Part shown: positions 1-34,324 of the stretch, piece after piece
Layout of the letters: every line of letters begins with the position of its first letter
Position numbering within the stretch: the first letter of the stretch is position 1
Source: Myxococcales bacterium
Lineage (GTDB): Bacteria; Myxococcota_C; UBA6777
Length of the DNA: 34,324 nucleotides
Assembly: GCA_027005175.1 (NCBI GenBank)
Contig: JALTMC010000836.1
Location: 1-34,324, forward strand
Reading direction: 5' to 3'
Notes under the pieces: model-generated
Told to the model about the DNA's origin: nothing
What the model saw: the letters and a program-made list of their open reading frames with translations, nothing else
The model's database searches: none
Program-made: the position numbers and the translations under genes

Positions 1-544
1 TGCAGGGAGCACCGATATCACCACCTTCCTGGCATTGCTTCTTTTTGGGATCACATGCCAAACCACGCTGACAGTCTTCCGTTTTGCTACATGCTTCTCC
101 AAGGGCTTTGGTTCCAGGTTTTCCCGTATCACCACAGCGACCCTTTGCATCGCATACCAAAGGTGCCTTACAGCCTTTGGTGTCGAGACATGGCTCTCCA
201 TTTCCCAGCGGCTCCAAGCACTTTTGACCTGAGCATCGCTCTTTGCCACTGCAATCACCGTCTTTTTCGCAGGACTTGCCTTTCAGTTGACACTTCTTCT
301 CGACGCACTTAAGCCCTTTCTCACACTCTGAGTCCTTGGTACACGGTGTGTTTTCGGTGCTGCCTGAAGCACATCTTTCATTCACACATTTGAGGCTATC
401 TTTGCAGTCGGAACCAAAAATACAAGGGGCACCCGGATCTCCTAGCTCTTTGCCACAGGCAGGAATGCCAATGATTAACCCTGTGAAAAGGAAGACCAAA
501 AGACCTCGTCCTATTCTCGTACTTGGCGTTGACTTCAACATCAT
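1..544 (-). CDS. Cys-rich repeat lipoprotein, partial (runs off the left edge; absent from the ORF track)
   Basis: Manual translation from ATG at 544 (SD AAGGA upstream): MMLKSTPSTRIGRGLLVFLFTGLIIGIPAC, a signal peptide with lipobox. At least 5 C-x5-C-x5-C-x4/6-C repeats follow (CIFGSDCKDSLKCVNERC, CTKDSECEKGLKCVEKKC, CEKDGDCSGKERCSGQKC...). No stop before position 1. Confidence 0.85.
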   Translation of the reverse strand, partial: MMLKSTPSTRIGRGLLVFLFTGLIIGIPACGKELGDPGAPCIFGSDCKDSLKCVNERCASGSTENTPCTKDSECEKGLKCVEKKCQLKGKSCEKDGDCSGKERCSGQKCLEPLGNGEPCLDTKGCKAPLVCDAKGRCGDTGKPGTKALGEACSKTEDCQRGLACDPKKKQCQEGGDIGAPC

Positions 545-909
545 TCTTTCCTTTTGCTGTACATCATAGAAAGCAAGACAAATAGGAGGTTTTCCTGTTG
601 TATCGCTCTCACTGCATTTCTTACGCAGCGTCACTGTATGACCTAGAAATAGGCGATTTCGTCTCGTCAAGCAAGAAAGCTCTGTAGAGAGAGCCCGTAT
701 TGTTCTAACGAAACCCCCGACATGCTATGGTGCTGGGCCGGGTCGCATTCGGTACCGCGTACCCCCGCAACAAGGAGGTTTAAGCAGCCCGCGATATAGG
801 TAAAGGCAGGTGCTTTAGCTATCATAGCTATGAGTGTTCTCTATTATCGCAATCGTCTTTTTCCCTTGACATGGCTGCTTTTGTATTCAGAAGGGGCTCT
901 CCTACTCTC

Positions 910-938
910 TTGACCACTTACAAATAGAGGTGTAGACT
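910..938 (+). promoter_or_regulatory. Putative sigma70 promoter for the Rpn gene
   Basis: TTGACC (910-915), 17-nt spacer, TAGACT (933-938), 45 nt before the ATG at 984. Confidence 0.5.
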
Positions 939-983
939 CTTGAGTTGATTGCTTTTGTTGGAGTCTATGAAGAGTTATGAACA

Positions 984-1955
984 ATGCCTGAAGAGCTACT
1001 TTCTCCCAAAGTTGACTTTGTGTTCAAAGCCTTATTTGGGCAAGAACACAGCAAGCCTATGTTGATCAGCTTGCTCAATGCAGTGCTGGAACGAACCGAT
1101 GATGACTTGATCATTGAAGTGGAACTCCTCACTCCAGAGTTGGGTAAACAAAGCCTCTTGGCGAAAGGTCCTGTTCTGGATATACGAGCGAAAGATCAGC
1201 TTGCTCGTATCTTTGATATTGAGATTCAGTGCCAATGGCATACGATGTTTCGAGAGAGAATGGTCTACTACTGGGCGCAGATTTTTGGTAACCAACTTAG
1301 AGTCGGGCATGATTATGACAAACTCCGACCTGTACTCTCCATTGTGTTTACCGATTTTAAGATGTTCGCAGAGATTGATAGATACCATACTTGCTGGATG
1401 TGGCAAGAAAGAGAAGCAGGAGTAACCCTGACTGATATGGGGCAGATTCATTTCATTGAGCTTCCCAAATTTACGGCGGAAGTGTCTGATGTGGCAGATC
1501 CGTTGGAAAAGTGGGTCTTCTTTTTAAAGGAGGGTGACAAGATGAGTCCAGAAATCGTAGAGAAATGGAAAGATGAGAACTACAGGAAGGCTCTTGAGGA
1601 GTTAGAGCGGCTGAGTCAAGATCCGGCTATGCGTATGGAATATGATTCCAGGATGAGGATGCATCGTGATTACTATTCAGGAATGGCCCTCTCTTATAAG
1701 GAAGGGTTGCGAGAGGGTGAGGAGATCGGGGAAAAAAGAGGGGAAGAAAGAGGCAAGCAAGAAGGTCTTTCTATTTTAGAAGCAGGGCTGAGAGAAGCGA
1801 TTTGCTCTATCGCCCAACAACGTTTTCCCCGAATACGAAAAACCACTCTTGAGCGACTTGATCTTCTCAACCACGATGAACTACAACAACTTCTTAAACA
1901 AATATTTGACTTTGAAGACGTCGCTGCTTTTCGTAACTCTCTTCCCAAGGCATAA
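984..1955 (+). CDS. Rpn family recombination-promoting nuclease / PD-(D/E)XK putative transposase (PDDEXK_2-like)
   Basis: PKVDFVFKALFG N-terminus, LDIRAK..DIEIQ catalytic motif, R..YYWA, IHFIELPKF, LEKW..FL, and a C-terminal EG-rich tract (EGLREGEEIGEKRGEERGKQEG). Confidence 0.9.
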   Translation: MPEELLSPKVDFVFKALFGQEHSKPMLISLLNAVLERTDDDLIIEVELLTPELGKQSLLAKGPVLDIRAKDQLARIFDIEIQCQWHTMFRERMVYYWAQIFGNQLRVGHDYDKLRPVLSIVFTDFKMFAEIDRYHTCWMWQEREAGVTLTDMGQIHFIELPKFTAEVSDVADPLEKWVFFLKEGDKMSPEIVEKWKDENYRKALEELERLSQDPAMRMEYDSRMRMHRDYYSGMALSYKEGLREGEEIGEKRGEERGKQEGLSILEAGLREAICSIAQQRFPRIRKTTLERLDLLNHDELQQLLKQIFDFEDVAAFRNSLPKA

Positions 1956-1965
1956 GAGCAGACGG

Positions 1966-3810
1966 TCATCCATGATTTTTGCGGGTGGATTTCTTGTGTT
2001 TGTGTCCTTTGTGTTTCGTGGGCTTCTTTCTTTTGGGTTGGAGGCGTTTGGTTGCATAGGCTACAGCACGGCGTACTGAGAGGCTGGGATCTTTTTGAAG
2101 GGTTTTGAGTGCTTTGAGGATCTTTTTACGAATGTAGTTTCGGATCTTGCCTACGTGAGCGAGAGTATAGGCAGCTTGGGTACGAAGCTCGGGGTCGGGT
2201 GATTGTAAAGTCTTTGTGATGATTCGAATGGCTCGTCGAGAGCGGGGTGCGAGCTGTTGGAGTGTTTTGAGTGCGTCGAGAGAGAACTCGTCGTCTTTCT
2301 TTTTGAGTAGGCGTGTGAGGGCTTTGACGCCGCGTCGAGAGCCGATACGAGCCAGTGCCCGAATGACAGCATGTTTGACGGTGGTATCTTTCTCTCGTCG
2401 GAGTCGTCGGCTCAGGGAGCGGGCGGCTTTGCGAGCTTTTCGGCCAAATCTCCCCAAGGCTCGGACCACAGCGAGTCTGATCCCTGCGTGGTCATCCCGA
2501 AGGTTTCGACGAAACGCAGTGACGGACCAGCGTTGGAGTCCAATACGGACAAGTGTCTTAATCGCAGCGAGACGGACTTCGATACGTTTGTCTTTGTACA
2601 ACAGTCTGACAAGGGCAGGGACTGCTTTACGGGATTTCTTTCCCATTCGCCAGATATGAAGGGCTGTTTCCTCTCGAACCTGCCAGGAACGATCGCGACG
2701 TAGTCGTCGGATTAATCCATAGATCGCTTGTTGTGCTTGCATTCTACACAAGGCATGAACTGCCGCAAGCCGAACCTCTTCAGCGTTGTCACGAAGTCTA
2801 CGACGAAGAAGTCGGTGTGTTTGTTTTGCAGCACGTGGCCCCATTTGACCTAAAGCTTCGGCAGCATGGCGACGAACTTCAGCCTTTCTGGCCCGAAGTA
2901 ACTTCTTTAAGACAGGGATGATCTTGTTGCTTTGTTTGCCCAAAGCTTCCGAAGCAAGAGAGCGCACCGTTGCATCTTTGTCATACAAGGCGTCTAGCAG
3001 CTTTTGAATGACACGATTGTCGAGAGGCCCCATACGAATCAATGCCCACACGACACTGCGTCGAACGCCCTCACTGGTATCCTGAAATCGCTTGTTTAAA
3101 GCGGGAATGGTTTGTCTGGCTGACAGGCCGATATGTCCTAGGGCGCGAGCAGCAGCTTCCCTTACAGAGGGAGCTTGGGCGCTGAGATTTTTTTGCAAGA
3201 CAGGCAAGATCCGGGGCAAGGACACGGTGTATTGGGCTCCAATACGACCCAATGCATAGGTTGCGAAGCTTCGAGGTTTGGTGGCTTGCTTGCGAGCCAT
3301 CTGAAGTAAATTAGGTAGCACAAAGCGAGCGGCAGAACCCATTCTTGCGAAGGTGATCGCCATTTGGGCGCGGACCTCGGGATGAGGATCTTGTAGAGCT
3401 TTCTTCAGTCGAAAGATAAATGTCGCTGGGTGGGTTTTAAATCGGCCTAAAGCGATTGCGGCAAGGACACGAACCTTCACATCTTTGTCGCGGAGAACTC
3501 GCACCAGGGCGGGTATGATTCTTTTGTAATAGGAGCTTTGGTTGCCCAGGTATACCACTGCTTTGCGTCGAACATCTTTGCTTGGGTCTTGAAGGGCTTG
3601 GAGATGCCAGTTGATGACGGTGTCTTGAAACTCTGTCCATCGTCTTATTCGCTCTAAGGCTCGAATACGCGACCAGGCATCTGGGTTGTGTAGTTCGTCA
3701 ACCCATCGTTTAAACTTTTTGTCCTGGTCGGGCTTCTCCTGGCTGGCCCAGACGCTTCCCACACCAATACACCAAGCAGCGAGAAAGAGCATACTCCAAA
3801 AGCGCATCAT
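1966..3810 (-). CDS. Secreted HEAT-repeat (PBS lyase HEAT-like) protein, very basic
   Basis: Many L.D....VR..AA.ALG repeats; signal peptide MMRFWSMLFLAAWCIGVGSVWA. Start moved from 3888 to 3810 because GGAGG lies upstream of 3810 and 3888 falls inside an inverted-repeat arm. Confidence 0.85.
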   Translation of the reverse strand: MMRFWSMLFLAAWCIGVGSVWASQEKPDQDKKFKRWVDELHNPDAWSRIRALERIRRWTEFQDTVINWHLQALQDPSKDVRRKAVVYLGNQSSYYKRIIPALVRVLRDKDVKVRVLAAIALGRFKTHPATFIFRLKKALQDPHPEVRAQMAITFARMGSAARFVLPNLLQMARKQATKPRSFATYALGRIGAQYTVSLPRILPVLQKNLSAQAPSVREAAARALGHIGLSARQTIPALNKRFQDTSEGVRRSVVWALIRMGPLDNRVIQKLLDALYDKDATVRSLASEALGKQSNKIIPVLKKLLRARKAEVRRHAAEALGQMGPRAAKQTHRLLRRRLRDNAEEVRLAAVHALCRMQAQQAIYGLIRRLRRDRSWQVREETALHIWRMGKKSRKAVPALVRLLYKDKRIEVRLAAIKTLVRIGLQRWSVTAFRRNLRDDHAGIRLAVVRALGRFGRKARKAARSLSRRLRREKDTTVKHAVIRALARIGSRRGVKALTRLLKKKDDEFSLDALKTLQQLAPRSRRAIRIITKTLQSPDPELRTQAAYTLAHVGKIRNYIRKKILKALKTLQKDPSLSVRRAVAYATKRLQPKRKKPTKHKGHKHKKSTRKNHG

Positions 3811-3880
3811 ACCTGCTTTGACCTCCTTGTTGGGTTTGGACGGGTCTCTGCTCTCTTGCGATAAGGGAGCCTTACGGTAC

Positions 3881-3937
3881 GATACCATAGCATGAGGATT
3901 TACGAAAAAAGACCGTAAATCCTCATGCTATGGTATC
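3881..3937. repeat. Perfect 24-bp inverted repeat with 9-nt loop
   Basis: GATACCATAGCATGAGGATTTACG (3881-3904) / CGTAAATCCTCATGCTATGGTATC (3914-3937). Confidence 0.95.
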
Positions 3938-3996
3938 TGCTATAGAAGGGGACTTTCGACCGGTGTTAACGGGCTTCTTCTCCTACTTGCAGAAAT

Positions 3997-4168
3997 TCAT
4001 GCTTTTGGGCTTGGTATGGAAGGACTGTCTCTGATAGGTGGTTCGAAGCTGTCATGCTTTTGGGCTTGGTATGGAAGGACTGTCTCTGATAGGTGGTTCG
4101 AATCTGATTTCTATGCTTGAAACAGGTGGTTCGAATCTGATTTCTATGCTTGAAACAGGTGGTTAGAA
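3997..4168. repeat. Compound tandem repeat (2x 51 bp with period 55; 2x 33 bp) anchored on the cyoE stop codon
   Basis: 51-bp copies at 3997-4047 and 4052-4102; 33-bp copies at 4091-4123 and 4124-4156. The 12-mer AGGTGGTTMGAA occurs at 4036, 4091, 4124 and 4157; the last copy spans the cyoE TAA. Confidence 0.95.
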
Positions 4169-5080
4169 GATGGTTCCCATGATCAAAGCTCCGAAGAGGA
4201 GGACGAGGTAGAGGAGGGTATGCAAGAAAAATCGTTTGGCTTGTTTCACAGGTTGAGTGCTCTGCAACCAAGAAAGGCAAGAGCCAAAGATCCAGCCTCC
4301 AAGCATAAGTGCGGGGGCTCCGTACCACCAACTCGCTTGCTGCCATGCGATGGGTAGAAGGCTTGCTAGAATCAGACCCAGGGTGAAAAGGAAGACGACA
4401 TATCGCGTCGCTTTCATCCCATATACACCTGTGAATGTTGGGATATTTGCTTTTGCATACTGAGATCGCAGTCCCATAGCAAGAGCGAGAGAGTGAACAA
4501 GTTGCCAAAAGATCATAATAATGAACAGAGAAGAGCCTTCGAGAGAGATACTGTTTGCGGCAGCGGTCCAGCCCATGAGAGCGGGAATTGCGCCAGGCAA
4601 TGTACCGATCACAAAGGCAAGTGAAGTGCGTTTTTTGAGGGGGGTGTAAATCAAAGTATAGCTAACATAAGCGAGCGCACACAAAAGACCTGTGAGAGGA
4701 TTGACAGCAAACCATAGAATCAAGAACCCTGAGAGGCCGAGTCCTAGGCCAGTAAGCAGAGCTGTACGAGGAGGCAATCGATGAGCAGGCAATGGACGAT
4801 TCTGGGTGCGCGGCATCATCGCGTCGGTATTTCTCTCCAAGAACATATTGAGCGCACAGGCACCTCCGACAGAGAGGCCTGTGCCGATCAAAGTTGCCAG
4901 GGTCAGCCACATCGAGATCGGAGTGGTTGCTAGCCAAAGACCTCCGCCAGCGGTCAGCACGGAAGAGAAAACAATCCCAGGCTTTGTTAATGCAATCACA
5001 TCACGAGTCCACTGTTTCACGGATGAACGTGAGGATGTGACATGGGTGGATGGGCTCAAAGAAGTTGTGTTCAATGCCAT
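4163..5080 (-). CDS. cyoE: Heme O synthase (protoheme IX farnesyltransferase, CyoE/CtaB)
   Basis: LTKPGI, ALNMFLERNTDAMMPRTQNRPLP, YTPLKK, GAIPALMGWTAA and FWQ..H motifs; multiple TM helices; overlaps the upstream gene by 10 nt. Confidence 0.95.
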   Translation of the reverse strand: MALNTTSLSPSTHVTSSRSSVKQWTRDVIALTKPGIVFSSVLTAGGGLWLATTPISMWLTLATLIGTGLSVGGACALNMFLERNTDAMMPRTQNRPLPAHRLPPRTALLTGLGLGLSGFLILWFAVNPLTGLLCALAYVSYTLIYTPLKKRTSLAFVIGTLPGAIPALMGWTAAANSISLEGSSLFIIMIFWQLVHSLALAMGLRSQYAKANIPTFTGVYGMKATRYVVFLFTLGLILASLLPIAWQQASWWYGAPALMLGGWIFGSCLSWLQSTQPVKQAKRFFLHTLLYLVLLFGALIMGTIF

Positions 5081-7164
5081 TGGAAACCTCGCACTTTGTT
5101 AAACAGAACCACTCTTCGGTAGGAGGGACGGAATCGGATGTTTCGCGATGTTTTGTAGTTCCATTCTTTGGAGTTCGGCGTGTCACTGATCTCGACACGT
5201 ACCTTGTGGAGACCTGCCTTCACCGGAACCCGTTCGATCGCAATACTGTTGCCATCTTCAAAGATGCCTTTGGGACGAAAGGAGCGTTGCGTGACGATCG
5301 CTCCGTCTACCCAAACACGCAGACGCACGGGAACACGTTTGCGCTGAACCTGCTTCATTCCACGCATATGTGGCAAGAGCTTTTCCTGTTCCTTTTTGGA
5401 TAAAGCCTTGGCTTTTATAAGCTGCCCTGGGTGTTTGAAGGATACAACCAGCATGGGGCGTTGGTCTGCCGCGCTCTGGTATGTTGCATCGCTGAGTCCC
5501 CATATCAGCCAGCCAAGCCCCATCAACACTACGATGGTCACGAGGCCAGCACCGATACGTTGGAAGGAGTCTTTTGGTGGTGCTTTTGTTTGTTCTCGAA
5601 AGGCCTTTGCTGTCTTTAAGAAAGCCTCGGGCTCGGAACGCTCAAAAGAGACGTGAAGCAGGGGTTTCCCATTCAACTTATCTTCGCGAAGTTGGGGCTC
5701 ACGTTTGCCTTCGATTCGTTGTGTGGTCCAGGTATCTCCAAGGCGACAGGCAGCATCGGGACCACAGCCCGCAACCAAAACCCCGTCTGCACCGTGACGA
5801 ATGGCTCTTTCGATGGTGAGCATATGAACCCAACCTGAGCATGGAACAGGACGTACACGGTACCCTGGTAGCTCATCACACAATCCTGTAACTTCATCGA
5901 CATGGAGAGAGCTTGCTGCAGATTCAGCGCAAACAAACGCCACCATCGGGGCATCCTTCTCTTTGGACTCATCCAGCCAACCGTCCATTTGTTTGCGTAC
6001 ATCAAGAGGCTCTAGCGCAGGAAATGTCACTCCATAAGAGTCGCATGAGCCAACACAAACCCCACACCCTACACATTTTGCAGGATCAACTTGCGCAAGC
6101 AGAGGATACTTGCCTTCTCTTGGAATCATGGAGATCGCGTTATAAGGGCAGTCTGTATAACATGCATTGCAAGCATTGCATCGAGAGGCGTTAATGACGG
6201 CAGCAGGGGCGCGTCGTCGGGCAAGCCACCATGGCATACTTAGAGCGATTAATGTTACTCCCATACTTAAGGCCCAAAGGGTGCCTCCTTGCAGTCGCTC
6301 TGTGAGATAAATGGGCAGCATATAGAACCAATCCATACCGAGGGTTGACGGCACAGCTTGCATCGCAGCGGGTTTGGATGAAAAAGCCGGAAAGAACAGT
6401 GAAATCGCGACAAGGCTTATACAAATTGCAACGGTCATCCGGGAGTTGGTGAGAAACCGCGACAAACTTAAACGAGTGATATGAATCCAGATCAGGACTG
6501 CGAAGACCAGAGGGATGAGCATATGAAAAAAGAAGATAATAAAGAACAGCAAGCTATTGACGCTGCTATTGACCAGAAAAGAACGAGAGAGAGGATCTGC
6601 AAAGATAGGCAAGACATCGAGAAGTTTGGATGTACCCACAGCGATTTGAGCGGCGCGATCATCCCAAACCAGCCAATATCCGGTCCAACCTACAAACCAC
6701 AAGGTCGCCATGGCAAGGATTCCTGTGATCCAGGCTAGCCATTGGGGGCCTGTTATTTTTCGGGCGAGGATAATCTGTATCGCATGCAGGAGTACAAATA
6801 ACATACAAGCGTCTGAGCTATACCTATGAAGAGAGCGTAGAAGTTGGGCTAGCCATGGAGACTGCTTCATCATCTCCAATGAAGTATAAGCTTTGTGTAC
6901 ACTGGGAACATACCAAAAGAGTAGCAGGACCCCTGTGATTGCGGCAATGATAAATGTGACATTGGCAATAGCACCCAACTGCGTTAAAGGGTGCAATGCC
7001 TCTGGAATCCATTTTCCAACCATGGTCCGAAGCCACAGCCAGCCGCGCTCCAAAAAGCGCAACACAGATTCTCCCCATACAAGGGTACCAGGTCGTGTCT
7101 GCTCTACTTTATGTTGCGAACGATGGACCATCCTATTTTCAGATGGTGCGACGACTTCTTTCAC
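5071..7164 (-). CDS. Cytochrome b-like domain fused to 2x[4Fe-4S] ferredoxin, MvhD/FlpD-type [2Fe-2S] domain and a C-terminal extracytoplasmic domain
   Basis: Two H-x13-H heme pairs (HRYSSDACMLFVLLH; HMLIPLVFAVLIWIH), GWTGYWLVW, DWFY at the PEWY position; CNACNACYTDCP and CVGCGVCVGSC; MvhD-like AFVC...PCSG...GADGVLVAGC-x5-C; then a TM helix and a soluble domain. GTG start with SD AAGGGAG. Confidence 0.85.
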   Translation of the reverse strand: MKEVVAPSENRMVHRSQHKVEQTRPGTLVWGESVLRFLERGWLWLRTMVGKWIPEALHPLTQLGAIANVTFIIAAITGVLLLFWYVPSVHKAYTSLEMMKQSPWLAQLLRSLHRYSSDACMLFVLLHAIQIILARKITGPQWLAWITGILAMATLWFVGWTGYWLVWDDRAAQIAVGTSKLLDVLPIFADPLSRSFLVNSSVNSLLFFIIFFFHMLIPLVFAVLIWIHITRLSLSRFLTNSRMTVAICISLVAISLFFPAFSSKPAAMQAVPSTLGMDWFYMLPIYLTERLQGGTLWALSMGVTLIALSMPWWLARRRAPAAVINASRCNACNACYTDCPYNAISMIPREGKYPLLAQVDPAKCVGCGVCVGSCDSYGVTFPALEPLDVRKQMDGWLDESKEKDAPMVAFVCAESAASSLHVDEVTGLCDELPGYRVRPVPCSGWVHMLTIERAIRHGADGVLVAGCGPDAACRLGDTWTTQRIEGKREPQLREDKLNGKPLLHVSFERSEPEAFLKTAKAFREQTKAPPKDSFQRIGAGLVTIVVLMGLGWLIWGLSDATYQSAADQRPMLVVSFKHPGQLIKAKALSKKEQEKLLPHMRGMKQVQRKRVPVRLRVWVDGAIVTQRSFRPKGIFEDGNSIAIERVPVKAGLHKVRVEISDTPNSKEWNYKTSRNIRFRPSYRRVVLFNKVRGFQWH

Positions 7165-7230
7165 TCTCGTATTCTCCCTTCTTCTATGTAACAGGAAGGA
7201 TCATTGATCCAACAAATGTTACATCTTTCG

Positions 7231-7278
7231 GATTGGCACGCCAGCTTTACCGTGTCTTGGATGACTGGCATGTCAATC
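7231..7278. repeat. Imperfect 14-bp inverted repeat between sco and the cytochrome b fusion gene
   Basis: GATTGGCACGCCAG (7231-7244) / CTGGCATGTCAATC (7265-7278), 2 mismatches. Confidence 0.6.
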
Positions 7279-7352
7279 TTGTTGCGTTATCGATCCTACA
7301 TGGGTCCATGCTCTCTGATTCATGGCCCATCCAAAGGCAAACGGGTTGCTTA

Positions 7353-8327
7353 TTAACTTTGAGTCTTTGATGTAGGGGTGGTCTGACCTTCGCGGAGAAG
7401 CAATTGCAAAGCCTGAGTCAGCCAGGATTCTTGCCGCTTTCCAAGCGTAAAACGATAGGCGATCTTGCCTTTGCGATCGATCAGGATAAACAGGTTCACA
7501 TGATCGATAACCCCTGTTTTTGGATTTCGCTTTCGGGCAAAATTGAAAGAATCAAGCACGCGATTCACATCGCTAACTTCCCCTGTTAGCAAGTTAAAGG
7601 TCGGAGCTTTGACTTTGTGAGCTTTTGCCATATTGCTCAATCGTTGGGTGGTATCGCGTTTGGGATCAAGTGTGATCGCGAGCACATGAACATTCTTCTG
7701 TTGTTTTGGGGGCAATGTACGCAAGACTCGCTTGATCTGGGCGAGAATCATTGGGCACGTATAGCCACAAGAGGAGTACACTCCTGTCACCATCACAACC
7801 TTGCCCCGAAACTGCTTTAAAGACACCTTCTGTTTTTCTTGGTTGAGCAATGTAAAAGAGGGTGGAGTATGAGTTGTACGCAGAGCTTCCGCAGGGAAGG
7901 CTTTTTCTTTTTTGGAAGAAGAGGCTGGCTTGTATACCAGCGCAAAGGTCACTCCTGTTGAACTTACCAGAAGAAAAGACACCGCAATATAGGGGAGGAA
8001 AGGACGAACCCCTCGACGCAGCTGGACAAACAAGCGCCCCCCCCAAACAAGAAGTATCACTCCCACAAGCACAAATGTGCTGGCAAGCATAGAGAACACA
8101 TAGCCCCAGTCGAGATTGCCAGTGGTAGGGTTGTAACCAAAACACCACACTTTAAAATCTTGAACCATGCCTCCCCATAAAGAAGATGTGCTGGGAAGAA
8201 GTAAAACACCAAACATCAAGACATTGAGAAAGACAACTGTAGACAATGCAAAGGCAGGAAACTGCCATCCATTAAAGAAACGTTCTACCACTCCGAGGCT
8301 CTCAAAGCTATGTTTTTCTGAGCGCAT
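7353..8327 (-). CDS. SCO1/SenC copper chaperone with an extended N-terminal membrane region (about 3 TM)
   Basis: CGYTCP (CxxxC) plus IDH His ligand; thioredoxin-fold motifs FTLLNQ, ITLDPKRDT, LIDRKGKI. Start placed at ATG 8327 behind GGAGG (the track starts at 8360). Confidence 0.9.
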   Translation of the reverse strand: MRSEKHSFESLGVVERFFNGWQFPAFALSTVVFLNVLMFGVLLLPSTSSLWGGMVQDFKVWCFGYNPTTGNLDWGYVFSMLASTFVLVGVILLVWGGRLFVQLRRGVRPFLPYIAVSFLLVSSTGVTFALVYKPASSSKKEKAFPAEALRTTHTPPSFTLLNQEKQKVSLKQFRGKVVMVTGVYSSCGYTCPMILAQIKRVLRTLPPKQQKNVHVLAITLDPKRDTTQRLSNMAKAHKVKAPTFNLLTGEVSDVNRVLDSFNFARKRNPKTGVIDHVNLFILIDRKGKIAYRFTLGKRQESWLTQALQLLLREGQTTPTSKTQS

Positions 8328-8387
8328 TACGACCCCTCCCCAAGAGAAAAAAGAAAGCAAAGAGAAAATTGGGACCTTATCCTGGTG

Positions 8388-8534
8388 CGTATGGGCTGAA
8401 CCCTCACTATGAGGAAGAAAAAACCGACGAAAATCGGCTCAACTCTCTCGTTTTTCCTGAGGGACAAAGTGTTCAGAGTGCCCCGAAGGGATAGTTCAGA
8501 GAACCTCAGAGTGGGGCTTCAGCCCCACGGATAT
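8388..8534. repeat. Dispersed ~145-bp REP/REPIN-like palindromic element, copy 1
   Basis: Inverted termini TGGGCTGAACCCTCACTATGAGG ... CCTCAGAGTGGGGCTTCAGCCCCACG; internal CCGA..TCGG and CCCGAAGGG hairpins; colinear with 26403-26547. Confidence 0.9.
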
Positions 8535-8583
8535 ACAGGATATTTCGCTATATCCATTTCTTTTACAGGCTGCCAGGTTCCCA

Positions 8584-8641
8584 TCATAAGAATGTCATCC
8601 GGATTTTTCATAAGAATGTCATCCGGATTTTTCATAAGAAT
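8584..8641. repeat. 24-bp tandem repeat, 2.4 copies
   Basis: TCATAAGAATGTCATCCGGATTTT at 8584 and 8608, partial copy at 8632. Confidence 0.95.
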
Positions 8642-8647
8642 ATAGAG

Positions 8648-8713
8648 CTAGCCCGCATGATTCACGTTGTTTGTCGCAAGCCGTAGCAGAGTGTTTGTGA
8701 ATCATGTGGGCTA
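8648..8713. mobile_element. Small MITE-like element with 17-bp inverted termini, copy 1
   Basis: TAGCCCGCATGATTCAC (8649-8665) / GTGAATCATGTGGGCTA (8697-8713); a related copy lies at 18457. Mobility is inferred only. Confidence 0.55.
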
Positions 8714-8717
8714 TGGA

Positions 8718-10436
8718 TTATCGGACGTGCCAAACGTCGGCCAAAGCCTTCCAGTTGGCAAAGTAATAGACCACAAAGCAAACAAAGAAGATGCCGACAA
8801 GAACGACAGTTCCCGGGATTTTAAAGCGTCCATCTTTGGGAGTGTGATCTGTGGTATAAGCCTCAAGGGATTTTTTATCCGCTTCTGCGTCTTGCCAGGA
8901 AGGCATCTTTTGGCCAGCGATGGAGCGGCCAAAAAAGACGGTCAGAACGACAGGAAGGATGTACATCAATGCAGCGATAAACAGAATACTTCCACCAATA
9001 CCAACCAATGCTAGCATGGTGTGAGCACCTGATTCAAAGCCAGCAGCCATCGGTGCGCCAGTAAATCCAACATCCCAGTGACGGCGTGGAACACCGTAGG
9101 AACCAGCGAAGGACATACCGATCGACATCAGCAAGAGCCCAACCGCAAAAACATAGGGCTGCAATCGAACAACGCCTTTAAAGTAAAAGTCTTTTTGAAA
9201 GATCAGAGGGACAACATAATAAGTTAGCCCCATAAAGGCCAGGGTTGTTCCACCAACAACGGTGGCATGAAAGTGACCGGGAATACGGAGGGTGTTGTGT
9301 GCGATGATGTTGATCTGGTGAGTACCCAGAGTAACACCTGTGATACCACCGATAAACCCGAAAATAAGGAGGGAAAGGAAGAAGGCAGAGAAGCCTGGAT
9401 CGCGCCATGGTGCGTTGCTCAACCACCCAAAGAGACCTTTGGTAAAGCCTTTGGAGCGCTGTGCTACTTCGACGGATGCTGGAACAGTGAAGCCATGAAT
9501 CATCGAAGCCATCACTGCGAGATACATCGCATACGAGGTGTTCCACATCTTCCACACAGAGCCAACGCCTGGATCAACCAGGAGGTGATGGGCGGAGGCG
9601 AGGTTGATGAACAGAATGTAGAGTACAAAAGCTGCACGACAAACGGTCTCATTAATGGGCTTTGCGCCAGTGGTCAGGGTTCCCAAGAAGTACCAAACAG
9701 CAACCATAGCGCACACATTGATCTGTTGGGATTGGTGTCCAAGGCCCCACCAAAGCAAACGATATACACCCGCATCAAAGTTTTTGATCCAACCCAACGA
9801 CCAGAAGTAGGCAGGGATCATCACAGAAGCACCGTGTAGGAGGGTGACCACGGCGATGATCGCAGCGGCCAAAGCCCCAAAAGCAACCAAAGGCATGGAG
9901 CCTTCGTAGGTTTTGTCGCGACGTGCAATATAGACCGTTGCGAAAAAGTTAAACACGCCGATCAGCGTGCCCACGGAAAATAAGATAATTCCCAAATAGA
10001 AGTTGGGATCGGCTTTGAGAGGAACATACGATGTCATTAAGACATCGCCCTTACCCATGAAAACGATGACTTCTACCATGACAGCACCTACGGCCATCAT
10101 CAGAAAAGATACCCAGGCGATCTTTCTTGAGAAGAGTCGACTGTTAAGTAAGGAAGTTCCAGCAAAATAGAGTATGGCGATTTCCATAAAGATGATCCAG
10201 AAGATCAACATACTCAAACCATGTACTGTCAGCAGCCGGTAGTACCAAACTGCGTTGAGCAGGTGCACAGCAGACCAGCGTGTTAGTGCAATTAAAACAC
10301 CAACAGATGCACCGATTAAAATACAAACCACCGCCAACACAGCGTTGAGGCGAATAAAGAATTGTGCATCAAGACATACCGATAATCCGGTAGTGTCACA
10401 CGTACGAGAACGTCCAGTTAGAAAGTTACCCATCAT
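8718..10436 (-). CDS. Heme-copper oxidoreductase subunit I, B-family-derived, eNOR-type nitric oxide reductase
   Basis: All six His ligands are present: TVHG, WGLGHQSQQ, SAHHLL, GHFH; also HNT and PRR. Position H+4 of the first CuB His is Gln, not the cross-linked Tyr of O2 reductases, matching the eNOR signature as I recall it. Confidence 0.85.
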   Translation of the reverse strand: MMGNFLTGRSRTCDTTGLSVCLDAQFFIRLNAVLAVVCILIGASVGVLIALTRWSAVHLLNAVWYYRLLTVHGLSMLIFWIIFMEIAILYFAGTSLLNSRLFSRKIAWVSFLMMAVGAVMVEVIVFMGKGDVLMTSYVPLKADPNFYLGIILFSVGTLIGVFNFFATVYIARRDKTYEGSMPLVAFGALAAAIIAVVTLLHGASVMIPAYFWSLGWIKNFDAGVYRLLWWGLGHQSQQINVCAMVAVWYFLGTLTTGAKPINETVCRAAFVLYILFINLASAHHLLVDPGVGSVWKMWNTSYAMYLAVMASMIHGFTVPASVEVAQRSKGFTKGLFGWLSNAPWRDPGFSAFFLSLLIFGFIGGITGVTLGTHQINIIAHNTLRIPGHFHATVVGGTTLAFMGLTYYVVPLIFQKDFYFKGVVRLQPYVFAVGLLLMSIGMSFAGSYGVPRRHWDVGFTGAPMAAGFESGAHTMLALVGIGGSILFIAALMYILPVVLTVFFGRSIAGQKMPSWQDAEADKKSLEAYTTDHTPKDGRFKIPGTVVLVGIFFVCFVVYYFANWKALADVWHVR

Positions 10437-10442
10437 CGTCTC

Positions 10443-10973
10443 CTATTCCACAATGATCTTGCCGGTCATGAGATGATGGCCAATTCCACAGAATTCATTA
10501 CAAATCACTTGGAATGTACCTTTTCGCGTCGGCTTTATCGTAAGAACGTGGTCATAACCCGGTAGGATGTGAAAGTTCATATTAATCGGCAAAAGAGAAA
10601 ATCCATGTTGCAAGTCTGCCGAAGAGATATGCAGACGATATGTCTGGTTTACTTTCAGTTTAATGATCGGATACCACATCCACATTCGACCCAGGAGGTA
10701 AGCGTTACCGCCCGGCTCAGGCTGAACAATAGGTATCCCCAGCTTTTTATCCTTTCCTACTTTGTGAGTTTTTACCCAGCGATTCACCCGTTTGACAAAG
10801 TCTTTTGGCTTCACTCGATACGACTCACCTGAACTTGTTTGTTTGCCTTTAAAATGCCAAAATGGCATCGCAGCAAACATGACCATGCACCACGTTAGTG
10901 CTATTCCCACCCACATGGCTTCGGCACCTTTGGGAGCGTGGAACCATCCTTTTTTGGGAGGATGTATACTCAT
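10443..10973 (-). CDS. Heme-copper oxidoreductase subunit II (CuA), single TM
   Basis: D.QHGF and CNEFCGIGHHLM CuA motif; one N-terminal TM as in B-family subunit II. ATG at 10973 follows AAGGAG (the track starts at TTG 10991). Confidence 0.92.
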   Translation of the reverse strand: MSIHPPKKGWFHAPKGAEAMWVGIALTWCMVMFAAMPFWHFKGKQTSSGESYRVKPKDFVKRVNRWVKTHKVGKDKKLGIPIVQPEPGGNAYLLGRMWMWYPIIKLKVNQTYRLHISSADLQHGFSLLPINMNFHILPGYDHVLTIKPTRKGTFQVICNEFCGIGHHLMTGKIIVE

Positions 10974-11162
10974 CGCGTTCTCCTTCTCCAACAGATTCCA
11001 GAAAGATAACAGCTCGTTGTAGTCGAAGAAGGCAAAAGAGAAGATGCAGTACCGCGAACACGCAGCAACAATATTGCCTTTTCAAAGCCATCAACCATCA
11101 ACGAACAATTGTAGATCTCACATTATGAACGACTTAAAAAAATCGATGATTTGCCAACTTTT

Positions 11163-11384
11163 TTATGGCAATTTGGCAGGTCCCATCATCCACATATCAA
11201 TCAGACCCCACACTGTGTACGATAGGACTGGAATCACAACACCCAGAAAGAGGAGAAGCCATGGATTGTCCATGAGCTTTTGCAAGGGATGCACCTCGGC
11301 TTCCGGGGGCTCCGGAGACATACCCTGCTCCACCACCTCCTTGGCCGGTTCTTCCTGTGGAGACTTCTTTGACTGACTCATCAT
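11163..11384 (-). CDS. Small single-TM subunit of the oxidoreductase cluster (subunit IIa-like)
   Basis: LMDNPWLLLFLGVVIPVLSYTVWGLIDM hydrophobic helix; GGGAG upstream of the ATG; lies immediately upstream of subunit II. Confidence 0.75.
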   Translation of the reverse strand: MMSQSKKSPQEEPAKEVVEQGMSPEPPEAEVHPLQKLMDNPWLLLFLGVVIPVLSYTVWGLIDMWMMGPAKLP

Positions 11385-12753
11385 TTCTCTCCCATGAATC
11401 GAGTAAAGGTAGTACAGGCTTTCGACGACGCCAAGCTACAATGACCAATGACAGAAAAAGCAACCCTCCCACCACCGCGACGAGCCCACCCAGTCCCATA
11501 AACCACATCCCTACTTGCTCACTTGTGGAGCGAATGTTTTGTTCACGGCCATAGATCTTACGGGCCATTTTCGCATATCCAAAACCTAGCGCAAACACCA
11601 CTTGTCCTACGCCAAATACAACAGGTTGCCATCTCGCCAAACGCTTCATCCTAGCGCTGGACCAATCCCATCGAAACTCCTGACACAACAAATAGGTAAC
11701 TGTCATAAAAGACACCGTTACCGCACCGATCGCCGCGTGATAATGCGCGGGAATCAACGTACTTGAACTGCGAATCATCGCACCCAACACAAAGCCCAAG
11801 ACCGTGAGGGATGCACTCGCTAGAAAACCCCACAAATAGGGTGCTTTCAAAGACTCTTTCTTTCTATTTCCCGCCCGAAGTCCACGAAAAATCGCCAACA
11901 AACACGCCAGCAGGATCAAACTGGCGATAGGGAAGATGCCCCATCGCATTAATATCGTAAATCTCGGATAATAAGTGGCTGTTGTTGTTCCCTGCCAAGC
12001 CCACCAAGGGGCCACACATGCTGGTGCCAAAAGAAGGCCAAACAACACTCTCGCCCAACGATGCGACAAAGGTGAAAAACCCAGAACACGATCCAGGAGC
12101 AGCACCCACACAGAGAGCATCGCTGCCACACTCGCAACCTGCAAGACATGCCCACCTCCCCAAAACACCAACTCATAATAAGAGCCTGCGGACATACTTG
12201 TAGGTGTGGTCCACCATGCACCCATAAAAGTGAACATCGCCAACAAAAATGCGAACGCTGAAGCACGCAAACCCACACGAGTCGCAGCGGGTAGCTTTAA
12301 AAATCCTGAGTCACCCGAACTCTCGATCCACCGCTCCCACTTCATAAAGGTCCCGATGACAGCGATCCCAAATACTACCAAACCCACAACGAAAAGAGGA
12401 TGATCCAGAGCCGGGATATAGTTGGATAAGACCGGACGCACACCTGTGATCGCACCACAAGACACAAACAAAAGAACCCCGAGAAGACCAAGCAGTACAG
12501 AACGCTGCCCCCCTTTTCCCGAAGATTGCGCAGGTAACGCAAGAAACAAGGAAGCGAGAAAACTATACAACCAAACTCCCAAAGCCAGGTTGACATGAAT
12601 CACAAGGCAACGACGCGCAAACAGGGGATCATTGATCCACTCATTCAATACAGGCAAACGCCCAATCACCAAGATGATCGAGAGCGTCCCCGCTAAAACC
12701 AGAGAACCTACCGCCAACATCAACCATCCTTGCGAACCCTGTCGATCTCCCAT
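11197..12753 (-). CDS. Degenerate COX1-fold membrane protein (subunit I paralogue lacking the CuB His-His pair)
   Basis: About 12 TM; IHVNL, FWGGGHVLQ, IPAHYH and ARK occupy the positions of the subunit I heme/CuB motifs, but there is no HH pair. The last ~60 codons overlap the small-subunit gene. Confidence 0.8.
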   Translation of the reverse strand: MGDRQGSQGWLMLAVGSLVLAGTLSIILVIGRLPVLNEWINDPLFARRCLVIHVNLALGVWLYSFLASLFLALPAQSSGKGGQRSVLLGLLGVLLFVSCGAITGVRPVLSNYIPALDHPLFVVGLVVFGIAVIGTFMKWERWIESSGDSGFLKLPAATRVGLRASAFAFLLAMFTFMGAWWTTPTSMSAGSYYELVFWGGGHVLQVASVAAMLSVWVLLLDRVLGFSPLSHRWARVLFGLLLAPACVAPWWAWQGTTTATYYPRFTILMRWGIFPIASLILLACLLAIFRGLRAGNRKKESLKAPYLWGFLASASLTVLGFVLGAMIRSSSTLIPAHYHAAIGAVTVSFMTVTYLLCQEFRWDWSSARMKRLARWQPVVFGVGQVVFALGFGYAKMARKIYGREQNIRSTSEQVGMWFMGLGGLVAVVGGLLFLSLVIVAWRRRKPVLPLLDSWERNDESVKEVSTGRTGQGGGGAGYVSGAPGSRGASLAKAHGQSMASPLSGCCDSSPIVHSVGSD

Positions 12754-12839
12754 TCCTGGCCTCTCCTTCTTCCCAGATTGATCTCTTCCCAGAAAGACTT
12801 CGCTCTCTCGAAGCCCTTATCGAAAATAATTTAATTCAC

Positions 12840-12895
12840 TAGACAAAAATCTCTATAGACTATAATATCCAACTATCAATAGACCGTCAAGTCTT
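12840..12895. promoter_or_regulatory. Candidate Rrf2 operators (TAGA-N8-TCYW x3)
   Basis: TAGACAAAAATCTCTA (12840-12855), TAGACTATAATATCCA (12856-12871), TAGACCGTCAAGTCTT (12880-12895). Confidence 0.5.
12862..12890 (-). promoter_or_regulatory. Putative sigma70 promoter for the eNOR-type cluster
   Basis: Minus strand TTGACG (12890-12885), 17-nt spacer, TATTAT (12867-12862). Confidence 0.65.
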
Positions 12896-13023
12896 TTTTG
12901 ATCGGAATAGAGATATTTTGAGTCCAGCAAGAGGAAGTGTATACTTCAGAGGAAAACTGTCCATGACGAAGATCAAGTGAGAACGGCGAGTGTGGATATG
13001 AGAGAAAGTAGAGGAGTTGCTTG

Positions 13024-13431
13024 ATGCATTGGAATCAGACAGTCGTTTACGCGCTGCGTGCGATGAGTTATCTGGCGATCATGCCTTTGGAACAGCCTAT
13101 TCCGGCGAGGAGTCTTTCTGAGAAGACAAGCATACCTGTGCATTATCTGTCGAAAATTATGCGTCGGATGGTTACAGCAGGTCTGGTTGTTTCCCAGAAA
13201 GGGCATGGAGGTGGGTTTATTTTGGCGAAGCCTCCCAAAGATATCAGTATGCTTGATGTCTTACGTGCTGTGGATTACAACCCTGAGGCTCAGCCTTGTG
13301 CGTTTGGTTGGGAACGATGCAATGCGGTCAATCCTTGCCCTCTTCATTATTACTGGAGTCAACTCAAGTCGAGTCATCTGGAGTGGTCGGAGAATACGAC
13401 ACTGGCAGATATACGAGAGCAATCGCAATAA
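13024..13431 (+). CDS. Rrf2 family Fe-S transcriptional regulator
   Basis: YALRAM, YLSKIM, LV.S.KG.GGGF.LAK, and C-x6-C-x5-C-x2-H (CAFGWERCNAVNPCPLH). GAGGAG lies 7 nt before ATG 13024. Confidence 0.93.
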   Translation: MHWNQTVVYALRAMSYLAIMPLEQPIPARSLSEKTSIPVHYLSKIMRRMVTAGLVVSQKGHGGGFILAKPPKDISMLDVLRAVDYNPEAQPCAFGWERCNAVNPCPLHYYWSQLKSSHLEWSENTTLADIREQSQ

Positions 13432-13502
13432 AGAATGCAACTTTATCTGGGAACAATGGATTGTGAAGAGGAGTTGGCAAGGTTGGCCCAAGCCCGTTGG
13501 TT

Positions 13503-15017
13503 TTATGGGAGAGAAAGCTTGCGAATGCAATGGTTACCGGTATCAAGGATGTAGAGATTGTTTTGATAGAGGGCCATCAACTGAGGAAGCTTGAACTTAC
13601 TTTGGAGAGCTTCTGCGTTCTTAAATCCGGCACTTCCTGATTTTCCGGCAACAAGACTTATGTTTCCATTCACCAGCCGTTTGATGCTGTTTGCAATGTG
13701 GTCACTCACAAGCAGGCCTTTGCTTCCATGAGAAATCACTCCATAAGCCCCCGAAAAAAAACCGCTACGAATTGCAACATCAATTCCTGTTTTACCACTT
13801 ACTTCAACGAGTCGGCCTGTGTTGTTACCTGTGGGGAGATCTGCCACATAAAGAATCTTCCCTACTTTGGCCAGTCCCTGGGGATTCAAAAAGCTGGTTT
13901 TACTTAATTTGTATCCACTTACTGTACCTTTGAGCGTACAGGTGCCTGCGAAGGTGCTCAAGTTTCCATTCTTATCGATTTTCCGAATACAATAGTTCTT
14001 GCTATCAGCGATATAAAAGTTCTTCGGGGTAGCATCGAAGATGATATTACTTGGTGCATCAAAACGAGCCTGTAGGGCAGCAACAGATGAGTTTATCGAC
14101 TTTGGAACACTGTTGCCTTTGCCTCCACAGAGTCCTGCAAAGGGTAAAACTCTTCCCGTTCTACCGTCAATTTTGCGGATACAGTTGTTGCCTGTGTCTG
14201 CCACATAAAGATGCCCGGAAGAGTCAAAGGTCATGCCTTGAGGGAGTCGAAAACGAGCCGATGTAAGTCTATCTCCACCGTTTTTGCCAGGACTGGTACA
14301 TTGACCTGCATAGATTGAGGTATTGCCTTGGGGATCGACTTTGCGAATACAGTGATTTCGAGTGTCTGCGATATAAACATTGCCCGCTGCGTCAATCGCA
14401 ATTCCCGATGGGCTCGAAAACTCGGCAACCGTTGCTGTTCCTTCTTTGTATCCTTGCGTCTCACATTTTCCAGTGAATGTTGAAACACAAGAAGTCTTGT
14501 TCGCACAACCGGAAGATTGCTCTTTGACAACCTCTTGAGGAGGCTTTTCACCTGGAGACTTTTCACCTGGAGGCTTTTCACCTGGAGGCTTTTCACCTGG
14601 TTTCTCTTCTGGGGCTGAGGCATCATTCCACTCTTTGTTGGACGGCTCAGAGGCTGACTTCTCTGGGGCGGGGGATTCTTTGGAAGATTCCGAAGTCACC
14701 TCTTTCTGAGTCGAAGTTTCTTTCGGTTTCTCTGTGAGCTTTTCTGTCTTGGCTTCTTGAGAATTCTCACCAGATGCAGCAACACATTGGGAATTTCGAC
14801 AGACCGTTGTTTGGCGGCAATCAAAGTCTTTACGACAATAGTTGGGTCCACCACAGAATCCTTTTAGGCACTTCAACTCGACCTCACAATCTGTATCCTG
14901 AGAACAGGGAAGCCCTCCAAGATGTGGGGGAGTTAAACAACTGGCCAGCCCAACAAAAAGAAGGAATCCAAGGAGTCCAAGCCAATGTACTGAAGACTGT
15001 ACATTAAGAAACTTCAT
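13503..15017 (-). CDS. Lipoprotein with Cys-rich repeats, a Pro/Glu/Lys linker and an NHL-repeat beta-propeller
   Basis: Lipobox LASC; two C-x5-C-x5-C-x4-C repeats; NHL repeats (F..P.GIA.D..GNVYIADT.NHCIRK). ATG 15017 preferred over TTG 15047. Confidence 0.88.
   Translation of the reverse strand: MKFLNVQSSVHWLGLLGFLLFVGLASCLTPPHLGGLPCSQDTDCEVELKCLKGFCGGPNYCRKDFDCRQTTVCRNSQCVAASGENSQEAKTEKLTEKPKETSTQKEVTSESSKESPAPEKSASEPSNKEWNDASAPEEKPGEKPPGEKPPGEKSPGEKPPQEVVKEQSSGCANKTSCVSTFTGKCETQGYKEGTATVAEFSSPSGIAIDAAGNVYIADTRNHCIRKVDPQGNTSIYAGQCTSPGKNGGDRLTSARFRLPQGMTFDSSGHLYVADTGNNCIRKIDGRTGRVLPFAGLCGGKGNSVPKSINSSVAALQARFDAPSNIIFDATPKNFYIADSKNYCIRKIDKNGNLSTFAGTCTLKGTVSGYKLSKTSFLNPQGLAKVGKILYVADLPTGNNTGRLVEVSGKTGIDVAIRSGFFSGAYGVISHGSKGLLVSDHIANSIKRLVNGNISLVAGKSGSAGFKNAEALQSKFKLPQLMALYQNNLYILDTGNHCIRKLSLP
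14539..14600. repeat. Intragenic 15-bp tandem repeat x4 (PGEKP)
   Basis: GGAGRCTTTTCACCT at 14539, 14554, 14569 and 14584. Confidence 0.95.
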
Positions 15018-15382
15018 TGCCACCACCTTATCCAATGAAAGATTCAAACGAGTGAGTTTCTATTGTTTTTCTTGCAACAGGCATATGGCCTGTGTCGATC
15101 GTGCTTTCTCAAACTATGATACATGATTTGGAGGCTCCTCACAAAGAGCCTCATTTCATTTTTTCTGTCGCTCCCCGACACAAGACTGGAACTTGTTCTC
15201 TTTTCTTGCAACACGATGCAGGAGCTTGTTCTCTGTAAAATAACTTTTTACGTGGAGAGTTTTCTCTCTCGGGTCAGGGCTTCGCGGAGTGCTCATTCTG
15301 TAACTTTTATCTTTAAGCTTCGAGACTTGCTCTAAAGGGAAGTCTTTGCTAGAGTTGAGCACAACACTAGAGGTCATGAACA

Positions 15383-16465
15383 ATGATGGAGGTAAAGGTG
15401 CCAAGAGCAATTGTCATTCTTTCTGTGTGGGGGGGATTTCTCCTTGGGAGTGGGCTGTTTTTGCCTGAGCACTCCGCTTACGCTGCCAATACCCAGCTGT
15501 GCAAAGAGTACTTCAAGAAGAAACAATATGTTCGCGCATCTCAGTGCTTTCGAGGGCTCGCTGGAGTTTTGGAGAAGAAGCCAACCTTGAAGGTGCAAGA
15601 CCGCTCCCAACTCTCACAATATCTCCGCAATGCTTCGCTCTGTTTGCGTCGAGCAGCAAAGAGAGAACCATCAGCTATCAAAAAATCCTATTTGTACGAA
15701 CAAGCTCTCTCTTATGTCAGCTTAATGATAAAAAAGAAGTACTATGAGGGTGCTTCTCAAAAGAACCTGGCCAATCTACTCAAAGGACGTATCCAAGAGA
15801 AGATCGGTTATATTCTGGTCACAATAACAACAGGCTCAACCAAAGCAATAGCCAAATTTTCTGGAGGTTATCGCTTTAAGAGTTTGACAAAAAAAGGGAT
15901 CACCTTTCAACAGAAGTTGCGTCCGGGTAATTATACTGTCGTAATCACATACCCGAAACAAACACCGCAAGTTAAGGTATTGCAATTACGTCCTGGGCAG
16001 GCTGCTGCGGTTTTTACTTTTAAGCCCAAACCAGCTCAGGTAGCCATTCGACCTCGTTCACTTGTAAGAGTTCACCCTGTCCAGCCACCGAAGTCAGCCG
16101 GCACCATGCCCTGGATACTCACGGGAGTGGGTGCAGCTTTGGTTGTAGGTGGGGGGGTTCTGGTTGGTGTCGCGATAGGTACCAACAGCACCAACAACGA
16201 GCGTGCAGATAAAGCCTTGATTGCCTTTAATCAACAGCAGCCGCTTGACGGAAAGCTAGTAACAGCGACCCAAACCAAAAGTTTTAAAGACAGTTACCAG
16301 ACCGCAAACTCCCTATACACCGTGGGCTGGATCGCTGGCGGAGCAGGGTTGGTGACTGTAGCTGTGGGTCTCATCGTGTATGCGACCCAACCCAAGCCAA
16401 AAGCCTCAGCTTTGGCCCAACCTTCCAATGTTCTCGTTTCGTTTTCTCTCACAACTCAACCCTAA
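15383..16465 (+). CDS. Exported protein with TPR-like N-terminus, PEGA-like beta domain and two C-terminal hydrophobic segments
   Basis: Signal peptide ending AYA; helical region; LRPGNYTVVITYP (PEGA-like); Gly/Val-rich TM-like segments. Domain calls are by resemblance only. Confidence 0.6.
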   Translation: MMEVKVPRAIVILSVWGGFLLGSGLFLPEHSAYAANTQLCKEYFKKKQYVRASQCFRGLAGVLEKKPTLKVQDRSQLSQYLRNASLCLRRAAKREPSAIKKSYLYEQALSYVSLMIKKKYYEGASQKNLANLLKGRIQEKIGYILVTITTGSTKAIAKFSGGYRFKSLTKKGITFQQKLRPGNYTVVITYPKQTPQVKVLQLRPGQAAAVFTFKPKPAQVAIRPRSLVRVHPVQPPKSAGTMPWILTGVGAALVVGGGVLVGVAIGTNSTNNERADKALIAFNQQQPLDGKLVTATQTKSFKDSYQTANSLYTVGWIAGGAGLVTVAVGLIVYATQPKPKASALAQPSNVLVSFSLTTQP

Positions 16466-16504
16466 ACACCACCTCTCTTCGAGGTAAATACGGCATCGAA
16501 CAAC

Positions 16505-18460
16505 ATGAAGTGGCAAACGTTTGACAATACATCCTCCAAAGCTCTTTCTCAGGCCAGGGCACCCACACAGTCTTCTATGGAAGAAGTTACCGAAACATCG
16601 ATGGTTGCGAACCCACCCCCTATATCCGCTTCTGAAACATCGACAACCACACCGACTTCTTTTGCTTCACACAGTTCCTGTCCAAATTGCCAGTTTACAC
16701 TCCAGGCCAGACACCAAAGTCTGACCTTTTGTCCAGATTGTAGCTTCCCTATTCGTATCCTGGAAGGAAAGTACCGCCTGGACAAAGCCCTTGCTGAGGG
16801 AGGGTTTGGCGTTGTTTATATCGCTTCTCAAGCTCAGTCTTCAGCACCCTGTGTTGTGAAAGTCATTCGGCCAGAGGTGTTTGAGCTACCTGGCATGGAA
16901 GCACGCTTTCGTAGAGAGATCCGGGTAACCAAGCAGATCGCCCATGAGAACGAACATATCATCAATATCTTCGACCATGGAGAAGAGAAGGATATCGGCT
17001 GCTACTATGTGATGGAGTTACTTCAGGGTGAGAGCCTTGAAGAATATTTGTACAAGAATAAAGCGATGAGCTTTCAACAAGTCTTTCATATCTTTGCTCA
17101 GATGTGCGATGCCCTCTCTCTTGCTCATGCCAAAGGCATTATTCACCGAGATCTCAAACCAGACAACATCTTTTTGATCGAGAAAGAGGGTGACCCCTGC
17201 TTTGTAAAGATCCTTGATTTTGGTATTGCCAAACCCCTCGATGGAACAGTCAATGTTGGCCTGACAAAGGGGGCCTTGGGAACACCGGCATATATGTCAC
17301 CCGAACAATGCACCAACAGCACAATCAGTGCTGCCACTGACATCTATGCGCTGGGCATCATCTTGTATGAGTTGCTCACAAGAACTCTACCCTTTGAAGA
17401 TAGTGCGATGGCTTCTCTTTTGCTCAAACATCTCACAGAGGTACCTGAATCCCTGCTGGAGCGCCGACCGGACTTGCACTTTCCTAAAATGCTTGACCAG
17501 GCTCTGCAGATCGCTCTGGCGAAAAAACCTGAAGCTCGCTTTCACAGTGTTCAAGAGTTTTGGACAGCTCTGGCACCTTACTCACATCTGGAAGGCTTCG
17601 CGACTGTTCTTCCGAGGGATGCAGCAAAAGAAAAAGAGTTGGCTCCAACCAGACAGCCTTGCGAAGCAGACCGAGCCTTTGCCCCAACAGGAACCTTTCA
17701 TTCACCCGATGTCTCTCTCTCTGACTCTCTCAGCGCGACAGTGGTTGGAGAAAAAGTCAGTGGTCCACATCGTCCGGTAACAATCCAACGGACATCTTCT
17801 TCTCAACTTCCCTTGTTTGCTCTACTTGGTCTTCTGCTTTTGGCTCTCAGTGTAGGAGGAGTCTATACCTTCAAAGATAAGTTCTTTTCCAATTCCAAGA
17901 AGCCTCCTTACACCCGTCAAAACAGACCACACAAAGCCAAAGTGGTGCTTCTCTCTCACCGCAAGCCTTCCAAGCCTGAAAGAAAAATTGCCACAACTCC
18001 TCGGGTCGTACCCACTCTTCCCAAAGAGCAAGAGCCTGTGATCGACGATACAAAAGTGGAGCCCAGAAAGAGGATAAGACGTCGACTTCGACGACGAAAA
18101 CGTACCCAGAAAAAGAAGGCCCGAAGCAAGGTCATCCCCATGGGGATAGCAGGTCGAAAATGTGGAGTAAACCCACCCGGTAAGGTGAAAATTTGGGGGC
18201 AGTTTAAGCGTACAGGCATTAAGGTCAAATTCACCTTTTCAGGATGTGGTTCCTGCCGGGTGAGGAGGCGTAGAAGAGGCTACTGCCTAACGCTACCCAA
18301 GTCTCGCAAAAGCATCAGTGTTCGCATTAAAGCCTCAGGATTCCAATCCTGTGCTCATCGAATTTCTACAAGCTCACAATATGTCCGTTGGACATTCAAA
18401 GTGGAGGAGCCCGATGATCTCGTAGATGAAAATTACAATTGTTTGAGAGTTCTTCGCTAG
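16505..18460 (+). CDS. Membrane Ser/Thr protein kinase (zinc ribbon - kinase - TM - Arg-rich linker - 6-Cys domain)
   Basis: CPNC..CPDC; AEGGFGVVY, VVKV, HRDLKPDN, DFG, GTPAYMSPEQ, DIYALG; TM LFALLGLLLLALSVGGVY. Confidence 0.93.
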   Translation: MKWQTFDNTSSKALSQARAPTQSSMEEVTETSMVANPPPISASETSTTTPTSFASHSSCPNCQFTLQARHQSLTFCPDCSFPIRILEGKYRLDKALAEGGFGVVYIASQAQSSAPCVVKVIRPEVFELPGMEARFRREIRVTKQIAHENEHIINIFDHGEEKDIGCYYVMELLQGESLEEYLYKNKAMSFQQVFHIFAQMCDALSLAHAKGIIHRDLKPDNIFLIEKEGDPCFVKILDFGIAKPLDGTVNVGLTKGALGTPAYMSPEQCTNSTISAATDIYALGIILYELLTRTLPFEDSAMASLLLKHLTEVPESLLERRPDLHFPKMLDQALQIALAKKPEARFHSVQEFWTALAPYSHLEGFATVLPRDAAKEKELAPTRQPCEADRAFAPTGTFHSPDVSLSDSLSATVVGEKVSGPHRPVTIQRTSSSQLPLFALLGLLLLALSVGGVYTFKDKFFSNSKKPPYTRQNRPHKAKVVLLSHRKPSKPERKIATTPRVVPTLPKEQEPVIDDTKVEPRKRIRRRLRRRKRTQKKKARSKVIPMGIAGRKCGVNPPGKVKIWGQFKRTGIKVKFTFSGCGSCRVRRRRRGYCLTLPKSRKSISVRIKASGFQSCAHRISTSSQYVRWTFKVEEPDDLVDENYNCLRVLR

Positions 18461-18503
18461 CCCGCATGATTCCATTCCTAGCAGAACGTTCGTGAATCAT
18501 CTG
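18457..18503. repeat. Degenerate second copy of the small MITE-like element; its left end includes the kinase TAG stop
   Basis: CTAGCCCGCATGATTC identical to 8648-8663, plus shared TAGCAGA and GTGAATCAT. Confidence 0.75.
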
Positions 18504-18512
18504 GATTCGAAC

Positions 18513-20423
18513 CTACTTTACCCGATAAGTACAATTGTAGTTCTCATCGGCCAATGCATCGGGCTCCTCTACTTTCAGTAACCATCGTAAACTTCGGACA
18601 GAAGAGCGCAGTCGATAGATACAGGTTTGGTGCCCATCTGCTGACACTTGTACACGAGCCTGCTTGAGAGACTTCGGTATCCACAAACAATATTTACCGG
18701 ATTTTTGCTTCACACGACATCCAGAGCAGCCTACGATTCGGATACGTGCCCGACGCGGCTTTTGCATCCGAGTTACAACCCACCGATGTGTTGGTGAACC
18801 CGCTCCACAAGGTCCCTCATCACGAGTCGCAGCGTTATGTCGTGTTCGTACTTGCCGATGACTTCGTGTCTTGCGTCGAAGACTTGTCCGACGACGAATC
18901 CGGTGTCCTCGATATTTCCGCCGTGTTCGCACTCGCCGATGGCTTCGTGTTTTGCGTCGAAGACTTGTCCGACGACGAACCCGGTGTCCTCGATGTTTCC
19001 GCCGTGTTCGCACCACTGGTGGAGCTAGGCGGGTGGGCTCGACTTGGATGGACTCCATGGAGGAATCTGGAACAGAAAGTGGTAACCTCCGCAGAACAGG
19101 CTGCTTCTTTGCCAAAGCAACCAGGCGTGGTTTTTCCGTTCGTACCCGATTTTTGATGGGCTTACCACGCAAAGGCTTGGATGATAGGGAAACTTTGCCT
19201 CCTCCTCCAGATCTCAGTTGGTCTTGAAACAAAAAAGCAGTGACGCCAAGTACAACAATCATAAGAATTGTAACAACAAGCCAAAGGGAGCGGTTTCCCT
19301 GAGAGATCTCTGTCTGTTCACTTTGAGAAAGAATTCTTTCTCCTGTGGGCAATCCTTGAGAGTTTGAGGTTTGTTTGGAGTAGGGCAAGGTCCCTGTCCC
19401 TGTTTCGGGGGAGAATGCTCCAAACTGGTTGCGCTCTCTAGAGACCTTACCCAGCATGGGAAGCTGCAACCCTCCAGGATGGGTTCTAACGATCGCATTC
19501 CAAAAATCATCGAGAGTTGGGTAGCGTTGTGCTGAAGCTTTGGACATAGCACGCTGCAAGACTTCGGACAGCCCTACAAGATCAGGTCGCCATTGCGTGA
19601 GGGGGATCGTCTCTTGCATCAAATGGGCTGTCATCATTGTCAGCATGGTTTGGCTATCCAATTGCCCACCATCCATTCCATAAGGATTGCGAGCACTGAG
19701 CATCTCATACAGAATAATAGCCAGAGAGTACTGGTCAGAGCGAGCGTCAATCAAGCCGTTGTTGCACTGCTCTGGTGACATATAGATGGGAGTACCCAAG
19801 ACCCCTTTGGTCAGCTTTGTGGCTGAATCAGCCTCATCCCGAGCGATACCAAAATCAATCACTTTTACAAAGTTCTGCCCATCACGTTGTACCAAATAAA
19901 TGTTGTCGGGCTTTAAATCGCGATGCACAATTTTCTGTTGGTGTGCTGCACTCAATCCCTTACAAACTTGATAAAAGATATGCAGCGCTGTTTGTGCTGG
20001 CAAGCCCTCTTCTTGTGGCATGATATCAGTCAGAGGAGTTCCTCGCAGAAACTCCATAACATAGTAGTGACCGAGGCCTTTCTCTTCACCAAAGTCATCA
20101 TAGATTCGTACGATATGTTCATTGCGCTGTGAAAGTGCTGCTGTTACCTGTACTTCTCGCCGAAATCGTTTCTCCATTCCTGAAGTTTTAAAAACCTCAG
20201 GTTTGATCACTTTAACCACACGTTCTGTGTCGTAATCTAGGTGTATATGCTGAGCCAGATAAACCTGCCCCATACCACCCTGTGCTAACTCGCGCTCCAA
20301 CTTGTATTTGCCTGCAACCAGCATCAAAGGAAATCGACATTGGGGACAAAGTCGAAAACTATCCGTATTTTTATAGCTACACTTGGGACAAACTTCAATT
20401 GCTACAGACATAAAAACGCTCAA
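18513..20423 (-). CDS. Membrane Ser/Thr protein kinase, paralogue of 16505-18460
   Basis: CPKC..CPQC; AQGGMGQVY, VVKVIKPEVF...GMEKRFRREV, HRDLKPDN, DFG, GTPIYMSPEQ; TM; ends KVEEPDALADENYNC like its partner. Alternative start is ATG 20411. Confidence 0.93.
   Translation of the reverse strand: MSVFMSVAIEVCPKCSYKNTDSFRLCPQCRFPLMLVAGKYKLERELAQGGMGQVYLAQHIHLDYDTERVVKVIKPEVFKTSGMEKRFRREVQVTAALSQRNEHIVRIYDDFGEEKGLGHYYVMEFLRGTPLTDIMPQEEGLPAQTALHIFYQVCKGLSAAHQQKIVHRDLKPDNIYLVQRDGQNFVKVIDFGIARDEADSATKLTKGVLGTPIYMSPEQCNNGLIDARSDQYSLAIILYEMLSARNPYGMDGGQLDSQTMLTMMTAHLMQETIPLTQWRPDLVGLSEVLQRAMSKASAQRYPTLDDFWNAIVRTHPGGLQLPMLGKVSRERNQFGAFSPETGTGTLPYSKQTSNSQGLPTGERILSQSEQTEISQGNRSLWLVVTILMIVVLGVTAFLFQDQLRSGGGGKVSLSSKPLRGKPIKNRVRTEKPRLVALAKKQPVLRRLPLSVPDSSMESIQVEPTRLAPPVVRTRRKHRGHRVRRRTSLRRKTRSHRRVRTRRKYRGHRIRRRTSLRRKTRSHRQVRTRHNAATRDEGPCGAGSPTHRWVVTRMQKPRRARIRIVGCSGCRVKQKSGKYCLWIPKSLKQARVQVSADGHQTCIYRLRSSVRSLRWLLKVEEPDALADENYNCTYRVK
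18841..19013. repeat. Intragenic 81-bp tandem repeat (about 2.1 copies) encoding an Arg/His-rich 27-mer
   Basis: CGTGTTCG recurs at 18841, 18922 and 19003; peptide VRTRRKHRGHRVRRRTSLRRKTRSHRR. Confidence 0.95.
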
Positions 20424-20560
20424 ACCCCATTCGAAGTAAAAGGAAACAAAAAAACAAGATTGAGCACAGGCTATCCCAATTCCCTCAATCTGTCAACGAT
20501 GATACGAAGAAAAGTCTGTGCATTCAGGTGATTAGATTAGTGTTGTCTTCTCTGTTCCGA

Positions 20561-20589
20561 TTGACAGTCTACCTTATCCCTGTTATCTT
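20561..20589 (+). promoter_or_regulatory. Putative sigma70 promoter with extended -10
   Basis: TTGACA (20561-20566), 17-nt spacer ending TGT, TATCTT (20584-20589), upstream of ATG 20646. Confidence 0.6.
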
Positions 20590-20645
20590 GCCAAAGCCCA
20601 AATCAAATTTTGATGGTCCAGCAAAAGTGGATGGGATGTTGTTAA

Positions 20646-22007
20646 ATGAGAAAGAAGCTGTTGAAGAAATGTAGCAACAATCTGCTCATTTTCTTTCTGG
20701 TGTCGTTGCTCTGTCTGGCCTATTTCCATGCCTGCTCCACATCACTCCCATCTGTTAAAGATGGAGGGGAGCTTTCTATTTTGGGAGATGGGATCACCAG
20801 CGAAAAAGTAGAGTCCAAGAAAGAGCACTCTTCTCAGGAACGCATATTGCGTGAGAGAGGAACCTCAGAGTACCTCAACGATGCTGGACTCAAGGACAAC
20901 AGACAAAACGACGCCATTTCTGAGAAACCTGACACAGCGAGAGAGTCTACCTCATCTCCAGAGCGTTGGGTTGATTCAGAGCCTTCCACCCCGGAGAGAA
21001 AGGTCCCTGAACCTATACAGGAAACATCCCCTGACACCTCGCAGATCCCCTCTTGTAGTGGAGCCCACTGTCCCATTGTCATTGGCTCCTTTCCTTACAA
21101 GGACAACCGAGATACCAAACGAGCCACGCGAAAGCGCTTTTCTCGTTACAACTGCGCTCCCAACACCGACGAAAGTGGTGGAGAATACCTCTATGTCTTT
21201 GAGGTAAAAAAACCAGGTTCATTGTTGGCAATGCTGACCAACGCCAAGGGTGTCGACATCGACATCCATCTTCTTTCAAGCCCCAGCGCAAGTGCCTGTC
21301 TGGTCCGTAATGACAAGGGCCTGAGCCGTCATATATCACCAGGTGTTTACTATATTGCCGCAGATACTTTTGTCTCGAAAGGAACACCGAAGCCCGGTGC
21401 CTACAGCATCTATGTCCACTTCTTTCCCGACAACAGCCGTTGTGGCATGAAAAGTGATGCTATTCCTCGCATCAACACCACAAAGTTACTATCGATGCCT
21501 GCCACGGGGCCTGTTGTAAAGGAAGCACATCTACTTACCGCTGAAGAGCACACAGCAAATCTTCAAAGCGGCAAGAAACACTTTCCTACAGGTTGGCCCA
21601 AGTCGATTCGCGATCGAATCTCTGAGCACTACGCTCTCTCAGAGAAAGTCTCTGGGTATACGATGACCCGCACAGAGCCCTGGGCCCCCTGCTGTGAACC
21701 AACCAACCACTACGGTCAGGGCAGCCGCAGCAAACCTCCAGCAATTGCCGAGACCTGGTATATCAACATGCGCTGGAAGAAAGCCCCAAAGGCTGGAACC
21801 CGCTACATTGTCTTCAACCCAGTGACAGGCAAGGGTGTGGTCGCCGCCGCTGGTTACGAAAATGGACCGGGGAACCTGTCCCGTATTGGCGGTGCATCCG
21901 AAGAGATCCATCATCATCTTGGCACAGGGCACCTCTCTCTTATGACCTTTGGGGTTGCCCGAAAACAGTCCCACAAGTACGGTCCAATTGACTGCTACGC
22001 ACCTTAA
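20646..22007 (+). CDS. Probable lipoprotein with a PPC-like beta domain and a divergent RlpA/DPBB-like C-terminal domain
   Basis: Hydrophobic leader with FHAC; Ser/Glu/Pro linker; DIDIHLL...PGVYYIAADTF..GAYSI (PPC-like); GTRYIVFNPVTGKGVV..YENGP resembles RlpA GT.V.V.N..NGKSV.V..NDRGP. Confidence 0.6.
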   Translation: MRKKLLKKCSNNLLIFFLVSLLCLAYFHACSTSLPSVKDGGELSILGDGITSEKVESKKEHSSQERILRERGTSEYLNDAGLKDNRQNDAISEKPDTARESTSSPERWVDSEPSTPERKVPEPIQETSPDTSQIPSCSGAHCPIVIGSFPYKDNRDTKRATRKRFSRYNCAPNTDESGGEYLYVFEVKKPGSLLAMLTNAKGVDIDIHLLSSPSASACLVRNDKGLSRHISPGVYYIAADTFVSKGTPKPGAYSIYVHFFPDNSRCGMKSDAIPRINTTKLLSMPATGPVVKEAHLLTAEEHTANLQSGKKHFPTGWPKSIRDRISEHYALSEKVSGYTMTRTEPWAPCCEPTNHYGQGSRSKPPAIAETWYINMRWKKAPKAGTRYIVFNPVTGKGVVAAAGYENGPGNLSRIGGASEEIHHHLGTGHLSLMTFGVARKQSHKYGPIDCYAP

Positions 22008-22106
22008 ATCCCAGAGGCTTGTTGCGATTTCTGCTATGCTACGTCATCATGGGAGCAGGTAGTTTCCCGAGTTCATAGACTTTCTGATGATGGCTGACGA
22101 GTTCTA

Positions 22107-23984
22107 ATGACGACTGATTATACTTCCACCATAACATGTTCGTATTGCCGAGAAGATGTCCCAATACAGACGCATTGCACGATGTGCGGAGCCCCTTTGG
22201 ATACGCACGTCGAAGATCCACTGGGTCATCGTGTGGGCAATTATATCCTGGAGCGTCTGTTGGCAGAGGGTGCTAACGGACGTTTGTATTGCGCTAAACA
22301 TATCGCCACAGAGCAGTTGGTGGCATTGAAGTTACTGCATTCCAAGCTCGTGAATCATTCCAAGTCCATTCGTCGGTTGCGGCGTGAGGCGGAGATCGGT
22401 ATCCGTTTGCAGCATCCGAATGCTGTCAAACTCTTTGAGTTTGGTGTTGATCCTGATTTTGGGCTCTTTTTGGTGATGGAGTTGATCGTGGGGCAGACCC
22501 TATTTCAGCTTCTGGCAAAAGAGCAGTGTTTGGAGCCTCAGCGAGCCCTCTCCATCGCTCTACAGACCTGTGAAGTTCTGGACAAAGCGCATTATCTGGA
22601 GATTGTACACCGCGACCTAAAACCCAGCAATATTATGCTGAAGTGGCACCCCACAACCAAGGACTTCGTCAAAGTTTGTGACTTTGGCATGGCCAAGTTG
22701 GAAACCTATGACAACATGGAGACCAAGCTCACTGTGCCAGGTACGGTTCATGGAACACCAGGTTATATGGCACCTGAGCAATGCAAAGGAGAAGAGACTG
22801 ACACCCGCACCGACATCTATGCCATGGGTGTTATCTTATACCAGATGCTCACTGGACATCTGCCTTTTCATGGAAACAATGTGATCCAGTTGCTTCAACA
22901 ACAGTTGTTTCACAAACCTCCCGCGTTGCAACAAATGGCTCCCCATCTTCAGCAGTTTGAATCTATTCATTTGCTTGAGCAAGTTGTATCTCGATGCTTG
23001 GACAACTCTCCCGACGCACGTTACCCCAACGTTGAAGCACTGCGCCAAGAGTTGGTGTTGACTTTGCCTTCGTATACACCTCTTGAGATCTTGCTGGAGG
23101 ATCACTCTATCGTCGAACAGGGTTCGTTAACTCCAACACCTCCAGCATACTTTCCCAGACAAATGATCTCGCTCAACATGGAGCAACAACAAGAAGCCCA
23201 AAAACGAACAGTGGGGGCTCCACAACAGACCTTTTTGCCGGATCAGACACTGTTTCAGGAGGGGCAAAGTCCCACCCGCTTTTATCTTATTCTGGAGGGC
23301 GAGGTTCGAATGGTGCGACATCATGAACAGTATATTGTCGAGCTTGATCGCCTCGGACCCGATCAGTTTTTGGGTCTCAGCGCTTATTTTTCTCACTCCC
23401 CTTATACCATCTCTGCTGTGGCTGCAGAGCGCACCAGGCTTCGTTTGATGGATTCGAACTTTTTAAACCGATTGTTTGCTCAAGAACCTCACGATCAATC
23501 TTTATTTCATGCTTTGTATCACGAAGAAACTCTTCAACTCTTGCTGCGCTATTCTCCTTTCTTTGCATCTCTTCCACCCGATAGTCGGTATGAATTGATT
23601 CAGAAAGGAGAGCTTCATTCGTTCGGCCCCAAACAAGTTGTGGTCAACATGAACCAAAAGCTCGACTCTCTGTACTTGATTGCCTCAGGTAGCATCACCC
23701 AAAAAACAAAGCTAGCCGAGCAAAGCTCAGCATTCAGTAAGCTGACCTACAACATGGGAGAAACATTTGGTGAAACTCAAATTCTTTCTCAACAGCCGGC
23801 TGATGCAACCTATGTTACCCAAACCAACACTGTGCTTCTTGGCATCCCTCTCGCAGTCTTGAACTTCTATATGCAGCACTTTCCCTATCTTCGTCACTCT
23901 CTTGAGCAGCTCGCTCAGACTCGACTTGCGGAGCGACTTCAGTTACAAGCAGACCTTCAAGTTACATCGATCGATCAGTCTTAA
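22107..23984 (+). CDS. Cytoplasmic Ser/Thr kinase with N-terminal zinc ribbon and two C-terminal cNMP-binding-like domains
   Basis: CSYC..CTMC; VALK, HRDLKPSN, DFG, GTPGYMAPEQ; LFQEGQ...FYLILEGEV and LYLIASG...GETFGE; no TM. Confidence 0.9.
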   Translation: MTTDYTSTITCSYCREDVPIQTHCTMCGAPLDTHVEDPLGHRVGNYILERLLAEGANGRLYCAKHIATEQLVALKLLHSKLVNHSKSIRRLRREAEIGIRLQHPNAVKLFEFGVDPDFGLFLVMELIVGQTLFQLLAKEQCLEPQRALSIALQTCEVLDKAHYLEIVHRDLKPSNIMLKWHPTTKDFVKVCDFGMAKLETYDNMETKLTVPGTVHGTPGYMAPEQCKGEETDTRTDIYAMGVILYQMLTGHLPFHGNNVIQLLQQQLFHKPPALQQMAPHLQQFESIHLLEQVVSRCLDNSPDARYPNVEALRQELVLTLPSYTPLEILLEDHSIVEQGSLTPTPPAYFPRQMISLNMEQQQEAQKRTVGAPQQTFLPDQTLFQEGQSPTRFYLILEGEVRMVRHHEQYIVELDRLGPDQFLGLSAYFSHSPYTISAVAAERTRLRLMDSNFLNRLFAQEPHDQSLFHALYHEETLQLLLRYSPFFASLPPDSRYELIQKGELHSFGPKQVVVNMNQKLDSLYLIASGSITQKTKLAEQSSAFSKLTYNMGETFGETQILSQQPADATYVTQTNTVLLGIPLAVLNFYMQHFPYLRHSLEQLAQTRLAERLQLQADLQVTSIDQS

Positions 23985-25129
23985 TGGACAACTCCCACCC
24001 TAGGAATAAGATGGTCAAGCCACGTAATACTTCAGTGACCTCTGGAAAAAAAGTAAGCACCCTACCCATACCGGATCTCGCTTATGAAGAGATTCGACAT
24101 GCGTTGCTCGAATGGTTTCAACACCATCAGCGGGATCTGCCCTGGCGTCAAACAAAGGATCCCTATGCGATCTGGCTCTCGGAAATCATGTTGCAACAAA
24201 CTCGTGTGACAACAGTCATACCTTATTACAAACGTTTTCTTGAAAGATTTCCCACGGTGGAATCCTTGGCAGAGGCAGCTCTTGATGATGTCCTGGCGTT
24301 GTGGTCTGGACTCGGTTATTACCGGCGGGCCCGTCATCTTCACGCAGCAGCCCAGGATATCGTAGAGCGATTTGAGGGCCAACTGCCTGCAGACCACAAA
24401 GCCTTACTCTCCATTAAAGGCATCGGTCGGTACACAGCAGGTGCGATTGCCAGTATCGCTTTTGATCTGCCTTTTCCTGCCGTCGATGGCAATGTTTTTC
24501 GTATCTTTGCCCGACTTTGTTGTCTGAAATATCCGATCAACTCTACGGCCCTACACAAGATCGTAGAAGCTATGGCCAATGTGTTGGCAAAAGGGGAGAG
24601 ACCCGGAGAGCTGACTCAGGGACTGATGGAGCTTGGAGCCCTGATCTGTACTCCCAAGAGCCCAACCTGCTTGCTCTGCCCCATACGAGAGCACTGTTCT
24701 TCCTTAGAGACAGGTCAAGTCGATCTGTATCCCGTACCCAAACGCAAAACCAAGGTACAAGATATCACCGTACAATGGGCCTTGTTGCGTCGTTCGGGCA
24801 GAGTTCTGTTCATACAGCGTCCGGAAGATGGCTTATTTGCGGGGCTTTGGGAGCTTCCTGGTCTATACCTCTCTCACCCCGGACCTGACGAGCCAACGCT
24901 ATTGTTGGAACAATTAGAAGAGTGGGGACTCCAGCTTCAACTCAGCGAGACCGTCACCCCTTACCAACATACTTTGAGCCACCGTCAACTCCATATCCAA
25001 CTTTATCACGGTACACAACTACGTGGACGACTCAACTTACCACGCCACTCCTTTCGCTGGATCTCACTCAAAACACTCGATGAGCTTCCAATCTCTTCCA
25101 TCACACGACGTGTGTTAAAAGCACTTTAG
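23984..25129 (+). CDS. mutY: A/G-specific adenine glycosylase MutY
   Basis: RDLPWR, PYAIWLSEIMLQQT, WSGLGYYRRAR, HhH GIGRYTAGAI, VDGNV, C-x6-C-x2-C-x5-C [4Fe-4S], C-terminal GLWELP NUDIX-like domain. Alternative start ATG 24011. Confidence 0.97.
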   Translation: MDNSHPRNKMVKPRNTSVTSGKKVSTLPIPDLAYEEIRHALLEWFQHHQRDLPWRQTKDPYAIWLSEIMLQQTRVTTVIPYYKRFLERFPTVESLAEAALDDVLALWSGLGYYRRARHLHAAAQDIVERFEGQLPADHKALLSIKGIGRYTAGAIASIAFDLPFPAVDGNVFRIFARLCCLKYPINSTALHKIVEAMANVLAKGERPGELTQGLMELGALICTPKSPTCLLCPIREHCSSLETGQVDLYPVPKRKTKVQDITVQWALLRRSGRVLFIQRPEDGLFAGLWELPGLYLSHPGPDEPTLLLEQLEEWGLQLQLSETVTPYQHTLSHRQLHIQLYHGTQLRGRLNLPRHSFRWISLKTLDELPISSITRRVLKAL

Positions 25130-25349
25130 AGAGTTAGCCCATCAGCAGAGTTGGACGCAAGCACCGGCGACTTCGAGTCGATATTCAACCTGTGGCGTTG
25201 TCTCAGCAGAGACTCTTCTCTTTCAGGGTAGAGCACGAAGTTTCGACAACTTCGAGATATCCAACCCTCCCTCTTGCCTTAAGGTTTGCTATTCCCTACC
25301 TTTTCTGTGTATATTGTGTGGTGTCCTCCCACTTTCTTGAGGTTGTTCG

Positions 25350-26315
25350 ATGAATGCTTTTCCGACCTTCTCTCTTCCGCTTTTACGAAGCGTGAAGCCT
25401 TGCTTTCATGTCTTTTTGTTCGTTCTTTTGTGGAGTCTGGGTCACTCCTCTGCCGAAGCTCATCGAAACTCTCGACAACCATACAATCGTCACTTCAATC
25501 ACGGACAAATACGGTTGGTTGAACCCAAGATCGAAAAAAAGAAACTGGTCTTATGGTGGATGGCTCCTTCGGGTGTGCGCTTGCGATACGTTCCAAAGAC
25601 AAGTCATTCAGGTTGGATCGCCCGTATCACCCATGCCATCCGTGATCAGGTTCGCTATCTGGCTGTGGGTGGAGTTTTTTTTCAAAGCAGCAACAAAGGA
25701 GGCTGGGTCGATCCTACACTGGTGCGTCGGGTCAAGCGTGTCTATCGCGGTGTACGGCCTGTCAAAATAGATGGACGAATGCCCATATACATCGCAACGG
25801 TCATCCCCAGACATAAAACAGACAGACTCTTTGTGTACAAACTTTGGGGCCGTGTTCACCTTAATCTCGAACACCATCTGAACAAGGTAGTCTGTTTGTA
25901 CGGCGTTTGGTTTGATTTTCAAGGTCGCAATCTCGGCTTGGTTAACCAGACATTGGGTGTCAAAGGCAAACCTCTTCATCACTTTGCAAAACGATATCGG
26001 TTTCCAAAGATGTGGCGTCATATCTGGTTTCGTCGCAAAAAACTTTTGCGCTACCAATCGTTGTGGGAGCAAGGAAAGCAACCCAAGTTTCCTGTCAAGT
26101 ATGTCCCTACTCTGTCACAAGCCTCGCAGATCCTGTATCGTCAACAATGCAAGCAAAGAGTGACGACAATAGAGGCCAAGGCCACAACACCTATCGATTG
26201 GCTTTACCACTCTCCCCTTGCTGTCCCTGCTTTTCTGCCCTTTAATCTCCCCTCTTATCTGTACTCTCTACCTGGACCGCCAAAAGCTTCTCCTGTCTTA
26301 CATTCCAGTATGTAG
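25350..26315 (+). CDS. Hypothetical exported, very basic protein
   Basis: 321-aa ORF on the operon strand with a hydrophobic leader ending AEA; no recognised family. Confidence 0.6.
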   Translation: MNAFPTFSLPLLRSVKPCFHVFLFVLLWSLGHSSAEAHRNSRQPYNRHFNHGQIRLVEPKIEKKKLVLWWMAPSGVRLRYVPKTSHSGWIARITHAIRDQVRYLAVGGVFFQSSNKGGWVDPTLVRRVKRVYRGVRPVKIDGRMPIYIATVIPRHKTDRLFVYKLWGRVHLNLEHHLNKVVCLYGVWFDFQGRNLGLVNQTLGVKGKPLHHFAKRYRFPKMWRHIWFRRKKLLRYQSLWEQGKQPKFPVKYVPTLSQASQILYRQQCKQRVTTIEAKATTPIDWLYHSPLAVPAFLPFNLPSYLYSLPGPPKASPVLHSSM

Positions 26316-26402
26316 GGCCTTCTCGATCCAGAGAAAGACAATGTTGAGATGACAAATGTACTGCAAGCTTGGTTCGAACCATGGATTGACACAGATTCAG
26401 AA

Positions 26403-26547
26403 TGGGGCTAGAACCCCCATTCTGAGGAAGAAAAACCCGACTGAAGTCGGCTCAATCCTTTCGTTTTCCCTGAAGGGCAAAGTGTTTTGAGTGTCCCGAA
26501 GGGGTAGTTCCGAGATCCTCAGAGTGGGGGTTCAGCCCCACGGATAT
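26403..26547. repeat. Dispersed ~145-bp REP/REPIN-like palindromic element, copy 2
   Basis: TGGGGCTAGAACCCCCATTCTGAGG ... CCTCAGAGTGGGGGTTCAGCCCCACGGATAT; colinear with 8388-8534. Confidence 0.9.
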
Positions 26548-26699
26548 TCAAAGAACAAACAATGGTGTTGTGTGACTTCTCAGACAGCGAGAAAAGCTGT
26601 CAGCGACCCCGACCCCATCCGGACTTCGTCCTGTAGATTCTGCCAGGTTCGCGATCGGGAGGAGGTTCCCATGACCACAACATAAGAGGTTTTTTCCTG

Positions 26700-27578
26700 A
26701 TGATGCAGAAAGAACACCAGTTGTCACAGAAAGATATACCGGTATATTCAAAGGGCATATGGATACTCGGGTGGGCTCTTTTCCTGGGCACAATGCTTCT
26801 CACAACAAGCTGTGAAGAGCCTTTTCGTCAGAATCAAGGATCGAGAGCTTACCATCTACCGTCTGGTTGGAAGCTGCAATCCAATACACAGATGTTGGCT
26901 CGTTCTTATCCACAGATGTATTGGATTACAATGATTTCGAGACTCAAGGGGGAGTCACAACATCTCTTCACAACACCCTATGTTGCTCCTCCTCTCTCGA
27001 CACCGAGCCTGTTTGGTCTTGGCTTTCGTCGCTCTCGGCGCCCAGCGGCACCGGCTTTTCCAGGGCAAAGAACACCACCCCAGCGAAAGACCACCAAAAA
27101 GTCCTATGGGTTCACCTTTTGGTTTCGCTGCAACCATAAGGTCTCCTTGGAGTTGCGTCTGCCTGTGCGAAGTCGATACCGGGAAGGGCTCGTTTATCAC
27201 TATCCCTTTGATCTGTCCAAGACAGGAGCGAAGTGGAAGCCTGTTCGCTTCTTGTACCGCGACTTTAAACTGTTGGGAACGAAGGCTACCACAGCACAGA
27301 TGAACCCATTTTTGATCTCACACATCGAGGTCTGGGAACGCAAAGCCAAGAAGCATCCTTTTTCTGTATCCTTGACCATTAAAGGACCCATCTTGTACCG
27401 CAGTAAAAAAGTGCCCAAGGTGACGTCACATCCGACAACCAGGGCGACGTCACATCCGACAACCAGAGCGACGTCACATCCTACTGTTGCTGCTTCACGC
27501 CCTGCCGCAAAAGCTACAGCGCATCCTACAACACGTCCTGCGAGAGCAGGCCAGCCCGCTCTTCGACCCCGGAAATAG
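26700..27578 (+). CDS. Hypothetical lipoprotein, possibly with a CIA30/CBM11-like beta-sandwich, and a Thr/Pro-rich tail
   Basis: Lipobox TTSC after a hydrophobic stretch; GFTFWFR...WKPVRFLYRDF...MNPFLISHIEV pattern (weak resemblance); ATSHPTTR repeats. Confidence 0.6.
   Translation: MMQKEHQLSQKDIPVYSKGIWILGWALFLGTMLLTTSCEEPFRQNQGSRAYHLPSGWKLQSNTQMLARSYPQMYWITMISRLKGESQHLFTTPYVAPPLSTPSLFGLGFRRSRRPAAPAFPGQRTPPQRKTTKKSYGFTFWFRCNHKVSLELRLPVRSRYREGLVYHYPFDLSKTGAKWKPVRFLYRDFKLLGTKATTAQMNPFLISHIEVWERKAKKHPFSVSLTIKGPILYRSKKVPKVTSHPTTRATSHPTTRATSHPTVAASRPAAKATAHPTTRPARAGQPALRPRK
27422..27481. repeat. Intragenic 24-bp tandem repeat, 2.5 copies
   Basis: GACGTCACATCCGACAACCAGRGC at 27422 and 27446, partial copy at 27470. 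Confidence 0.95.
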
Positions 27579-27662
27579 TCGAAAAAGGTACTGAATTGAT
27601 GTAGGTCGAAGTTGCCGACGAGTATGTGCTCCGCTCTTCGACCCCAGAAATAGTCGAAAAAG
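27556..27662. repeat. 32-bp direct repeat duplicating the gene 3' end, 43-nt spacer
   Basis: CCGCTCTTCGACCCCRGAAATAGTCGAAAAAG at 27556-27587 (contains the TAG) and 27631-27662, 1 mismatch; internal TTCGAC/GTCGAA stem. Confidence 0.95.
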
Positions 27663-27736
27663 ACACTTTGAGATCAACTCTACGATCGACATGAAACGGA
27701 CAACCCAAACCCTACCCAGATGGAGGTTTGTGACGC

Positions 27737-29530
27737 ATGGCTGAACAATCAGCAGAGACTCTCTTTCCCCAGGAAGAGCAAACAACAGAAATAACAGAGC
27801 TGACACAGATCCGCATGACACCGGAAGAGCTGTATCAGCTTCGTACACGTTTGGCGGGAATGCGGGGCTCCCAGAAGCTGCAGACGATTCTCAATGCAGA
27901 CAATCCTCGTCAGTTGGTGAACAGTATGCCGCCCCAAGAGTTTCTGTATACGATCAAAGAGATCGGAATGACGGATAGTGCGGAGCTACTGGAACTCGCA
28001 ACCAAAGAGTTAGTTAGCTACTGTTTGGATCTCGATCTGTGGAAAAAAGATCGGATGCAGCATGAGAAGCTCAACTCATGGCTCAAGTTTCTCGAAGCGG
28101 GTGAAATCCCTGCGGCAGAAAAAGTCCTGACAGCACTAGATTCAGACCTGCTGGTCCTTTATTTTCGTTCCCTTCTCAAGATACATATCCATATCGAAGA
28201 TGAAGTGGAGCCCGTCATTGATACGGTGGGTGATTTGATCATGACACCTGATCGAAACTATATTATTGAGATCCCCTTTCCTCCCGATGATCCACAAACT
28301 CCCATGGTTCAGGCGGCTGTTAAGCTGTTTTTGGAATATGGCTATGAGTTCATTCACCCTCTGTTTGAAGCCATGCGCCATGGTCTGGACAGCGATCTGG
28401 AAGAGCGTGCGTATCAGATTCGGAAAGGACGCGCTGAAGAGCTTGGATTCGTGGACTACTTCGATGCTATCGGTATTTATCAGCCGCTCCGTCCCAAGAC
28501 CGCTCCTCTACCTCCGACCGAGCCACAGGAGCTGTCTCCACTACTTCCCATTCTTGTTCCCCCGCGAGGAACAGGCTTGTTTCACCAAGCGATGCAACAA
28601 ATCGTGGACCCACAAACTCGGGAACGTGTGTTGGCTGAATTGCTCTTCCTCAACAACAAAGTATTGTCTGCTGATCAGATCGATTTGAGCCAGCGCAAGG
28701 CTGCGGAGCGTAGCTTACGCACGGTCTTACGTACTCTTGACCTCGGTCTGGAGACCCTTGCAGGTGATGATCCAAAGGCTGCTTCCGAGATCCTGGCAAA
28801 GCATCATGTCGAATGGGCCTTTCGCAACGGTTTCTCTGCTCTGGCTCGCTTACGTCGTAAGGCCAACGCGCTTGTTCGAGACGAACGACTGACTCTCTTA
28901 AAAGAAGCTCCCCTCTCTCTCTTGGGTTCGCCTTATGTTGAGCTGGTACAAGAGCTACGTCAGATGAAGCCTCGCTATGTCTCTGCATTGGATGATCCAC
29001 CAGGACGTGGAATGCGCCCCTTTCGTCGCTTACAAGATATACAACGTGCAGAGGCTGCCCTTGCAACAGCTAGTATGTTGTCTGATCTCTTCTTTCGAGA
29101 CTTTAACTTCTCCCACGAGCAGCTCGTTCAATGGGCACTGTCAGATGCCTTGATCTCCCCAACTCATCTGGAGGATCTTCATCACTCACACCTCTTCCTC
29201 ACAGCTCTGGCTCACTTTGTACTGTCTGAAGAGTTTGTTCTGAGACCGATCACTGCTCAAGAGATTCAGAAGTTTCTAGGATTGATCTTTGAACCCCAAG
29301 AGGAGCTTCCTCATCGCCTCGCTCCAGGCTTCCAAACCAAGGTCGAAGAGCTTTTGTTGCAACGGCCTGGCACATTGGCATCCGAAACACAACATCTTCA
29401 GGTGTTTTTACGCAATGTTTGGGAGACCTTGGTGGAGGAAGCTTCCTATCTTCCTCTAGACCAGACCCCCGAACCGCGTTTCCTCAATTTGTTTTTGGTG
29501 GTACGTCCAGACTCATCTGTCACACCTTGA
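27737..29530 (+). CDS. Conserved hypothetical protein, DUF6178-like
   Basis: ILNADNPRQLVNSMPPQEFLYTIKEIG..D..ELL.LA......CLDLDLW N-terminal pattern, recalled from DUF6178 proteins; GGAGG SD. Confidence 0.7.
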   Translation: MAEQSAETLFPQEEQTTEITELTQIRMTPEELYQLRTRLAGMRGSQKLQTILNADNPRQLVNSMPPQEFLYTIKEIGMTDSAELLELATKELVSYCLDLDLWKKDRMQHEKLNSWLKFLEAGEIPAAEKVLTALDSDLLVLYFRSLLKIHIHIEDEVEPVIDTVGDLIMTPDRNYIIEIPFPPDDPQTPMVQAAVKLFLEYGYEFIHPLFEAMRHGLDSDLEERAYQIRKGRAEELGFVDYFDAIGIYQPLRPKTAPLPPTEPQELSPLLPILVPPRGTGLFHQAMQQIVDPQTRERVLAELLFLNNKVLSADQIDLSQRKAAERSLRTVLRTLDLGLETLAGDDPKAASEILAKHHVEWAFRNGFSALARLRRKANALVRDERLTLLKEAPLSLLGSPYVELVQELRQMKPRYVSALDDPPGRGMRPFRRLQDIQRAEAALATASMLSDLFFRDFNFSHEQLVQWALSDALISPTHLEDLHHSHLFLTALAHFVLSEEFVLRPITAQEIQKFLGLIFEPQEELPHRLAPGFQTKVEELLLQRPGTLASETQHLQVFLRNVWETLVEEASYLPLDQTPEPRFLNLFLVVRPDSSVTP

Positions 29531-29628
29531 CAGACGATGGATCTACCCTCAAAACAAGGAACGGCTCATGGTGTCATGAGTCTTCATCATCGTAACATTT
29601 GTCCACACCAGACAGAGGTAAAGAAAAA

Positions 29629-30150
29629 ATGAATGATCGCAACAGTGTTAACAAAGTCATTCTGGTGGGTAACTTGGGAAACAAGCCAGAACAACGAGAC
29701 TTTAATGGTCGTACCGTCGCAAACTTCAGTGTTGCCACAAACGAAGGCTGGACTGATAGCAATGGCCAACGCCAGGAGCGAACCCAATGGCATCGTGTTG
29801 CAGCGTGGGGAAAACTGGGTGAAATTTGTGCCCGCCACCTCGACAAAGGACGCAAAGTCTATATCGAGGGTCGCCTCAGCTACCGCAACACCGAGCGTGA
29901 TGGTCAAACCATCCGATACACCGATATTATCGCCTCTACGGTTCACTTCCTCGACAGCCGAGGAAGCAGCAACGACTACAGCAACGACTATGGTAGGAGT
30001 AGCAACAATGATTCGGGTTATGCTTCCAATAACCCACCCTATCAAAATCAATCTCGCTCCAACTACAATAGCGGTGGTGGAAGCGGTAGCAGCTCCAACT
30101 ACAATTCACCGATGCCTTCTCCCCCCGATGACGAAGATATCCCTTTTTAG
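29629..30150 (+). CDS. ssb: Single-stranded DNA-binding protein
   Basis: SVNKVILVGNLG, FSVATNE, T.WHRV, KG..VYIEGRL, low-complexity linker, C-terminal DDEDIPF. ATG 29629 preferred over TTG 29599. Confidence 0.97.
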   Translation: MNDRNSVNKVILVGNLGNKPEQRDFNGRTVANFSVATNEGWTDSNGQRQERTQWHRVAAWGKLGEICARHLDKGRKVYIEGRLSYRNTERDGQTIRYTDIIASTVHFLDSRGSSNDYSNDYGRSSNNDSGYASNNPPYQNQSRSNYNSGGGSGSSSNYNSPMPSPPDDEDIPF

Positions 30151-30238
30151 GTGCGGTCCACTTCTAGAAGTTCAATAAAATCAAAATCTTTGTGTGATTG
30201 ATGGATTTTTAGAGGCAGGGCTATTGCTCTATCTACTT

Positions 30239-30331
30239 GATGTTTGAGTGGGTGCGACAAGGGGGGAGGGTTTACTTATCAACGTCATTGACTGGATTGC
30301 CCTGTCAACTCGATGTTTGAGTGGGTGCGAC
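30239..30331. repeat. 20-bp direct repeat pair (period 73) between convergent ssb and truA
   Basis: GATGTTTGAGTGGGTGCGAC at 30239-30258 and 30312-30331, each preceded by ACTY. Confidence 0.9.
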
Positions 30332-30352
30332 TCTCACTGTCTTGGTGGTTGG

Positions 30353-31135
30353 TTAGGTGGTTGTTTGTTCGCTTTTCGGTGGTAGATTGTAGTTGACACC
30401 GACGAGGTAGAGCCCAGTGGCGGGGGCAGTGGGTGCACCGAGGCTGCGGTCTTTGCTGGCGAGCAATTCAGCGATCCATTCGGGTGGTTTGGTTCCTTTC
30501 CCCACTTCGAGAAGAGAGCCCGCGAGGTTGCGAACCATATAGCGGAGAAAGGCAGAACCTTCAAATTCCAAAAACACCTCAGAGGCTTGTCGTGAGATGG
30601 ATATCTCATAGATATCTCGGAAGGGGTGGGTTGCGGAACATCCTGCGGCGCGAAAGGCCGAGAAGTCGTGCCGTCCAAGGAGAGCACGAGAGCCCTCGTA
30701 CATCGCTCTCAGATCGAGAGGGCTGTGAATATGCCAGGCTCTCTTTCGTTGCAAGGCAGAGGGTAGAGGGCTATTCCAAACCTTATAACGATATCGTTTG
30801 CCCCGTGCCCAATGACGAGCACAAAAATCATCGGGGACTTCGCGGGCGTCCAACGCAACGATATCGAGGGGAAGTTGCGAATTCAAGCCCAGAACCAAAC
30901 CCCGCAATGGGATTGTATGGGTTGTTTTGAAGCTGACACCCATACCGAGAGCATGAACCCCTGCGTCGGTTCGACCGCTCCCTGTAATGCGGAGTTCTGG
31001 GTCCTGTAAGAACTGTCGCAATGTGTCGCGGAGATCTTGTTGGACAGAACGCTGTTCTTTTTGGATCTGCCAACCCACAAAGTTTGTTCCATCAAACTCT
31101 ATCGTTAACAGTATGTTCCGTGACAACCCACTCAT
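30353..31135 (-). CDS. truA: tRNA pseudouridine(38-40) synthase TruA
   Basis: EFDGTNFVGWQIQ, SGRTDAGVHA, GRHDFSAFRAAGC, AFLRYMVRN, TAPATGLYL. Confidence 0.97.
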   Translation of the reverse strand: MSGLSRNILLTIEFDGTNFVGWQIQKEQRSVQQDLRDTLRQFLQDPELRITGSGRTDAGVHALGMGVSFKTTHTIPLRGLVLGLNSQLPLDIVALDAREVPDDFCARHWARGKRYRYKVWNSPLPSALQRKRAWHIHSPLDLRAMYEGSRALLGRHDFSAFRAAGCSATHPFRDIYEISISRQASEVFLEFEGSAFLRYMVRNLAGSLLEVGKGTKPPEWIAELLASKDRSLGAPTAPATGLYLVGVNYNLPPKSEQTTT

Positions 31136-31166
31136 ATCTTCTTCCTGACTCCCGATAGTTTAAATG

Positions 31167-31190
31167 CAAAAGCCTCATAAGAATGAGGCT
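31167..31190 (-). terminator. Putative intrinsic terminator after trxA
   Basis: Minus strand AGCCTCAT-TCTT-ATGAGGCT followed by a short T run, about 30 nt after the trxA stop. Confidence 0.55.
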
Positions 31191-31222
31191 GCAAGTGACA
31201 CCCAAGATCACATCTGAACACC

Positions 31223-31552
31223 TTAGATGGTGTCCTGAATCATCTTGGCAAACAACTGCTTGGGTCCAGCACCGACCTGACGTTTGACTTCCTCACCACC
31301 CTTGAACATCACAAGAGTAGGGATGCCACGAACACCGAGCTGGGCAGGGACCTTTGTATTTTCATCAACATCCATTTTGACGATCTTTACTTTACCGTCA
31401 AACTCTTCAGCCAGCTCCGCCAAGAGAGGGCCAATCGCCTTGCAAGGTCCACACCACTCGGCCCACAGGTCGAGAAGTACGGGAATATCCGAATCTAGAA
31501 CGTCAGCCTGAAAACTAGCGTCTGTCACGTGGGAAACCTTATCCGAAGCCAT
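31223..31552 (-). CDS. trxA: Thioredoxin
   Basis: [16 protein letters not shown], 109 aa, AAGGAG SD. Confidence 0.97.
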
Positions 31553-31671
31553 GCTTTTCTCCTTTCAATGGTAGTACGATCGCAAGTAGAACTTGTAGGA
31601 AGAATCTATGATTCCTCTGTGATTGTTTCATTGCCACAAAAAGCTCCACATGAAAAGTAGTCAGTTCTTTG

Positions 31672-31970
31672 TCTTTGGCAAGTTAAGAAAACCAATTCCC
31701 TTGATTCACTGTGTCATGCCTGCTTTTTTCTTTGGCAAGTTAAGAAAACCAGTCCCCTCAATTCATTGCGTAATGTCCGCTTTTCGTCTTTGGCAAGTGA
31801 AGAAGACCAATCCCCTCGATTCATTGCGTAATCTTTCGATTGCGACGACACCACAATGAATTGCGTAATCTTTCGATTGCGACGACACCACGATTGATGG
31901 TGTCATCTTTCGATCACAATGACACCATGATTAATTGCGTAATCTTTTGATTGCAATGACGCCGCGAATA
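31672..31970. repeat. Compound degenerate tandem array (3x 57-58 bp; 4x 37 bp) anchored on the rel 3' end
   Basis: TCTTTGGCAAGTKAAGAARACCA at 31672, 31729 and 31787; 37-bp units at 31823, 31860, 31897 and 31934. The last unit is the coding end of rel. Confidence 0.92.
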
Positions 31971-34141
31971 TCGGAAATCTGTCGAATGAGTTGTTGAAGT
32001 TGTTGTACATTGGAAATATGACAGCGAAAGAGATTGCTCGATTCATCACCAACGGAGCGATAGTTGGCTCGTGATATCTGAATATTGAGATTGTCGAAGA
32101 CTTGAGAGATCTGAGAGAGCAGTGTTGGGCGATTTTCGGTGATGATACGGAGGTTCACGCTATGCAAATTGACATCATCTTCCGTCCATCGTACATCGAT
32201 CTGACGCTGTATTTCGGCTTTGCGTAAGCGGGAGCAATCCTTTCGATGAACAATAACACCCCGTCCACGAGAGATAAATCCCACAATAGGATCACCGGGA
32301 ATGGGATGACAGCAGCGAGCCATCCGTATCATAATGTCATCAAGCCCTTCCACCAACACCCCGCCGCTGGAGGGTCTGATGGAAGAACGTCGCGATTTTT
32401 TTGGGGTGGGGGAGGGGGATGATTTTTGCTCACGAGGAAAGAGAATCCGCACTACATTCTCTGCGCTCACCTTGCCATAGCCGATTTGTGCCAGAAGCTC
32501 CTCTACGGTTGTCAGGCCCAGCCTCTCACTTACTTTATCCAGGTCGCCATTCTTGCGTAGCCGCGATACATTCCGCTGTCCTGCTGGCAACGTACGTTCA
32601 AGACGTTCCCGACCATCTTGGATCGCCTGCTCACGCTGCTCGGTACGCAGAAACGCTCTGATCTTGTTCTTAGCTCGAGCACTCTGGGCTAGATCCAGCC
32701 AACCTGAATTGGGACAAGCTGAAGGTGATGTTAAGATCTCACAGATATCGCCATTGTGTAATTCATAACGCAGAGAAACCATCTTGTTATTGACTTTGGC
32801 ACCTGTGCATTGGAGTCCCACTTCTGTATGGATCGCAAAGGCAAAATCGAGAGGAGTTGAGCCACGGCGAAGCTCACGGATATCGCCTCTCGGTGTAAAG
32901 ACAAACACCTTCGATTCAAACAGGTGATCTCGAACGTTCGCGACGAAGGCATCTTCGTCAGCTTTTTCATCTTGCAGTTGCAGCAAACTGCGCAACCACT
33001 GCACATTACCGGCTGCTTGGGCACCAGAGCTACCACCACTCTCTTTGTAAAGCCAGTGTGCTGCGATACCATCTTCAGCGATAAGGTGCATCTCCTGCGT
33101 TCGAATCTGTACCTCCATTCGCTTTTTATGTGGACCCACCACCGTAGTGTGCAGTGATTGATACATATTTGACTTGGGTAGCGCGATATAGTCCTTAAAC
33201 CGACCGGGAATCGGCTTCCAGGTGTCGTGAATAAGACCCAGGATCTGATAGCATTGTCCCTTGGTTTGGCAAATGATTCGAAATGCAATGATATCATAGA
33301 GTTCTTCATAGGATATCCGCCTGTGAATCATCTTGCGAAAGATGCTGTTGAGGTGCTTGGGGCGCCCCATCACTTGCCCTGGGATATCATGCTCTGTCAA
33401 TAGGTCGCGCAACAAGACCTGGACCTCTTCGATATACTCCTTACGTTGAATCTGGGTTGCATTGACAAGAGAGACCAATCCATAAAAGTCGTGAGGAAAC
33501 AGGTAGCGAAAGGTGGCGTCTTCCAGCTCATGCTTTACCCACGAAATACCGAGACGGTTGGCCAATGGAACATAAATCTCCCGACACTCCCGGGCGATCT
33601 GTAAATGTTGTGATACTGGTATATAGGCAAGCACGCGCATCTGGTGCAATCGCACGACAAGCAGTACAAGAACGACTCGAAGATCCTGAGACATCGCCAG
33701 CAGCATACGTCGAAATATCTCTGCTTGGGCTTTGATAATCTGACTCCGACGTCGAGGGCGTTGTTCTTTCTGTGCACTGTCCTCATTGATTTCAAACTCT
33801 GGAAGCGAGGTGATTTGTTTGCACAATGTGGCTACCTCTTCTCCAGCTTTTTCGGTCACCTCTTCCAGTAAAAGCAACTCCTGCTTGACGGGCTCCACCA
33901 ACAGTCCAGCCACCACGGCATCGATATCAACGTGCATACGCAACAATAGCCGAAATAAGTCGAGGCCATGCTCGAAACGTTGTTCTGCATTGGCCATGGG
34001 TTGTTGCTGCTCTTGCAAACAACTCCAGCGCAAAGCCCAGGCTTTCTTCAACTGGTATCGCTGCTTTGTTGTCAGGCCCGAGATCGGCTTCAACAAAGTA
34101 TCCCACTGTTTTGATGTCAGTTGTCCAACTTGGTTTGGCAC
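31931..34141 (-). CDS. relA: Long RSH (p)ppGpp synthetase (RelA/SpoT family), hydrolase motif degenerate
   Basis: GRPKH, YDIIAFR, RFKDYI..PK.N.YQSLHT, EVQIRT, AAHW.YK; TGS, ZFD (ARCCHPIPGD) and ACT domains. LLVEPV replaces LLHDVVED. GTG start with AAGGAAGG SD. Confidence 0.93.
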   Translation of the reverse strand: MPNQVGQLTSKQWDTLLKPISGLTTKQRYQLKKAWALRWSCLQEQQQPMANAEQRFEHGLDLFRLLLRMHVDIDAVVAGLLVEPVKQELLLLEEVTEKAGEEVATLCKQITSLPEFEINEDSAQKEQRPRRRSQIIKAQAEIFRRMLLAMSQDLRVVLVLLVVRLHQMRVLAYIPVSQHLQIARECREIYVPLANRLGISWVKHELEDATFRYLFPHDFYGLVSLVNATQIQRKEYIEEVQVLLRDLLTEHDIPGQVMGRPKHLNSIFRKMIHRRISYEELYDIIAFRIICQTKGQCYQILGLIHDTWKPIPGRFKDYIALPKSNMYQSLHTTVVGPHKKRMEVQIRTQEMHLIAEDGIAAHWLYKESGGSSGAQAAGNVQWLRSLLQLQDEKADEDAFVANVRDHLFESKVFVFTPRGDIRELRRGSTPLDFAFAIHTEVGLQCTGAKVNNKMVSLRYELHNGDICEILTSPSACPNSGWLDLAQSARAKNKIRAFLRTEQREQAIQDGRERLERTLPAGQRNVSRLRKNGDLDKVSERLGLTTVEELLAQIGYGKVSAENVVRILFPREQKSSPSPTPKKSRRSSIRPSSGGVLVEGLDDIMIRMARCCHPIPGDPIVGFISRGRGVIVHRKDCSRLRKAEIQRQIDVRWTEDDVNLHSVNLRIITENRPTLLSQISQVFDNLNIQISRANYRSVGDESSNLFRCHISNVQQLQQLIRQISDIRGVIAIKRLRN

Positions 34142-34324
34142 AAACTTCCTTCCTTAAATGAAAACGACTACGATGACCGCACAATCGGCGCATTTTAGCA
34201 TGTTTGGACCCCAAATGAAAGATGGGAGCACAACCACGACAGACTTGATTTGTAGTGGGATGGAGCAAGGAAGTAAAGCAAAACGTTGGAATGTTGGTCA
34301 TAAGAAAGCGAAACCTCTACGAAC

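Follow-up and report, generated by a model that had tools for sequence, protein, structure and literature searches.

Among described systems, the closest are the operons of the eNOR family (Hemp & Gennis, 2008, as cited; Murali et al., 2024, PMC11214002), of which the enzyme of Rhodothermus marinus has been characterised. A Gln at the site of the cross-linked Tyr is given as the defining feature of eNOR (PMC8756737), and the R. marinus enzyme is reported in section 6 of PMC11214002 to reduce NO and not O2; the same paper describes CtaA in many eNOR operons. The operon of Ferrigenium straubiae, as presented in a 2026 preprint (bioRxiv 10.64898/2026.01.22.701106), contains eNOR II, eNOR I, heme o synthase and sco1, together with an "eNOR scaffold protein of unknown function" and a gene for a protein with cytochrome b and Fe-S parts. 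The preprint terms the cytochrome b genes of this organism "rather unusual"; FAD and NADH domains occur in one.

The window, i.e., the whole stretch of 34,324 nt of contig JALTMC010000836.1 (assembly GCA_027005175.1) to whose positions all coordinates refer, contains an eNOR cluster at 4163-12753 on the minus strand, with seven genes on the same strand and an Rrf2 gene opposite (Table 1). Every gene was found where an earlier note on this DNA had placed its seven co-oriented genes and divergent regulator. The same note had described the cluster as free of cytochrome c, Rieske and ctaA genes, and this holds: the CxxCH motif is absent from stop-to-stop frames of at least 50 aa in the whole window, and a profile search detected no Rieske or CtaA domain among the cluster proteins. 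Its placement of the host as a "probable myxobacterial relative" is right only loosely: the RelA/SpoT protein shares 42-44% identity with named Myxococcota and Geobacter proteins, and the host phylum in GTDB consists of six species. Cytochrome c donors can be encoded outside the cluster. Judged by its genes, the cluster appears to be an operon for the known and often mislabelled eNOR type with the usual helper genes; proteins of this family are routinely annotated as cytochrome c oxidase.

Table 1. Features of the eNOR cluster and its upstream region, in window coordinates.
Feature	Position	Strand	Evidence
Rrf2 regulator	13021-13431	+	PF02082 107.2 bits, TIGR00738 108.4 bits
Operator-like imperfect palindrome	12876-12894	-	weight matrix
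Sigma-70-like promoter	12862-12890	-	TTGACG-17-TATTAT
COX1-like paralogue, 518 aa	11197-12753	-	PF00115 25.9 bits, under 34.8 cut-off
Small single-helix membrane protein	11163-11384	-	tblastn conservation
eNOR subunit II (putative)	10443-10991	-	PF00116 28.8 bits vs 22 cut-off
eNOR subunit I (putative), 572 aa	8718-10436	-	PF00115 217 bits
Intergenic gap with repeat and hairpin	8361-8717	.	blastn, hairpin prediction
SCO/SenC	7353-8360	-	PF02630 86.7 bits
Cytochrome b / 2x[4Fe-4S] / FlpD(MvhD) fusion, 697 aa	5071-7164	-	Pfam and NCBIfam matches
Heme O synthase (CyoE/CtaB)	4163-5080	-	TIGR01473 251.6 bits vs 210.3 cut-off

Subunit I carries the motif WWGLGHQSQQ and keeps all six His ligands (H72, H234, H283, H284, H388 and H390), which are invariant in 12 aligned relatives, as are Q237 and Q238. 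Gln238 aligns with the cross-linked Tyr237 of the Thermus ba3 oxidase (His+4, helix VI); the ba3 chain in this alignment was 4g71, a V236N mutant whose N-Y pair stands opposite Q237-Q238. Both elements singled out by the earlier note, the six His and GHQSQQ with Gln for Tyr, are thus confirmed. The alternative Tyr site of the C-family, which precedes the His-His pair by six residues, is occupied by I277, as read from the alignment only. In the K-type path, S311, T317 and Y249 are invariant and align with S309, T315 and Y248 of ba3, with two departures, H314 for T312 and V245 for Y244 of ba3. S309 is the residue reported as conserved across the eNOR family (PMC11214002, section 8).

A PDB sequence search with subunit I at E <= 0.001 returned 21 distinct sequences, 19 of them ba3-type chains (E 1.4e-43 to 1.4e-41) and the other two a caa3 chain (3.4e-05) and a mitochondrial chain (1.8e-04), with no cNOR, qNOR or cbb3 chain at this threshold. 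The protein is therefore nearest to the B-family oxidases (E 1e-43 vs 3e-5 for an A-family chain). In the tree, 14 GHxxQQ rows formed a single clade (SH-aLRT 99) apart from 12 GHPxVY B-type rows, whereby the groups were set by the motif itself, the motif columns were kept in and the SH-aLRT value came from a quick search. The nearest non-family sequences (four rows, 39-43% identity) read GHxxQY, and the Tyr-to-Gln change is a narrow difference because they still have Tyr at the cross-link position. Relatives with 68-71% identity occur in Rhodothermales MAGs, and there was no R. marinus protein among the best 120 matches to a Rhodothermales homologue. Biochemically characterised eNORs include those of R. 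marinus and M. magnetotacticum; the assignment made here rests on motif, homology and a tree that places subunit I in the Gln-bearing clade and includes no named sequence of a characterised eNOR.

Overall, the features of subunit I match the published eNOR definition (PMC8756737, PMC11214002), and the eNOR reading proposed in the earlier note is upheld by Gln238, the six His, the B-family affinity, the CuA-type subunit II and the single Gln-bearing clade. At the enzyme level, the class is defined by reduction of NO to N2O, no reduction of O2 and heme As, traits that are predicted here from the genes. We consider it probable, at roughly 80%, that the cluster is an operon for a CuA-bearing eNOR-family NO reductase derived from B-family (ba3-like) oxidases.

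The CuA motif of subunit II reads CNEFCGIGHHLM. Numbered with the Met at 10973 as residue 1, its H123, C158, E160, C162, H166 and M169 do not vary among 59 sequences, and the CuA site is complete. The COX1-like gene overlaps at its 3' end with the ORF of the small membrane protein, which has no match in Pfam. A tblastn search detected this ORF in 72 of the 80 related loci, the orthologous ORFs are mostly 46-50 aa long, and the true start is probably an internal Met. This protein sits where ba3 operons have subunit IIa, and the order small subunit, subunit II, subunit I in the window is the same as in the ba3 operon. The SCO/SenC protein, a copper chaperone by family, has a membrane region at its N-terminus and carries CGYTC as its motif, and the heme O synthase gene shares 10 nt with the end of the fusion gene. 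The gap between the genes of subunit I and SCO contains one copy of a miniature repeat that recurs throughout the genome (83 blastn matches of ~80-85% identity, its own match counted), a short tandem duplication and, at 8421-8440, a hairpin resembling a terminator.

The two large partners are a paralogue of subunit I and a cytochrome b/Fe-S fusion. The paralogue aligned with eNOR subunit I in hhalign with a probability of 99.8 (E 1.3e-29), and its AlphaFold model (pLDDT 87.5, with residues 471-518 below 50), which has ba3 subunit I as the best PDB match (TM 0.65), predicts the twelve-helix fold of heme-copper oxidase subunit I. The heme ligands H53, H337 and H339 on helices II and X are retained and invariant in 47 sequences. 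H202 is the sole metal ligand left of the three CuB/FeB His, and the aligned sites of the helix VII His-His pair carry non-His residues in 47/47 paralogue sequences. The protein appears to be a two-heme relative of subunit I lacking the catalytic metal site, and it most likely helps in heme handling or assembly or serves as an auxiliary redox subunit.

The fusion consists of a bc1-type diheme cytochrome b with six helices, 2x[4Fe-4S], an MvhD/FlpD-like domain, one more TM helix and a beta-sandwich on the periplasmic side. Its heme ligands H113, H127, H214 and H228, spaced by 14 residues, are present in 63/63 sequences and eight Cys are invariant in the same number. In the Qo-like loop DxWY, D278 is invariant and Y281 is shared by 90% of the sequences or more. 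In the predicted model (pLDDT 92.4), the N-terminal 300 residues superimpose on the bcc cytochrome b 7q21_B with Z 23.1 and rmsd 3.0 over 258 aligned residues; for the beta-sandwich, the fold search was uninformative (best Z 8.9). Neither a Rieske gene nor a cytochrome c1 gene is present in the window. The fusion most likely connects the quinone pool across the membrane with cytoplasmic Fe-S clusters for eNOR.

Relatives were confirmed at 596 places in a species-genome collection, and gene order, the conservation of which the earlier note had left to be surveyed, was counted in the best 80 of these loci, with the loci having enough flank as denominators. SCO lies downstream of subunit I in all 72 loci with at least 1200 nt there, and the fusion is found downstream in 64/65 loci. 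The paralogue is present in 57/69 loci, and among the 52 full-context loci CyoE occurs in 30 and Rrf2 in 20. The make-up of the cluster is ordinary for the eNOR family. No CtaA was detected in the 80 related loci by single-query tblastn, which can miss divergent CtaA types. Among 201 Myxococcota genomes sampled, subunit I occurs in nine (the unpublished genome G172 being one of them), the fusion in exactly the same nine and no others, and the paralogue in the same nine plus two more.

The fusion and the paralogue might also be maturation factors only, giving redox support for the insertion of copper, iron or heme A, and stand outside the working electron path. We regard this alternative as possible but less probable than not. 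Both genes stand among those for SCO and heme O synthase, the paralogue is directly preceded by CyoE in 13/52 loci, and it seems dispensable in some lineages, being missing from 12/69 loci, while a search of the whole genome G007 with the query used here detected no copy. However, the heme pairs and eight cluster Cys kept in every fusion sequence, together with the Qo-like loop and its frequent Y281, show a conservation more typical of a working respiratory module, and CtaA is encoded elsewhere in 9/10 eNOR genomes tested.

Apart from eNOR, the window holds no denitrification genes. The genome-wide profile search that the earlier note had suggested found them on other contigs: NapA (989 bits vs 904), NirK (355.5 vs 296.3), a NirS domain (421.9 bits) and NosZ of clade I (870.8 vs 625). 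Of the heme biosynthesis genes, CyoE lies in the cluster and CtaA (343 bits) on contig C778. The genome also has A-type and cbb3-type oxidases, and its PF00115 search yielded no second NOR candidate. Since NapA, NirS, NirK and NosZ are all encoded elsewhere in the genome, eNOR would supply the missing NO-to-N2O step. Going by its gene content, the organism can presumably run the full path from nitrate to N2 with NapA, NirS/NirK, eNOR and NosZ, and the cluster would thus close this pathway in a bacterium of a very small phylum.

The Rrf2 protein has the iron-sulfur motif C-x6-C-x5-C, which is present in 23/23 orthologues adjoining eNOR loci. As in NsrR and IscR, a winged-helix Rrf2 domain is combined with three clustered Cys, and in company with them the gene stands divergently beside an NO-metabolising operon. 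Assignment to either equivalog was rejected because the scores are far under both cut-offs (44.1 bits vs 182 for NsrR and 70.4 vs 207.55 for IscR), and by its sequence the protein is classed no further than the Rrf2 superfamily. The predicted promoter agrees with the consensus at 10/12 positions and ranks first among 4 sites in 12700-13100 (shuffles average 0.6 sites), and the palindrome, with the consensus rGACTTGACnGTCyATTGA, overlaps its -35 hexamer. A weight matrix built on 7 seed sites scored above the 95% shuffle level (6.9) in 9 of 13 non-seed Rrf2/eNOR intergenic regions and above the shuffle maximum of 16.5 in 5 of them.

This arrangement, a divergent Rrf2 with an Fe-S motif and a candidate operator over the promoter, recalls NsrR-controlled detoxification genes, and with no other denitrification genes in the window it might indicate a true eNOR that removes NO under an NO-sensing repressor and has no energy-conserving respiratory role. 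We consider this unlikely, given NapA, NirS, NirK and NosZ in the genome, no second NOR candidate in the PF00115 search and the K-type path residues S311, T317 and Y249 being kept, albeit respiration and detoxification can coexist. A variant B-family oxidase that reduces O2, or an enzyme with both activities, in place of a dedicated NO reductase would agree with the ba3 oxidases as top PDB matches, the CuA subunit and partial K-path, the Tyr retained in the nearest outgroup sequences and the usual annotation of the family as cytochrome c oxidase, but it is highly improbable in view of the Gln in the window protein and all 14 clade rows, the C-family alternative site having no Tyr (alignment only), the failure of the characterised eNOR to reduce O2 (PMC11214002, section 6) and the A-type and cbb3-type oxidases already in the genome.

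For the preferred reading as a eNOR-family NO reductase, sequence features, homology, gene order and co-distribution suggest a mechanism in which enzyme activity, cofactors, regulator signal and partner roles are all predicted. Periplasmic donors would pass electrons to the CuA of subunit II, with its copper presumably loaded by SCO, and Gln238 stands in place of the Tyr needed in O2 reduction. The heme O synthase and the CtaA encoded on another contig would jointly provide the farnesylated or formylated heme, and Rrf2 is probably an Fe-S, NO-responsive repressor acting at the conserved palindrome over the -35 box.

Compared with known systems, the best solved relative of subunit I is the ba3 oxidase of Thermus thermophilus (PDB 1EHK, 1XME; E 7.8e-43), which has the CuA entry site in common with it. 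The difference is that in ba3, an O2-reducing enzyme, Tyr237 is cross-linked to His233, whereas subunit I of the window has Gln238. The N-terminus of the fusion resembles the cytochrome b of bc1, bcc and b6f complexes in fold and in the four heme His on helices B and D. In contrast to these, it has six core helices only, plus the cytoplasmic 2x[4Fe-4S]/MvhD-like part and the periplasmic beta-sandwich, and its loop reads DxWY where Rieske/cytochrome b complexes, which work with a Rieske subunit, have PEWY at the Qo site. We found no description of the heme-only paralogue and the cytochrome b/Fe-S fusion in the main text of PMC11214002, and the window cluster differs from the eNOR operons of that paper in having no CtaA; an earlier mention of the two large partners is noted in one 2026 preprint (bioRxiv 10.64898/2026.01.22.701106). 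In comparison with F. straubiae, the window fusion ends MvhD-like, and such a fusion is near-universal in the loci sampled (64/65). With the eNOR family the window shares the Gln at the Tyr site, the six His, the B-family ancestry, the CuA subunit II, the K-path Ser, the presence of heme O synthase and SCO among the operon genes, and a denitrifying host.

Judged from its sequence, the cluster is an eNOR operon of the usual, well-conserved kind, which is now recognised in a rare lineage. The seven co-oriented genes and the divergent Rrf2 gene described in the earlier note were all recovered by the ORF listing and domain scans, and its statement that the cluster holds no cytochrome c gene agrees with the complete lack of CxxCH motifs in frame segments of at least 50 aa over the entire window. 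Rfam gave no family matches in the window.

Features of the eNOR operon and of its surroundings in the window
Feature	Coordinates	Strand	Evidence or remark
PD-(D/E)XK family transposase gene	984-1955		two genes past the operon end
Internal direct repeat	3889-4162		just downstream of heme O synthase; 78% over 152 nt
Heme O synthase	4163-5080	-	TIGR01473, 251.6 bits (cut-off 210.3)
Fusion, 697 aa	5071-7164	-	cytochrome b, two 4Fe-4S motifs and FlpD/MvhD domain by domain scans
SCO/fusion gap	7165-7352		miniature repeat
SCO protein	7353-8360	-	N-terminal membrane region
Subunit I/SCO gap	8361-8717		miniature repeat
Terminator-like hairpin	8421-8440		in the subunit I/SCO gap
Tandem duplication, ~24 bases	8583-8640		in the subunit I/SCO gap
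Subunit I	8718-10436	-	PF00115, 217 bits
Subunit II, cupredoxin	10443-10991	-	CuA motif
Small membrane ORF	11163-11384	-	ORF listing
COX1-like paralogue, 518 aa	11197-12753	-	weak full-length oxidase subunit I match; PF00115 25.9 bits, below the 34.8 cut-off
Promoter-like site	12890-12862		TTGACG-17-TATTAT
Imperfect palindrome, 19 bases	12876-12894		operator-like
Rrf2 gene	13021-13431	divergent from operon	domain scans
Ser/Thr protein kinase genes	16505-18460, 18513-20423, 22107-23984		eukaryote-type
Further miniature-repeat copy	26405-26550
DUF6178 protein	27737-29530		near the kinase genes

Copies of dispersed miniature repeats lie in the gaps on both sides of the SCO gene, with 83 genome blastn matches for the subunit I/SCO gap and 20 for the SCO/fusion gap (about 77-92% identity, the own match of each included), and one more copy is present elsewhere in the window. 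The tandem duplication in the subunit I/SCO gap adjoins the terminator-like hairpin, and between them they could break the operon up into two units of transcription. The three kinase genes form a cluster, one of them being fused to two cyclic-nucleotide-binding domains, and genes for MutY, TruA and RelA/SpoT are found near them together with the DUF6178 protein.

Subunit I contains the motif WWGLGHQSQQ. Its phmmer search against PDB sequences at E <= 0.001 matched 21 distinct sequences, 19 of which were ba3-type chains (E 1.4e-43 to 1.4e-41), the remaining pair consisting of one caa3 (3.4e-05) and one mitochondrial chain (1.8e-04); cNOR, qNOR and cbb3 chains were absent at this threshold. The proposed B-family affinity is thus borne out. 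In 4g71, the V236N mutant of the Thermus ba3 oxidase, the N-Y pair aligned with Q237-Q238 of subunit I, which places Gln238 opposite the cross-linked Tyr237, as had been read from the motif. The six histidine ligands were likewise said to be retained, and H72, H234, H283, H284, H388 and H390 were invariant in 12 relatives. By alignment only, I277 is the residue six before the His-His pair, the site of the alternative tyrosine of the C-family. S311, T317 and Y249 stand opposite ba3 S309, T315 and Y248, and H314 and V245 correspond to ba3 T312 and Y244. Section 8 of PMC11214002 names ba3 S309.

Members of the eNOR subunit I family are very numerous and closely conserved: a search at E <= 1e-10 matched more than 8000 clusters, and identities among the best 120 ranged from 65 to 92%. 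In their sources these 120 are named cytochrome c oxidase or cbb3-type subunit I, in line with the routine misannotation as cytochrome c oxidase that the earlier note had asserted. The subunit of the cultured Fodinibius halophilus is 68% identical. A search seeded with a Rhodothermales homologue gave no named R. marinus reference among its best 120 hits. With one genome per species, relatives were confirmed at at least 596 of at least 600 matched stretches, the best among the matches listed coming from Calditrichota MAGs (75-76%). In the 50%-identity representative library, the 1388 proteins matched at E <= 0.001 included 169 at or below 1e-30. For the tree, 31 of the 150 listed representatives (at least 440 aa) were combined with close relatives, paralogue sequences and the host's own A-type and cbb3 subunits; the representatives P0122, P0128, P0240 and P0250 were left out as truncated or without the ligand regions. 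The resulting 48 rows carried no family names and were run in an IQ-TREE quick search with SH-aLRT support only, the groups being defined by motif and the motif columns being kept in the alignment.

In this 48-row tree, all 14 GHxxQQ rows, including subunit I of the window, formed one clade (support 99), beside which stood four GHxxQY rows that retain the tyrosine and are 33-43% identical. Both, together with the paralogue family, made up a joint clade (support 95) apart from the 12 B-type GHPxVY rows. The GHxxQY proteins (P0124, P0126, P0127 and P0149) are the nearest sequences to the eNOR clade. Like eNOR they carry Gln at His+3 and an equivalent of H314, but the cross-link position holds a Tyr; they may be intermediate between oxygen and NO reductases. 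Another six full-length subunit I relatives (P0169, P0178, P0182, P0221, P0246 and P0258) formed a distinct clade (support 100) whose alignment reads YH and YxH, with Tyr for the first His of both the His-His pair and the helix X HxH, either as a real replacement or as a misalignment.

The host assembly comprises 934 contigs with a total of 7.38 Mb; its completeness is 93.7% and its contamination 5.3%. Contamination or recent transfer as the origin of the cluster is at odds with its base composition, typical of the genome for both contig (GC 48.7% against 49.2 +/- 1.1% in genome contigs of at least 10 kb) and cluster (tetranucleotide distance 0.0098 against a mean of 0.0099 in 9.3-kb chunks). 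On the other hand, the gene is absent from the five other species genomes of the phylum. The search for nirS, nirK, nosZ and ctaA elsewhere in the genome, suggested in the earlier note, found all four: a NirS-type d1 domain protein (421.9 bits), NirK (355.5 bits against 296.3), clade I NosZ (870.8 bits against 625) and CtaA (343 bits). NapA was also present (989 bits against a 904 cut-off), as were an A-type and a cbb3 oxidase; NarG was not found in the genome, and its PF00115 search gave no further full-length NOR candidate. Recognising the operon therefore gives a full nitrate-to-N2 pathway in a member of a six-species phylum. N2O, which eNOR produces, acts as a greenhouse gas. In automatic annotation these enzymes are still labelled cytochrome c oxidase.

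The conservation of the neighbourhood, also put forward for survey, was followed by tblastn of the window proteins against the 80 best loci, counting only those with sufficient flank. SCO was present in all 72 loci that extend for at least 1200 nt downstream, and the cytochrome b fusion in 64 of the 65 that extend for at least 3400 nt, the only exception being a Nitrospiria genome (L097). A separate paralogue was found in 57 of the 69 loci with 2300 nt or more of upstream sequence; in 56 of the 57 it is co-oriented and immediately upstream. Among the 52 loci with full context, heme O synthase was found in 30 (upstream in 13, downstream in 17) and Rrf2 in 20, divergent and upstream in 17. The record titles of the relatives span Calditrichota, Rhodothermales, Balneolaceae, Spirochaetia, Lentisphaeria, Myxococcota, Acidobacteriota, Verrucomicrobiota, Planctomycetota, Nitrospiria and Pseudomonadota. 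Beyond this window, eNOR is accompanied in many phyla by two large membrane redox proteins that are strongly conserved. Of 201 genomes sampled evenly from the Myxococcota, nine, one of them unpublished (G172), had subunit I (E <= 1e-100), and the fusion (E <= 1e-30) occurred in exactly the same nine. The paralogue occurred in these nine and in G034 and G073, two genomes with a homologue of 39-41% identity, without the fusion and without subunit I at E <= 1e-100; the paralogue family therefore has other contexts too. The paralogue lies about 36 kb away from eNOR in the genome G009, and the window query did not find it in the Rhodothermales MAG G007. In genome G000, contig C334 (16671-17321; positions 1060-1932 of locus L004) has two adjacent short ORFs of 143 and 146 aa that weakly match the N-terminal part of oxidase subunit I, a TAG separating the two matched segments. 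The pair may represent a fragmentary gene or two small proteins.

Across 47 paralogue sequences H53, W198, G201, H202, H337, Y338, H339 and the R398-K399 pair were invariant. Profile comparison with eNOR subunit I (probability 99.8, E 1.3e-29, 20% identity) placed H53, H202, H337 and H339 on the histidines of helices II, VI and X, with no histidine opposite H283/H284 in this alignment. The AlphaFold model has the subunit I fold (pLDDT 87.5, pTM 0.85; best PDB match ba3, TM 0.65), the last 48 residues, which overlap the small ORF, being disordered. From the histidine pattern and the modelled fold, the paralogue probably binds two hemes without a catalytic second metal. Replacement of CtaA by the paralogue or the fusion was rejected: CtaA (PF02628) is encoded elsewhere in nine of the ten eNOR genomes searched, and no support emerged for an alternative heme A route.

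In the fusion, four heme-b histidines with 14-residue spacing and eight cluster cysteines were invariant over 63 sequences, three Cys of the MvhD-like domain being retained in 53-54 of them. D278, Y281 and P284 belong to a DxWY loop where cytochrome b carries PEWY. In the confident model (pLDDT 92.4, pTM 0.90), residues ~1-300 share their fold with the cytochrome b of bc-type complexes (258 aligned residues, Z 23.1, rmsd 3.0). The helix count and an Arg-rich stretch after helix six point to cytoplasmic Fe-S domains and a periplasmic C-terminal beta-sandwich. The C-terminal membrane helix and beta-sandwich were considered as a degenerate subunit II and rejected at an hhalign probability of 0.4; this domain had no Pfam matches at E <= 10, and its fold search returned generic beta-sandwich matches only (best Z 8.9). 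A bolder proposal, to which we would give perhaps one chance in ten, is that the fusion is a module which oxidises quinol at a Qo-type site without a Rieske protein and in obligatory association with eNOR. Within a supercomplex, the two electrons of a quinol would part, one reaching the NO/N2O couple at very high potential and the other crossing the membrane to low-potential Fe-S clusters on the cytoplasmic side, and the paralogue would serve as an extra redox or heme-delivery subunit. If true, this would be a new quinol-based coupling of NO reduction to the production of low-potential reductant.

All 23 Rrf2 orthologues adjoining eNOR loci have the C-x6-C-x5-C motif, but the Rrf2 protein of the window falls far short of the cut-offs for NsrR and IscR. 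The palindrome was derived by cross-locus comparison, exact inverted repeats being absent from 12740-13030 (6-nt seed), and a close copy occurs in seven of 20 Rrf2/eNOR intergenic regions. With a weight matrix from these seven, nine of the remaining 13 regions scored above the 95% shuffle level and five above the shuffle maximum. The palindrome shares positions with the -35 box of the region's best promoter-like site (10 of 12 positions matched), an arrangement that fits the pattern of a signal-released repressor; the signal would be NO.

The catalytic assignment as eNOR draws on sequence features and on one characterised member of the family, the R. marinus enzyme, which, according to passages of PMC11214002, contains heme As and reduces NO, not O2. 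The same passages relate eNOR to the B-family, give it CuA-type subunits and place CtaA in many eNOR operons; tblastn with the host's own CtaA found none within the 80 loci. Passages of PMC8756737 take the conserved Gln at the site of the cross-linking Tyr of oxygen reductases as the identifier of eNOR subunit I and describe the genes as commonly mislabelled cytochrome c oxidase. Literature searches returned no functional study of the paralogue or the fusion. A 2026 preprint on Ferrigenium straubiae (10.64898/2026.01.22.701106) gives as common operon content both eNOR subunits (II and I), heme o synthase and sco1, along with an 'eNOR scaffold protein of unknown function', and terms the cytochrome b/Fe-S genes of that organism 'rather unusual'.

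Follow-up and report, generated by a model that had tools for sequence, protein, structure and literature searches.

The question raised by this locus is what a bc1/b6-type cytochrome b, continuous in one polypeptide with ferredoxin and MvhD-like domains, does among the genes of a heme-copper enzyme of the eNOR type. eNOR is a recently validated and widespread nitric-oxide reductase that produces N2O. Hundreds of species, belonging to many phyla, have the common 'extended' form of its operon together with the cytochrome b/Fe-S gene, its split relatives and other companions. The cytochrome b/Fe-S family is real and widely conserved, no member of it has been studied so far, and the protein probably serves either the maturation or the electron supply of eNOR. 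The reading tentatively preferred here is that of an eNOR-dedicated transmembrane conduit, which would export cytoplasmic electrons to a Sco protein and to the C-terminal beta-sandwich for metal-centre maturation. The window, that is the whole stretch of DNA that was analysed, comprises 34,324 nucleotides, and its relevant features are collected in Table 1.

Table 1. Cytochrome b/Fe-S gene, its domains and the neighbouring cassette genes in the window.
Feature	Position	Strand	Basis and remarks
Heme O synthase (CyoE/CtaB)	4163..5080	-	TIGR01473, 251.6 bits against a cut-off of 210.3; 10-nt overlap with the cytochrome b/Fe-S gene
Cytochrome b/Fe-S gene (P0001)	5071..7164	-	697 aa; ORF list, translation, Pfam; single copy in the genome
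Di-heme cytochrome b core	6223..7020	-	Residues 49-314; helices A-F, cd and ef loops, xDWxY motif; PF00033
Two [4Fe-4S] ferredoxin motifs	6037..6201	-	Residues 322-376; Fer4 family matches, eight invariant Cys
MvhD/FlpD-like domain	5584..5943	-	Residues 408-527; PF02662; three invariant Cys, fourth variable
Seventh TM helix	5491..5559	-	Residues 536-558 (AlphaFold2); hydropathy peak 537-555
C-terminal beta-sandwich, putatively periplasmic	5074..5490	-	Residues 559-697; LPHMR motif; AlphaFold2 of the domain alone
Cassette-specific Sco	7353..8327	-	Three N-terminal TM helices; invariant Cys in 'WCFGYNP' loop; SCO domain with CxxxC and His; PF02630, E 1.7e-24
Heme-copper subunit I, eNOR type	8718..10436	-	PF00115; Gln238 at the position of the cross-linked Tyr
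Subunit II with CuA motif (CNEFCGIGHHLM)	10443..10991	-	PF00116 and TIGR02866 matches
Divergent HCO-like paralogue 'X518'	11197..12753	-	Weak PF00115 match; alignment with subunit I

The sequence-only reading had described the protein as a di-heme cytochrome b (helices A-F) followed by two [4Fe-4S] motifs, an MvhD/FlpD domain, one extra (seventh) TM helix and a final domain, now modelled as a beta-sandwich, and this order is borne out by Pfam, a 23-member family alignment, AlphaFold2 and Foldseek. The length of 697 aa applies to a GTG start, while initiation at the ATG of residue 12, where the database copy P0009 begins, gives 686 aa. Pfam recognizes Cytochrome_B (PF00033) at residues 49-232 (E 2.8e-18, 66.9 bits against a cut-off of 27.2), two Fer4 motifs at 322-376 and FlpD/MvhD (PF02662) at 408-527 (E 1.2e-11, 45.2 bits against a cut-off of 22.3). 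The AlphaFold2 model (mean pLDDT 79.4, pTM 0.74) lays out helices A-F, the Fe-S/MvhD block, a TM helix at 536-558 and a beta-sandwich at about 560-697, and its best Foldseek matches are the cytochromes b of bc1 and b6f complexes, over about 300 columns at E ~1e-6; profile comparison places the core near cytochrome b6 (E 4e-27). The [4Fe-4S] region resembles the ferredoxin insert of HdrA in profile matches, residues 321-527 match the ferredoxin and MvhD end of HdrA2 (NF040770, E 3.2e-21), and the MvhD-like domain aligns to solved MvhD chains such as 5odc_D (E 3.4e-5).

The residues expected to hold cofactors are largely conserved in the family. The four heme His, H113 and H127 in helix B and H214 and H228 in helix D, are spaced 13 residues apart in each pair and are invariant in 23/23 aligned members, as are all eight Cys of the two CxxCxxCxxxC motifs, and this invariance counts for a conduit. 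The MvhD/FlpD domain had been taken for a four-Cys domain; four Cys are indeed present here (C412, C442, C467 and C473), but only the first three are invariant and C473 is not conserved. The MDWF tetrapeptide that had been recognized at the position of PEWY is confirmed, with D278 invariant, the position of the canonical Pro variable and an aromatic residue following. Together with GYWLVWD and LDxLPxF..P, the invariant Asp of this xDWxY motif belongs to the P-side quinol-site features of cytochrome b6/bc1 that are strongly kept in the family; such conservation fits quinol chemistry better than a pure wire and therefore counts against the conduit. The topology put forward earlier, in which the Fe-S domains would be cytoplasmic and the last domain periplasmic, is supported by homology to cytochrome b6/bc1 together with the extra TM helix; the charge bias computed for it is weak.

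The C-terminal beta-sandwich, modelled alone by AlphaFold2 with a pLDDT of 93.2, shows no Pfam family at residues ~530-697, and a Pfam search at E<=1 with this domain and with 23 of its relatives gave no credible family. It has 400 relatives at E<=1e-3, with stand-alone proteins of ~170 aa among them, and in the split form it is a separate gene directly downstream of the cytochrome b/Fe-S gene. A cytochrome b/Fe-S part always accompanies it, in the same polypeptide or as the gene before it, and this constancy of a TM-anchored, putatively periplasmic beta-sandwich counts for the maturation reading. The LPHM motif noted earlier in the final domain is present and its H599 and M600 are invariant in the 23-member alignment of the fused family; conservation of the His does not extend to the split relatives, as Asn takes its place in most of the 20 stand-alone proteins aligned. 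Foldseek against the PDB found nothing for the domain at E<=0.001, VIA-align returned generic beta-sandwiches, led by the luminal domain of HGSNAT (Z 9.1, rmsd 2.6, 90 residues), with no copper chaperone among the 50 fold matches listed, and an ESM Atlas search recovered only the stand-alone relatives themselves. Both the Asn at the LPHM His and the lack of a copper chaperone among those matches count against a role in metal maturation. In the same direction points the comparison with CcoG that had been suggested from the sequence, which holds for domain order only: kinship with FixG_C (PF11614), the C-terminal domain of CcoG, was rejected at the sequence level (hhalign probability 0.3% against four FixG_C sequences), and a canonical CcoG is encoded elsewhere in the genome. 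Within the beta-sandwich a Met and an Arg are conserved, and His and Asp residues largely so; the His, Met and Asp residues of interest are H578, H599, M600, D637 and H653.

The genes around the cytochrome b/Fe-S gene identify the cassette. Q238 of subunit I aligns to the Tyr of GHPVVY in the solved chain 7deg_A, and Gln in place of the cross-linked Tyr is diagnostic of eNOR-type subunit I (PMC8756737); the species of two carrier loci are also scored ENOR in Dataset S8 of PMC11214002. The X518 paralogue keeps the His of helices II, VI and X and is without the HH pair of the CuB/FeB site. The Sco belongs to a subfamily that is specific to the cassette and has one more invariant Cys, placed beside a TM helix in a CxxYDP motif; this motif lies in the N-terminal part of Sco in the fused type but in its C-terminal part in the split type. 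Such specialization counts for the maturation reading. As the sequence-only reading had claimed, no Rieske or Hdr partner is found: Rieske, Hdr and cytochrome c families are absent from the 21 window ORFs scanned, and the 80 genome loci compared hold no further conserved neighbour, whether Rieske, Hdr or a gene for a cytoplasmic acceptor. For the latter comparison neighbours were clustered by all-against-all BLAST on a reduced set of 960 ORFs, with one antisense-shadow cluster, arising from greedy ORF choice, ignored. A promoter and terminator scan yielded promoter-like sites at chance level.

Relatives of the protein occur in 321 stretches of the species-genome collection, with 41-50% identity across phyla among the matches listed, and hundreds of genomes and contigs have the gene as a regular member of the cassette. 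The conserved order is HCO-like paralogue, CuA subunit II, eNOR-type subunit I, special Sco, cytochrome b/Fe-S gene and often heme O synthase, and both order and strand are kept across at least eight phylum-level labels, in fused and split architectures alike. Among the 80 genome loci, 64/66 with enough DNA have the gene for subunit I upstream, 74 of the 75 with room have Sco directly upstream, and 52/58 with room have an X518-type paralogue upstream. Metagenome loci of at least 5 kb agree: the cytochrome b/Fe-S gene is directly upstream of, or fused to, the beta-sandwich gene in 36/38, the other two having no upstream DNA, and Sco directly precedes it wherever enough upstream DNA is present. 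The position between sco and cyoE, with its overlap, had been remarked upon before and is correct for this locus; the overlap is, however, no family feature, since CyoE lies directly downstream in only 28/66 genome loci, while elsewhere heme O synthase directly precedes Sco, and in the split type Sco separates CyoE from the cytochrome b/Fe-S gene. Longer fused forms (1221-3485 aa) were not found at E<=1e-30, in a search of weak evidential value.

The association with eNOR that had been proposed was followed by co-occurrence with subunit I. All 33 carriers among 301 genomes, and all 12 among the 251 genomes of a second taxon sample, have an eNOR-type subunit I on the same contig, within about 3 kb; homologues are thus not mostly found apart from eNOR or beside Rieske or Hdr genes, and the proposed link stands. 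The converse does not hold for more distant Gln-type subunits I, as 9/9 such genomes are without any cytochrome b/Fe-S homologue. Purified R. marinus eNOR has been assayed with artificial donors (PMC11214002), and these assays together with the nine genomes indicate that eNOR can work without the cytochrome b/Fe-S protein, which counts for the maturation reading.

According to the tentatively preferred reading, the protein would be an accessory dedicated to eNOR gene cassettes of the 'extended' form. Electrons may enter on the cytoplasmic side via the MvhD-type cluster and the two [4Fe-4S] clusters, cross the membrane from heme bH to heme bL, and leave at a periplasmic face made up of the C-terminal beta-sandwich and the conserved cd and ef loops. 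On that side they would hold the membrane-anchored Sco of the cassette, a bound metal ion (Cu(II), perhaps Fe(III)), or both, in the reduced state and thereby allow the eNOR metal centres to be loaded. Such a role would be analogous in logic to that of CcoG for cbb3 oxidases and of the eukaryotic di-heme metalloreductases. With Sco directly upstream and heme O synthase adjoining, the gene sits among assembly genes, after the structural genes, and on one metagenome contig a single open frame spans Sco, cytochrome b, Fer4 and FlpD, which also counts for maturation. Some split cassettes contain a paralogue in which the same kind of cytochrome b is fused to Fer2, FAD and NAD(P)H-binding domains; as modules of this type usually take electrons from NAD(P)H and hand them on, the paralogue fits electron export. 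Complex prediction of residues 30-697 with the cassette Sco scored 0.01, below the mark, a result that counts neither for nor against binding.

A possible, though somewhat doubtful, alternative is a respiratory subunit: working without a Rieske protein, it would oxidise quinol (or reduce quinone) and thereby connect eNOR and/or cytoplasmic Fe-S acceptors with the quinone pool. It might act as a NarI/NarH-like redox loop, in which quinol oxidised at the P side delivers electrons through both b hemes to the cytoplasmic clusters, or as a route of electron supply to CuA, and it takes in the idea, put forward in a preprint on the eNOR operon, that a cytoplasmic carrier is reduced in a step coupled to NO reduction. 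The closeness of the core to cytochrome b6, its cd-loop motifs and the invariant acidic residue at the PEWY equivalent agree with this alternative, as do the cross-phylum identity among the matches listed, the Fer2/FAD/NAD-module paralogue of the same cassettes and the strict co-occurrence with eNOR-type subunit I. General assembly factors for CuA and heme work with many oxidases, whereas this gene was found next to no subunit I other than the eNOR type, which might indicate a catalytic link. The same preprint reports such proteins in a denitrifying proteome and proposes a supercomplex (10.64898/2026.01.22.701106); the presence of homologues under denitrifying conditions lends mild support to an abundant, respiratory role. 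Against it, a Qo-type reaction would lack an encoded first acceptor of high potential, except if Sco or CuA takes that part, the Fe-S domains would face away from CuA in the predicted topology, and no gene for a cytoplasmic acceptor is conserved in the cassette. The place of the gene behind the structural genes, with Sco and CyoE, and its absence from the distant Gln-type genomes (0/9) likewise count against a respiratory subunit. An unlikely elaboration would make the cassette a Rieske-less, quinol-based electron-bifurcating module of NO respiration with the membrane-anchored Sco replacing the Rieske protein: of the two electrons of a quinol oxidised at a Qo-like site, one would pass to the Sco copper centre, or straight to CuA, and on to eNOR, while the second would travel via bL and bH to the [4Fe-4S] and MvhD clusters and a low-potential cytoplasmic carrier, the driving force being the very high potential at which NO is reduced.

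Both heme sites of eNOR hold a modified heme a, and for this reason the protein might instead help the supply of heme O or heme A(s), giving electrons to, or reduced heme for, heme O synthase or heme A synthase. The overlap with cyoE at this locus and the membership of CyoE in the cassette at many loci speak for such a helper, as do the use of heme As by eNOR and the CtaA carried by many eNOR operons (PMC11214002); it is nevertheless very unlikely, as CyoE is not a constant neighbour, the constantly linked Sco and putatively periplasmic domain would be left unexplained, and a normal CtaA is encoded elsewhere in the genome, which also weakens the reading of the protein as a CtaA substitute. Finally, an orphan copy (L067) lies among unrelated genes in an assembly in which no eNOR-like subunit I was found, and one locus has only a fragment of subunit I, as might be expected of a functionally unrelated gene merely travelling with the cassette; given the order and strand kept over so many phylum-level labels, in both architectures, and the near-perfect co-occurrence, this explanation is extremely improbable.

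Among characterized systems, the best sequence and fold matches, bc1 cytochrome b and cytochrome b6 with subunit IV of b6f, share the four-His di-heme bundle, helices A-F, the cd-loop motifs and the acidic PEWY-equivalent residue. In contrast to these complexes, the window protein has neither a Rieske nor a cytochrome c1/f partner and lies in an eNOR cassette; a Gln aligns to the heme cn Cys position of b6f, and helices G/H are replaced by the Fe-S/MvhD block, predicted to be cytoplasmic, a new TM helix and the putatively periplasmic beta-sandwich. CcoG/FixG, an assembly factor of cbb3 oxidases and a cupric reductase, shares the order of membrane helices, two [4Fe-4S] motifs, TM helix and C-terminal beta-sandwich as well as the context of HCO and assembly genes, but the membrane part of the window protein is a heme-binding cytochrome b, MvhD is added and Pfam FixG_C is not matched. 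In NarI-NarH, HdrE-HdrD and QmoC, two b hemes span the membrane and link a quinone site to cytoplasmic Fe-S clusters, and an MvhD-like domain occurs in Qmo as well; in the window, however, the heme subunit is of the bc1/b6 type (PF00033), with no Hdr, Apr or Nar partner nearby. Unlike MvhD and HdrA2, the protein has no hydrogenase, Hdr or Mvh context in the window or related loci, and the fourth cluster Cys is not conserved in its family.

The nearest description is that of the Ferrigenium straubiae eNOR operon (bioRxiv 10.64898/2026.01.22.701106), which comprises eNOR II, eNOR I, heme O synthase, sco1 and a 'scaffold' protein, with cytochrome b/[Fe-S] genes that are called 'rather unusual'. 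By that description the genes and operon are of the same kind as those reported here, and the split cassettes share with it the cytochrome b paralogue carrying Fer2, FAD and NAD modules; the form in the window is the fused one, which includes the C-terminal domain. A literature search in which subscription journals were thinly covered, and which included part of PMC10734462, gave no description of the family beyond this preprint. Should the protein prove to mature eNOR, metal-centre assembly would have a transmembrane reductase of a new type; should it couple quinol to eNOR, it would provide the first case of a bc-type cytochrome b that fills such a role in the absence of a Rieske protein, and the counting of energy yield in aerobic and microoxic denitrification would change. 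Under either reading the cytochrome b/Fe-S gene is a good marker for this form of eNOR, and culturable species on carrier or related records, such as Fodinibius halophilus, make a knockout practical.

P0001, the product of the minus-strand gene, is 697 residues long when read from its GTG start, and its database copy P0009 (686 aa) begins at an ATG 11 codons downstream of that GTG. The sequence-only reading had described a di-heme cytochrome b joined to two [4Fe-4S] motifs, an MvhD/FlpD domain, an additional transmembrane (TM) helix and a final domain, and this architecture is confirmed. In the AlphaFold2 model (pLDDT 79.4, pTM 0.74), helices A-F are followed by a cytoplasmic-type Fe-S/MvhD block, then by a seventh TM helix and a C-terminal beta-sandwich; Foldseek aligned the model to bc1/b6f cytochrome b over about 300 columns. 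No Pfam match covers the last ~170 residues. NCBIfam assigns P0001 to no family because its top matches lie far below their cut-offs; these are ExtP, a b-type cytochrome (94 bits where 290 are required), and, for residues 321-527, the C-terminal ferredoxin and MvhD part of HdrA2. The 23-member family profile finds solved cytochrome b6 chains as its top match (E 4e-27) and bc1 cytochrome b second; the Cys that anchors heme cn in cytochrome b6 corresponds to a Gln. In the alignment of 23 members, 44-66% identical to the window protein, the heme ligands H113/H127 and H214/H228 are invariant, as are all eight ferredoxin Cys, the P-side motifs GW.GYWLVWD and D..P....P..RSFL, the Asp of 'MDWF', and H599 and M600 of 'LPHMR'; three of the four MvhD Cys are invariant, and the fourth, C473, is present in P0001 but absent from several relatives. 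The N terminus and Fe-S domains are probably inside and the last domain outside, a topology, already proposed for the Fe-S and last domains, that is deduced from the cytochrome b homology and the extra helix and for which the computed charge bias is weak. Judged from sequence and model, P0001 is a chain of redox centres that would be able to carry electrons across the membrane, its ends probably lying at the cytoplasmic MvhD/[4Fe-4S] side and at a periplasmic face of strongly conserved loops and the beta-sandwich.

Features of the window and of related loci; counts refer to loci with enough DNA on the relevant side
Feature	Location (strand)	Evidence or occurrence
P0001 gene	window 5071..7164 (-)	
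Cytochrome_B	P0001 residues 49-232	Pfam, E 2.8e-18
Two 4Fe-4S motifs	P0001 residues 322-376	Pfam
FlpD/MvhD	P0001 residues 408-527	Pfam, E 1.2e-11
Seventh TM helix	P0001 residues 536-558	AlphaFold2
Beta-sandwich	P0001 residues 560-697	AlphaFold2
Heme O synthase (cyoE)	window 4163..5080	directly downstream of P0001-type gene, 28/66
Sco	window 7353..8327 (-)	upstream of P0001-type gene, 74/75
Subunit I (P0004)	window 8718..10436 (-)	upstream of P0001-type gene, 64/66
CuA subunit II	window 10443..10991	upstream of P0001-type gene, 63/65
X518 (P0006)	window 11197..12753 (-)	upstream of P0001-type gene, first gene in fused cassettes, 52/58
Second cytochrome b/Fer2/FAD/NAD genes	L143:10095-12092; L155:9877-11772; L139:4158-6047	at end of some split cassettes
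SCO1/SenC-cytochrome b frame	L136:5699-7999	metagenome contig
Minimal eNOR-type operon (L165)	G316:C1:166000-184000	
PD-(D/E)XK transposase gene	window 984-1955 (+)	2 kb beyond cassette
HEAT-repeat gene	window 1966-3888 (-)	640 aa
Tandem arrays	window 3997-4168	55 nt x 2.0 (98% identity); 33 nt x 2.4 (97% identity)
Three Ser/Thr protein kinase genes	window 16505-23984	one with cNMP-binding domains
DUF6178 gene	window 27737-29530	

The C-terminal domain also occurs apart from the rest of the protein. With the last 143 residues of P0001 as query, 400 cluster representatives were found at E<=1e-3, many of them stand-alone proteins of 160-175 aa with a single TM helix. In two genomes of the first sample described below, a cytochrome b/Fer4/MvhD gene of ~530 aa is directly followed by a domain gene of ~180 aa, and this split pair is divergently oriented to the genes for subunit II, subunit I and Sco. 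When metagenomes were scanned with the stand-alone proteins, at least 597 stretches matched, at least 527 encoding a relative, and 80 were retained; among the 38 loci of at least 5 kb, 36 have a cytochrome b/Fe-S gene of 440-570 aa directly upstream of the domain gene, fused to the domain in one case, and the remaining two have no upstream DNA. The split cassette is ordered subunit II, subunit I, (CyoE), Sco, cytochrome b/Fe-S, domain, (X518), (second cytochrome b). The 'LPHM' motif singled out earlier holds as such for the fused family, whereas the stand-alone proteins mostly read LPPNMR, with Met and Arg conserved and His not. Modelled alone, the domain is a confident beta-sandwich (pLDDT 93.2), for which Foldseek returned no match at E<=0.001; VIA-align ranked HGSNAT first, through its luminal sandwich (Z 9.1, rmsd 2.6, 90 residues), with numerous generic sandwiches behind it, and neither fold nor profile comparison gives the domain a functional name. 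Compared with FixG_C, the domain of CcoG, it shows no resemblance at profile level (probability 0.3%), which weakens the earlier suggestion of a CcoG-like reductase; a canonical CcoG is encoded elsewhere in the window's genome.

The enzyme encoded beside P0001 is, by its sequence, assigned to eNOR. In the HMMER alignment with a B-family oxidase of solved structure, WWGLGHQSQQ of helix VI in subunit I is paired with GHPVVY, so that Gln238 falls at the position of the cross-linked Tyr, and exactly such a Gln defines eNOR in the part of PMC8756737 consulted. Dataset S8 of PMC11214002 scores ENOR for Fodinibius halophilus (count 2) and for a Calditrichota genome (count 1) whose GTDB genus label bears the WGS prefix of locus L002, and the cassette is present at both the F. 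halophilus locus and L002. Other contigs of the window's assembly, a bin 93.7% complete with 5.3% contamination, carry nirK, a cytochrome d1-type nitrite reductase gene and a NosZ-like gene.

Of 8000 candidates scored in a word-indexed protein search with P0001, 985 reached E<=1e-3; the best 120 of these are 636-759 aa long, nearly all with the same Pfam domains, and the matches listed are 41-65% identical to P0001, the window's own protein aside, under the names 'hydrogenase iron-sulfur subunit' or 'cytochrome b N-terminal domain-containing protein'. In a one-genome-per-species collection, 358 stretches fit the search patterns, and in 321 of them a relative is encoded. The 80 loci retained, whose ORFs were searched with the window's own proteins, are labelled Myxococcota/'Deltaproteobacteria', Calditrichota, Rhodothermales, Balneolaceae, Verrucomicrobiota, Gemmatimonadota, Lentisphaeria, Leptospiraceae and KSB1. 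Their genes follow one order on one strand, namely X518, CuA subunit II, subunit I, Sco and the P0001-type gene, and when 960 neighbour ORFs were clustered, no further family was common to more than seven loci, one cluster of antisense shadow ORFs excepted. The P0001-type gene occurs only with the extended eNOR cassette, right after its specific Sco, with two exceptions: an orphan copy amid unrelated genes (L067), in whose assembly no eNOR-like subunit I was found at E<=1e-20, and a locus on a single 3.67-Mb contig (L056) where subunit I is reduced to its C-terminal third, followed by Sco, the P0001-type gene and CyoE.

The claimed link to eNOR is upheld both by these positions and by co-occurrence in two samples. 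Among 301 genomes from the phylum of locus L020, all 33 with a subunit I match (E<=1e-40) are within the 36 with a P0001 match, and in all 33 the two genes share a contig, at most ~3 kb apart; the other three P0001 matches are either incomplete or near the start of a contig. The second sample comprised 251 genomes from the class of Fodinibius. A close subunit I (64-71% identical, at least 593 bits) is encoded in 12 of them, adjoined by a P0001-type gene in every case; in nine further genomes subunit I is of the Gln type but more distant (40-44% identical, 416-463 bits), and these have no P0001 homologue at E<=1e-25. There are therefore, on this evidence, a minimal and an extended form of eNOR, and the P0001-type gene belongs to the latter. 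In the minimal operon L165, subunit II precedes a Gln-type subunit I that shares 42% identity with its counterpart in the window, and small ORFs of 259, 147 and 173 aa follow, none with a Pfam family; the other genes of the locus are unrelated. Sco, the cytochrome b/Fe-S gene and X518 are all absent.

As to function, our tentative preference, short of an even chance, is that P0001 exports electrons for eNOR maturation, a direction of flow that we infer, as we do the acceptor: the electrons would reduce Cu(II), Sco or possibly Fe(III), and this reduction would serve the loading of the eNOR metal centres. This reading is favoured because the gene sits among assembly genes and is linked to Sco, because of the TM-anchored sandwich and the NAD(P)H-type paralogue, and because eNOR genomes without a P0001 homologue exist. 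Its main rival, a quinol-linked respiratory role in which P0001 would bind quinone, is only slightly less likely; the intact Qo-like motifs, the restriction of P0001 to eNOR and the proteome detection reported in the consulted part of a preprint on a Ferrigenium eNOR operon (10.64898/2026.01.22.701106) speak for it. That P0001 helps in heme O/A supply, as the neighbouring cyoE might suggest, is improbable, since adjacency to CyoE is not a conserved feature and the window's genome encodes CtaA at another place.

In fused cassettes Sco has three TM helices at its N terminus; in addition to the CxxxC and His of the SCO domain it holds an invariant Cys, which lies beside a TM helix in a periplasmic loop reading 'F(K/R)xWCFGYDPxTG'. 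In seven of eight aligned split-type Sco sequences the same CxxYDP motif (LFCTxYDP..RY) is C-terminal and followed by a TM helix, the eighth (L083) having the N-terminal form; extra-Cys CxxYDP Sco occurs also at L101, L112 and L123, among others. On one metagenome contig a single open frame of 766 aa joins SCO1/SenC, cytochrome b, two Fer4 and FlpD, a single case that could be a natural fusion with Sco or else an error of sequencing. The second cytochrome b of split cassettes has Fer2, FAD_binding_6 and NAD_binding_1 domains in all three sequences scanned, by which it is a predicted membrane cytochrome b carrying its own NAD(P)H-type reductase module. In its consulted part the preprint notes two 'rather unusual' cytochrome b/Fe-S genes in the Ferrigenium operon, a description that the two cytochrome b genes of split cassettes match, and proposes an NAD+-reducing supercomplex. 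X518 (518 aa), a divergent heme-copper subunit I paralogue, retains the His of helix II, one His in helix VI and the HxH of helix X, and has no CuB/FeB HH pair; in many split cassettes it follows the domain gene. It may correspond to the 'eNOR scaffold protein' of the preprint, and in the window has a Gly/Ser-rich C-terminal tail absent from two other aligned copies. Literature searches gave no other description of the P0001 family, and main text sections 6 and 7 and seven supplements of PMC11214002 make no mention of such a protein.

Among six genomes of the window's phylum, eNOR-type subunit I was found only in the window's own, which together with the nearby transposase gene suggests that the cassette was acquired by horizontal transfer. 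Downstream of cyoE, on the same strand, lies a gene for a protein made nearly entirely of HEAT repeats with a Lys/His-rich tail, which is not conserved among the related loci; two near-perfect tandem arrays stand before it, at and just past the cyoE 3' end. The kinase genes and, further on, the DUF6178 gene are listed in the table.
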